The notes under the pieces were generated by a model that saw only the letters and a program-made list of their open reading frames with translations, ran no database searches and was not told the origin of the DNA. Positions 1 to 64,000 of a stretch of 64,000 nucleotides of DNA are shown here, piece by piece. The DNA is taken from NCBI GenBank assembly GCA_963667785.2, contig CAXXMU010000001.1, positions 448,001 to 512,000 on the forward strand, in the 5' to 3' direction. Position 1 is the first letter of the stretch. Each line of letters begins with the position of its first letter. Source of the DNA: Alphaproteobacteria bacterium (GTDB lineage Bacteria; Pseudomonadota; Alphaproteobacteria; UBA828). A program made the position numbers and the translations under genes.

Positions 1-1438
1 AGGCGTGAATTGTGCCGACAATGGGACCGCTAAGCCCGAGCTCGGCGTGACACAGTTCCGCCGGCGGTTGTTTGCGCCCGAAACGCTGTCTTAACTGACG
101 CATTTCAACCACTGTCCGAGTGCGCCCCGCCAGCCGAACCAAGGTAGCCCAGGCAAAATCGAAATCGCAGTTGGCGAGAGACGTGCCTTGCACCCTGTCG
201 ACCCACAATTCCTCGAAGGTGCCCCTGTTCAGATCGGCTTCGGAATATTCGGACAATGCCGCTCCGATCCAGGGCGTGAGGCACACCGGCAGTCCTGACA
301 TACGCACACGATGTGCAATGCCGTTCTGCGTCAACGTCGAACTGGTCTGCAGTACGTCGCAGCGCCTGCGATAGAGAATGAAGGCATCTTCAAGCTCTGC
401 CAGTGCCGCATCGTCAACCCGCGGCGCTTCGCCATGTGCGAGGCTGATGATCTCATCCCTGATATCGGCGAGCTTGTCCGGTGTCTCACCTGCGGCGGTG
501 AGTACCTTGCGGCGCGTGTCGGAGAAAATCTTGAGCAGCCGTCGAGAGCCGGTGCGATGCACGTCGGTCAATTCGCATTCCCGGAATTCACCCGCAGACC
601 CACTTCTTATCCTCTCCGGGAATGTAGGCTCTCCGACTTCTCCTGGTCGGACCTCGCGGTCGTCGGCAAAGCCATAGATGGCCTGGGCTTCGTCGGCGAA
701 GACGGTCACACCGCAGAAAGATGACAGCCTGCGGACAATATCGACGACAAGATCGGAGCGAATGCCAACGATATCCTGCGCCTCGTCAACGACTAGGTGC
801 TCGATGCTCTCAAGGTACTCAGCGACACTTTCGTCTTCGCGAACGAGTTTGAGCACCCTCTCGATGTTTTCTTCGTAGGAACCCAGAATTCTGGCTTCGT
901 CATCGAAGCCTGAATGGATCGTCCAGGCGTGCGAGTCGAGGGTGGCGATTTTCACCGCATAGGCCGCTGACGCATCTTCGAGATAAGCAGCGATTCGGTC
1001 GCGGATTTCGCGCACGGCAGTGCGCGTGAAACTGATCAGCCAGATGCGGCTCGGCTCCAGCCCGTCCTGGTCGATCAGCTGCGAGACCCGAGCGCAGGCA
1101 ACCGCGGTCTTGCCTGTGCCGGGACCGGCACCGACGAGAAGACGGTCCTCCTGCGGAGCGTCAATCACGTCCCTCTGCGACTTGTCCCACTCAATGAGGG
1201 CAGGGGGAACGACCTGGAATTCCGGCGCGACGTCACTCGCGTCCGCGTCGTGTGCGCTCTGCATATGCACGCCATCCGAGGGCGGGACATTGTCGAGATG
1301 GATCTGACCGCCATTGATCAACGGCCAGAACTGCTTCTTGTATTTGACGAATGGCTTGCCGTCGACATGACGAAGGGGACGCATCACCCGCGCGACTTCC
1401 TGCCCCTTCTTGAATATGCGGACCTCGATCTGCGCCAT
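1..1438 (-). CDS. UvrD/SF1-like DNA helicase (3' end beyond window)
   Basis: Not in the ORF track because there is no stop in the window. Manual translation from ATG 1438: MAQIEVRIFKKG...LVGAGPGTGKT (Walker A)...ISFTRTAVREIRDRI...LVVDEAQD (motif II)...FADEAQAIYGF...GTIHA at the window edge. Confidence 0.85.
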   Translation of the reverse strand, partial: MAQIEVRIFKKGQEVARVMRPLRHVDGKPFVKYKKQFWPLINGGQIHLDNVPPSDGVHMQSAHDADASDVAPEFQVVPPALIEWDKSQRDVIDAPQEDRLLVGAGPGTGKTAVACARVSQLIDQDGLEPSRIWLISFTRTAVREIRDRIAAYLEDASAAYAVKIATLDSHAWTIHSGFDDEARILGSYEENIERVLKLVREDESVAEYLESIEHLVVDEAQDIVGIRSDLVVDIVRRLSSFCGVTVFADEAQAIYGFADDREVRPGEVGEPTFPERIRSGSAGEFRECELTDVHRTGSRRLLKIFSDTRRKVLTAAGETPDKLADIRDEIISLAHGEAPRVDDAALAELEDAFILYRRRCDVLQTSSTLTQNGIAHRVRMSGLPVCLTPWIGAALSEYSEADLNRGTFEELWVDRVQGTSLANCDFDFAWATLVRLAGRTRTVVEMRQLRQRFGRKQPPAELCHAELGLSGPIVGTIHA

Positions 1439-1499
1439 GACTTTGATTCTGAATTCGCCGCTAAGCGGCCATGAAATTCCTTGCAGGTTGGCGCACTTA

Positions 1500-2018
1500 T
1501 TATGTCCGTGTGTCGGAATTCTCGTATTCGGCGATTTCGGCCACGGCCTCCCGCCCCTGGCGAATGAAGGCCTCTGCGCGGCTCAAGACTTCCTGCACTG
1601 CCCTTCCGTGCCTGCCTCGCATGGCGCACTCCCAGACCACCAGCGTCCGCCACTCATCCGCCTTCAGCGCGGCCAGCGCATTCCGGTCCCGCTCCATGTT
1701 GCGGTTAATTTTGGTCCTCCAGAATGTGGCGCGGGTCTTGGGCCACCTGAACAGCGAGCATCCGTGACCATGCCAGAAGCAGCCGTGCACGAATACCACG
1801 GCTCGATGTCTGGGGAACACCATGTCGGGTTTGCCAGGCAAGTCCGCTCCATGAAGCCGGCAGCGGAGGCCACGCTTGTGAAGCCCGCGCCGGAGCAGCA
1901 TTTCGGGTTTGGTGTCCTTGCCCCGGATTCGGCTCATGACGAGCCGGCGCTGTTCCGGCGTCAATACGTCGGAGACTTCGTCTCTTTCCGTGGAGGTACC
2001 CACGCCTTCAGGCTTCAA
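1500..2018 (-). CDS. vsr: Very short patch repair endonuclease
   Basis: SDVLTPEQRRLVMSRIRGKDTKPE, LPGKPD, FVHGCFWHGH and VVWEC motifs; directly downstream of a C5 MTase. Confidence 0.92.
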   Translation of the reverse strand: MKPEGVGTSTERDEVSDVLTPEQRRLVMSRIRGKDTKPEMLLRRGLHKRGLRCRLHGADLPGKPDMVFPRHRAVVFVHGCFWHGHGCSLFRWPKTRATFWRTKINRNMERDRNALAALKADEWRTLVVWECAMRGRHGRAVQEVLSRAEAFIRQGREAVAEIAEYENSDTRT

Positions 2019-3588
2019 CGGCGTTCCCCATTGCCGGCAAATCAGGTCGAACTCCGGTCGGTGGCGCCGAAATCGCGGAAGCCGCTGGGGTTGAGGACTG
2101 ACAAGGTTGCTGCTGCATCGGATGCGCGCTGTCCGTCGGCTGTAGTGTCTTCATGATTTCGGTGGCAATCGTTCGCGCCATCAGGGGTGGAACCGCGTTC
2201 CCGATCTGCCGGAAGGCTTGGTTCATTGCACCCATGAACACGAAGCCGTCAGGAAATGACTGCAACCGCGCCGCTTCCCGGACTGAAATCGTCCGGGCCT
2301 GGGCGCTGTCGTAGTGGATGTGGCTGTAACCGTCCTTGCTCAGATGCGCCATGACCGTGCGAACCGGCTGGTCCCGGGTGATCTTCCGCCACTTGTTCGG
2401 AAACTTGCCGGCGTCGTAGGGCGGTACGATCGAGCGTCGTAATACTTCATGCTCCGGTGATTCCGGCTCTATAGGTACGCCCTCCCCGGCGAGGCTGGAC
2501 AGCTCCTCACCGAGCATCTTCAGGGCGAGCCTATGTGCTTCCGGATACTGATCACCCTCCTTCATCCGTGCGAACAGCGCGTAGTCGCGAGGGAGGTACC
2601 GAATGACATGATCGTAGATGCCGTCTCCGGCCTCGTATCCTGCCCAGTTCTTCATCGAGCGGGCATAATCCGAATCGGGACGGTTCCCGTCGTAGGGGAC
2701 CGGGCTGTCGAAGCGACGCGCACCCCGCTTCAGCACGCCTTCTCGCATCAGCCTGCGGGCATCGATTCTTGGAAGATCGCCAATCGCCTCTTCGGCGGTT
2801 ACGGCAGGCGGCAGATCGCCAGTGGCCTGGGGTGGGTCCCGATAGTTGTGCGCCTGCTCGAACAGGTCACCATTGGACAGTACCTTCAGCGCGACCCGGC
2901 GCGACCCTTCATAGCCGCGAGGCAGCTCAACCCAATGCGTCGGTGCAGGAAAGCTGACATGTTGGGCAACGTCCCGATGATACGCGATCAGAAACATGCG
3001 CTCACGAGTCTGAGGTACGCCATAGAAGGCGGCGTTCAGCAGTGTGTAGGCGCTGACATACCCGAGGTCTTCCAGGACCTCGCAGACTTCTTCGGGGACG
3101 TTGTGCCCACCGAAATTCATCACGTCTGGCACGTTCTCCATCAGAATCGCCAGCGGGCGGCAGGACTTCACGTATTTGAGGTAAGGCGTATAGAGCGTGG
3201 CGCGCGGGTCGTGACGGAACGCCTCGGGATGCGCCTCGATCTCTCGCAGCTTCGACCTGCCGACCCGCGCGAAGGCTTGGCACGGCGGACCGCCGATGAT
3301 GACGTCGAAGGTCTCAGCAACCCTGCCGAGCTTCAGCGTCCGTACGAGCTGGGCGGGAGCTGTGGAGCTGATGTCACGGTCAACCGCGTGGCGCGGATCA
3401 TCCGCATGGAAGTTGGCGCCGTAGGAGGCCGCCGCCGTGGGATCGTTCTCAACCGCCGCAGCGATTTCGAACCCTGCTGCACTGAAGCCCAGGGAAAGCC
3501 CGCCGCACCCGGAAAAGAGATCGAGCACCCGAGGCCGTCCGCCGTTTCGAAGCCTCGACATCTTTTCCTGAATTATGCGTCTGGTCAC
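2008..3588 (-). CDS. DNA (cytosine-5) methyltransferase, Dcm-like
   Basis: DLFSGCGG (I), GGPPCQ (IV), ENV (VI), QTRER (VIII), REAARLQSFPD (IX), QIGNAVPP (X). Likely GTG start at 3588 overlaps the TGA of the upstream RHH gene (GTGA). Confidence 0.93.
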   Translation of the reverse strand: MTRRIIQEKMSRLRNGGRPRVLDLFSGCGGLSLGFSAAGFEIAAAVENDPTAAASYGANFHADDPRHAVDRDISSTAPAQLVRTLKLGRVAETFDVIIGGPPCQAFARVGRSKLREIEAHPEAFRHDPRATLYTPYLKYVKSCRPLAILMENVPDVMNFGGHNVPEEVCEVLEDLGYVSAYTLLNAAFYGVPQTRERMFLIAYHRDVAQHVSFPAPTHWVELPRGYEGSRRVALKVLSNGDLFEQAHNYRDPPQATGDLPPAVTAEEAIGDLPRIDARRLMREGVLKRGARRFDSPVPYDGNRPDSDYARSMKNWAGYEAGDGIYDHVIRYLPRDYALFARMKEGDQYPEAHRLALKMLGEELSSLAGEGVPIEPESPEHEVLRRSIVPPYDAGKFPNKWRKITRDQPVRTVMAHLSKDGYSHIHYDSAQARTISVREAARLQSFPDGFVFMGAMNQAFRQIGNAVPPLMARTIATEIMKTLQPTDSAHPMQQQPCQSSTPAASAISAPPTGVRPDLPAMGNAVEA

Positions 3589-3779
3589 AGCGCTTCCGGC
3601 TCCCGCTGCTCCTGATCGAACAGGTCCGGCTGAGGGTCGAAGGTTTCGCTGTCCAGGTGATCCCGGACAAGCCGGGCGATCAGCGGAGACTTCTTGTAGC
3701 CCTTTTCGCGGCAATAGGAATCGAAACGGTCTGCCTCCGCTTTCGACATCAGCACCTGGACGCGAACCAGATCAGACAT
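3585..3779 (-). CDS. Small ribbon-helix-helix (CopG-like) DNA-binding protein
   Basis: 64 aa; beta pattern VRVQVLMS followed by two helices around 'EKGYKKSPLIARLVRDHL'; translationally coupled to the MTase. Confidence 0.65.
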   Translation of the reverse strand: MSDLVRVQVLMSKAEADRFDSYCREKGYKKSPLIARLVRDHLDSETFDPQPDLFDQEQREPEAL

Positions 3780-3802
3780 GGGCGACGGCCTTCATGGTGG
3801 CA

Positions 3803-3832
3803 ATTGTATTCGCCCGACTGCGCAGATTTCAA
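3803..3832 (-). promoter_or_regulatory. Candidate sigma70 promoter of the RHH-MTase-vsr operon
   Basis: TTGAAA-N18-TACAAT on the minus strand, ~24 nt upstream of the RHH ATG. Confidence 0.4.
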
Positions 3833-4038
3833 CAGTAGTGTGTATTTCTGAGCATTGCTTGAACCCTCGGCCCGCAAGTCTTCGCTCCGACCCTGGCGTC
3901 CCCGGCCGCCGTAACGGCGTCAGCAGCATTGCTCCACGCCACCGTCCTTGCCGCTTATCCCCCGAACGTCGAGTGCCCGGGTCCTGGTGCCCATCAAGTC
4001 CCAAGCGGTCTGGAGCGGTCTGAAGATTGCGTCCGCGT

Positions 4039-4057
4039 GATTCCCAATAGATTCCCA
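4039..4057. repeat. Tandem GATTCCCA repeat, putative integrase arm sites of the left-hand island
   Basis: GATTCCCA-ATA-GATTCCCA has the same 11-bp periodicity and a comparable position next to the att hairpin as GTTTGCCA-ATA-GTTTGCCA at 31772. Confidence 0.45.
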
Positions 4058-4090
4058 GTGCCCAATTCGGTTAGCTGGCTAGAAGTGACG

Positions 4091-4121
4091 AACGCCGCTA
4101 AGTCATTGACTTAGCGGCGTT
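4091..4121 (-). terminator. Perfect 15-bp inverted repeat downstream of the displaced tRNA fragment
   Basis: AACGCCGCTAAGTCA-T-TGACTTAGCGGCGTT. Confidence 0.6.
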
Positions 4122-4122
4122 C

Positions 4123-4171
4123 TCAGTGGTTGCGGGGGTAGGATTTGAACCTACGACCTTCAGGTTATGAG
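4123..4171 (-). repeat. att site: displaced 3' half of tRNA-fMet (direct repeat of 31858-31906)
   Basis: 47 of 49 bp identical to 31858-31906; mismatches at 4139/31874 and 4153/31888. Confidence 0.95.
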
Positions 4172-4300
4172 TTTCAAAACTCCTCGTTGTCTCCAGGTAG
4201 CTGGAAGTAGCCTGAGATGGATTGAGGTTGATAGATCAGTAGGTTATAACGCTCAGTCGTGGGGTGGAGAGGGTTGGAGGTGCATCCGAGTTGTTCGATT

Positions 4301-4321
4301 CTGTTTGCCAATAGTTTGCCA
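4301..4321. repeat. Putative integrase arm-binding site CTGTTTGCCAATAGTTTGCCA (copy 1)
   Basis: Identical 21-mer at 31772-31792; contains an internal tandem GTTTGCCA repeat; lies just upstream of int. Confidence 0.75.
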
Positions 4322-4341
4322 GTGTGATACGCCCTGCCGCC

Positions 4342-5529
4342 ATGGTCAACCGGATTCCACGCCTCACCAAGCGATCCGTCGACGCCATCAAGCCCGACGG
4401 CACCGATACCGTCTATTGGGACGGCGAGCTCACCGGCTTCGGGCTGCGGGTGCGCCAGTCCGGGCGGAAGGTCTACGTCGTGCAGACCCGAGTCGACGGG
4501 AAGCTTCGCTGGTACACCATCGGTGCGCCGGGGGTGATAAGCGCGGATGAGGCGCGGGCGAAAGCGCTGGAGGTCCTGGCCCTCGCCAAGAAGGGCATCG
4601 ATCCCCGTGACGCGGAGGCGAAGCGCGAGACCGAACCCACAGTGGTCGAGCTGGGACGGCGGTTTCTCGAGGAATATGTTCCGGACCACTGCAAGCCGAG
4701 CACCCAGCAGGAGTACCGCCGCTCGGTCAGGCTCTTCATCGATCCCGTGATCGGGGAGATGCGAGTCTCGGAGGTACAGCGCAAGGACATTGCCGCCCTG
4801 CACCACGGGCTCAGGGACAAGCCCTATCAGGCCAACCGGACGCTCGGGGTGCTCTCCAAGATGTTCAACATGTCGGAGATATGGGGCTGGCGGCAGGACG
4901 GCTCCAACCCGTGCCGGCATGTAAAGCGTTACAAGGAGCACCAGCGCGAGCGCTTCCTGTCCGAGGAGGAGGTCGCGCGCCTTGGCGAGGTCCTGCGCGA
5001 GGCCGAGGACGAGATGCCTTCGGCGGTCGCGGCGTTCCGGTTGCTGCTGCTGACGGGCTGCCGGATGTCGGAGATCAGGGACCTGCAATGGGAGCATGTG
5101 AAGGAGGATTGCATCGAGCTTCCCGACGCGAAGACCGGCGGGCGGGTGGTGCCGCTGGGGCCGGAGGCCCGCGCGGTGCTTTCAGCCATTCCCCGCGAGG
5201 ACGACAATCCCTGGGTCATCGCCGGCAAGCTCCCAGGCTCTCACCTCACCGACCTGCAGCGGCCGTGGCGGCGCATCCGCAAGCGGGCAGACCTTGAGGA
5301 CGTGCGCATTCACGACCTCAGGCACAGCTTTGCGAGCAGAGCGCTGGCGCTCGGCGAGAGCCTAACCATGATCGGCAAGCTCCTGGGCCACACTCAGGTT
5401 CAGACCACGGCCCGGTACGCCCACCTGGCTCGTGATTCCATGCAGAATGCCGCGTCCCGCATCACCGAGAGCATCAGCGGGAACCTGTTGGGCGACGAGA
5501 CCGAGAGTTTTCCGACAGCCTCCGGCTGA
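4342..5529 (+). CDS. Tyrosine recombinase/integrase with N-terminal arm-binding domain
   Basis: WDGELTGFGLRV arm domain; LLLLTGCRMSE (Arg); HDLRHSFAS; LLGHTQVQTTARY (His, Tyr); adjacent to att. Confidence 0.95.
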   Translation: MVNRIPRLTKRSVDAIKPDGTDTVYWDGELTGFGLRVRQSGRKVYVVQTRVDGKLRWYTIGAPGVISADEARAKALEVLALAKKGIDPRDAEAKRETEPTVVELGRRFLEEYVPDHCKPSTQQEYRRSVRLFIDPVIGEMRVSEVQRKDIAALHHGLRDKPYQANRTLGVLSKMFNMSEIWGWRQDGSNPCRHVKRYKEHQRERFLSEEEVARLGEVLREAEDEMPSAVAAFRLLLLTGCRMSEIRDLQWEHVKEDCIELPDAKTGGRVVPLGPEARAVLSAIPREDDNPWVIAGKLPGSHLTDLQRPWRRIRKRADLEDVRIHDLRHSFASRALALGESLTMIGKLLGHTQVQTTARYAHLARDSMQNAASRITESISGNLLGDETESFPTASG

Positions 5530-5673
5530 CCTAACGGATCGATTTCAACAACGGTCCGTCCCACCACTGCCCCGCTTTACCTAGCGGATCACTCTGCGTC
5601 CCGCACCCATTGCCCCAACTGTCTGGAGATTACCCAATCTGTACACTGTGACCATGCTCTTGCACCGAAGAAA

Positions 5674-6291
5674 TCAGATACCCACAGCCATTCCACAGGG
5701 TTCGGGAAAGAAAGCCTGGTATGCAAGCATAGCCGCGATAATCATTATGCCTGCGTAGGCTAGCCATAATCCGTTTCTCAAGGCTTGGTAAGCTGTTTCA
5801 TTGCGTAGCTGACGAATGATATTCATAGTCTCCTGACAAGCGAGGGCTTCCGCGAGAATTTTCTGATCATTCTGACTTTGCAACAAGAACCTAGTCCCAT
5901 AACCATAGGTTGGGAGCGTACGAAGCGCACCCAGCGCCACAAAACCCGCCGCCAGAACATACAGCACCCCACATCCGATCACTACTATCGATATAGTCTG
6001 GATAGTATCCGACGATATGAGGTTGGTAAGAAAGGCTGCCGTTAGACCCAACACCGTTAGCCCAACTGACAAAGACAAAGTCAACTTAAATGTTTTTTCA
6101 TCCATACTAGAAGCGCGCTGATGCTCATCGCTGAGGCGTTGTTGGAGCCCAGATACAGAAATGGTCTCATAGTCGGCGAACTGCGGTTCTTGTAGGAGGT
6201 TCTCTGAGAAGCACTGTTTTTTCTTGCGTCGCGCACGTACCACATAATACCCGAAGGGGAAGATTTCTTCGGTAATGCGAGAAATACACAT
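5674..6291 (-). CDS. Uncharacterised ~3-TM membrane protein, third gene of the graspetide operon
   Basis: Three hydrophobic segments (LTLSLSVGLTVLGLTAAFL; ISIVVIGCGVLYVLAAGFVALG; LWLAYAGIMIIAAMLAY); AGGA RBS; 9 nt after the ATP-grasp stop. Confidence 0.75.
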   Translation of the reverse strand: MCISRITEEIFPFGYYVVRARRKKKQCFSENLLQEPQFADYETISVSGLQQRLSDEHQRASSMDEKTFKLTLSLSVGLTVLGLTAAFLTNLISSDTIQTISIVVIGCGVLYVLAAGFVALGALRTLPTYGYGTRFLLQSQNDQKILAEALACQETMNIIRQLRNETAYQALRNGLWLAYAGIMIIAAMLAYQAFFPEPCGMAVGI

Positions 6292-6300
6292 CCAACTTTC

Positions 6301-7257
6301 CTACTGGTTGTCCTTGGGTGGATTCTGCAACCAAGATGCTATTGCAGAGTCCATCGGGCGATCACAGGTTGACAACCAGCCCCATTCTCCGGTGGGATTA
6401 ATCTCAATGAAAAAGATACCGTTGGGTGTTTCGATTAGATCAATAGCGCCAAAGGATAGACCGAGCTGACGCACCAGTAATCGGCATCGACTGGTCATGT
6501 CATCGCTCAACTCCACATCACGATATTCAAGCTCAGATTTTGGAAGTACGCGCCAATCACCTGATACCCCATTGCCGCCTGATAGTATCTGGACAGCAAA
6601 AACCTCTTCACCGATGACCGTAACTCTTAGATCTATCTTATCTTCCAAAGCGTGTTGTGCGAGAAACGGCACCGCTCTAATGGCCTCCTCGGTCAAATCA
6701 TCACAAGAGCTTATTGTCGTGTAAGTGAATAAACAATCGTCACCATCCCGCAGTAGAACGGTATCCAAAGACTTCACCACCAGTGGCCCTGGAAATGTCC
6801 GCCGAATACGCGTAGCGTCGTTAGTGGCAAGTGTTGTTGGAACTCTAAAGCCACAACTTTTGGCTACACTAAGCTGATATGGCTTTGACTCCGCGATATA
6901 CGTGGCAGTTGGTGAGTTCATCCACGTCGCGTCACGAAAGACGCAGAGGCCTCGAAGAAACGCAGTCCATTGAGACCGCTCAAGCTGCTGCTGTGGACAA
7001 AGCGGCTCAGAGGGGGTGTTACGCAGAAAGACGGGCTGACGAAACCAAACGGAACTGAGATCCTGACCGACGACATGGGTCCCGGCCGGACCACGCATAG
7101 TCAACTCGGGAACGAGAGGATCGAGAGTGAGGTGATAATCCGCTAGCTGCTCACGGTTTAGGCGAACATAGGGGACGCCAGCTTTTTGCAGTCGCAGGGT
7201 AACTAAATCTGTGGAAAAGTCATACAGCCCAGCAAGGATAAGAACGCGTGTTGTCAT
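6301..7257 (-). CDS. ATP-grasp ligase, MvdD/RimK-like RiPP macrocyclase
   Basis: ESKPYQL..A...GF.VP.TL.TN, VVKSL, DLRVTVIG, DWR, FGAIDLI...FIEINPTGEWGWL. Confidence 0.9.
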   Translation of the reverse strand: MTTRVLILAGLYDFSTDLVTLRLQKAGVPYVRLNREQLADYHLTLDPLVPELTMRGPAGTHVVGQDLSSVWFRQPVFLRNTPSEPLCPQQQLERSQWTAFLRGLCVFRDATWMNSPTATYIAESKPYQLSVAKSCGFRVPTTLATNDATRIRRTFPGPLVVKSLDTVLLRDGDDCLFTYTTISSCDDLTEEAIRAVPFLAQHALEDKIDLRVTVIGEEVFAVQILSGGNGVSGDWRVLPKSELEYRDVELSDDMTSRCRLLVRQLGLSFGAIDLIETPNGIFFIEINPTGEWGWLSTCDRPMDSAIASWLQNPPKDNQ

Positions 7258-7460
7258 TCGCCTTTCTGATCTTCGCCTGTTTCTTGATCACACTTCTTGG
7301 TGGTGGGTCCGCCATTGGCAAACTCGTCCACCGTAACGATCGGTACGCCATCCTGTAGCCAATAGCCTCGGGCGGCATCATATTGAGCACCAGACGGCAA
7401 TTCAGGTGTCATGCGATAGGGCCGACGGGTCGCGAAGGTCATCAGTACATGCTCAGCCAT
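7254..7460 (-). CDS. Graspetide precursor peptide (68 aa), core PTTKKCDQETGEDQKGE
   Basis: ATG at 7460 with GGGA upstream; stop overlaps the ligase start (ATGA); C-terminus rich in T/K donors and D/E acceptors. Confidence 0.85.
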   Translation of the reverse strand: MAEHVLMTFATRRPYRMTPELPSGAQYDAARGYWLQDGVPIVTVDEFANGGPTTKKCDQETGEDQKGE

Positions 7461-7952
7461 ATTCTTTGTCCCGTTTGTGGTGCTTCTCGTATGCTTGGGC
7501 CATCCCTCCCACCCGATATATGGCGTGAGGTGGGCTCGTGGCGTAGACCAGAGGAGCCGCCGAGTCAACCTCGGTTCCGACCGGATCCGTCCGCAACGCA
7601 GACGAGGTCGGTGCCTACCGGCTCCGGCTGAACGACGGTAAACATCAGCCCCATTTTGCGCTCTAAGGTCGTCTCGAACGCGTCGGCATGCTCCTGCATC
7701 GCACTGTGCGTCCCCATAATCGTCCAGCGCTCGAACAAGTAGCCACTCGCGAGACCAAATCGCGTGAACGGGCTGGGAGGTGGCAAAGAATATGGTCTTT
7801 GCTCTCCAGAGTCGTAGAAAACCATATTAAACGTGTTTCTTGCCACCGGTTCGGCGAAATAGGTAGCGCGCAAGCCGTTTCACCATTGAAGGACTAAGTG
7901 TCATGTCATATATGGTTATCATAGACTTTCAACAAGTCTCCAACAAAGCGCC

Positions 7953-8762
7953 ATGTCCAGGCTCATATCAGCGCCGTTCTTCAGTGCGCACCCTGTCTTC
8001 CGCCGCGCCGAATACGCCGCCGCCGTCGGCCGCGAGTCGGGCGACAAGGTCGTCACGGCGATGCTGGGCCAGCATCTCAAAGCAGGCAACATCCGACGCA
8101 TCGCCCGCCAGGTCTTTGCGTCCGTCCCCAAGCACGCCGACGCGCGAACGTGGTCCGTTGACCGCTTCCTGGCAGCCTCGCGGCTGCGCCTGGGTGGCGT
8201 GATCGCCTATCACTCGGCCCTGGAGCTGCACGGCTATGCCTATTCCGAGGGGTACGACGTGCAGGTCATCGCCCCCGGTGAACCGCGCATGTTCGAGGCC
8301 AACGGCCTTACCTGCCGGTTCGTCAGGCCGCCTCGGGGCTTCACCGGACCGAACGGAGCAGCGACGGACGGCGTGACAGCGGTCGATCGCCTGGGACTGG
8401 ATGTCAAGGTGACGACGCTCGAGCGCACGATCACGGACCTGTTCGACCGTCACGATCTTGCCGGAGGCGCAGAGGAGCTGTTCAACTCGCTTGATTTGGT
8501 GGCGCGCGTCGACGCCGGAGCGTTGGTTCGGCATGCGCGCGCGCGCGGCAACGCCGCGGCTGCCGGCGCACTCGGTTTCTGGCTGGAGCACGAACAAGAG
8601 AGGCTGGGCGTGCCGCAACGTGCCCTCGCAGATCTCCGGGCGCTGGCGCCCCCCAGGCCACGATATGCGCTGGGTGCCAAACCTGGATCGGCAAGGACGA
8701 CCGGGCATTGGAACGTCATCCTTCCTGTCGACGTCGCCGAACGCCGGTTCGAGGGGCTGTGA
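7953..8762 (+). CDS. AbiEi-like antitoxin / transcriptional regulator (type IV TA)
   Basis: N-terminal wHTH-like region, IAYHSALELHG, VTTLERTITD; abuts an AbiEii gene. Confidence 0.8.
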   Translation: MSRLISAPFFSAHPVFRRAEYAAAVGRESGDKVVTAMLGQHLKAGNIRRIARQVFASVPKHADARTWSVDRFLAASRLRLGGVIAYHSALELHGYAYSEGYDVQVIAPGEPRMFEANGLTCRFVRPPRGFTGPNGAATDGVTAVDRLGLDVKVTTLERTITDLFDRHDLAGGAEELFNSLDLVARVDAGALVRHARARGNAAAAGALGFWLEHEQERLGVPQRALADLRALAPPRPRYALGAKPGSARTTGHWNVILPVDVAERRFEGL

Positions 8763-9740
8763 ATGGCGCCGCCCACCGTACAGACATTGCAGCGCCTCGC
8801 CGGCGAAACCGGATACCAGCCGGACACGCTGGAAAAGGTGCTGCGGCTCCTGGACCTGCTGGATGAGATTGCCGGAGACCCGTTGCTGTCCGAACGCCTC
8901 GTCCTCAAGGGCGGAACGGCGCTCAATGTCTTCCACCTCAATCTCGACCGGCTCTCGGTGGACATCGATCTGAACTACATCGGCGCGCTCGACCTGACGA
9001 CGATGGCAAGCGAACGGCCTCACGTCGATGCCGCGATCGACCGGCTCCTCACCTCACAGGGCTACGCCGTCCGGCGCCGCCCCACCGAGCACGCCGGCGG
9101 CAAATGGCTGTCGCGCTATGCTTCCGCTCTCGGTGGCAACGCCTCCCTAGAGTTGGATGTGAACTACATGGCGCGCCAGCCCTTGTTCGGCGCAGCCCGC
9201 ATGGAGTCCCGTCTCTTCGGCGAGCTTCGGACGAGCCGCGTTTTCGTCCTCGATCTCCATGAGATCGTCGCCGGAAAGATCGTGGCGCTCTTCGACCGGC
9301 ACGCCGCACGCGACTTGTTCGACGTGCGCCGCATCCTATCAATCGAGGGGATCAACTGGGGCTGGATCAAGGCCGCAGTCCTGGCCATCGGCGTTTGCAA
9401 CCGCCGTGATTGGCGAATGGTGTCAACCGACGCCATTGCGTGCGACCCGCGCGAGTTTCGTCGGAACCTCGCCGTCTGCCTTCCGCGTGGCTCCCTTGCC
9501 GACGGCAAGGATATCGACACGTGGATCGAGCACACCGCGGCACTTTGCCGCGAAAGGCTCACATTCCTGTTCGATCTCTCGGCCGATGAACGGAAGTTTC
9601 TCGATGATGTCCTCGACCGGGGCAAGGTCGAAGCCGATCTTCTCGACGTCGAACCTGAAATTCGGACGCGAATCCGCGCCATGCCCATGCTCGCGTGGAA
9701 ATCTGAGCACGTTCGAAGGCATCATGGTCTCAACCCGTAG
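8763..9740 (+). CDS. AbiEii-family nucleotidyltransferase toxin
   Basis: LKGGTALN...RLSVDIDL, EIVAGKIVAL..R..ARDLFD. Confidence 0.9.
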   Translation: MAPPTVQTLQRLAGETGYQPDTLEKVLRLLDLLDEIAGDPLLSERLVLKGGTALNVFHLNLDRLSVDIDLNYIGALDLTTMASERPHVDAAIDRLLTSQGYAVRRRPTEHAGGKWLSRYASALGGNASLELDVNYMARQPLFGAARMESRLFGELRTSRVFVLDLHEIVAGKIVALFDRHAARDLFDVRRILSIEGINWGWIKAAVLAIGVCNRRDWRMVSTDAIACDPREFRRNLAVCLPRGSLADGKDIDTWIEHTAALCRERLTFLFDLSADERKFLDDVLDRGKVEADLLDVEPEIRTRIRAMPMLAWKSEHVRRHHGLNP

Positions 9741-9912
9741 AAATTTGACATTGGGAAGATCGTCACAGATGCTTGTCCCGCTAGGCTCAGTAATGCTCTC
9801 AAATGGAGCGAGGCATGAGAATTTCACAAATATTATCAAGTGGTTTTACCATCACCCAAGATTTCAGAGACCGTGTATGGTTTGTGATGTTTGAAATCGC
9901 CAATTTACGCAC

Positions 9913-10512
9913 CTATTTTAATCGGTACTCATAGGATACTTTTCTAACCTTACCCGCCTTGTGATCTTCGATTAGTTGAGCCATGACGCATCTTGCCGCC
10001 TCAACGCCATATTGCTCATTATATCGGTATGCTTGATTAAGCATAGTAAGCCAATCCTCGCCGGATACACCATCTGGTCGAGCAAATCCTAACTCTCCTA
10101 ATCTACGCAGTGTTATTGCAAAGTCGGCACCTAATTGTATACCTTCGTGGTGTCCTAGTTCATCCGGTGTATCTAGTCGCTCCAAAAGATGTTTCGTACC
10201 ATCCCGTAACAACCTTAATATTAAGTCTTGCACTTCATTGCTTTGTCGAGACAAAAGCTCAGCTTTCTTACGTCTGCGGCGTTTCCTAAATTCAACACAC
10301 CAGATAAAATATGGCCAACTAAAATACAAAAAACTACCAATTCCAATAATAATCAAACCAACGTAGATGGATTGGACGTCTATAATCGCCTCAAACAGTT
10401 CTTTGGCTTTTTCCGAAGGACCGGAAAAAAACTGTTGGGTAACGGCTCCAATCCATCCCACACTTACTATGCTGCCCGCCGCGCGAGCCGCATTCTTTCC
10501 CTTCGTGTCCAT
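9913..10512 (-). CDS. Hypothetical low-GC membrane protein
   Basis: 199-aa ORF with N-terminal hydrophobic segments followed by a basic RKRRRRKK stretch; AT-rich flanks. Confidence 0.6.
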   Translation of the reverse strand: MDTKGKNAARAAGSIVSVGWIGAVTQQFFSGPSEKAKELFEAIIDVQSIYVGLIIIGIGSFLYFSWPYFIWCVEFRKRRRRKKAELLSRQSNEVQDLILRLLRDGTKHLLERLDTPDELGHHEGIQLGADFAITLRRLGELGFARPDGVSGEDWLTMLNQAYRYNEQYGVEAARCVMAQLIEDHKAGKVRKVSYEYRLK

Positions 10513-10729
10513 ACATGAATATTACATTTTTTGTCCAAAATTGCAATAACTCTCTATTTCAGACTCTGTAGAAACTTTGTTCCCGAATCGTTAGCGAATG
10601 GTAGTGGTTCATTGGAGCGGCTCGGATCCTCGAAACATAGGCGGAAGAGTCGGATTCTCTCACCATTACTATGTGCTTTCTATTAGAGATCTATGTTGAA
10701 TTCAGCATAAGACATTCGCTCCGATTCTG

Positions 10730-11325
10730 TCGGCGACGCGCGCCGACGACGCCTTGATCGAATCGCGCGCCAGACGCGTTTAGCGCGGGGTCGTGTCGAT
10801 CTCGCTGTGTCCGAGCAGCTTGCCGATCACCGGCAGAGACTCCTCGAGCGCCAGGGCGCGGGACGCGAAGGAGTGGCGAAGGTCGTGAAGCCGGACGTCC
10901 CCCCTGTCCAGTCCTAGTGCGGACGGTCTGCCAAACATGGTCGAGGCCGCCGCCGCTGTAGCGCCCGTGCTGGTCGTTGCCGGAGAACACCCAGGGGCTG
11001 CCCTTGCGCCGCGGCATCGCTTCGAGCAGGCGCACCGCCATCGGTGGCAGGTGGGCCGTGCGCGGTCAGGCCTTGGCGTCCGCGAGGCGGAACTCGCCGG
11101 CGTCCAGATCGACGTGGGCCCAGCGCAGGGTGAAAATTTCGCTCTTACGGCAGCCGGTCAGCATCAGCAGGCAGATAGCCGCCACGGCCTTGGGCGACGC
11201 GACGCCGTCCGCGGTGGCCCGGTCCAGCACCTGTCCCAGCCGAGTGACCTCGGCATCGGTCAGGAAGCGCTCGCGCGACCGCTCCGGGTACTTCACGACC
11301 GATCGGCAGGGATTGTTCAGGTCGA
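10730..11325 (-). pseudogene. Degraded tyrosine integrase, C-terminal half
   Basis: NPC...RERFL...LMLTGCRKSE, then a stop and a frameshift, then DVRLHDLRHSFASRALAL...LLGH...TTPR* (TAA in place of the catalytic Tyr); paralogous to 4342-5529. Confidence 0.85.
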
Positions 11326-11378
11326 CGGCTTAGAGAGGAGGGATCGGTTTCTCCGTAGCTCTCGCGATCTGCGGCTCA

Positions 11379-12902
11379 TCAAACAACGTCACCGTTCCAA
11401 ACCAGCGGCTCGCTCGTTTCCGAGTCCATAACGCCGTCCAGAATTGGCGGAGACGCCGGGTCCGCCTTCGCATGATCGAGTTGACGTTGTGTCAAGCCGC
11501 GAGCCGGAGATGCAGAATCATTCATCCAATCGCGCGAGAAGTCGGTCCCGCTCAAGATGGCATCGACTAGATTCGCGTCGGTCAGATCTGCGTTACCCAG
11601 ATTTGCGCCTGCCAAATTCGCCTTGGTCAGCTCGGCCCTGTTCAGGTCCGCACCTGCCCCCCCGAGGTTGGCGTTACTCAAATCGACTCCGCCCAGCTTT
11701 GCATCTTTCAAACTTGCCGCCCTGAGATCCGCTCCGCTCAAGTTCGCACCGCCGAGATGAGCAGCATCGAGCTTGGCGCCCCCCATCGATGCCCCACGCA
11801 TGTCCGCACCGCCCAACTCCGCTCCTCGCAGATCCGCTCCTTCCAATTGAACTCCCACCAATCTCGACGGGAACAGGCTTCCCTTCCAAAGATTCTGTCC
11901 CACTCGGTCAACAAGGCCCAGATTGGCATCTCGCAGATCAGCCCCGATCAGTCTGGCGGCAGACAGGTTCGCCCTCCTCATGTCGGCGCCACGGAAATTG
12001 GCGCCAGGCATATTCGCGGCCGACAAATCTGCGCCCGGGAGAACGGCGTTGGCCAAACAGGCTTGCCAGCCCCGTACACGACGCAGATCCGCCATTGTGA
12101 AGTCGAAGTTCGAGAAGTTCGCACCGTGGAAGACAAGACCGGGCAGGCAGGCATCGGTGAGATTCATCCTGAACGTTTCCTCGCTCTCCAAGGCGATCTG
12201 TGCTTCGCTCCGCTGAGCAATCTGAGTCATGACCGTCTCGATGTCTTTTGCCAGCTCAGGGACCGGTCCGACTTTCCGATCGGCGACGAAGAACGGACCG
12301 TAATGCTCTGCCGGCGCTGACTCGAACCATGGAGCATCCTTTCGGCCTGCTTCCTCTTCATCAATTTCAGCATCGTCCGTATCCGGTTCGCGATGTTCTT
12401 CGTCTCCGGGCGTTTCTGACTCTTCCGGCGGCTCGACGCGCTCCACTGCGTCTCCTCTTGTCCGGTCTACAACAAACGCCGAAAAGAGCTGCATGACCGG
12501 CATATGGAAACTGGCCGGATACTCGCTCGCGAGGCGGGCCAGAGCGTGGATACCACCGATGCGGACCGATCCGATATCAGCATTGCCCAGCATTTCAGCG
12601 CCCTTCTGAAACCGGTCATTCAATAGCATCTGCACCGTGGTATCCGATTGGCGGCGCGCAGCATCCGCTTGACGTTCGGCCACAGTGCTACGCCACATCG
12701 CAAGCGGAAGGCCGATCGCAGCCGCGAGCATCAAGCCGAGGTTTCGAAGCGTTGTGCTGGCCGATTCTCCGCCGGTCAGCCACGCCGGACAGGCAACCCA
12801 GGCGGCGCCCGCTGCGACGACCAAAATCACCGTCCACGCTACGATCCACCACGGCAACGGAATCCGGCTGCAGAAGCGGCGCATCTGTCTCAATCGGGTC
12901 AT
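11379..12902 (-). CDS. Membrane-anchored pentapeptide-repeat protein
   Basis: Two N-terminal TM segments, VRIGGIHALARLA motif, many A(D/N)LxG repeats; likely start MTRLRQ at 12902. Confidence 0.85.
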   Translation of the reverse strand: MTRLRQMRRFCSRIPLPWWIVAWTVILVVAAGAAWVACPAWLTGGESASTTLRNLGLMLAAAIGLPLAMWRSTVAERQADAARRQSDTTVQMLLNDRFQKGAEMLGNADIGSVRIGGIHALARLASEYPASFHMPVMQLFSAFVVDRTRGDAVERVEPPEESETPGDEEHREPDTDDAEIDEEEAGRKDAPWFESAPAEHYGPFFVADRKVGPVPELAKDIETVMTQIAQRSEAQIALESEETFRMNLTDACLPGLVFHGANFSNFDFTMADLRRVRGWQACLANAVLPGADLSAANMPGANFRGADMRRANLSAARLIGADLRDANLGLVDRVGQNLWKGSLFPSRLVGVQLEGADLRGAELGGADMRGASMGGAKLDAAHLGGANLSGADLRAASLKDAKLGGVDLSNANLGGAGADLNRAELTKANLAGANLGNADLTDANLVDAILSGTDFSRDWMNDSASPARGLTQRQLDHAKADPASPPILDGVMDSETSEPLVWNGDVV

Positions 12903-13652
12903 GACTCCGCTTCCCTCGTGGCCTCGTGCAGGATCGACGCCCGCCGCTTCGCGTCCGCCTCGCCACATGCACAGCATCGCCGGACGCTCACTTGCTCATC
13001 CATAATACAAGCGTGTCCGGCTCCAAACCCGCGGCTCGCAGTTCTGCGAACGACATTGCCGGCTCACGCTCGTCGCTTCGCGACGTCGCCCTCTTCGGTT
13101 TCGCCGTCCAAGGTGAAGAGCGACGCCACTGGCGCCATCGTCAAGCACACTGCCACATCGCTTCTGTCCTCATTGAGCACTTCGCGCTCAACGCGTCCTC
13201 CCACCCTCCCGCCCTCCCATACCCATGATGGTGCTGACACTTACGTCGTCCATCCCGCTGCGACGTCCCGTCAGCCCTCGCGCCGCTCATGCGCCCGACA
13301 TCGTCTCCTCGTCTTGCTCGATCATGCGCTCTCCAAAGCCACCGCGCTCGCCTTCGAGGCTCAGCCGCAAGCGGATTCCGCTTCACTGGATCCTTCCTCG
13401 TCGCCTCCGCTCCGATGCCCGCCATGATGGACGGCTTCGCCACCGGAATCGGAGCCCCTGCGACAAGAATCGTCACCTGATTCGCTCCGATCATCGAATT
13501 TTTTCGCCATGCGCACGCCCAGACACGCCGGTACATCTGGTGATCACTCGCCACGGAGGCCCCACATATGGTGTTTGCAGCGAGGACTGTGCTATGCAGA
13601 CAGCATGCGCTCCGGGACAACACATCGAGGAAAATGTGGCTCTTCACACCTC

Positions 13653-13675
13653 TGCACTAAAGTGCGTGGTGCCGG
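13653..13675 (+). other. Candidate MOBF oriT/nic region
   Basis: GCACT-AA-AGTGC hairpin followed by GTGGTG, resembling the R388/F nic architecture (inverted repeat then TGCGT); ~180 bp upstream of the relaxase. Confidence 0.5.
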
Positions 13676-13853
13676 TATGTATCGCCCGTTGTATTGGCGG
13701 TTCCGGGACGCTCCGTTCCGCAGATCCGGGTAACGATCTGACGCTAATGGGGAATTCTGCCTCAGTAACCTTCGGCGACTGTCCGACCTCTGGCCGGACG
13801 CCGGCGCCGGGCCGCAGCGCGGCCATCGGGCCGGCTTCTCTGCGGGCCTCACC

Positions 13854-14981
13854 GTGGTAGCGACGCTCGCCCAGGCCGCTTCGGCCGCCTACTACCTGGA
13901 GAACCAGCGCTCGTTCCGCCATCCGAACGAGTACTACACGGCGGGCGAGGAGCCGGACGGGGTCTGGTTCAACCCGAATGACCTGTTCGGCCTGAAGGAC
14001 GGCGGCAAGGCCGACAGCGCGGACTTCCACCGCCTCTATCACGGCTTCGCGCCGGACGGCTCGGGCAGGCTGACCCGGAACGCGGGCAGCGAGAAGCGCT
14101 CGCCCGGCCTCGACATGACCTTCTCGGCCGACAAGAGCGTCTCCGCGCTCTGGGCCATCGCCGATACCGAGCTGCGCGGCGAGATCGAGCAGGCGCACAA
14201 CGATGCCGCCCGTGTCGCGCTTGAGGAGACGGTGTTCCGCCACTGCGCCTGGACCCGCATCCGCGACCGCCACGGGCAGATTCAGGTTCTGTCCGCGGAT
14301 CTCATGGCGGCGATGTTCCAGCACGGCACCAGCCGGGACAACGACCCGCAGCTTCACACCCACTGCGTGATCTTCAACGCCGCGAGGACCCACGAGGACG
14401 GCAGGTGGCGGGCGATGCATCAGCACCCGGTCTACGGCTGGGTGAAGGCGGCGGGCGCAGTCTATCGGAACACGCTGGCCTGGAACCTCCAGCAGCAACT
14501 CGGCCTACCCATCGAGCAGTACGGCCAGGACGGGGAGTTCACTCGGATTGCAAGCGTTCCGGAAGACCTGGCGGCACACTGGTCGAAGCGGCGGGCGGCG
14601 ATCGTCGATGCGGCGAACGACATGGGCTTCAAGGTCGAGGGCAACGCCGCACGCGCGGCGGCGGCGAACAAGATCACCAGAGCGGGGAAGTCCCCCGACA
14701 ACGACCCCGAAGTGCGTCATGAGCGTTGGCGGGGCGAGGCAGAGAGTTTCTGCGAGCGCGAGGCGCTGATCGCGGAGCTGCTGGGCAAGGCCGAGGACAT
14801 CACCCAGGAGCAGCTGCGCGATCTCACCGCAGTGTTGGAGACGCTGCCGGAGCGCCTGACCCGGGAGGAGGCGGTGTTCCGCCTGCCGGACGTGGTGGAG
14901 CGCGTGAGCAACTTGACGGCGGGGTTGCTCGGCCGGGAAGCGGCGGCGACCGCGGTAGAGCGCGTCATGCGTCACCCCTAG
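13854..14981 (+). CDS. MOBF (TrwC-family) relaxase domain, ending at an in-frame TAG
   Basis: N-terminal YY...YY, DMTFSADKSVS, HGTSRDNDPQLHTH (HUH), WSKRR. Confidence 0.88.
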   Translation: MVATLAQAASAAYYLENQRSFRHPNEYYTAGEEPDGVWFNPNDLFGLKDGGKADSADFHRLYHGFAPDGSGRLTRNAGSEKRSPGLDMTFSADKSVSALWAIADTELRGEIEQAHNDAARVALEETVFRHCAWTRIRDRHGQIQVLSADLMAAMFQHGTSRDNDPQLHTHCVIFNAARTHEDGRWRAMHQHPVYGWVKAAGAVYRNTLAWNLQQQLGLPIEQYGQDGEFTRIASVPEDLAAHWSKRRAAIVDAANDMGFKVEGNAARAAAANKITRAGKSPDNDPEVRHERWRGEAESFCEREALIAELLGKAEDITQEQLRDLTAVLETLPERLTREEAVFRLPDVVERVSNLTAGLLGREAAATAVERVMRHP

Positions 14982-17900
14982 GTGGTGCGGCTGACCCGCA
15001 TCCCCCGCTCCGCCGAGGGCCGCGCGGACATGGCCCATACCAGGCTCTACACCACCGGGCGCACGCTTCAGATGGAGCAGGCGCTACACGACATGGCCGC
15101 AGGCATGGCGGCCGAAACGGGCCACGGCCTCCCCGCCCAGGCGATCGAGGAGAAGATCGCATCGCTCATAGAGCGAGGCTATCCGCTAAGCGAGGAGCAA
15201 GCGCACGCGATCCGCGCGGTGGCCGGCGCGGGCGGACGGGTGGCGATCGTCGAGGGCGCGGCCGGCTCGGGCAAGACCACGACGCTGAGACCCCTCGCCG
15301 ATCTCTGCCGCGAGCACGGGGGTACGGTGATCGCCACCGCGGTGGCGTGGCGCACGGCGGTGGCGCTCGGCAACGACCTCGATGCCCGCCCCTTCTGCGT
15401 GGACAAACTGCTCAAGCTCGCGGCGAAGAACAGTATCGAGATCGACGGCGACACCACCATCGTCGTGGACGAGGCGGGGATGCTGTCGACCCGCCAGGCG
15501 CATCACATCCTGCGGCTCGCGGATCGCCACCATGCCCAGGTGGTGTTTGCGGGAGACACCAGGCAGCAGCAGCCGGTGGAGGCGGGGCCGGGCTTGCGGC
15601 TGATCCGGGATGCCGTGGGTAGCGTCCGGGTGGACCGCATCAGGCGCCAGAAGCCCGACCTCGAGGACATCCAGGTCCACGTCCACGGCGAGTCTCCGTC
15701 CGCTGCGCGCTTCCGGGGCGGTTTGATGGGCGACGTTGAGCGTGCCCGCATCTTCGCCGACTACGAGGCGATGGAGAACAAGCCCGCCTTCACGCCCTGG
15801 CAGGTGGCAGTGTCGGAGGCGCTGAGGGACGGTGACGCGGCCGCCGCGATCGAGGCGTGGCACGAGCGGGGCCGGTTCCATCTCGGCTACAACGAGGAGC
15901 GGACGCTCACGGCCTTGGTGGACGAGTGGGACCGCTACACGAGGCAGCACACGGACAAAAGCGCCGCGGTGCTGGCGCGCACCCGCGCCGAGGTGCGGGC
16001 GCTGTCGCACCTGATGCGCGAGAAGCGCTTCGCCCGGCAGCGAGACCTTGAAAGCTCAGACATCGAGCGCGTCACGGTGATGGTGAGCCGGGGGACGGAG
16101 GACGACAGGACGGTCTCGCCGCTCGAGATCGCCGCCGGCGACCGGCTCCGCATCGGCGCCACCTGCTGGGAAAAGCAGCTCTTCAACGGCACCGTGGTCA
16201 CGGTGGAGGATCTCGAAGTCCTGCACGGGGAACGCAAGCCCGCCGGGCACGGGGCCGGGACGAAGGCGAGGGACCGCGAACCGGGAGAGGACGAACCCTC
16301 CGTCCTGATAACCGCGTGCACCGACGACGGGCGTCGGGTGACCTTCCGCCACGATGAGATCCGCGACTGGTACGGCAACATCCGCCTCGACCACGGCTAT
16401 GCGCTCACCATAGCCGCCGCCCAGGGGCTGACCGTGGACCGCACCTTCATGCTGGCGGACGACCGGCCGGCACGGGAGACCATCTATCCGGCGGCGACCC
16501 GTCATCGCGAGGAGATCGACATATACGTCAACCGCGCCCCGCTGGCGCTGGACGTGGCCGCCCGGCGGGCGGACAGCGATCGCGAGGCACCGGTACTCGA
16601 TAGTGAGATTCGGGCGTACCTGGCGGAGCGCTGGTCGCGCGCCAGGCCCAAGGAGGCGGCGCTCGACTACATGGGCGTGGGCGACTGGGAGGATCGGGAC
16701 ATCCATCGCCGCGCCGGCGGCGACCTGCGCCATGATGAAGCGGCCGAGGCTCGCGCGGCCGCCAACGACAACGCGCTCACGCGCATTGCGCGAGACGTGC
16801 AGCGCACCGCCTTTGCCTGGCGCCATGAGGCTGTCGTCGGTGCCTTCGCCGCAGGGCGGCAAGAGGTTCTGGCATCCTGGAACGAGCTGCGCCATATGAC
16901 CCGCGCCGACGGCGATGTGGTGGCCCTGGGCGACACCTACCGCGAGACCCTCGACCGCCACGCGGCATTGCTCAGGCAGGCTGAGCCCTTCCGCGCCCGG
17001 CCGGAGGCTTTCTCCGCCCTGCTCGCTGCGCGCAGCATCGTCCACGAGGACCTCGACGAGTTCGAGCAGCTCCACGGCCGTGCGCGCCGCCATCGCCACG
17101 CGGCGACCATGCGGCAGGTGCATCGGGCGCGGCGGGAGACCGAGCGGCAGGACCTGACGCCCGCGGCGCGGCAGAGCGAGCTGACGCTGGAGGGCGAGGC
17201 CGTCCGGTCGACGTCCCCCGAGCCACCCGACTGGTTCGCTTCCGTACCCCCGCCCGACGACAAGGACCTCGCCTGCGCGCGCGCCTTGGTAGAGCAGGAA
17301 GACTTGGCACCGCCTGCCCCGGACCCTGAGCCCGTCAATCCCGACTGGTTGCCCGCCTACAACGATGTGGCCCGCGAGTGGAAGGCGCTCAACGAACGGG
17401 CACGGCAATCCGGCACGATTGCGTTCTACGCCAGAGGCTATGCCGAGCTGGTCCCGCGCATCAGGGCGGTGGCGGAGAGCTTCGATATCCCCCTTGAGAA
17501 CCGCGATCCCATGGTCCGGACCCTTCAGCTTCACGAACGCCATCTCGCGGCACGGAAGGAGATCGAGGACTTCCTCGCCGGCGCGGAGCGGCACATGGTA
17601 AGGCGCGAGGCTCTCCGCGAGGCGGCGACCGACGCCAACGCGATGGTCGCGGCAATGCCGAATTACCGGCGCTGGAGAGGGAAGGCCGAGCAGCTTGTGG
17701 TCGAGGGAGAGGCCATTCTCTCCGACCGCGAGACCTACGGCCCCCATCTCGATAACATTGCCGTCGGCGCGGAGCGTGCGCAGGGGGCGGTCTCCGATCT
17801 CGGCGTGGCGATCCAGGATGACGACGAGGAGCTGGCCCGGTCCAAGCGAGAGGCACGCGAGCAGCGCAGGTGGGCACAGGCACAGACCCGTCTACTGTTC

Positions 17901-18722
17901 GCAACGGATCCCGCCCCTGACGCCGCCGCTGCGGAACCCGCGCGCGAAACGCCGGTGCGAGCGGTGCTCTCTCGCCTTGGCCATGCAGCGGGCCTTGCGT
18001 TCGGCGGCGAGGCCTACAGGCGGGAGATCGAGATCGAGGGCTACGAACGGAACGCGCTGGAGCGCACAAAGCAGCCGATGCTGGAGTGGAACCACCTAGT
18101 GGAGCGTGCGATGGAGGAGGGCGCGCATGTCATTCACATGGACGGCTGCGACAGCCTGCGCAGGGAGCTGGATGCAGTATCCCGGAACTTCGACCTGGAC
18201 CGGCGCATCGCCGCGAAGATTGAAGCCGTGCTCACCGAGCTGGGCGAGGCCAGGACAGACGCCGGGTATGTCGAGAGCCGGCACCGTTTCCTGCTGAGGA
18301 GCCTGGAGCGCCGCGAGGAGCTTCACGCCAGCGCGGCAAGGCTTAGCGCCGCGGTTGCCGGCCTTGCGGACTACGATTCCTGGCGCCACAGCATCGACGA
18401 GGCGCTCGAACACGCCGAGCATATTCTGGCAAACCCCGGCAGGTACGGTGTCCATCTCCACGGCGTCACGCAAGGGCGAGAGAGCCTGTCATCGGCGCTC
18501 TCGCGTGCGCGGGAGATGCTGCGCGAGGACGACCGGCACCTTGCGACGGTCCTGGCGGGCCGGCGCACGGGCGAGACCGTGCAGGAACGCCAGGAGCGCA
18601 TTGCCCGTCTCCTCGACGACCCGGACGAACTCAGGAGGCTACGTGAGCAACGCGCAGAACATCGCAGGGCCGGCAGGTGGCAGCGCAGGGGCAGATATCA
18701 GAGTCGCGGCATGAGCATGTAG
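14982..18722 (+). CDS. RecD-like helicase plus long C-terminus of the relaxase-helicase (same frame as 13854-14981)
   Basis: GAAGSGKTT, VVDEAGM, AGDTRQQQPV, HGYALTIAAAQGLTVD, ATRHR; ends in RGMSM as many Mob proteins do. Confidence 0.85.
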   Translation: MVRLTRIPRSAEGRADMAHTRLYTTGRTLQMEQALHDMAAGMAAETGHGLPAQAIEEKIASLIERGYPLSEEQAHAIRAVAGAGGRVAIVEGAAGSGKTTTLRPLADLCREHGGTVIATAVAWRTAVALGNDLDARPFCVDKLLKLAAKNSIEIDGDTTIVVDEAGMLSTRQAHHILRLADRHHAQVVFAGDTRQQQPVEAGPGLRLIRDAVGSVRVDRIRRQKPDLEDIQVHVHGESPSAARFRGGLMGDVERARIFADYEAMENKPAFTPWQVAVSEALRDGDAAAAIEAWHERGRFHLGYNEERTLTALVDEWDRYTRQHTDKSAAVLARTRAEVRALSHLMREKRFARQRDLESSDIERVTVMVSRGTEDDRTVSPLEIAAGDRLRIGATCWEKQLFNGTVVTVEDLEVLHGERKPAGHGAGTKARDREPGEDEPSVLITACTDDGRRVTFRHDEIRDWYGNIRLDHGYALTIAAAQGLTVDRTFMLADDRPARETIYPAATRHREEIDIYVNRAPLALDVAARRADSDREAPVLDSEIRAYLAERWSRARPKEAALDYMGVGDWEDRDIHRRAGGDLRHDEAAEARAAANDNALTRIARDVQRTAFAWRHEAVVGAFAAGRQEVLASWNELRHMTRADGDVVALGDTYRETLDRHAALLRQAEPFRARPEAFSALLAARSIVHEDLDEFEQLHGRARRHRHAATMRQVHRARRETERQDLTPAARQSELTLEGEAVRSTSPEPPDWFASVPPPDDKDLACARALVEQEDLAPPAPDPEPVNPDWLPAYNDVAREWKALNERARQSGTIAFYARGYAELVPRIRAVAESFDIPLENRDPMVRTLQLHERHLAARKEIEDFLAGAERHMVRREALREAATDANAMVAAMPNYRRWRGKAEQLVVEGEAILSDRETYGPHLDNIAVGAERAQGAVSDLGVAIQDDDEELARSKREAREQRRWAQAQTRLLFATDPAPDAAAAEPARETPVRAVLSRLGHAAGLAFGGEAYRREIEIEGYERNALERTKQPMLEWNHLVERAMEEGAHVIHMDGCDSLRRELDAVSRNFDLDRRIAAKIEAVLTELGEARTDAGYVESRHRFLLRSLERREELHASAARLSAAVAGLADYDSWRHSIDEALEHAEHILANPGRYGVHLHGVTQGRESLSSALSRAREMLREDDRHLATVLAGRRTGETVQERQERIARLLDDPDELRRLREQRAEHRRAGRWQRRGRYQSRGMSM

Positions 18723-18759
18723 CGACCGATGCAGGCGTTGACGCCGCCGTCTCAATCGT

Positions 18760-18850
18760 CTTCCTAATGCACCTCCTCACGATTTGAGGCATTCTCGCGC
18801 CTCTCATGGGACCATGAACTGAGAAGGCCTGCGCCTCATGGAGTGCTCCA
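18760..18850 (+). pseudogene. Tiny tyrosine-integrase remnant
   Basis: Frame reads LPNAPPHDLRHSRASHGTMN* (box II-like). Confidence 0.5.
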
Positions 18851-18985
18851 TCCGCTGGGCGCGGGGACAATGCTTACGCGAGATCAGCCAACAACCTTCG
18901 ACTTGGATTTTGAGGAAATAGTTCACTTGACTAGGGAAACTTACGGCCTCGAAATCAAGTCGAGGGCTCAGACACGAGATGACAC

Positions 18986-21900
18986 ATGAAGGCCTTCCAG
19001 TTCGATCGGCACATTGTCGAAAGCTACGACAGCTTTTCTCGATCATTCAGCACCATTCGGGCGTCTGATCTACATGAGGCAATTGCACACAAGTATGAGG
19101 AAGGCCACTTCTGGCCGGACGCACTTCTTTCCCTGAACCCGCACTACGAAGGTGGGCCGACCGTCGACGATCTCGTCAACTCTGGCGATCTATGTCCGGA
19201 AACGGCACAGGTATTCCGTTTCGAATCAGGCCCAATTCGGTTTCACCGACACCAAGGACAGGCCATCGCCAAGGCATGCGCTAGGCAAAGTTTCGTCGTG
19301 ACCACAGGAACCGGATCGGGGAAGTCTCTCTGCTTCTTCGTTCCGATTGTCGACGCCATCATCAGGGCACGGAAGGCGGGCGACACCCCAAGGACACGCG
19401 CCATCATCGTTTATCCCATGAACGCCCTGGCCAATAGTCAGATCAAGGAGATCGACAAGTTCATCCGCCAGTCGAGCCTGGCGGAGAACTTAAAGCCGAT
19501 TGTTCGGCGCTACACCGGACAAGAAGACCGAGATGAACGAGAGCGCATCGCAAACAATCCGCCGGATATTCTTCTGACCAACTTCATGATGGCAGAACTT
19601 CTTTTAACTCGGCAGGACAGCATTGATTCCCAAGTCATTGCGAACGCTCACGGCCTTGAATTCATAGTCCTCGACGAGCTGCATACATATCGCGGTCGTC
19701 AGGGCGCCGATGTCGCCGTCCTCGTTCGACGGCTGCGCGACCGCTGCACGCCTGACAGGGCTCCGATCTGTGTCGGAACCTCTGCGACCATGGCGAGCGA
19801 AGGCAGCGACGACGTCCGAGCCTTGTCGGTTTCAGAAGCGGCCTCCCGTCTGTTTGGGGTTCAAATCGGTCCGGATTCTGTGATCGATGAATCCCTGCGG
19901 CGAGCCACGGACGATCGCCTTGGGCTCTCCGACGTCGAACCGAAGCTGGCGGCTATCCTTCAGGATGATCTCCCTGATCGATTGATCGATACCGATTTGT
20001 TCACCCATCCTCTGGCAGTTTGGACGGAACTCGCGCTCGGCCTGGAGGACGGCCGGAGTCTGAAGCGGCGGCGGCCGACGCCATTCGGTGATGCCGCAAC
20101 TTTACTTGCGGATGCCAGCGGTACGGACCAGGGGCGGTGTGAGGCTGTTCTGGAGAACTTCCTCACCAGGGTCAGCCTTCCCGAGAAGGACCGAGGCGGT
20201 AGCGGTGACCACGCCTTTCTGGCCTTCAAACTCCATCGTTTCGTTGCGGGAGCGGGCGAGGCTTTTGCAACTCTTCGCGCCAAGCCACGAACTGTGCTGC
20301 TCGAAGGGCAGCTCGAAGATCCCGATGATCCTGGAACACGGCTGTACCCGGTTCGCTTCTGTCGTCAGTGCGGCCAAGAGTACTACGTTGTTGCCAAATC
20401 GGAGCAGGACGATGGCGCCGTGTTCCTGCCACGCAACATCGATGACACACCGATCATGAGCGATGGCACTTCGGATTCTGCCGGATACCTGACGCCAGTT
20501 GGACACGACGATCAAGAATACCGCTTTGACGGCTCTCTTGAGAGTTTTCCGGAAGACTGGTTGGAAGAGCGCAAGGGTGTGATCAAGCTGCGGTCGAACC
20601 GCAAGAACCGCGTCCCGATGATGGTGACAATCGCGCAGGACGGGCGAGTTGCGGGGGACGGCGAGCAGTTCTGGTTTATCTCCGGCAAATTCGGTTTCTG
20701 CACATGTTGCCTCGATGAGCCGCAAAGTCGCATGCGCGAGCGCAGCAAGCTCGCCGGGCTTACCGCGGAAGGTCGGAGCTCCGCGACGACGCTTCTCGTT
20801 TCAAGCGCTCTGGAGTGGTTGAATCGGCCCAACAACGCCGTTCCACGGGACAAGCGCAAACTTCTTGGCTTCACTGACAATCGCCAGGACGCCGCGCTTC
20901 AGGCCGGACATTTCAACGACTTCCTGTTCGTAAGCCTTCTTCGAGGTGCAATTTTGAGGGCTGTTCTCGATGCCGGTGATGATGGCCTGCGGGATGACGA
21001 GTTCGGCTTTCGCGTTCAGAGGGCCCTAGGTTTCACGTCCTCGAATGAGACAGGGCGGTTGCACTGGATGTTGACTCCGGAAGCAGGGGCAGTGGTTCGC
21101 AGCGACGCCGAGCGGGCTCTAGCCAAAGTGCTCGCGCACCGGGTCTGGACCGATTTGCGTCGAGGCTGGCGTTTCACCAATCCCAGCCTATCCACCCTCA
21201 AGCTGATCCAGGTAGATTTCGTGGGTCTCGACGAAGTGGTCGAAGACGCTGAGAGGCTGGCGGCCATTTTGCCGGAACTGGGATCTCTCGATCATGACGC
21301 CCGCAAGAGAGCCCTCCGGATTCTGCTGGAGGCCATGCTCGAAGGCCTCGCCGTAGCGACTGAGGCGCTCGATCTTGCGGTGCTTGACACCGTCGCTCAG
21401 AGATCGCGCTCCCTCCTGCGCCCGCCCTGGTCGATCGACGGCAAGGAAATGCCCCGGGAGCGCGCGACGCTCTTCCTCAGGGCTCCCGGCAAGAAAGCCA
21501 CCGGTCTGCGTGAAGAGAGGATGATCTTGCGCGCTGGCCCGCGTTCGCGCATTGCGCGCCTCCTCAACCGGGAGAGCGCCATCGGTGCCAAGCTTAGCGG
21601 AGATGACTACCTCATCTTTCTTTCCGAGCTCCTCGCGATCTTGGCCGATGAAGGGCTGGTGACGTTGGCTTCCAGCAACGGCGAGCTTCAGGGCTGGTGG
21701 TTGTCGCCGTCGGCCGTTCGTCTCGTTCCCGGTGAGGCTGCCTGCAATCAAGCCGCTCAGGGGAGTCCATACTTTCATGACCTGTATTCGCGCATTGCAG
21801 CCGATCTCGAATCGGACGCCAGTTCGTTGTTTGGCATGGAAAGCCGCGAACACACCGCGCAGGTCACCCCGAGACAACGGGAGTGGCGGGAGTGGCGCTT

Positions 21901-24160
21901 TCGTTTCGAAGCCGACGATCAGGCGCGCATCGCCGAGTTCGAAGCCGAAATCAAGGCAAGCGGAGAGTCGAAACAGCTTCTTCCTGCCCTGTTCTGCACG
22001 CCAACCATGGAACTAGGTGTCGATATCTCGGCTCTGAATGCCGTCTATCTCCGTAACGTACCGCCGACTCCTGCAAACTACGCGCAGCGTGCAGGCCGTG
22101 CGGGACGATCGGGGCAAGCGGCTGCCATCTTCACGTATTGCGCGGCTCAGTCGCCGCATGACCAGTATTTCTTCGATCGGCGCATCGACATGGTGGCCGG
22201 AGCTGTTCGCCCGCCCGCGCTCGACATCGGCAACAGAAATCTCGTTACATCACATCTCCAGGCGATCTGGCTGGCCGAGGCCGGATTGGCGCTATCCCCG
22301 GACATTCCCGAGATCCTCGACCTCCAGAAGCCCCGCTATCCTCTGACGGATGACATACTCAAGGTCATCCATGATCCTGGTTTAGTCGACAAAGCACGCG
22401 CCCCACTGCGTCGAGTCCTTAATCACATCCTCTCGTCGCTCGACGGCCGCAAGCCGATCTGGATGGATGATCCCGAGGAGTATGTGACAGAGGTAGCCAA
22501 CCAGGCGCCGGCCGAATTCGACAATGCTTTCGATCGCTGGCGCGAACTCTATCACTCCGCGCGCACGCAACTGATTGAAGCCAACAAGCAGTCGCAGGTA
22601 CCGGGCCTATCCGGGGCAGACCGGCGCAAGATCAAGGCCGCGCAGATGCAGGCCACGGACCAAATTGGAATTCTTGAACAAGGCAGGGCAACCAACAGTT
22701 CGGATTTCTATTCCTACCGCTACCTGGCAACCGAAGGGTTTCTGCCGGGCTACAACTTCCCCCGACTGCCGCTTTACGCCTTCATTCCGGGGGAGGGAAA
22801 GTCCGGTTCATTCCTGCAGCGAGCCCGCTTTCTTGCCATTTCCGAGTTCGGACCTCGCAGTCTCATCTATCACGAGGGCCGCGCATTTCGCGTCATCAAG
22901 GCGAAGTTGCCTCCCGAGGCGCGCACCGACGACGGTCAGGAGCTCGCGACACAGGACATTGCCATCTGCCCCGACTGCGGCGCTTCCCACGACGGCGAGG
23001 TCGAACGCTGTCACGCTTGTGCTGCGCCGATGGCGGACGCGTTACCAGTCAGGCGCACGCTCAGGATCGACAACGTCGAAGCGGCGCCGACCGAGCGCAT
23101 TACTGCCAACGACGAAGAGCGCATTCGACAGGGCTTCGAGATACAGACCGTATTCTCGTGGCCCAGGAAGCACGGCCGCATTGAGATCGTGGAGGCCCGG
23201 TTTCGAACAGGGGACGTTCCTCTCTTTACGCTCCAATACGCCAATAGCGCCGAGATCAGCCGGATCAACAAGGGCCTGAAGCGCCGGCGCAACGAGACCG
23301 TACTTGGCTTCATGATCGATCCCCGCACCGGCTATTGGGCCAAGACCGAAGACGAGGATCCGGAGACTGAGCTCCCGCCCGATGCGGTACGGCCGGTGCG
23401 GATCGTTCCCATTGTCCGGGATCGCAAGAACGCTCTTCTGCTCCGCTTCGAAGACCCTGATCGCTTCGATCCGAAGACGATCACCACTGTCCAGCACGCC
23501 TTGATGCGGGGCATTGCAGTGGTGTTCCAGCTCGAGGAAGGCGAAATCCTGGGCGAGCCGCTGCCGAGCAGAGACGACCGGCGCGCGGTCCTCGCCTACG
23601 AGGCGACTGAGGGCGGCGCGGGCGTATTGAGCCGCTTGATCGAGGATCCGGCCGCGCTGAACCGAGTCGCCCGGCGGGCACTGGAACTCATGCACTTCGA
23701 TGAGGTAGGAAGTGCTGTTGCGGCAGGCGCTCCCGACCTACTTAAGGAACGCAAAGAAGACGCCTGTGTGCGCGGCTGTTACCGCTGTCTCCTCTCCTAC
23801 TTCAACCAGCCCGATCACGAGATGATCGACCGTGCGAACCTCGAGGTGCAGCAGCTGTTGATCGATATCGCGCGCGGCGAGGTCGTGCTAAACGCCGCAC
23901 CGGTAGACACAGGCCCCGTGGACGGCTGGCCTGAGGCGTTTGCCCAGATTGGTATTCCTGTGCCCGACGCGAGGCACCTGAGGCTTGCCAATGTCTCGTT
24001 TCCCTATAGCTGGCGCAGCCACTACGTCGCCGCGATGACCGGCACCATCCCAGAGGAAGCGAAGGCCGCGGCGAACGACCGTGGTTGGAGCCTTTTCGAA
24101 TTGCCGGCCAACCCGTCAGGCGGCTTGCCATCTGGATTGATCACCGCCCTCAAGGATTGA
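18986..24160 (+). CDS. DEAD/DEAH SF2 helicase with DUF1998 (YprA/DrmAB-like), 1724 aa
   Basis: TTGTGSGKS, YPMNALANSQ, LDELHTYRG, TSAT, FTDNRQDAA, TPTMELGVDI, QRAGRAGR; C-terminal CVRGCYRCLLSYFNQ; CxxC motifs. Confidence 0.9.
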   Translation: MKAFQFDRHIVESYDSFSRSFSTIRASDLHEAIAHKYEEGHFWPDALLSLNPHYEGGPTVDDLVNSGDLCPETAQVFRFESGPIRFHRHQGQAIAKACARQSFVVTTGTGSGKSLCFFVPIVDAIIRARKAGDTPRTRAIIVYPMNALANSQIKEIDKFIRQSSLAENLKPIVRRYTGQEDRDERERIANNPPDILLTNFMMAELLLTRQDSIDSQVIANAHGLEFIVLDELHTYRGRQGADVAVLVRRLRDRCTPDRAPICVGTSATMASEGSDDVRALSVSEAASRLFGVQIGPDSVIDESLRRATDDRLGLSDVEPKLAAILQDDLPDRLIDTDLFTHPLAVWTELALGLEDGRSLKRRRPTPFGDAATLLADASGTDQGRCEAVLENFLTRVSLPEKDRGGSGDHAFLAFKLHRFVAGAGEAFATLRAKPRTVLLEGQLEDPDDPGTRLYPVRFCRQCGQEYYVVAKSEQDDGAVFLPRNIDDTPIMSDGTSDSAGYLTPVGHDDQEYRFDGSLESFPEDWLEERKGVIKLRSNRKNRVPMMVTIAQDGRVAGDGEQFWFISGKFGFCTCCLDEPQSRMRERSKLAGLTAEGRSSATTLLVSSALEWLNRPNNAVPRDKRKLLGFTDNRQDAALQAGHFNDFLFVSLLRGAILRAVLDAGDDGLRDDEFGFRVQRALGFTSSNETGRLHWMLTPEAGAVVRSDAERALAKVLAHRVWTDLRRGWRFTNPSLSTLKLIQVDFVGLDEVVEDAERLAAILPELGSLDHDARKRALRILLEAMLEGLAVATEALDLAVLDTVAQRSRSLLRPPWSIDGKEMPRERATLFLRAPGKKATGLREERMILRAGPRSRIARLLNRESAIGAKLSGDDYLIFLSELLAILADEGLVTLASSNGELQGWWLSPSAVRLVPGEAACNQAAQGSPYFHDLYSRIAADLESDASSLFGMESREHTAQVTPRQREWREWRFRFEADDQARIAEFEAEIKASGESKQLLPALFCTPTMELGVDISALNAVYLRNVPPTPANYAQRAGRAGRSGQAAAIFTYCAAQSPHDQYFFDRRIDMVAGAVRPPALDIGNRNLVTSHLQAIWLAEAGLALSPDIPEILDLQKPRYPLTDDILKVIHDPGLVDKARAPLRRVLNHILSSLDGRKPIWMDDPEEYVTEVANQAPAEFDNAFDRWRELYHSARTQLIEANKQSQVPGLSGADRRKIKAAQMQATDQIGILEQGRATNSSDFYSYRYLATEGFLPGYNFPRLPLYAFIPGEGKSGSFLQRARFLAISEFGPRSLIYHEGRAFRVIKAKLPPEARTDDGQELATQDIAICPDCGASHDGEVERCHACAAPMADALPVRRTLRIDNVEAAPTERITANDEERIRQGFEIQTVFSWPRKHGRIEIVEARFRTGDVPLFTLQYANSAEISRINKGLKRRRNETVLGFMIDPRTGYWAKTEDEDPETELPPDAVRPVRIVPIVRDRKNALLLRFEDPDRFDPKTITTVQHALMRGIAVVFQLEEGEILGEPLPSRDDRRAVLAYEATEGGAGVLSRLIEDPAALNRVARRALELMHFDEVGSAVAAGAPDLLKERKEDACVRGCYRCLLSYFNQPDHEMIDRANLEVQQLLIDIARGEVVLNAAPVDTGPVDGWPEAFAQIGIPVPDARHLRLANVSFPYSWRSHYVAAMTGTIPEEAKAAANDRGWSLFELPANPSGGLPSGLITALKD

Positions 24161-24164
24161 GCGC

Positions 24165-26930
24165 ATGACACTCTCGTTTGCTCCCGGCGATCTAGTTCGG
24201 GCACGCGGCCGCGAATGGGTCGCCTTGCCGGCGGTCCGGAAAGACCTTCTCGCGCTGCGGCCTCTCTCGGGAAACGAGAATGACAACGTTCTCCTCGATC
24301 CCCGGCTAGAGATTGAGCCCGTCAGGCACGCACGTTTCGACCTCCCCGACAATGCGGCCTTCACCGTCCAGTCGAAAGCCGCTCTTCTCGCCGACGCGCT
24401 TCGTTTGACGCTTCGACGTGGTGCCGGACCCTTCCGCTCTGCGGCGCAGCTCGCATTCGAACCCCGGACCTATCAGCTCGTACCGCTGTTGATGGCGCTT
24501 CGCATGCAGGAGCTCCGCCTCCTGATCGCGGATGACGTTGGTATCGGCAAGACGATTGAAGCAGGTCTCATTCTTCGGGAACTCATGGATCGCGGAGATG
24601 TCGACGCCTTTTCGGTCCTGTGCCCGCCGCACCTGGTCGAACAATGGATGATCGAACTGGAGACTCGCTTCGGAATCGACGCGGTAGCGGTGACTGCGGG
24701 CTCGGCCGCTCGGCTGGAGCGTGGCCTTCCGGTCGCCCAGACGCTCTTCGATGCCTTTCCCTATACGGTGGTCAGCCTCGACTACATCAAGGCCGAAAAG
24801 CGTCGGGAAGGATTCGCCCGAGCCTGCCCCGACTTCGTGATTGTGGACGAAGCCCATGCCTGCGTCGGCACGCACAAGGGGAAGCAACAGCGGTTCGCAC
24901 TTCTCCAGGGCCTCGCACACGACCCGACACGGCGCATGGTCATGCTGACCGCCACGCCGCACTCGGGCGATGAAGAGGCGTTCTCGCGCCTCCTGTCGTT
25001 GATCGATCCAGAGTTCGCCTCCCTCAGCTTTGACGACATCCGCTACCGCGAGCGACTGGCGCGGCATTTCGTGCAGCGACGCAGGATCGACTTGGTATCG
25101 GGGGAATGGGACGAGGATCGTGCCTTTCCTAAGCACGAAACCACGGAGACGCCTTATAGGCTGTCGAAGGCCCATCTCGACTTCCAGGAAGCCGTGCTCG
25201 ACTACTGCGTCGGTATTGTCTCAAAGGCTGGGACCGGCCAGCGGGAGCGGCGGCTGGCGTTCTGGGCGACACTTGCCCTGATGCGGTGTGTCGGCTCGTC
25301 GCCCGCCGCAGCCCTGAGCGCGCTGAGCAACCGCATGAAGGGAGATGCGGACCGGCTGGAACCCCAAATATACGACGAGGATGGAGACGACGAAGATGCC
25401 GTCGATATCGAACCGGGCGCGACGTTCGATGCGGATCCCGACCTTTTGGATCTTGTCCAACAGGCAGAGCGTTTGGCGAGGCGGGACGATCCGAAGCTGG
25501 ACGCCCTCGTCGGTGTCGTGACTCCTCTCCTAAAGACTGGTGCGAACCCCGTCGTCTTCTGCCGGTTTATCGCCACCGCGGACTATGTCCGGGATGGCCT
25601 CAGGAAGTGCTTCCCGAAACTTCGCGTTGAGTCCGTGACTGGGATGCTTACGCCAGACGAGCGCAGGAACCGCGTCGCCGATATGGCGCCGGAGGAGGAC
25701 AGCAAGGAGGTCCAGCGCATCCTGGTGGCCACCGACTGCCTCTCGGAGGGCATCAATCTTCAGCAACTCTTCGATGCGGTGGTTCACTACGACCTCTGCT
25801 GGAACCCGACGCGCCACCAGCAGCGGGAAGGGCGCGTCGACCGCTTCGGCCAGCCGGCGGAACTCGTTCGTTCGATCATGATGTACTCGCCGGACAGTGC
25901 GATCGACGGTGCGGTCCTCGACGTGATCCTGCGCAAGGCGGAGGACATCAGAGTGGCGACGGGCGTGACCGTGCCCTTGCCCGACGAACGCGGCCCGGTC
26001 ACCGAAGCGCTGATGGCCTCGATGATGCTCCGCCGCGGCGACACCAAGCAGATGGCGCTGGACCTGCGTTTGGACGATGGTGCGCGCCTAATGGAAACAC
26101 GCTGGCGCGATGTGTCGGAGAAAGAGAAACGCTCTCGAGCGCGCTTCGCCCAGAACGCGATGAAGCCGCATGAGGTGGCCCCAGAGTGGGAGAAGGCCCG
26201 GAGCTTCCTTGGTTCGCCCGATGCCGCGCGCTCCTTCGTCGAGCGTGCCATGGCAGGCTATGGCGTCCCTCTCGAACAGCGAAGGTCGGTCCTCGTGGCT
26301 CACGTTCACGCGTTGGAGAGCGACCTGCGCGAACGGCTTGCGGAGCGTGGCATGCATTCATCAGTACGGCTTGCCCCATCCGAGCCCGCGCCGTCGGGCA
26401 CTACGCTTCTCACCCGTACGCATCCGTTGACCGCTTCCCTCGCGGAGGCACTCGTCGAGGCGTCCCTAGACCCGGAGATCCTCTCCAGTCTCGGCATCGG
26501 CCGGGTGGGGGCGTGGCCGAGCACCGCCGTAGAGCGGGTGACGCGGATCATACTCTTGCGGCTTCGCTTCAAGCTGACGGTCCATGCACGCAAGGAACGC
26601 CTGCTGCTGGCTGAAGAGGCCGCGCTCATCGCGTTGCACGGAGACCGCATCGTCGCGGCGGGCGATGCAGTACGGGCCGTCCTGGACACGCCCGCCGCAA
26701 GCGATCTGGCCTTGGCGGCGCGGGAGCGCTTTATCGGCAGCGCCCGTGAAGACCTGCCCGCGCTTGTCACAGGGCCGATCGCCGCATTCGTCCGCGCGCG
26801 CGCCGATGATTTGGGGGAAGACCATGCCCGGCTACGGAGGGCCGCAGGAGCATCGCCCCGGGTCAGTGTCGATGGTATCCAGCCCCCTGACGTCATCGGC
26901 CTCTTCGTCCTGCTGCCGAACGAGGCGTGA
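24165..26930 (+). CDS. SNF2-family helicase (DrmD/RapA-like)
   Basis: LIADDVGIGKT, DEAH, LTATPHSG, SEGINLQ, WNPTRHQQREGRVDRFGQ. Confidence 0.92.
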   Translation: MTLSFAPGDLVRARGREWVALPAVRKDLLALRPLSGNENDNVLLDPRLEIEPVRHARFDLPDNAAFTVQSKAALLADALRLTLRRGAGPFRSAAQLAFEPRTYQLVPLLMALRMQELRLLIADDVGIGKTIEAGLILRELMDRGDVDAFSVLCPPHLVEQWMIELETRFGIDAVAVTAGSAARLERGLPVAQTLFDAFPYTVVSLDYIKAEKRREGFARACPDFVIVDEAHACVGTHKGKQQRFALLQGLAHDPTRRMVMLTATPHSGDEEAFSRLLSLIDPEFASLSFDDIRYRERLARHFVQRRRIDLVSGEWDEDRAFPKHETTETPYRLSKAHLDFQEAVLDYCVGIVSKAGTGQRERRLAFWATLALMRCVGSSPAAALSALSNRMKGDADRLEPQIYDEDGDDEDAVDIEPGATFDADPDLLDLVQQAERLARRDDPKLDALVGVVTPLLKTGANPVVFCRFIATADYVRDGLRKCFPKLRVESVTGMLTPDERRNRVADMAPEEDSKEVQRILVATDCLSEGINLQQLFDAVVHYDLCWNPTRHQQREGRVDRFGQPAELVRSIMMYSPDSAIDGAVLDVILRKAEDIRVATGVTVPLPDERGPVTEALMASMMLRRGDTKQMALDLRLDDGARLMETRWRDVSEKEKRSRARFAQNAMKPHEVAPEWEKARSFLGSPDAARSFVERAMAGYGVPLEQRRSVLVAHVHALESDLRERLAERGMHSSVRLAPSEPAPSGTTLLTRTHPLTASLAEALVEASLDPEILSSLGIGRVGAWPSTAVERVTRIILLRLRFKLTVHARKERLLLAEEAALIALHGDRIVAAGDAVRAVLDTPAASDLALAARERFIGSAREDLPALVTGPIAAFVRARADDLGEDHARLRRAAGASPRVSVDGIQPPDVIGLFVLLPNEA

Positions 26931-26933
26931 CCC

Positions 26934-29900
26934 GTGGCGCGCAGGCACGTTACCGACATGTCCACCTGGCCCTCGCTCTCGCTAGAGGGAAACCTGATCG
27001 CGCCGGCGATGGTAGCGAAGATCGACCGCGGCGAGGCTGCGGAGCAGAGCGAAGAGAGTTACGACGTCCGCAAAGGCCTGACCATCCGGGAGGAGATTTC
27101 GCTCGCCTTCCGCGTGGGCCAAGCGCATTTCGACAGCTTCGCCAAGCTGGAGGCGCCCTCGCCGGATGCCACCCGCCGCTTCGTCCGTGACTTCCTGAAG
27201 GAGACCTACGGCTTCACCGATCTTGCCGACACATCCGGCGTGGTCGCTTGTATCGCCGGCGGCCGCCGCGTGCCCGTCGTCGTCGTGCCTCCGGCGGAGG
27301 CGCTCGACCGGCGCAGCGCCACCCTCTCCACTGACCGCTCGCGTTCCCCCACCTTCGCCCTTCAGGACTATTTGAATGAGCACGACGAAGCGCTGTGGGG
27401 ACTCGCCACCAACGGCACTCACCTGCGCCTGCTGCGCGACAACGCTTCCCTCACTCGCCCCGCCCATATCGAGGCCGATCTTGGTCAGATCTTCGTCAAT
27501 GAGGATGCCGCCTCCTTCGCTGCGCTCTGGCTAATCATCCACCGCACCCGTTTCGGCGCGTCGGGAACGCCTGCGACCGACTGCGCACTTGAGCGCTGGC
27601 GCGACACCGGCGCGCGCGAGGGCGAGGCCGCGCGCGACCGGTTGGCCGGGCAAGTCGAGAATGCGCTTCGGGTCCTCGGCTCGGGTTTCTTGGAGGCCAA
27701 TCCCGATCTGGCGCGACAGCTACGGTCCGGCGCGTTACCGCTGACAGCTTGGTTCAACGAGCTCCTGCGCCTCGTCTACCGCCTCATCTTCCTGATGGTG
27801 GCGGAAGACCGGGACCTCCTCCATCCCGAGAACGCGAAGAAGGACGCGCGGGCACTCTATGCCGAGGGCTACGGTCTCGCGGCGCTCCGGGCGCAGTGCG
27901 TGCGCGGCACGACCTGGGATCGCTACCACGACCGCTACGAGGGCATGAAGATCGTCTTTCGCGCGCTTGCAACGGGCGAGGACGCGCTCGGCCTCCCCGC
28001 GCTCGGTGGCCTCTTCGGAGCCGATCAGCTACCCCATCTCCAGTCCTGTCGCCTCCGCAACCGCGCCCTTATGGAGGCGGTCTATCGCCTCTCCTGGCTC
28101 ACCGACCGCCGCGCCATGGTGCCGGTCAACTGGCGCGCGATGGAGACCGAGGAGCTCGGCTCGGTTTACGAATCCCTCCTTGAGCTCCAGCCGCAGCTCG
28201 CCGATGACGGCCGCGCACTCGTCTTCGCCTCTGATCTCGCGGAGCAGAAGGGCAATCAGCGCAAGACCACCGGCTCCTACTACACGCCTGACAGCCTCGT
28301 TCAGGCGCTCCTCGACACCGCCCTCGACCCGGTGCTGGAGAGGACTGAGGCGGAGACGGACGACTCCGCCGAGGCGCTGCTTCGCCTCGCCGTGGTCGAC
28401 CCGGCCTGCGGCTCGGGCCACTTCCTGTTGGCGGCGGCTCGGAGGGTCGCCACGCGCGTGGCCCGCATCCGCACCGGGGGCACGCCCTCCCTCGCCGACT
28501 TTCGCCATGCGCTACGCGACGTGGCCCGCCGTTGCATCCACGGGGTGGATCGCAACCCTATGGCCGTGGAGCTCACTAAGGTCGCGCTCTGGATCGAGAC
28601 GGTGGACCCCGGCCTTCCTTTAGGCTTCTTCGACGACCAAATCCGCTGTGGCGACGCGTTGCTTGGCGTCTTCGATCTCGCGGCGCTGGAGCGGGGCATA
28701 CCAGACGCCGCCTACAAGCCGCTCACCGGGGACGACAAGGCGGTGGCCCGCCACTACAGGCGCAAGAACAAGCGCGAGAAAACCGAGGGTTCACAAGTCG
28801 AAGAGGGCTTTCGATTCGGCCGCCAGCGCGACCTCATGCGGGAATTCGCCGCGATGCGCGCCATGCCGGAGGACACACTCGACCAGATCGCCGCAAAGGC
28901 CGTCCGGCTTACTGCACTGACGAAAGAAGGTTCCGTTCGTTGGGATTTCTCGCGCGCCTGCGATCTCCATGTTGCGGCCTTCCTGGCTCCAAAGATCACC
29001 CTGCCCACGACCGCCGGGCGCGACGACCTGCCCCGCCGGGGCGCAGAGACCGTACCGACGTCTGGGACCGTGTGGGAACTCCTGCGCGGGAGGGAACCCT
29101 ATGGTCTGCTGGTGCAGAACGTCACCGCCGAGCTGGAGGAGGTACGGGCGTTCCACTGGCCCCTCGAGTTCCCCGACATCATGGCTCGCGGCGGCTTCGA
29201 CGTGGTACTGGGCAATCCTCCGTGGGAGCGGATCAAGCTGCAGGAGCAGGAGTTCTTTGCCTCCAGAGCCCCTGAGATTGCGAACGCGCAGAACGCCGCT
29301 GCCCGAAAACAAATGATCGCTGACCTAGAAGTACGAAATCCGACATTGTTTTCTGAATGGAACACCGCCCTTCGTATAGCAGCGACGGTAAGCCACTTCA
29401 TAAGACACTCAGGACGATTCCCGTTGGGCGGCGTCGGCGACATCAACACATACGCGGTGTTCACTGATCTCTTCTTGCGCACGATCAATCCCGACGGCCG
29501 TGCGGGGTTAATAGTGCCAAATGGTCTTGTCACGGGTTTCACCTATCGGAACTTCTTGGATCACCTCCTGTCTACACGGGCGCTAGCTTCTTTCTACGGT
29601 TTCGAGAACGAAGATAAGCTTTTCAAAGATGTTCACAACGAGACCAAATTTGGTCTCCTCACGATTTCCGGAAACCATCGTCCTATAGATAGGCCATGGT
29701 TTACTGCACACATTCGTCAGCCCGCTCAAATCAGCGATGCAACTCGCAGATATACGCTTTCAGTAGAGGAAATAGAGTGTATAAACCCCAACACGCTTAA
29801 CTTGCCGGCCTTCCGCTGGGCGAGAGACGCAGAAGTTACTGCTGCTATACATAAGACCGCTTCCGCGCTCATTCGGAGAGCTTCGCAAGAGACGGAAGAT

Positions 29901-43941: not shown

Positions 43942-44331
43942 TCAGGAGTCGGCGGCGGCCAGCGCCTCGATCTCGATCAGCCAGCGCTCGTCGGCGAGGC
44001 CGGCGACGATCAGCAGCGTGGACGCCGCCTGATGGCCTTTCAGGTGGCGGTCCCTGATGTCGCGATAGGCTAGGAGGTGGGCGCGGTCCACCAGCAGCGC
44101 GCGGACGATCACGAGATTGTCCATCGTCATGCCGGCGGCGGCGAGCAGGGCGGCGATGTTGCGCCAGACCTGATCGCTCTGTGCCTCGAAGCCGTCGGCC
44201 AGCGTCCCGTCAGGCGCGGTGCCCACCTGGCCGGAGATGTGGAGCCAGCGCTTGCCGGGCCCGACTTCGGCCGCCTGGCTGTAGAACGACGCGGGCGACG
44301 GAACGGTATCCGGATTGTGAAGCGTGATCAT
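43942..44331 (-). CDS. Rid (YjgF/RidA) family protein
   Basis: YSQA, ISGQVG, ASTLLIVAGL, IEIEALAA. Confidence 0.88.
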   Translation of the reverse strand: MITLHNPDTVPSPASFYSQAAEVGPGKRWLHISGQVGTAPDGTLADGFEAQSDQVWRNIAALLAAAGMTMDNLVIVRALLVDRAHLLAYRDIRDRHLKGHQAASTLLIVAGLADERWLIEIEALAAADS

Positions 44332-44385
44332 CGTGTCTCTCCCTGCCGGGGCATGCCGTGGCTCCCGTGATGCGAGCGGCTGTGC

Positions 44386-45579
44386 TCACACCATGGCGAT
44401 CGCGTAGATCTCGTGCAGATAGCCCTCGAGATAGAGGCCGGTGCAGCCGATGGGCGTCCAGGCCGGGCCGCGGCCCTGCGTGAATAGCTCGCTCCCCACC
44501 GCCATCACCGTCTCCCAGGCTCTCGGGTCCTTGTGGAAGGAGACGATCTCGACGATGTCGTCGAGGCCGGCGCCGTGCTTCTCCAGCACGCCCCGAATCT
44601 GGCTGAAGCAGTAGTGCGCCTGGGAGGCGACATCGCCGCGGGCGATGATGTTCTGCTCCCCGTCCGAGGCGACCTGGCCGGAGATGCCGATGAGCCGCCC
44701 CTTGGCCTTGCGGCTCGCGCCCGAGATGCGCTGTTCGTGCCAGTGGACGCTGGGCAGGTTGTGCGCGACGCGGGGGCCTGCGCTGAAGTCCGCGATCGCC
44801 CGGTAGCAGCCGACCTGGCCCATGCGGTGGAGGCCGGTCATGCCGATCGCCGTGTAGGAGGTGGCCTCGCCGACGGAAATCCCCGCTACCGTCTCGTTGC
44901 ACCAGGTATCGACGGCCGCATCCATGCCGCGGGCGTCGTGATTGAAGCAGATCATGTCGACGATGTCGTCGAGCGACCCGCCCGCCGTGCTCATGACGTC
45001 CTTGAGCCGGTCGTAGCAGAAGCGCGCCTGCGCCATGTGATCGGCCGGCGCCACCACCGCGCCTCCATCGTCGGCGGCGACGATGCCGCTGGTGAAGAGG
45101 TAGTCGCCCTTGCGGCAAGCGGGCGACATGGGGAGGCCCTCCATCCAGCCGAAGCCGGCGGGACTCACGGCCTCCCTCTCGCCCGACCCCGCATGCGCGA
45201 TCACGCGGACCACCACCTCGATGCCCGGATCGTGGCCGCCCACCATGCCGAGCGCGGTCCACGCCGGGTAGGGCGCTGCGAACGCCTCGCGGCCGGCGGT
45301 GAACACCGAGTCCATCGTGCGCGGGTCCTTGTGGAAGGTCATGACGTCGAGCACGTCGTCCATGCCGGCGCCGGCCTCCTCCAGCACGGCACGCGTCCGG
45401 GCGAAGGCGTTGCGCGCCTGAGCCTCGGCATCGCCGGGGTCCGTCACCCGGCCGTCGTCGGTCACGCTCGCCTGACCCGAGAGGAACACGAGATCGCCGG
45501 TCCGCACCGCTGCCGAGGCCGGGCGCGCGCTCATCCAGGCTTCGCTCGCGGGCGTGAGGTGGGTGCGGTCGTCGGCCAT
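44386..45579 (-). CDS. Triple tandem Rid-domain protein
   Basis: Three ~130-aa repeats, each with SG(Q/I), AQA/SQA, (M/L)DD(V/I) and (W/Y)TxxG. Confidence 0.85.
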   Translation of the reverse strand: MADDRTHLTPASEAWMSARPASAAVRTGDLVFLSGQASVTDDGRVTDPGDAEAQARNAFARTRAVLEEAGAGMDDVLDVMTFHKDPRTMDSVFTAGREAFAAPYPAWTALGMVGGHDPGIEVVVRVIAHAGSGEREAVSPAGFGWMEGLPMSPACRKGDYLFTSGIVAADDGGAVVAPADHMAQARFCYDRLKDVMSTAGGSLDDIVDMICFNHDARGMDAAVDTWCNETVAGISVGEATSYTAIGMTGLHRMGQVGCYRAIADFSAGPRVAHNLPSVHWHEQRISGASRKAKGRLIGISGQVASDGEQNIIARGDVASQAHYCFSQIRGVLEKHGAGLDDIVEIVSFHKDPRAWETVMAVGSELFTQGRGPAWTPIGCTGLYLEGYLHEIYAIAMV

Positions 45580-45601
45580 CCCGGTGTCCTCCTCTGGGCG
45601 G

Positions 45602-47323
45602 TCAGGGGTGCCGGATGACCGGCAGCTCGATATATGACGGGCGCGCCGTGTCGTGGAACACGGTCTGGTGCGCGGGCTGGAGGTCGAAGGCGTGCTCGGC
45701 CCCGATCGGCCCGCCGGTGTTCGGGTTGCGGTCGAAGGCAGGATAGTTGCTGCTCGACACCTCGACCCGAACGCGGTGACCGGCGCGGAACGTGTGGCAG
45801 ATCACGCCCACGTCGATGTCGAATTCGTAGACTCGGTGGGGCTCGAGCGGGACTTCGGCTTCCCGGCTCTCCCGGAAGCGGCCGCGGATCACGCCCTCGA
45901 AGAGGTTGATCGCGCGTCCGTCAGGCTCCACGTCGCAAAGCTTGACCGTGAAGTCGGTGTCGGTGGCGCTGGTCGCCGCAGCGAGGCGCGCCGTGACGAA
46001 GCCGGCGGCGAAGCAGGGCGCGTCCAGCGGCGGCGAGGTGTAGACCAGCACGTCGTTGCGGTACTCGACCGGGCGCTGGTCCATCGGCCCCATGGGCGCG
46101 GTCGCGGGCAGGCAGCAGGAATGGCCGCCCATGCTCGGCACCGGGTCGAAGGGGTTGTAGACGAAGAAGTCCGGCGGCTCGTCGCCCGGCGGCTCCCGGT
46201 CGAGGGTGCCGTCGCCGCTCAGCGAGTTGGCGCGGCCGCCGCTGTGGAGGTACCAGCGCTCATGGCCGGCGCCGGCGAGCGGCCAGGCGTCGGCGTCGTG
46301 CCAGCGGTTCTCGCCTGTGACGAAGACGCGCACCGGCGGCAGCGCCTCCAGCGCGGCGGGGTCGTCCTTCAGCCAGGCGTCGAACCAGGCGCGCTCGTAG
46401 AGGCTGACGGTGTTCTTCGCGTCGTCGCCGAAGTCGATCGCGCCGACCTGCTGGGTCCACGGGATGTGATACCAGGGGCCGACGAGCAGCCGGTGCTCGG
46501 CCCGGCCGGCGGCGCTCAGCTCCTCGTAGGCCGCGATGGTCTGCGGGATGAAGCTGTCGTACCAGCCGCTGACGTGGAGGCAGGGCACGTCGATCCTGCC
46601 GAGGCGCGGCGCGAGCTCCCATTCCTCCCAGTAGGCGTCGTGGGCCGGGTGATCGACATAGTCCTTGAGGAAGGGGAGCAGGTCCGGCGTCTCGAGGAAG
46701 GGAATGTCCCTGAGCGAGAGCGCCGCCGGCCAGCGGCCGCAGGCGCTCGCCGCGGCGCCGATGGTCTCCAGGACCTGCGTATCAGCCCTCCGGCGTGCCG
46801 CTTCGCCCGCGATGATGATGGCCCAGTCCATCACCGCGGCGAGTCCGAAGGTGCCGCCGACATGGGTGAAGCCCTCGTACATGCCGCCGGGGTAGAAGCC
46901 GGGCACCGCGGCGGCGAGGTGCGGGGGCCGCAGGGCGGCGGCGAGCAATTGGTTCACGCCGGGGATGGAGAAGCCGAAGCTGCCGACCCGGCCGTTGCAC
47001 CAGGGCTGTGCCGCACACCATTCGATGGTGTCGTAGCCGTCCTCGGCGTCGAGACGGAGCGGGTAGAACTCGCCCTCCGAGGTGTAGCGTCCGCGGCTGT
47101 CCTGGATTACCACGGCATAGCCGTGGCGCGCATAGACCGCGGGGTGGTCGTAGACGTAGGTCTGGGCGACGCGCTTGTCGTAGGGTTGACGCTGGACCAG
47201 GGCAGGGTGAGGCCCGCCCGCGGCCGGCCGCCAGACGTCGCAGGCGAGCCGCACGCCGTCCCGCATCCGCACCATGACGTCGGTCTCGGCCACGATCCCG
47301 GCGGCGTCGCGCGCATCCACCAT
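45602..47323 (-). CDS. CocE/NonD family hydrolase
   Basis: MRDGVRLACD, QDSRGRYTSEG, GFSIPG nucleophile, GWYDSF, GPWYH. Confidence 0.9.
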   Translation of the reverse strand: MVDARDAAGIVAETDVMVRMRDGVRLACDVWRPAAGGPHPALVQRQPYDKRVAQTYVYDHPAVYARHGYAVVIQDSRGRYTSEGEFYPLRLDAEDGYDTIEWCAAQPWCNGRVGSFGFSIPGVNQLLAAALRPPHLAAAVPGFYPGGMYEGFTHVGGTFGLAAVMDWAIIIAGEAARRRADTQVLETIGAAASACGRWPAALSLRDIPFLETPDLLPFLKDYVDHPAHDAYWEEWELAPRLGRIDVPCLHVSGWYDSFIPQTIAAYEELSAAGRAEHRLLVGPWYHIPWTQQVGAIDFGDDAKNTVSLYERAWFDAWLKDDPAALEALPPVRVFVTGENRWHDADAWPLAGAGHERWYLHSGGRANSLSGDGTLDREPPGDEPPDFFVYNPFDPVPSMGGHSCCLPATAPMGPMDQRPVEYRNDVLVYTSPPLDAPCFAAGFVTARLAAATSATDTDFTVKLCDVEPDGRAINLFEGVIRGRFRESREAEVPLEPHRVYEFDIDVGVICHTFRAGHRVRVEVSSSNYPAFDRNPNTGGPIGAEHAFDLQPAHQTVFHDTARPSYIELPVIRHP

Positions 47324-47536
47324 TCGCGTCCCTCAAGGTCCGGCGGGAGCCTAGCCCGCATTTCTCGCCAGGGCCACGGTCTGCGTCGCGCGGAGCGCGC
47401 GCGGGGCGCGACCCGAAGGGCGACGCTCTCCGGCCGGTCGAAACGGGCGGCAATTGACTCGTCCCGGCTGCGGGCGTCACACTCGACCAAGCGAAGGACA
47501 ATCGCAGAAATCAGCATCGCAAGGGGAGGGAGACCA

Positions 47537-48676
47537 GTGAGGATCATGGTAACGAACAGGCTCGTCCGATGGGCGATCGCCGCCGGCGTAGGCGTCGCGC
47601 TCGCCGCCGGCGTGACGGCCGAAAAGGCCGAGGCCAAGACCGAGGACGGCAAATTCCTCGTCTATTACAGCATGAGCTATGTCGGCAATGCGTGGCAGAC
47701 GGAGGCCAAGAACACCGTCATCGCCATGGCCAAGGCGCCGCAGTACCGCGACCGGGTGGAGCTCCGGGTCCAGGCCTCGGGTCCCGACGCGCAGAAGCAG
47801 ATCCAGCAGATGAACGCGATGATCGCGGCCGGCGCGGATGCCATCGTGGCCTTCCCGATCTCGCCGACGGCGCTCAACAAGGTCATCAAGAACGCCTGCA
47901 AGAAGGGCGTGGTCGTGGCCGTGATCAACGGCGTGACCGAGCCCTGCGCCTATGTCGTGAAGATCGACGGCGTGGCGCTCGGCGACTACCGCACCCAGTA
48001 CGTGGTCGACCAGATGGGCGGCAAGGGCAACATCGTCGCGATCACCGGCGTGCCCGGCGTCTCCTACGGCGAGGACCACCACAAGGGCTTCAAGCAGGCC
48101 GTGGAACGGCACCCCGACGTCAACGTGCTGGCCGAGCTGGTGGGCATGTGGAGCCACTCGGAAGCCCGCCTCAAGATGCGCGAGCTGCTGGCCACCCATA
48201 GCTGGGCGGACATCGACGGCATCGTGGCGCAGACCGGGTGCTACACCGTCTCCCAGATGCAGGTGGAGGACGGCTGGTGGCCCGACAACCCGATCATCCC
48301 GTGTGCGGGCGAATCCGCCAACGGCAACCGGCTGCAGATGCTGCCGGTCGATTCCGGGATCGAGGGCGCGCTCGGCAAGGTCGGCCAGTCGATCGGCTCC
48401 GGCCTCTGGGCGGTGTCCTACACCTTCAAGACCGCCATGGAGGTGCTCGACGGCAATGAGGACGTTCCGCACCTCAGGTGGTACACCGGCGTCGAGGTCA
48501 CGCAGGACAACGTGAAGCTCTGCGAGAACGGCACGGCCGAGGAGTTCGCCGCGGGCTGCAACACGATCAGGCCCGGTCTCGTGCCGCCCGACTATGCCAT
48601 CGACTTCTGGTCGCCGCAGGTGCCCGAGCTCGGCTTCCGCGCGGCCACCGAAGGGATGCTGGACGACGAGTCCTGA
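47537..48676 (+). CDS. Sugar-type ABC transporter substrate-binding protein
   Basis: Signal peptide; YVGNAWQ, QIQQMNAMIAAGADAI; GGAGGG RBS before the GTG. Confidence 0.88.
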   Translation: MRIMVTNRLVRWAIAAGVGVALAAGVTAEKAEAKTEDGKFLVYYSMSYVGNAWQTEAKNTVIAMAKAPQYRDRVELRVQASGPDAQKQIQQMNAMIAAGADAIVAFPISPTALNKVIKNACKKGVVVAVINGVTEPCAYVVKIDGVALGDYRTQYVVDQMGGKGNIVAITGVPGVSYGEDHHKGFKQAVERHPDVNVLAELVGMWSHSEARLKMRELLATHSWADIDGIVAQTGCYTVSQMQVEDGWWPDNPIIPCAGESANGNRLQMLPVDSGIEGALGKVGQSIGSGLWAVSYTFKTAMEVLDGNEDVPHLRWYTGVEVTQDNVKLCENGTAEEFAAGCNTIRPGLVPPDYAIDFWSPQVPELGFRAATEGMLDDES

Positions 48677-48777
48677 GGGATCGGCGGCTCGTCCGCCATG
48701 ATCCATCGCTCTCGCTGCGCCGGGGCCCACAGCAAGCCAGACGGGGCTCCGGCGCACACTCTTCGGCGCCGGCACGC

Positions 48778-50331
48778 ATGAACGATGCGGCGCCCGCGAT
48801 CGCGGTCGAGGGCCTTTCCAAGCGGTTCGGCGCGACCGTCGCCCTCGATGACGTAAGCTTCTCCATTCCGCAGGGCGAAATTCGCGCCCTGATCGGCGAG
48901 AACGGCGCCGGCAAGTCCACGCTCGTCAAGATCCTGGCCGGGCTCGTCCGCGAGGACGCCGGCGACATCCGCGTCTTCGGCGACGACGTGGCGATCGGCC
49001 GGCCCGCGCGGGCGCACGCGCTCGGTATCCAGACCGCGTTTCAGGAAATGACCCTGATCGACGATCTGACGGTGACCCAGAACATGCTGCTGCCCTACGA
49101 GCCGCTGGTCGCGGGCCAGATCGACCGGCGCGGCAGCAAGCGCACGGTCGCCCGGCACTTCGCCCGTCTCGGCCTCGACGACGTGGACCCCAACGCGCTG
49201 GTGAGCGACCTCGCGCTGTCCACCCGCCAGAAGATCGAGATCGCCAAGGCGGTGGCGCGGGAGCCCCGGGTGCTGCTGCTGGACGAGCCGACGTCGACGC
49301 TCTCCGCCGCCGACGTGGACTGGCTCGGCGCGCTCATCGAGAGCCTCAACGCCGACGGCATGACCGTCGTCTTCATCTCGCACCGCATGGCGGAGGTGCG
49401 CCGCTTCTGCCGCAGCCTGACCGTGCTTCGCAACGGCAGTCACGTCGGCTCCTACGGGATCGACGACGTGAGCGACGACGAGGTGGTGCGCCTCGTCATC
49501 GGCCGCTCCCTCGGCGCGATCTACCCGGAACGCGAGGACTACCGCCGCACGGACGCCGAGGCGCCGGCCTTCGCCGGCGACGGGCTCAGGATCGGCGGCA
49601 CGCTGGACGATCTCTCCTTCCAGCTCTGGCCCGGCGAGGTGCTGGGTATCGGCGCGCTCCAGGGCATGGGCCAGCGCGAGCTCTTCGAGGCGCTCTTCGG
49701 CGAGCGCGGCTTGGATGGCGGCACCATCAGCCTCGGCGGCCGGCCTCTGACGATGGCCTCGCCCGCCGATGCCGTGCGCGCCGGCATCAGCATGGTGCCG
49801 GAGGACCGCAAGACCGAGGCGCTGTTTCTCCGGCTCACCGGCGGCGCCAACGCCTCGATCCCGATCATCGACCGCTTCGCCACCGCCGGCTGGATCGACC
49901 GCAGGGCCGAGGCCGCCGCCGTCGACGAGGTGCTGAACGACCTGCAGGTGCACCCCCGCGCGCTCTACAAGACGGCGTCCTCGTTCTCCGGCGGCAACCA
50001 GCAGAAGATCGCCATCGCCAAGTGGCTGCTGGCGCAGAGCTCCGTCCTGCTCACCTTCGATCCGACGCGCGGCGTCGATATCGGCACCAAGCACGAGATC
50101 TACGTGCTGATCCGGGCGCTGGCCAGGGCCGGCGTCGCCATCCTCTACTACACCACCGAGATTCCGGAGCTCGTGAACATCTGCGACCGGGTGCTGGTCA
50201 TGTACCGCGGGCGCATCGTGAGCGAGCTCGTCGGCGACGAGATCACCGAGCAGGGCATCATGGGTTACGCGCTCGGCGCCGAGGGTGCGGAAGCGGCGGC
50301 GTCCCCGGCGGGCGCAGGGGCGGGCGGGTGA
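48778..50331 (+). CDS. Sugar ABC transporter ATPase (two ABC domains)
   Basis: GENGAGKST, DEPT, PEDRK, SGGNQQK, PTRGVDIG. Confidence 0.92.
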   Translation: MNDAAPAIAVEGLSKRFGATVALDDVSFSIPQGEIRALIGENGAGKSTLVKILAGLVREDAGDIRVFGDDVAIGRPARAHALGIQTAFQEMTLIDDLTVTQNMLLPYEPLVAGQIDRRGSKRTVARHFARLGLDDVDPNALVSDLALSTRQKIEIAKAVAREPRVLLLDEPTSTLSAADVDWLGALIESLNADGMTVVFISHRMAEVRRFCRSLTVLRNGSHVGSYGIDDVSDDEVVRLVIGRSLGAIYPEREDYRRTDAEAPAFAGDGLRIGGTLDDLSFQLWPGEVLGIGALQGMGQRELFEALFGERGLDGGTISLGGRPLTMASPADAVRAGISMVPEDRKTEALFLRLTGGANASIPIIDRFATAGWIDRRAEAAAVDEVLNDLQVHPRALYKTASSFSGGNQQKIAIAKWLLAQSSVLLTFDPTRGVDIGTKHEIYVLIRALARAGVAILYYTTEIPELVNICDRVLVMYRGRIVSELVGDEITEQGIMGYALGAEGAEAAASPAGAGAGG

Positions 50332-52406
50332 GCGAGGTTCCCCTCGCGCGGGTGCCGCGCCTCTCCTGGCAGCAGGGGCTCGCGCGCAACCGCCGCCTGC
50401 TCGTCGCGGTCACGGCCTTCATTGGCATCTTCGTCTGCCTGGACGTGATCTCGCCCGGCCCCATCAGCTACTTCGAGATCAACTTCCTCTCGTCGAACAC
50501 CGGCCCGCTCGCCTTCGCCGCCATGGGCCAGACGGTGGTCTTCCTGATCGGCGGCTTCGACCTCTCCTGCGGCGCGGTGCTCTCGCTCGTCAACGTCATC
50601 ATGGCGCTGCACACCTCGGATTCTCTCTGGAGCCAGGTGCTCATGTGCTTCGCGGGCCTCGGCATCGGGGCCGCGGTCGGCGCGATCAACGGCTTCTTCA
50701 TCGCCTACGGCAGGCTGCAGCCGGTGGTCGTCACGCTCGCCGTCATGTTCATCATCCTCGGCCTCAATCTGCTGCTGATGCCGGACCCGGGCGGCTACAT
50801 CCCCTACGGCCTCTCCATGGTCTTCACCGGCGACCTGATCCCCGACGGCTTCCCGGCGGCGCTCCTCGTCATCCTGCTGGCGCTCGGCCTCTGGGCGCTG
50901 ATCAAGCGCTCGCGCTTCGGCACCGCGCTCTACGCCGTCGGCAGCAACGAGGACGCCGCCTTCGCCAACGGCATCTCGGTGGCGCGGACGAAGTTCCTCG
51001 GCTACACCCTGGCCGGCACCTTCTACGGCGCGGGCGGCGTCTTCCTCAGCGCCCAGACCAGCTCCGGCGACCCGCTGGTGGGCAGCGGCATGCTGCTGCT
51101 CATCTTCGCCGCGACGATCCTCGGCGGCACCCGCATCGGCGGCGGCGAGGGCGGCTGCCTCGGTACCGTGTTCGCCGCCTTCACCCTGATGCTGATCTCC
51201 AACGTGCTGATCGTGCTCAACTGGTCCACGCACGTCATGCCGATCACCGAGGCTGTGATCCTTCTGCTGGCGGTGGTCGGCGCCTCCATCGGGCGCGACA
51301 CCTCGCTCGCGGAATACTGGCGGGTGACCGGCCTCAAGCTATCGGGCCTGCGCCACCGCAGCCTGCCGTCCTTCCACGGCAGCACGAAGGCGAGCGCGGG
51401 CAGGCTGGCCACGAGCTGGACCCCGCGGGTCAGCGACGAGCTCACGGGGCCGGGGCTCTGGCAATGGACCACCAGGAACTGGGATGTGCTGCGCCTGATG
51501 GTGCCGGCCTGGGTGCTGCTGGTGGTGGTCTACATCCTCGTGGTGGCGGTGATCGGCGGCGAGAGCGTGAGCGTCCACTACCTCAACTCGCTGCTGACGC
51601 TGGCGCTCTTCCTCGCCGTGCTCGGGCTCGGCCAGGGCGCGGTCGTGCTCACTGGCGGGCTCGACCTCTCGGTGCCGCACACGCTCGCGTTCACCGGCGT
51701 GGTTCTGGCCGCGGTCTGCAACGGGATGGACGGGCCGGCCTACTGGGCGGTGCCGATGGTGCTGGCCATCGGCATCGGCGTCGGCCTCTTCAACGGCATC
51801 GGCGTGGTGCTCTTCGGCATGCCGGCGATCGTCGTCACGCTCGCCACCAACGGCATCATGCAGGGCGCGGGCCTGCTCTTCACCGGCGGCATCCCCACCG
51901 GGCGCTCGCCGCCGGCGCTGGTGTGGTTCTTCACCGAGCGGCTCGCAGGCCTCGCGCCGGCGGTCTGGTTCTTCATCGGCTTCGCCGGCATCGCCTATGT
52001 GGTGCTGCACCGCACCACCTTCGGGCGGCGCGTCTTCGCGGTCGGCAACAGCGCGCGGGTGGCGCGGCTCTCGGGCGTCCGGGTCGACTGGACGACGCTC
52101 GGCGTCTACATGCTGAGCGGCTTCTGCTCGGCGCTTGCCGGCGTGCTGATGACCGGGTTCTCCACGGTCTCCTTCCTCAACATGGGCCAGCGCTTCCTGC
52201 TGCCGGCGATCGCCGTCGTGCTGGTGGGCGGCACGCTCGCCACCGGCGGGCGGGGGCACTATCTCGGCATCCTCGGCGGGGCGCTGCTGCTGACCGCGGT
52301 GGGCACGCTGGTCTCTGGCTCGGAGCTTCACTTCGCCTGGCGCGACATCATCTTCGGCATCGTCGTGCTCGGCGCCGTGCTGACGCTGCGCGAACGCGCG
52401 AGCTGA
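50328..52406 (+). CDS. Fused double RbsC-type ABC permease
   Basis: Two GG(F/L)DLS...G...(Y/F)AVG permease repeats; GTG start overlaps the ATPase stop. Confidence 0.88.
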   Translation: MSEVPLARVPRLSWQQGLARNRRLLVAVTAFIGIFVCLDVISPGPISYFEINFLSSNTGPLAFAAMGQTVVFLIGGFDLSCGAVLSLVNVIMALHTSDSLWSQVLMCFAGLGIGAAVGAINGFFIAYGRLQPVVVTLAVMFIILGLNLLLMPDPGGYIPYGLSMVFTGDLIPDGFPAALLVILLALGLWALIKRSRFGTALYAVGSNEDAAFANGISVARTKFLGYTLAGTFYGAGGVFLSAQTSSGDPLVGSGMLLLIFAATILGGTRIGGGEGGCLGTVFAAFTLMLISNVLIVLNWSTHVMPITEAVILLLAVVGASIGRDTSLAEYWRVTGLKLSGLRHRSLPSFHGSTKASAGRLATSWTPRVSDELTGPGLWQWTTRNWDVLRLMVPAWVLLVVVYILVVAVIGGESVSVHYLNSLLTLALFLAVLGLGQGAVVLTGGLDLSVPHTLAFTGVVLAAVCNGMDGPAYWAVPMVLAIGIGVGLFNGIGVVLFGMPAIVVTLATNGIMQGAGLLFTGGIPTGRSPPALVWFFTERLAGLAPAVWFFIGFAGIAYVVLHRTTFGRRVFAVGNSARVARLSGVRVDWTTLGVYMLSGFCSALAGVLMTGFSTVSFLNMGQRFLLPAIAVVLVGGTLATGGRGHYLGILGGALLLTAVGTLVSGSELHFAWRDIIFGIVVLGAVLTLRERAS

Positions 52407-52506
52407 GCGCCGCCGCTGAGCGCCGCCGCGCTTGCGGCGTCAGGGGCGCGCGGGTAGCCTCTCGCGCGCGGTTGCCTGCGGGGCCGCAACCACGAACCCG
52501 GTGCCC

Positions 52507-53868
52507 ATGCAAAAGCTCCTGATCGCGAACCGGGGCGAGATCGCCTGCCGGATCATGCGAAGCGCGCGGTCGCTCGGCATGGCGACGGTCGCGGTCTATT
52601 CCGAGGCGGATGCTGCCGCCCGCCACGTCGCCGAGGCCGACGAGGCGCTGCCGATCGGCCCCGCCGCGGCGAAGGACAGCTACCTCGTCGCCGAGAAGAT
52701 CATCGCGGCTGCGCGCGAGAGCGGCGCCGACAGCATCCATCCGGGCTACGGCTTCCTCGCCGAGAACGCCGCCTTCGCGGGAGCCGTCGAGGACGCCGGC
52801 CTCGTCTGGGTCGGCCCCAGGGCGGACAGCATCGCCGCCATGGGCGACAAGGAGCGCGCCCGCACGATCGCCGGCGACGCGGGCCTGCCCGTCGTCCCCG
52901 GCAGTGCCCGGCTCACGGCCGGCGACCTCTCCGGGCTCGACGCCGCCGCTCAGGCGATCGGCTATCCGCTGCTGGTGAAGGCGTCCGCCGGCGGCGGCGG
53001 CATCGGCATGCGGCAGGTGGACGAGCCGGCCCGGCTCGCCGAGGTCGTGGAGGCCACGCAGACCATGGCCGAGCGGGCCTTCGGCGACGGCACGGTCTAC
53101 CTGGAGAGGCTCGTGCGCCGCCCGCGCCATGTCGAGATCCAGGTCTTCGGGCTGGGCGACGGCGGCGGGGTCCACTTCATGGAGCGCGAGTGCTCGGTGC
53201 AGCGGCGCTTCCAGAAGATCGTCGAGGAGGCGCCGTCGCCGGCGGTCGGACCCGCGCTCAGGGCGCGCATGGCCGATGCCGCGCTCGCCCTGGTGGAGCG
53301 CGAGCGCTACCGCGGCGCCGGCACGGTCGAGTTCATCCTGGCGCCGGACGGGGCGTTCTACTTCCTGGAGATGAACACGCGCATCCAGGTGGAGCATCCC
53401 GTGACGGAGATGATCACCGGGATCGATCTGGTCGGGCTGCAGCTCAGGCTCGCGCGGGGCGACGACCTCTCGGGCCTCGCGCTGCCAGACGATGCGCCCG
53501 GCGGCCACGCCATCGAGTGCCGCATCTACGCGGAGAACCCGGACCGGAACTTCCTCCCGTCGCCGGGCCTGCTGGAGCGGTTCTCGCCGCCACCGGCCGG
53601 AGACGGAGTCCGGCTCGACACCGGGTTCGCGGAAGGCGACAGGGTCACGCCCTTCTACGATCCCATGATCGCCAAGCTCGTCGCCCACGGCGCGGATCGC
53701 GGCGCTGCCATCGAGAAGATGCTGGCGGCGCTCGGCGAGTTCCACGTGGACGGCATCGTCACCAATATCGACTTCCTGCGCCGGGTCGTCGCCCACGGCG
53801 CCTTTCGCGAGGGCGAGACCCATACCGGCTTCGTGGACGAGCATCGCGCCGCGCTCGCCGCGGCCTGA
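52507..53868 (+). CDS. Biotin carboxylase subunit
   Basis: LIANRGEIA, HPGYGFLAEN, GGGGIGM, RECSVQRR, EMNTRIQVEHPVTE, YDPMIAKL. Confidence 0.93.
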   Translation: MQKLLIANRGEIACRIMRSARSLGMATVAVYSEADAAARHVAEADEALPIGPAAAKDSYLVAEKIIAAARESGADSIHPGYGFLAENAAFAGAVEDAGLVWVGPRADSIAAMGDKERARTIAGDAGLPVVPGSARLTAGDLSGLDAAAQAIGYPLLVKASAGGGGIGMRQVDEPARLAEVVEATQTMAERAFGDGTVYLERLVRRPRHVEIQVFGLGDGGGVHFMERECSVQRRFQKIVEEAPSPAVGPALRARMADAALALVERERYRGAGTVEFILAPDGAFYFLEMNTRIQVEHPVTEMITGIDLVGLQLRLARGDDLSGLALPDDAPGGHAIECRIYAENPDRNFLPSPGLLERFSPPPAGDGVRLDTGFAEGDRVTPFYDPMIAKLVAHGADRGAAIEKMLAALGEFHVDGIVTNIDFLRRVVAHGAFREGETHTGFVDEHRAALAAA

Positions 53869-53892
53869 GCGCCCGCCCGAGGGAACAGAGCC

Positions 53893-54762
53893 ATGATCTA
53901 CGACGAACCCAAATTCCTGCCCGGCGGCGACCGCTACGTGCTGATCGAGTTCGGCAACGAGATGAACCTCGAGCTGAACTTCATCGCGCAGGGGCTGGCG
54001 GCGCGCATCGTCGCCGACAAGACCAGGGGCATCGTCGAGACCGCACCCTGCTTCGCCTCGATGCTCGTTCACTACGAGCCGCGCGAGATTTCCTACGACG
54101 ACACGGTGAAAGAGCTGAAGGCGCTGATCGCGAGCCTGGGCTCCACCGACGACATCGAGCTCGACAGCCGGCTCTTCCTCTTCGAGACCATGTATCTCGA
54201 TCCCTGGACCAGGGAGTGCATCGAGGACTACAGCGAGAAGATCACGCCCAAGGAGTACGACCCCGACATGGTGGCGAGGCTCAACGGCCTGGCCGACCGC
54301 GAGCAGCTCGTCCGAGTCCACTCGAGCTCCGAGTACTGGGTCGCTTCCCTCGGCTTCTGGCCCGGCCTGCCGTTCCTCCAGCCGCTCGATCCGCGGGCGA
54401 TGATCACGGTGCCCAAGTACAACCCGCCCCGCACCTGGACGCCCCAGGGCACCGTCGGCATGGGCGGCTCCGCCAGCGCCATCTACCCGGTCAACACGCC
54501 GGGCGGCTACCAGCTCCTCGGCCGCACGCCCGTGCCGATCTGGGACACCGAGAAGCGGTTCGACGTCTTCGGCGGCGACATCGTGCTGTTCCAGCCCGGC
54601 GACCGCATCAAGTTCGTGCCGGTGACGCAAGAGGGCTACGAGCAGGCCGAGGCACGCATCGAGGACGGCACCTACCTCTACAACGTCGTCGAGTACCAGC
54701 GCTTCTCGGTGCACAACTACCGGCACTGGATCGCCAACCTGGATCAGAGCCAGCGCTTCTGA
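53893..54762 (+). CDS. Carboxyltransferase / allophanate hydrolase subunit 1 (PxpB/urea carboxylase-like)
   Basis: GFWPGLP, PKYNPPRTWTP, TPGGYQLLGRTP. Confidence 0.85.
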   Translation: MIYDEPKFLPGGDRYVLIEFGNEMNLELNFIAQGLAARIVADKTRGIVETAPCFASMLVHYEPREISYDDTVKELKALIASLGSTDDIELDSRLFLFETMYLDPWTRECIEDYSEKITPKEYDPDMVARLNGLADREQLVRVHSSSEYWVASLGFWPGLPFLQPLDPRAMITVPKYNPPRTWTPQGTVGMGGSASAIYPVNTPGGYQLLGRTPVPIWDTEKRFDVFGGDIVLFQPGDRIKFVPVTQEGYEQAEARIEDGTYLYNVVEYQRFSVHNYRHWIANLDQSQRF

Positions 54763-54794
54763 AGCAAGGCCTAGAGGGCTTGGCCGCCCTCGCG

Positions 54795-55001
54795 TTACCA
54801 GCTTCCGTACCAGCAGTTCCGTCGTATGCGCTCGGCGTCGCCGGTCAGCCCCGGATCGACATCCGCCCGGGAGAGGCCGATGTCGGCAAGGTCGCGATCG
54901 CTCAAGCGAGAGAGCCTTTTGCTCCCAAGGCTGGCTTCATGCCAGTTGCGGACATCTCGAAAGACCGCTGCAAACTTCATGTTCTCATCCTCCGGTTCCA
55001 C
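54795..55001 (-). CDS. DUF1127 small protein
   Basis: LSRLSDRDLADIGLSRADV. Confidence 0.75.
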   Translation of the reverse strand: MEPEDENMKFAAVFRDVRNWHEASLGSKRLSRLSDRDLADIGLSRADVDPGLTGDAERIRRNCWYGSW

Positions 55002-55199
55002 ATAGTCGCAGGGGCGTCGAAGCCCGCTGCGGGGCGGTTTCTTCAGATTTCGTTTGCAGGGATGAGGGACGCCAATATCGTTTTCGTTGCCGCTCCATAA
55101 GAATCTGTGGGGATCGTCTGGCGCGGGTCGCCGACCGCGAGCGCGGCGAGAATGCCGGGGTCAAGAACGCAACGCAGCCCAGGGCTGCGTCAGCGCGCT

Positions 55200-56111
55200 T
55201 TAGAGGCGCGCCTTGGTCCCCAGGCCGCCCCCCTGCATCGCCTCGCGGCGGGCGATGTAGAGGCCGCTCGCGACGATCAGCCCAGCGCCCAGCCAGGTCC
55301 ACAGGTCGACGATCTCGCCGAACCAGAGGAAGCCGATCAGCGCGGCGCCGATGAGCTGGCCGTAGTCGAAGGGGCCGACCACCGAGGCGCGGCCGTATTC
55401 GTAGGCCTTGATGACGCAGAAGTGGCCGAAGCCGCCGAGCAGGCCGAGGCCGATGAAGGCCGCCCAGTGGGCGAGCTCCGCCGGCCAGGTCCAGAAGAAG
55501 GGCCCGGCCGCCGTGGTCCCCACCAGCGCCACGACGATCGTGTAGATCGCCGTCGTGCGGTAGTCGTCCTCTGCCGCGAGCTGGCGGGTCTGGATCTGGA
55601 AGAGCGCGTAGGCCGCAGCCGCTCCCAGCACCAGGAGGAACGACCAGTGGATGACCTCGCCGCCCGGCCGGAAGATCACGGCCGCGCCGGCGAAGCCGAC
55701 CGCCACGGCGGCCCAGCGCCTCGGCCCCACCCGCTCCCCCAGCATCGGCACCGAGAGCGCCACCACCATGAGCGGCGCCGTGAAGAAGGCCATGGTCACG
55801 GCCGTGAGCTTCACGTGCGAGAGGGCGATGATGTAGAGCACGAGTGCCACGAACTGCAGCGAAGAGCGGACGAGCTGCAGGCCGGGCCGGTTGCTGCGCA
55901 GGAGCCTGAGGCCGCCATAGGGCAGGAACAGCGCGAGCATCCACGCCATGTGGACGACCGAGCGCATCCACATGACCTGCACGATCGAGTAGTCGGCGGC
56001 CAGCAGGTACTTCACCAGCGCGTTGAGGAGCGGGAAGACGACGATGGCGGTGAGGCACATGAAGAGGATGCCTCGGAGAGAATCGTCGAGGCGCGCCGGA
56101 ACCGTGGTCAT
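55200..56111 (-). CDS. DMT/EamA transporter
   Basis: ~10 TM segments; LGERVGPRRW; PFDY. Confidence 0.9.
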   Translation of the reverse strand: MTTVPARLDDSLRGILFMCLTAIVVFPLLNALVKYLLAADYSIVQVMWMRSVVHMAWMLALFLPYGGLRLLRSNRPGLQLVRSSLQFVALVLYIIALSHVKLTAVTMAFFTAPLMVVALSVPMLGERVGPRRWAAVAVGFAGAAVIFRPGGEVIHWSFLLVLGAAAAYALFQIQTRQLAAEDDYRTTAIYTIVVALVGTTAAGPFFWTWPAELAHWAAFIGLGLLGGFGHFCVIKAYEYGRASVVGPFDYGQLIGAALIGFLWFGEIVDLWTWLGAGLIVASGLYIARREAMQGGGLGTKARL

Positions 56112-56143
56112 CGTGCTCTTCTAGCCTGGATGTCTCGCCGGGG

Positions 56144-57073
56144 TTAGGTGGCCGATTGCCTTATGCGCGCTTCCCGGTGGGCGATGTAGAGGCCGCTTGC
56201 GATGATGATGGCGGCGCCCACCCAGGTCCAGGCGTCGGGAATCTCGCCGAAGACGAGGAAGCCGAGAAGGCTCGCGCCCACGAGCTGGCTGTAGTCGAAG
56301 GGGCCGAGCAGCGAGGCCTCGGCATGCTGGTAGGCCTTGATGATGAAGAAGTGGGCGAGGCCGCCCGTCACGCCGAGGGCGAAGAACAGGAACCAGTCCA
56401 TCCCGCTCTTCGGCGCCTCCCAGTAGAAGGGCACGGCGACGGTGGCCACGATGAAGGCCGCGAGGATCGTGTAGACCGCCGTCGTGCGCGAATCGTCGTA
56501 GCCCGCGAGCTTGCGGGTCTGGATCTGGTAGATCGCGTAGAGGAACGCGCCGCCGAGGACCAGCAGCGCGCCCCAGTGAACGATGTCGGCGCCGGGGCGC
56601 AGCACGATCAGCACGCCGGCGAAGCCGACGAAGACCGCCGCCCAGCGGCGCGGCCCCACCCGCTCGCCGAGGAAGGGCACCGAGAGCGCCACCAGGATCA
56701 GCGGGCCGGTGAAGAGAACCATGGTGACGGTGGTGATCGGCGTCCAGAAGAGCGAGACCCAGATCAGCGTGAAGGTGAAGAGCTGGGTGAGCGAGCGGAT
56801 GGACTGGAGCCACGGGCGGCGGGTGGCGAAGAGCCTCGGCCCCATCGCCGGCATGAAGAGCGCCACCATGAAGCCGAGATGCACGACGCAGCGGAACCAG
56901 ATGATCTGCACCATGTGATAGTCGGCGAGGAGCAGCTTCACGATGGCGTTGAGTCCGGGCAGCCCGGTGCTCGCCGCCAGGCACATGTAGAGGACGCCGA
57001 CGAGCGGCGTGCTGGAGGCAGATCGCGGGAGGGCCATGCGGCTCTTGTAGGCGCCCCGGCACGGGAAGGCCAT
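56144..57073 (-). CDS. DMT/EamA transporter, tandem paralogue (start may be 57037)
   Basis: LGERVGPRRWAAV; GPFDYSQL. Confidence 0.9.
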   Translation of the reverse strand: MAFPCRGAYKSRMALPRSASSTPLVGVLYMCLAASTGLPGLNAIVKLLLADYHMVQIIWFRCVVHLGFMVALFMPAMGPRLFATRRPWLQSIRSLTQLFTFTLIWVSLFWTPITTVTMVLFTGPLILVALSVPFLGERVGPRRWAAVFVGFAGVLIVLRPGADIVHWGALLVLGGAFLYAIYQIQTRKLAGYDDSRTTAVYTILAAFIVATVAVPFYWEAPKSGMDWFLFFALGVTGGLAHFFIIKAYQHAEASLLGPFDYSQLVGASLLGFLVFGEIPDAWTWVGAAIIIASGLYIAHREARIRQSAT

Positions 57074-57100
57074 GCCGTGGGAGGGCGCCGGGGAGGGCGT

Positions 57101-58723
57101 TCAGGCGCCGGCGGGGGTCTCGGCCGGGAGAGGCGGCCGCCCCAGGATCATGTCCGCCGCCTTCTCCGCGATCATGACGGTGGGGGCGGCGGTGTTGCTC
57201 GAGGTGATCAGCGGCATGACCGAAGCGTCGACGACCCTCAGCGCGTCCACGCCGCGCACCCGCAATGCCGCGTCCACCACGGCGCTCTCGTCCGTGCCCA
57301 TGCGGCAGGTGCCGACCGGATGCCAGACGGTGGTGAGGGTGGCCCTGATCCAGGCGTCGATCTCGTCGTCCGCCTGCGCCGCGCTGCCCGGCGCGATCTC
57401 CTCGCCGCGGTAGGGGTCGAACGGCGCCTGGGCCATGATCCGCCGCGCCAGGTGCACGGCGTCGCGCATGACGCGGCGGTCGGTCTCGGCGGCAAGCGTG
57501 TTGGCGTGGATCGCCGGAGCCGCACGGGAATCGGCGGCGGTGATGCGGATCTCGCCGCGGCTCTCGGGCCTCAGCTGATAGCAGTGGGTGAGGAAGCCGT
57601 GCCGGCCCTGCTTCTTGCGCGTCACGTCGAGCGTGAGGCCGGGGATGAAGGTGATCTGCAGGTCGGGGACGTCGAGGCCGGCGCGGGAGCGGGCGAAGCC
57701 GCCGGCCTCCAGCGCGACCGAGGTGCCGGGGCCGGTGCCGAGGAGATAGGCGCGCAGGCAGGCGAGCGCGGCGCGGTCGGGTCGCAGCAGGCCATAGAGG
57801 GCGACCGGCTGGGTGCAGGCGACCTGGACGTAGACGCCGGCGTGATCCTGCAGGTTGCGCCCGACATCGGCGCTTGCCACCAGGGTCTCGATGCCGAGCC
57901 CGCCGAGGTGGTCGGGCGCGCCGATGCCGGATAGCTGAAGAATCTGGGGCGAGTTGATGGTGCCGGCCGAGAGGATCACCTCGCGCCGCGCGCGGATCTC
58001 GCGGCGCCGTCCTCCCTCCCGGAAGGCCACGCCGACGCAGCGCCTGCCCTCGAAGATCAGCCGCTCGGCATGGGCGCGGAGCACGACGCGCAGGTTGGCG
58101 CGGCTCCTGACCGGCAGGATGAAGGCGTGGCCGGTGTTCACCCGCCGCCCCCGGTCGACGCAGAAGTCCTGCCGGCCGATACCCTCCTGCACCGCGCCGT
58201 TGAAGTCGTCGTTGCGCGCCATGCCGAGCGCCTCGCAGGCCTCGAGGAAGACCCCGTAGAGCGGGTTCTCCGACTGCGCCCGGTTGACGCGGAGCGGGCC
58301 GTCGCTGCCGTGGTAGGCGTCGCGGCGCGAGCCGTGGCCCTCGGCCCGCTTGAAGTAGGGCAGCACGCTCGCATAGTCCCAGCCGTCGAGGCCGAGCTGG
58401 CGCCAGCCGTCATAGTCCTGACGGTTGCCGCGCATGTACATCATGCCGTTGATCGCCGAGGTGCCGCCCAGCACCTTGCCGCGCGGCCAGGGGATGCGGC
58501 GCCCGTCGAGATGGGGCTCCGGCTCGGTCTCGTAGCCCCAGTTGATCGAGCGCATGAAATAGACGAGCCCCGCCATCAGCGGGATGTGGATGAAGGGATG
58601 GCGCGCCTCGCCGCCCGCCTCCAGCAGAGCCACGCTGGTTCCGGGCTCGGCCGAGAGCCGGTTGGCGAGAACGCAGCCGGCGGTGCCCCCGCCGATCACG
58701 ACGAAATCATGTTCCTGGGCCAT
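57101..58723 (-). CDS. GMC oxidoreductase (choline dehydrogenase-like)
   Basis: GGGTAG, RGKVLGGTSAINGM, GRNLQDH, HPVGTCRMG, VVDASVMP. Confidence 0.92.
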   Translation of the reverse strand: MAQEHDFVVIGGGTAGCVLANRLSAEPGTSVALLEAGGEARHPFIHIPLMAGLVYFMRSINWGYETEPEPHLDGRRIPWPRGKVLGGTSAINGMMYMRGNRQDYDGWRQLGLDGWDYASVLPYFKRAEGHGSRRDAYHGSDGPLRVNRAQSENPLYGVFLEACEALGMARNDDFNGAVQEGIGRQDFCVDRGRRVNTGHAFILPVRSRANLRVVLRAHAERLIFEGRRCVGVAFREGGRRREIRARREVILSAGTINSPQILQLSGIGAPDHLGGLGIETLVASADVGRNLQDHAGVYVQVACTQPVALYGLLRPDRAALACLRAYLLGTGPGTSVALEAGGFARSRAGLDVPDLQITFIPGLTLDVTRKKQGRHGFLTHCYQLRPESRGEIRITAADSRAAPAIHANTLAAETDRRVMRDAVHLARRIMAQAPFDPYRGEEIAPGSAAQADDEIDAWIRATLTTVWHPVGTCRMGTDESAVVDAALRVRGVDALRVVDASVMPLITSSNTAAPTVMIAEKAADMILGRPPLPAETPAGA

Positions 58724-58793
58724 TCTTCCCCCTGCATCCGGGGAGCGCGTGCCCTAGACTGCGCCGCCCGCACCCGCCACGACGGATCCCGCC

Positions 58794-60755
58794 ATGGCCT
58801 TCGACACCCTGTTCAGCCCCATCACGGTGGGCGGCCGCGCGCTGCGCAACCGCATCGTGCACACCGCGACCGTCACCGGCCTCGGCCGCGACCGTGCGGT
58901 GACGGACCGCCTCATCGCCTACCACGCGGCACGGGCGCGCGGCGGCGCCGCGATGATCGTGACCGAGCTCATGAACGTCCACCCCACCAGCACCGGCGCG
59001 CCGATCCTGGTGAGCCTCCATGACGAAGGCAACCTGGCGGGGCTCACGCGCTGGGCCGAGGCGGTGGAGCGCCACGATTGCCGACTGATCGGCCAGCTCG
59101 GCCATATCGGCCGCCAGCAGCTCTGGGGTCTCGATTCCGTGCCGCGCAGCGCCTCCGCCGAGCCCGACGCGCTCTACTGGAACACCGCCCGCCCGCTCGC
59201 CGAGGACGAGATCCCCGGCATCGTCGCGGGCTACGCCGAGAGCGCGGAGCGGCTGAAGCGCGCGGGCTTCAGCGGCGTCGAGCTGCATGGCGCCCACGGC
59301 TACCTGATCGCGCAGTTTCTCTCGCCCGCCTGCAACGTACGCACCGACGGCTACGGCGGCAGCCTCGAGGGCCGCACACGCTTCATGCGCGAGGTGCTGG
59401 CGGCGGTCCGCGCCGCCTGCGGCGAGGGCTTCATCGTCGGCATCAAGCTGCCGGCGGACGAGCGGGTGCCGGGCGGCATCGCTCCCGACGAGGCGGAACG
59501 CATCGCCGCGGCGGCCGCCGCCGAAGGCGTGCTCGACTATCTCTCCTTCAGCCAGGGCGTGTTCGGTCCCGAATTCGACGCTCATCTGCCGGACATGCAC
59601 TACCCGCCCAGGCCCTTCATTCCGCTTCATGCGCGGCTGCGCGCGGCCGGCGGCGGGCTTCCGGTGATCGGCCTCGGCCGCTTCGAATCGGCCGACGCAG
59701 CCGACGCCGCGCTCGCCGAAGGCGCCTGCGACATGGTCGGCTTCAGCCGGCTGTTGATATCGGACGCCGATTGGCCGCGCAAGACGGAGGCCGGCAGGGC
59801 CGGCGACATCCGCGCCTGCACCTACTGCAACTATTGCTGGGGCGAGATTCACGCAGGCAAGCCCATCCGCTGCTTCCAGAACCCGGTGCTGGCAAGCGCG
59901 GACGAATCCGGATGGCGACCGCCGCGAGCCTCCCGGCAGAAGCGCGTGGCGGTGGTCGGCGCCGGCCTCGCAGGGCTCGAGTCCGCCTGGCTCGCGGCCG
60001 CGCGCGGCCACGCCGTGACGCTCTTCTCCGCGAGCGCCGAGCCGGGCGGCGCGGCACGGCTCGAGGCCCGCCTGCCGGGGCGGGCGGAGGTGATGAAGAC
60101 CGCCGCGTTCCAGCGCCAGAAGGCGGAGGCGGCGGGCGTGGCGTTCCGCTTCGGCGAGGCGGCGACGGCAGAGACGGTGACGGCCTGCGGGCCGGACGCG
60201 GTGATCCTTGCCACGGGCTCGCGGATGCGCCGGCCGCCCGCGCTCGCGGAGGATGCCGAGGCGCACGATCTGCGCAGTGCCGTCGCGGCCCTTGCCGGGG
60301 CAGGGGGCAACTCGGCCAGGGAGCCGGGCACCGCCGTCTTGCTCGACATGGACCAGACGCCCGCGGTCTATGCCGCGGCGGAGCTCCTGGCGCAGCGCTT
60401 CGCCCGCGTCGTCCTGCTGACGCCGGCGCCCGAGAGCGCGCGCTTCGTCAACCTGATGTCGCGCATGGGGGTGGAGCGCCGCCTCGCCCTGCTCGAAATC
60501 GACGTGCGCCGGCTCACCGAGCCGATCGCGCGCACGGGCGGCCGCGTCACCTGCCGCCACGTGATCACCGGCGCCGAGACGGTGATCGAGGAGGTCGCGC
60601 TGCTGACCTACGCCACGCCGCGCATCGCGCGAGACGAGCTGGCGGCAGGGCTGGCGGAAGCCGGGGTTCCGGTCACGCTCGTCGGCGACTGCCTGCTGCC
60701 GCGCGATGCGGCTTCCGCCATCCACGACGGCCACCGCGCCGCGCTCGCGCTCTAG
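58794..60755 (+). CDS. NADH:flavin oxidoreductase (OYE/dienoyl-CoA reductase-like) with Fe-S motif
   Basis: ELHGAHGYL..FLSP..N.RTD.YGG; CTYCNYC...C; VVGAGLAG. Confidence 0.9.
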   Translation: MAFDTLFSPITVGGRALRNRIVHTATVTGLGRDRAVTDRLIAYHAARARGGAAMIVTELMNVHPTSTGAPILVSLHDEGNLAGLTRWAEAVERHDCRLIGQLGHIGRQQLWGLDSVPRSASAEPDALYWNTARPLAEDEIPGIVAGYAESAERLKRAGFSGVELHGAHGYLIAQFLSPACNVRTDGYGGSLEGRTRFMREVLAAVRAACGEGFIVGIKLPADERVPGGIAPDEAERIAAAAAAEGVLDYLSFSQGVFGPEFDAHLPDMHYPPRPFIPLHARLRAAGGGLPVIGLGRFESADAADAALAEGACDMVGFSRLLISDADWPRKTEAGRAGDIRACTYCNYCWGEIHAGKPIRCFQNPVLASADESGWRPPRASRQKRVAVVGAGLAGLESAWLAAARGHAVTLFSASAEPGGAARLEARLPGRAEVMKTAAFQRQKAEAAGVAFRFGEAATAETVTACGPDAVILATGSRMRRPPALAEDAEAHDLRSAVAALAGAGGNSAREPGTAVLLDMDQTPAVYAAAELLAQRFARVVLLTPAPESARFVNLMSRMGVERRLALLEIDVRRLTEPIARTGGRVTCRHVITGAETVIEEVALLTYATPRIARDELAAGLAEAGVPVTLVGDCLLPRDAASAIHDGHRAALAL

Positions 60756-60850
60756 CGAGGCGGCCAGCATCGAGGGGGCCGCCGGCGGACGCAGATCGCC
60801 GCGGTCGCCCCGTCACCGGCGCCTTACCGTCACCGCCGCAGGGCGCCCTC

Positions 60851-61990
60851 TCACCAGACGCCGGGCATGATCCGGTACTTCACCCGTGCCCGGTACTCCG
60901 CCCACTTCTCGGGGCCGTACTTCTCGGCACAGTGCACCTCGTCCTCGACCTGGCGAATGGTGAACAGCGTGACGATGAAGACGAAATAGGTCCACGCCCA
61001 GGGATTGTCGAAGTAGCCGAACGAGAGCGCGACCGAGAGGGCAAGGAACCCCTCGCCCAAGTAATTGAAGTGGCGGGCGGCGCCCCAGAAGCCGCTGCAC
61101 AGGATCTTGCGGTCGCCCGCCTGAATGTACTGGGGCTCGATGAGCCCGAGAAACTTGCGGTCGGGCCATCGCTTGAAGGCGTACTTCTGCAGGTTGCCGC
61201 CGCGCGAAATGCCCCACCCGAACAGGAACAGCGCACCCGTTCCGATGAGCCAGACATAGGTCCATGCCGGCGAGAAACCGGGGTCGGGGTGAGCGGCCAT
61301 GCCCCACAACGGCAGGATGTACAGCCAGCCGTAGATGATGAGGCCGCCCCAGAAGAGCTTGAAGCCCACCTTCTCGTGCATCAGGTCGTAGGTGTAGAGC
61401 TGGACGCGCTCGAAGATGAAGTAGTCGAATATGTAAAACGTGAAGAACGCCGCATAGAGGAAGACGCCCGGATTGGCGTCGGCGCCGAAGCGATCATAGT
61501 GCCACGCGGCGCCTGACAACGCATTGAGCGACAGCATGATTCCGCCGACGACGTAGAAATACATCTTCACGTCGAAGCGGCTCTTGAAGAACGAGAGCTC
61601 CTGGGCCCGCCCGACCCAGAGGTCCGCAACGAGACTCCTGTTCCCCTTCTTCGGCTGGGTGAAGACCGCCAGGGCGGTGAAGATGATGGAGAACAGCGTT
61701 CCGCCGGCGACGGCATAGAGCGTGGAGCGGTAGAACCAGTCGCGCGGCATCCCGGTGGCCTCGAACGCCCACACGATCACCGCGATCACGAACACCAGGA
61801 TGCCGTTCAGCCGATACTTGCGGGGCTCGCCGGTCTCCGGATTGATGACGTAGCCGGGCACCCACTTTCCCGGAAGGATCACCTGCAACGCGAAAAACAC
61901 GGCGAAGATCGCCAGCGGGGTGAAGAACGCCGCGATCATTTCCGTCCGGGAGAGCTCGAAGAGGTGGTCGATACCGATCCATTCATTCAT
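60851..61990 (-). CDS. ERG4/ERG24-family sterol reductase
   Basis: YRLNG, HEKVGF, QKYAFK, SGFWGAARHFNYLGE, DEVHCAEKYG..W.EY...V.YRIMPG. Confidence 0.88.
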   Translation of the reverse strand: MNEWIGIDHLFELSRTEMIAAFFTPLAIFAVFFALQVILPGKWVPGYVINPETGEPRKYRLNGILVFVIAVIVWAFEATGMPRDWFYRSTLYAVAGGTLFSIIFTALAVFTQPKKGNRSLVADLWVGRAQELSFFKSRFDVKMYFYVVGGIMLSLNALSGAAWHYDRFGADANPGVFLYAAFFTFYIFDYFIFERVQLYTYDLMHEKVGFKLFWGGLIIYGWLYILPLWGMAAHPDPGFSPAWTYVWLIGTGALFLFGWGISRGGNLQKYAFKRWPDRKFLGLIEPQYIQAGDRKILCSGFWGAARHFNYLGEGFLALSVALSFGYFDNPWAWTYFVFIVTLFTIRQVEDEVHCAEKYGPEKWAEYRARVKYRIMPGVW

Positions 61991-62067
61991 GACCAGCTAC
62001 CCCTTTCTCCGATGATTCGGTCGCTTCGCAACGGAACAAGTCCGGCCGCCAGCGAGAGCGGCAGGGC

Positions 62068-62820
62068 CTAGTCGGGAATTGCGTCGGCGCCCGGCAGCAG
62101 CGCGCCGAACTCGCGCTCGGCCGCCTTGGGGTCGCTCCGCATCAGCGCCTCGGTCTGGATCGAGTGGTCGCCGATGCAGACGTCCTCGAGGCCCCGCTCC
62201 AGCGCGTCGCAAATGCCCTCTGCCACCGCCTCGGGCGGCTGCTTCTCGCCGTCGAAGCCCGCGACCATCGGCGTGTCGGTGGAGCTCGGGAAGACCGCGA
62301 GCACATGGGTGCCCTGGGCGGCGAGCTCCGCCCGCATGCACTGGGTCGCGGACCACGCCGCGGCCTTGCTCGCCGCGTAGTTGCCGCAGAAGGGCGCGCT
62401 GACCCGCGCGACCTCGGAAAGCACGTTGACCAGCGCGCCGCCGCCGTTCCCGGCGAGCACCGGGGCGAAGGCCCTGGCCACGTGGAGATAGCCCCAGAAA
62501 TTGACCTCGAACTGGGCGCGCGCCGCGTCCAGCGCCGGCGCGCTCATCACGCCGTCCCAGGCGATGATGGCGGCGTTGTTGACCACCAGCGTGACGTCTG
62601 CGCACGCATCCGCGGCGCGCCGCACCGCCGCCTCGTCGGCCACGTCCAGCGGCAGCGGCTCGACCGCGGCGCCCGCCGGGAACGCGGCCGCCGCGAGCGC
62701 GTCGGGCAGGTCCGCCGCATGGATGCGGCGTGCGCCACGCGCCGCCAGCGCCGCCACGAGGGTGGTGCCGATACCGCCGGCAGCGCCGGTGACGAGAGCC
62801 TCGCAGCCGTCGATCTGCAT
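62068..62820 (-). CDS. SDR oxidoreductase
   Basis: VTGAAGGIG, NNA, YAASK. Confidence 0.88.
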   Translation of the reverse strand: MQIDGCEALVTGAAGGIGTTLVAALAARGARRIHAADLPDALAAAAFPAGAAVEPLPLDVADEAAVRRAADACADVTLVVNNAAIIAWDGVMSAPALDAARAQFEVNFWGYLHVARAFAPVLAGNGGGALVNVLSEVARVSAPFCGNYAASKAAAWSATQCMRAELAAQGTHVLAVFPSSTDTPMVAGFDGEKQPPEAVAEGICDALERGLEDVCIGDHSIQTEALMRSDPKAAEREFGALLPGADAIPD

Positions 62821-62824
62821 CGCG

Positions 62825-63658
62825 TCAGTCGCTCTTGTCCGGGTCGCGGACATCGCTCTTGACCGTGGTGAGCTCAGTGTAGCTGAAGATGAGGCCCGCG
62901 GCATCGAAGCCGCCGTCGACGTTGACCACGCTGCCGGTGAGGTAGGCCGCCTCGTCGCTGGCGAGGAAGAGCGCGGCGCCTGCGACGTCGCGGGCGTGGC
63001 CGAAGCGCTCCAGCGGGATCCGCTCCAGGTAGCGGCGCTCCTGATCCGGGCCCATGCTGGTGATGCCGGTGTCGATGGGGCCGGGCGCGATGGCATTGAC
63101 GGCGATGCCGCGCGGGCCGAGCTCGACCGCCATGATCCGCGTCATCTGGTGGATGCCGGCCTTGGTCACGCCGTAGGCGGTGCGCCCGTAGCTGCCGCGC
63201 TGGCCCGAGATCGAGCCGATGTTCACGATCCGCCCGCCGCCCTGCGCGGCCATGAGGCGCGCCGCGCCCTGGGCACAGAGGAAGGCGCTGGTGAGGTTGT
63301 TGCGCAGCACGCGCTCCCAGTCCTCGAAGGTGAGCTCGAGGAAGGCGCCGTGATGGGCGATGCCGGCATTGTTGATGAGGATGTCGAGGCGGCCGCCGAA
63401 GCACGTCTGCGCCTCCGCGAACAGGTGGCGCACGCCCTCCGGCAGGCCAAGGTCGGCGGTGCAGGCGCCGGCCTCTCCGCCCGCCTTGCCGATCTCGTCC
63501 GCCGCATCCTGCGCCCGCTCGCCGTCGATGTCGGCGAGCAGCACGTGCGCCCCTTCCGCGGCGAAGCGGCGCCCGATCTCGCGGCCGATCCCGCGCCCGC
63601 CGCCGGTGACGATCGCCGTCTTTCCCTCCAGCCGCATCGCCTCCATCCCGTCGTTCAC
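62825..63658 (-). CDS. SDR oxidoreductase (FabG-like)
   Basis: TGGGRGIG, NNAG, YGVTK, VNAIAPG, VDGG. Confidence 0.9.
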   Translation of the reverse strand: MNDGMEAMRLEGKTAIVTGGGRGIGREIGRRFAAEGAHVLLADIDGERAQDAADEIGKAGGEAGACTADLGLPEGVRHLFAEAQTCFGGRLDILINNAGIAHHGAFLELTFEDWERVLRNNLTSAFLCAQGAARLMAAQGGGRIVNIGSISGQRGSYGRTAYGVTKAGIHQMTRIMAVELGPRGIAVNAIAPGPIDTGITSMGPDQERRYLERIPLERFGHARDVAGAALFLASDEAAYLTGSVVNVDGGFDAAGLIFSYTELTTVKSDVRDPDKSD

Positions 63659-63754
63659 GGCCCGCCCTATCGGCTGGCAGGGCGCGGAGTCAACCCTCGC
63701 AGGTCCCGGGGCGCCGGGCTATCCTGCGCCGGCCATGAGGACGGGCAGAGGCAC

Positions 63755-64000
63755 ATGAGGCTCGCCGGCAAGGCGGCGATCGTCACCGGCGCAGGGTCCG
63801 GCATCGGCCGCGCCACGGCGCTGCGCTTCGCCAGGGAGGGCGCGGCGGTCGCCTGCGCGGGCCTCAGCGCCGACGACAACGTCGCCACGGTGCGCGCGAT
63901 CGAGAAGGCGGGCGGCAGCGCCGTCGCCATCGAGGCCGACGTCATGCAGGACGACGACGTGGCGGGGATGGTGCAGGCCGCCATCGAGGCGCTCGGCCAC
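63755..64000 (+). CDS. SDR oxidoreductase, N-terminal part (runs off the window)
   Basis: MRLAGKAAIVTGAGSGIGRATA. Confidence 0.85.
   Translation, partial: MRLAGKAAIVTGAGSGIGRATALRFAREGAAVACAGLSADDNVATVRAIEKAGGSAVAIEADVMQDDDVAGMVQAAIEALGH

Follow-up and report, generated by a model that had tools for sequence, protein, structure and literature searches.

What is the function of a gene cassette of about 1.8 kb that encodes a small peptide, one ATP-grasp ligase and one membrane protein, and that is carried beside an integrase among defence genes? The cassette lies in a 64,000-nucleotide stretch of alphaproteobacterial DNA, the whole of which was analysed and is here called the window, and it consists of three genes.

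7254..7460, minus strand: graspetide precursor, 68 aa, with its ATG at 7460 (from the translation)
6301..7257, minus strand: ATP-grasp RiPP ligase (graspetide synthetase), 318 aa (from the translation and TIGR04187)
5674..6291, minus strand: three-helix membrane protein, 205 aa, of an unnamed family (from the translation)

The stop codon of the precursor gene and the start codon of the ligase gene overlap by 4 nt (ATGA, 7254-7257), and a gap of 9 nt (6292-6300) lies between the ligase gene and the membrane protein gene. The G+C content is 0.48-0.54 in the cassette (5501-7500) and 0.65-0.67 in 4501-5500 and 8001-9000. Coordinates and sequence bear out an earlier note on this DNA, which had described a three-gene operon with this overlap, this gap and a lower G+C content. 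The note had also read the genes as encoding a precursor, a ligase like MvdD and a protein with three transmembrane (TM) segments, with neither protease nor exporter, and this was correct; domain and family scans of the window found no protease, ABC exporter or acetyltransferase adjoining the cassette. A promoter and terminator scan of 5400-8000 gave no signal exceeding that of shuffled sequences.

Judged by their sequences, the peptide and the ligase fall into a catalogued class, graspetide group 7 (marinomonasin type; Makarova cluster171), and their chemistry is therefore already known. The ligase is of the MvdC/MvdD kind and has an intact active site: in 69 ligases, E285, N287 and 32 further columns are invariant, and K162 and R211 are among the invariant columns. 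It matches TIGR04187 (3.4e-56, 190.7 bits), TIGR04185 (MvdC, 1.8e-38) and TIGR04184 (MvdD, 3.8e-29), each below the NCBI curated equivalog cut-off, and its relatives in the PDB are 9bou, 5ig8, 7m4s, 7mgv and 5ig9 (E 1.5e-27 to 3.2e-20). The precursor is encoded directly upstream and has a leader followed by the core consensus TKKxDxETGEDQKGE. Its C-terminal core, TTKKCDQETGEDQKGE, matches TKKxDVETGEDQKGE, the consensus of Lee-2020 group 7 and of Makarova cluster171, so that the core motif which the earlier note had named is a real one.

The cassette is closely related to a characterised member of the group, the locus of Marinomonas fungiae JCM 18476. The ligase of that locus is 52% and its precursor 51% identical to those of the window, and its core, ATKKCDVETGEDQKGE, has the same residue at 14 of 16 positions. 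The gene order is also the same, with a gene of the membrane family (6939-7664) directly after the ligase. The marinomonasin gene cluster of this strain was reportedly described by Kaweewan et al. in 2021, and the rings of marinomonasin are said to be one ester and two isopeptides. In Makarova's supplement the M. fungiae precursor is filed as cluster171 / gr_07. The available portion of PMC9576775 places the Gra-3 product in group 7, with a sequence similar to that of marinomonasin, and gives three dehydrations for both. The marinomonasin product, made in E. coli, is described as tricyclic in the part of the literature at hand. The two copies differ in their surroundings: the M. fungiae cassette has PhzF-like, SUKH-5 and MAPEG neighbours, whereas that of the window belongs to an integrative mobilizable element and has defence genes around it. 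In the literature on group 7 we found neither a role for the membrane gene of the marinomonasin cluster nor a biological role for the graspetides themselves.

Microviridins, which form group 1, offer a comparison. Their ligases belong to the same superfamily as that of the window (PDB 5ig8, 2.9e-25; 5ig9, 3.2e-20), and leader-guided formation of lactone and lactam rings between side chains is common to both. Microviridin clusters contain two ligases, an acetyltransferase and an ABC transporter, whereas in the window a single ligase would have to form all rings and the three-TM protein is the sole accessory gene product.

The core of the precursors does not vary, while the proteins that accompany it diverge strongly. 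In 76 aligned precursors the core KKxDxETGEDxK was kept in every sequence, with K55, K56, D58, E60, T61, G62, E63, D64 and K66 invariant, and the leader showed conserved H4, L6, A10, P22, G32 and W34. Altogether 11 positions of core and leader are invariant, whereas identity falls to 37% among the ligases and to 12-20% among the membrane proteins. Invariance of a 14-residue core across phyla predicts a universally conserved target, which would be worth finding.

The membrane protein has three hydrophobic segments (residues 70-88, 102-120 and 177-195), and its AlphaFold2 model consists of long helices with a mean pLDDT of 78.6. The predicted layout begins with about 65 cytoplasmic aa at the N terminus, followed by TM1 and TM2; a helical insert of about 50 aa then lies in the cytoplasm ahead of TM3. 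Across 73 sequences of the family K66 never varies, and conservation is at least 90% at N157, R172 and N173. The conserved polar residues (D64/K66, a P-x-YGYG motif, N157, R160, R163, N164, E165, R172 and N173) sit immediately before TM1, after TM2 and before TM3, and the positive-inside rule predicts that they face the cytoplasm. The family is large, with at least 1,181 clusters at 50% identity in a representative library. After TM3, homologues from Bacillota have an additional domain (about 85 aa) and those from Alphaproteobacteria long tails rich in Pro, Thr and Ser, which hints at a role outside the cytoplasm.

Searches for relatives of the membrane protein outside its own family returned little. 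No Pfam or NCBIfam family passed its cut-off, a profile search of PDB sequences with the membrane family gave 0 matches, and Foldseek of the model against PDB and BFVD gave nothing at E <= 0.001. VIA-align against 48,161 chains retrieved generic long helical bundles with a best Z of 9.7, a range that is uninformative for helical proteins. No fused forms of the membrane protein were found among proteins of 658-2000 aa, which is weak evidence. A complex prediction for ligase, precursor and membrane protein scored 0.00 in two runs without control runs, and bears neither way.

The linkage of the membrane gene to the ligase is strict. Related loci numbered 80 and came from more than 15 phyla; in 76 of them a profile of the membrane family matched the open reading frame directly 3' of the ligase, an arrangement far beyond chance. 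The four loci without a match are two contig ends (L022 and L038), one truncated reading frame (L054) and one divergent reading frame (L062), and in the last two the motifs of the family are recognisable by eye. The earlier note had made conservation of the TM gene beside homologous ligases a test of its proposal, and these counts do not refute it. A reverse search that started from the membrane protein retrieved 17 loci, in 13 of which the genes for precursor and ligase lie immediately upstream. The remainder are one locus that shows part of the ligase (L216), two that lack upstream sequence and a 5'-truncated relic beside a transposase (L215); an intact TM gene without a ligase was never seen where upstream DNA was present.

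No other gene accompanies the three. Among 607 flanking reading frames no family occurred in more than three loci, and the cassette is therefore autonomous. In 37 loci the nearest two genes on either side included an acetyltransferase in one case (L028) and an MFS transporter in another (L065), and there was no ABC or PCAT exporter and no protease. We conclude that the three genes form a complete, self-contained group 7 graspetide cassette which transfers between phyla as a unit, and that the membrane protein appears to be its dedicated third part. Eight alphaproteobacterial plasmids (H1-H8) carry ligases of 45-49% identity. Phage records contained just distant ligases (29-32% identity), and complete E. 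coli genomes searched with an enterobacterial copy of the cassette gave no match. The available part of PMC13097080 describes group 7 clusters by their Pfam-annotated neighbours (acetyltransferase, efflux pump); our data indicate that the real constant companion of these ligases is the unnamed membrane family and not those neighbours. We found no description of the obligate membrane gene, the autonomy of the cassette, the invariance of the core or the proximity to defence genes.

The copy in the window is cargo of an integrative mobilizable element of about 27.7 kb inserted at a tRNA-Met gene. A 28-nt segment of the 3' part of the tRNA recurs at the left repeat with 2 mismatches (0 expected by chance). 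The element has the following features.

4091..4171, no strand: left 81-nt direct repeat with a copy of the 3' part of tRNA-Met, the probable island end (88% identical to 31826-31906)
4324..5529, plus strand: tyrosine integrase (Pfam Phage_integrase 1.6e-22, Arm-DNA-bind_3 2.6e-15)
7953-8762, plus strand: AbiEi (PADLOC 1.2e-78)
8763-9740, plus strand: AbiEii (PADLOC 4e-102, Pfam AbiEii 1.7e-24)
13854-14981, plus strand: TrwC-type relaxase (Pfam TrwC 2.6e-68)
14982-18722, plus strand: TraI-like helicase (Pfam AAA_30 1.9e-38)
18986..30908, plus strand: DISARM-like operon (Pfam; PADLOC)
30944-31717, plus strand: HNH protein, 257 aa (Pfam)
31826..31938, minus strand: tRNA-Met gene (31862-31938) and right repeat (31826-31906), the probable integration site (ARAGORN, repeat search)

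By their domains, the relaxase and helicase (13854..18722) constitute the mobilisation module of the island. The DISARM-like operon encodes a 1724-aa DEAD helicase with MZB (DUF1998), a 921-aa SNF2 helicase and a 1324-aa Eco57I-type N6 methylase; in PADLOC the best match of the 1724-aa helicase is DruE (3.5e-79), and its DrmA matches are weaker. The integrase, AbiE, DISARM-like operon and HNH gene that the earlier note had named as neighbours were thus recovered by Pfam and PADLOC.

For the function of the cassette we tentatively favour release of the peptide from the cell by the membrane protein, ahead of a conflict system that the peptide would control. The ligase would bind the leader through the conserved H-x-L...A and G-x-W residues and would use ATP to join Thr and Lys side chains to Asp and Glu side chains of the core, giving three rings, as may be expected from its family; for two group 7 clusters, the accessible parts of the reports give a loss of three waters from the product. 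The membrane protein might then receive the peptide at the inner membrane face, either finished and free or in complex with the ligase, and let this small and very hydrophilic molecule out, perhaps as an oligomeric conduit. Such a conduit would do the work that ABC or PCAT exporters do in other graspetide clusters. The released peptide could act outside the cell on a target conserved across bacteria. A protease would be the first guess for this target, because graspetides of known activity are protease inhibitors; a preprint, in the part available, states this of all functionally characterised graspetides. A conserved target outside the cell would explain why the 11 precursor positions do not vary while ligase and membrane protein drift. 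There is also a precedent for the assignment: the available text of Makarova et al. notes that thuringinin loci have no known transporter and considers their uncharacterised membrane protein a probable one.

Several observations speak against release. A three-TM protein without an ATPase or other energy coupling would be an unusual exporter, and family, profile and structure searches detected no relative of the membrane protein among known transporters. The cassette has no leader peptidase and the precursor no double-glycine site. The overlap of precursor stop and ligase start, present in 58 of 76 loci, suggests near-equimolar amounts of substrate and enzyme, which would be odd for a bulk product. 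The proximity of defence genes and mobile elements suits a conflict system at least equally well.

In such a conflict system the cyclised peptide would be kept inside the cell and would arm or restrain a pore-like membrane effector, causing abortive infection or post-segregational killing that preserves the mobile element. We regard this as rather unlikely, and as the strongest of the alternatives to release. The cassette is a compact, autonomous and translationally coupled unit without exporter or protease, the conserved face of its membrane protein is predicted to be cytoplasmic, and the copy in the window lies between an integrase and AbiE in an island that also has a DISARM-like operon. 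In one locus (L019) an insertion with a 474-aa reading frame splits the membrane gene and leaves precursor and ligase whole, which also fits. On the other side, an infection sensor is not evident, and the extracytoplasmic domains and tails of homologues have no obvious purpose in a suicide effector. If the only partners of the core were the proteins of the cassette, it could co-vary with them, yet it is invariant while they diverge strongly.

The genomic neighbourhood was quantified in a sample of 37 from the 48 loci that have full flanks, with a span of two genes on each side and a PADLOC cut-off of E <= 1e-15. The controls were 37 arbitrary 13-kb stretches from 19 genomes of the phylum of the window. 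PADLOC genes were found at 16/37 loci and 4/37 controls (Fisher p = 0.0033), or at 14/37 and 1/37 when generic cross-hits were dropped (p = 0.00026), and mobile-element hallmarks at 10/37 and 3/37 (p = 0.064); in all these comparisons the control genomes are not matched to the test genomes, and the categories were fixed after the matches had been seen. The earlier note had also staked its proposal on defence-island enrichment, and these counts do not refute it. Copies of the cassette settle preferentially among anti-phage and mobile-element genes, and by guilt by association the cassette is a candidate defence system. No known anti-phage system was matched, since each of the three cassette proteins hit 0 families of PADLOC-DB v2 at E <= 0.001. 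The available part of PMC12715929 indicates that RiPP clusters for ordinary bacteriocins also lie near defence genes, with enrichment there of ordinary lanthipeptide clusters, so that the neighbourhood alone cannot choose between the readings. The cassette is a good candidate for bench work and at most a putative defence system.

The earlier note had compared the membrane protein with Pycsar TM effectors. The two are alike in size and layout (helix, TM1, TM2, cytoplasmic helical part, TM3) and share a D/E-x-K motif immediately before TM1; the partner of PycTM is a cyclic nucleotide, whereas that of the window protein would be a ribosomal peptide. An Atlas structure search with a homologue of 58-59% identity (P0041) led to a PycTM-labelled cluster with TM-scores of 0.65 and 0.69 over about 150 residues, under the bar of the tool, and the feature score of the same query to such a cluster was 0.92. 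Both leads would suit a conflict system. Homology to PycTM (PF18967) is unsupported: the window protein has no Pfam match, and at E <= 1 none of 10 family members matched PF18967, whereas both true PycTM proteins did (4e-13 and 1.3e-24). The hhalign probabilities for membrane-family A1 and A2 against 11 PycTM ORFs were 1.7%, 1.8% and 7.9%. No solved PycTM structure surfaced in PDB searches, PF18967 was not found in the genome of the window, and the genes that adjoin the membrane gene are the ligase and the integrase, with no PycC pyrimidine cyclase beside it. The gene identities and core motif given in the earlier note thus stand, and its tests by conservation of the TM gene and by defence proximity did not refute its proposal, but homology to Pycsar TM is unsupported, as the likeness comes down to the helix layout and the Atlas lead. 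The same holds for Holin-X (PF07332, Phage_holin_3_6), to which homology is likewise unsupported. The window protein has no match; 12 of 36 relatives match weakly (best 6e-4), and a single one (L078) exceeds the Pfam cut-off, with 29.5 against 28.4 bits, which lends the conflict system some support. With hhalign, A2 against 29 PF07332 ORFs reached 5.5%. PF07332 occurs in 34 of 201 genomes and in E. coli, so a match would tell little about function.

If the cassette were a conflict system after all, it could represent a broad and overlooked class, given that collinear membrane partners follow ligases of other graspetide branches, as described below; part of the 'orphan' graspetide diversity would then be immunity or addiction machinery and not secreted natural products. 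The cassette is in either case a small and testable system, in which a minimal and novel way of exporting hydrophilic cyclic peptides stands against RiPP-based defence or addiction.

It is improbable, in our estimate, that the membrane protein is instead a biosynthetic partner, neither conduit nor effector, which would hold the ligase at the membrane as a scaffold or would remove the leader as a novel enzyme. Strict linkage to the ligase and conserved polar residues predicted to face the cytoplasm would suit either role, and a leader peptidase is not encoded in the cassette. According to the accessible part of PMC13097080, partner-dependent graspetide synthesis has been shown for two other groups, and its authors consider that proteins with strict co-occurrence may frequently play this role; for microviridin, the available text cites a membrane scaffold. 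Against this, the M. fungiae cluster and a Bacillus group 7 cluster both yielded tricyclic products in E. coli, as far as the available accounts go, with constructs that may include the membrane gene. No Ser, His or Cys is invariant among the conserved residues of the membrane protein, which makes a classical peptidase unlikely.

Very improbable is an immunity function, in which the peptide would harm a conserved target, leave the producer by another way such as lysis, and be countered by the membrane protein, as microcins and class II bacteriocins are by small membrane immunity proteins: a small membrane protein as last gene of the operon, a mobile cassette and an invariant core suited to a universal target would agree with it, but the conserved residues are predicted to be cytoplasmic and not on the outer face, no release route is encoded, and in the literature on group 7 we found no report of growth inhibition by the products.

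The cassette can also be set beside loci outside group 7. The loci of the thuringinin branch (Makarova 'cluster 18') and of Leptospira phage LE1 encode a peptide, a ligase and a three-TM protein of about 200 aa in overlapping genes. Their core peptides and their ligase branch are unlike those of the window. The LE1 membrane protein scored 7.4 bits against the profile of the window family, which is too marginal to establish common descent. It is nevertheless collinear with the window family, with an N-terminal FWPF-type motif, x-K-[ST] before TM1, two TM segments, a helical insert and a third TM segment. Such collinear membrane partners follow ligases of other graspetide branches both in Leptospira phage LE1 and in a gut phage scaffold.

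The minus strand of the window carries three genes that form a group 7 graspetide cassette (group 7, or gr_07, is the marinomonasin type):

7254-7460, minus strand, precursor ORF, 68 aa
6301-7257, minus strand, ligase ORF, 318 aa
5674-6291, minus strand, membrane-protein ORF, 205 aa

The earlier note described a three-gene operon with an ATGA overlap, a 9-nt gap and lower G+C, and this was correct at every point checked. The overlap joins the precursor and ligase ORFs, the spacing separates the ligase and membrane genes, and the G+C of the cassette is 0.48-0.54 compared with 0.65-0.67 on either side. The ligase matches the NCBI ATP-grasp RiPP-maturase models TIGR04187 (3.4e-56), MvdC (1.8e-38) and MvdD (3.8e-29), with all three scores under the curated equivalog cut-offs, and also the solved graspetide ligases 9bou, 5ig8, 7m4s, 7mgv and 5ig9. 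A scan with one genome per species gave 108 ligase relatives, and the best 80 of these 108 were analysed. Among these 80 is a ligase on a contig of Marinomonas fungiae JCM 18476 (L015), which is 52% identical to that of the window; the precursor at this locus ends in ATKKCDVETGEDQKGE and that of the window in TTKKCDQETGEDQKGE. The tricyclic graspetide marinomonasin reportedly comes from M. fungiae JCM 18476. The available part of PMC9576775 assigns Gra-3, which is similar in sequence to marinomonasin, to group 7 and reports three dehydrations for both peptides. In the supplement of Makarova et al. (2022), the very precursor of the M. fungiae locus is filed as 'cluster171', Lee-2020 group 'gr_07', with the consensus ...TKKxDVETGEDQKGE. 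The M. fungiae locus and this filing indicate that the core motif given in the earlier note was right, and that the chemistry of the cassette probably belongs to a catalogued graspetide group.

The membrane protein has no family above cut-off in Pfam or NCBIfam. A word-indexed search gave 206 relatives, almost all without a name, and a profile search of 1.84 billion representatives gave 1,181 clusters at E ≤ 0.001 and 769 at E ≤ 1e-10. The three genes had been proposed as one module, and the membrane gene is indeed kept beside homologous ligases: the ORF straight after the ligase matches the membrane-family profile in 76 of 80 loci (best 80 of 108 relatives). The four misses are two contig ends (L022 and L038), a truncated ORF (L054) and a divergent ORF (L062), and the family motifs are still visible by eye in the latter two. 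The reverse search, with the membrane protein as the query, gave 17 loci. Precursor and ligase lie immediately upstream in 13 of the 17, part of the ligase is visible in one insertion-interrupted copy (L216), and two have no upstream DNA. No intact membrane gene without a ligase was found among these 17 loci, two of them lacking upstream DNA. The last of the 17, a Nitrospirota locus (L215, 1007-3100), retains the 3' two-thirds of a 5'-truncated membrane gene, which directly adjoins a transposase-like ORF of 359 aa; precursor and ligase are gone, and this is the relic of an eroded cassette. The precursor stop and ligase start overlap in 58 of 76 loci, and the distance from ligase to membrane gene is mostly -32 to +35 nt. 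In a Vicinamibacterales locus (L019, 6966-9372), an insertion of about 1.6 kb that carries a 474-aa ORF (7366-8790) splits the membrane gene inside TM1, and the precursor and ligase are intact.

The cassette behaves as an autonomous, mobile unit: in the 607 flank ORFs of the 80 cassettes (best 80 of 108 relatives), any one family occurs in three loci at most. No exporter or protease was found as a regular neighbour among the cassette flanks; within two genes on either side in 37 loci, GNAT and an MFS transporter each occur once. More than 15 phyla are represented in the same best 80 loci. These phyla are intermingled in a quick ligase tree, where one fully supported clade unites a Bacteroidales MAG with Halomonas and Marinomonas, and where Pseudomonadota require at least four changes on well-supported branches. 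A search of 100 relatives of the window genome, 20 from its own genus and 43 from its family, did not find the membrane family.

In an AF2 model (mean pLDDT 78.6), the membrane protein forms long helices at 46-89, 95-124 and 143-194 that pack as a bundle, and the hydrophobic segments are 70-88, 102-120 and 177-195. Basic residues mark the cytoplasmic side of a membrane protein (positive-inside rule). Their placement here (R19-K25, K66/K69, R124, R134, K143, R160, R163 and R172) predicts that the N-terminus and the 125-175 insert are cytoplasmic and the C-terminus outside. Conservation coincides exactly with this predicted cytoplasmic face. Among 36 close relatives the near- or fully invariant motifs are E8-E9...P12-F13, R52...E56..R59A60...D64xK66T67, P-x-YGYG-T and E154..N157..R160..R163N164E165...Q169..R172N173G174. 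Among 73 diverse homologues, K66 is invariant and N157, R172 and N173 are kept in 90% or more. Bacillota homologues have an extra domain of about 85 aa past TM3, and alphaproteobacterial homologues have long Pro/Thr/Ser-rich tails.

Two suggested relatives of this protein were examined. Using a 58-59% identical homologue as the query, the Atlas gave PycTM-labelled clusters among both the structural (TM-score 0.65/0.69) and the feature neighbours (0.92), and graded them as leads. Profile-profile comparison with 11 true PycTM ORFs gave a probability of 1.7-7.9%, and the Pfam PycTM model, which recognised both positive controls, hit 0 of 10 family members at E ≤ 1. The likeness to Pycsar TM effectors proposed in the earlier note thus fails as kinship, and what is left is the shared helix layout, together with a D/E-x-K motif ahead of TM1. 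Holin-X (PF07332) matched 12 of 36 relatives weakly, with L078 just over the cut-off (29.5 bits compared with 28.4), and the probability from comparing profiles with 29 true members was 5.5%; Holin-X is moreover widespread as an inner-membrane family, occurring in 34 of 201 genomes and in E. coli. Membership of the membrane protein in PycTM or Holin-X is not supported by these sequence comparisons.

Across 76 aligned precursors the core is invariant at K55, K56, D58, E60, T61, G62, E63, D64 and K66, as are G32 and W34 in the leader. Identity falls to 36-39% among the ligases and to 12-20% among the membrane proteins. Marinomonasin reportedly contains one ester and two isopeptide bonds. Six residues suffice for three rings, so the other core positions must be fixed by something else. 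The core invariance is better explained by a target that lies outside the cassette and is conserved across bacteria than by a cassette-encoded partner, which could co-vary. We rank a role outside the cytoplasm first mainly because the invariance points to a conserved external target, and secondly because many membrane homologues have extra extracytoplasmic parts. The ligase would make a tricyclic peptide, and the membrane protein would pick it up on the inside of the membrane and let it out by a minimal, exporter-free release route. Outside the cell, the peptide would act on a conserved target, probably a protease. As a whole, this reading is our tentative first choice.

The neighbourhood bears on a different reading. 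The test set was 37 evenly spaced loci of the 48 with full flanks, represented by two called ORFs per side (146 proteins in all), which were scanned with Pfam and PADLOC (E ≤ 1e-15). For the controls, 37 stretches, each 13 kb long, were taken from fixed positions on contig 1 of 19 genomes belonging to the window's phylum, with ORFs called likewise around a virtual cassette (147 proteins) and identical scans. With controls not genome-matched, categories fixed once the hits had been seen and related loci not independent, a PADLOC match was present in 16/37 test and 4/37 control loci (Fisher p 0.0033), or 14/37 and 1/37 (p 0.00026) without generic cross-hits; a mobile-element hallmark in 10/37 and 3/37 (p 0.064); and any PADLOC match, mobile-element hallmark or toxin-antitoxin/toxin family in 25/37 and 7/37 (p 4.7e-5). 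The cross-hits taken out of the test set were a WYL regulator and a methyltransferase/DbpA helicase, and those taken out of the controls a cyclase and two ABC ATPases. Genes counted as hallmarks were those for transposase, integrase, recombinase, T4SS, ArdC and plasmid partition or primase. The association of the cassette with defence genes is real. Several cassettes directly adjoin defence genes:

L011 7705-8373, PD-T7-4 (6e-78)
L008 7593-10592, HmaB (3e-105)
L016 1850-5221, HmaC (E = 0)
L074 1598-5299, HmaA with AbiEi

These genes look complete, and the Hma components lie in three unrelated hosts.

Alternatively, the cassette could be a conflict system whose peptide controls a pore-like membrane effector. 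In favour of this are the neighbourhood enrichment, the translational coupling and the absence of a gene for export or processing. Of the defence proposal in the earlier note, the conservation of the membrane gene (76/80) and the defence enrichment (16/37 vs 4/37) held, and the PycTM kinship did not. Neighbourhood association by itself is no demonstration of defence function, and ordinary class II lanthipeptide clusters are likewise enriched beside phage-defence genes (PMC12715929, in the part available). We regard a conflict system as possible but rather unlikely. A biosynthetic partner or leader-processing protein, with a precedent in the available part of PMC13097080, is a more doubtful role for the membrane protein, and that of an immunity protein is very unlikely.

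In the literature searched, no role for the cassette membrane protein and no graspetide-based defence system appeared among the matches listed. The obligatory membrane partner, the autonomy of the cassette, its preference for mobile and defence neighbourhoods and the complete core invariance are not described there; the Makarova loci table and Carter's Table S4 may bear on this. The published graspetide co-occurrence analysis, in the part available, was built on Pfam and TIGRFAM models, and the membrane family has no such models. Near ATP-grasp genes, Makarova et al. list two clusters of uncharacterised membrane proteins: a thuringinin-specific one, which they regard as a probable transporter, and 'cluster 40', to which they give no clear role. 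In Porphyromonas, the part available of a preprint describes another graspetide type as cargo of conjugative elements, with a type I secretion system. Two phage loci resemble the cassette:

L168 2392-4086, Leptospira phage LE1 cassette: 37-aa peptide, ATP-grasp ligase, 207-aa 3-TM protein
L169 2498-4605, gut phage scaffold: ligase, then a 383-aa membrane protein

The LE1 genes overlap, the peptide gene with the ligase start. Both membrane partners are 3-TM proteins collinear with the cassette family and have a common N-terminal F-W-P-[FW] motif; their ligases belong to other graspetide branches than that of the window. The LE1 membrane protein reaches just 7.4 bits against the family profile. 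There may be a wider superfamily of graspetide-associated membrane partners.

In the window, about 27.7 kb lie between the two copies of an 81-nt direct repeat (4091-4171 and 31826-31906, 88% identical) that includes the 3' portion of tRNA-Met. Inside are an integrase, the cassette, AbiEi and AbiEii, a pentapeptide-repeat protein, a TrwC relaxase with a TraI-like helicase, a DISARM-like operon (DEAD+DUF1998 protein, SNF2 helicase, Eco57I-type methylase) and an HNH protein, in this order. The region has the appearance of an integrative mobilizable element rich in defence genes, and the lower G+C of the cassette suggests that it joined the island separately. A second low-G+C patch (9500-10500, 0.43-0.50) lies just past AbiEii and may be another recently acquired cargo gene. 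The ORFs there and the next gene are:

9913-10512, minus strand, 199-aa ORF in the second low-G+C patch
10691-11041, 116-aa ORF with the second low-G+C patch
11379-12977, minus strand, pentapeptide-repeat protein, 532 aa (Pfam Pentapeptide 4.4e-45), between AbiE and relaxase

The 199-aa and 116-aa ORFs matched no Pfam, NCBIfam or PADLOC family. In the DISARM-like operon (18986-31717), helicase and DUF1998 (MZB) are fused in one 1724-aa protein, which PADLOC matches best to DruE of Druantia (3.5e-79) rather than to DrmA. DISARM has a PLD nuclease, whereas this operon has the HNH protein after the SNF2 helicase and the Eco57I-type methylase; the operon could represent a hybrid or a variant so far undescribed. 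A 21-nt repeat, 100% identical, lies at 4301-4321 just upstream of the integrase and at 31772-31792, 34 nt before the right 81-nt copy, and may be an arm-type site. To the left of the island end are a C5 cytosine methylase (Pfam 3.3e-60; 2008-3714, minus strand) and a UvrD/GajB-like helicase (2-1438, minus strand), so the DNA beyond the repeat may also belong to a defence region, or to an older island that used this tRNA site.
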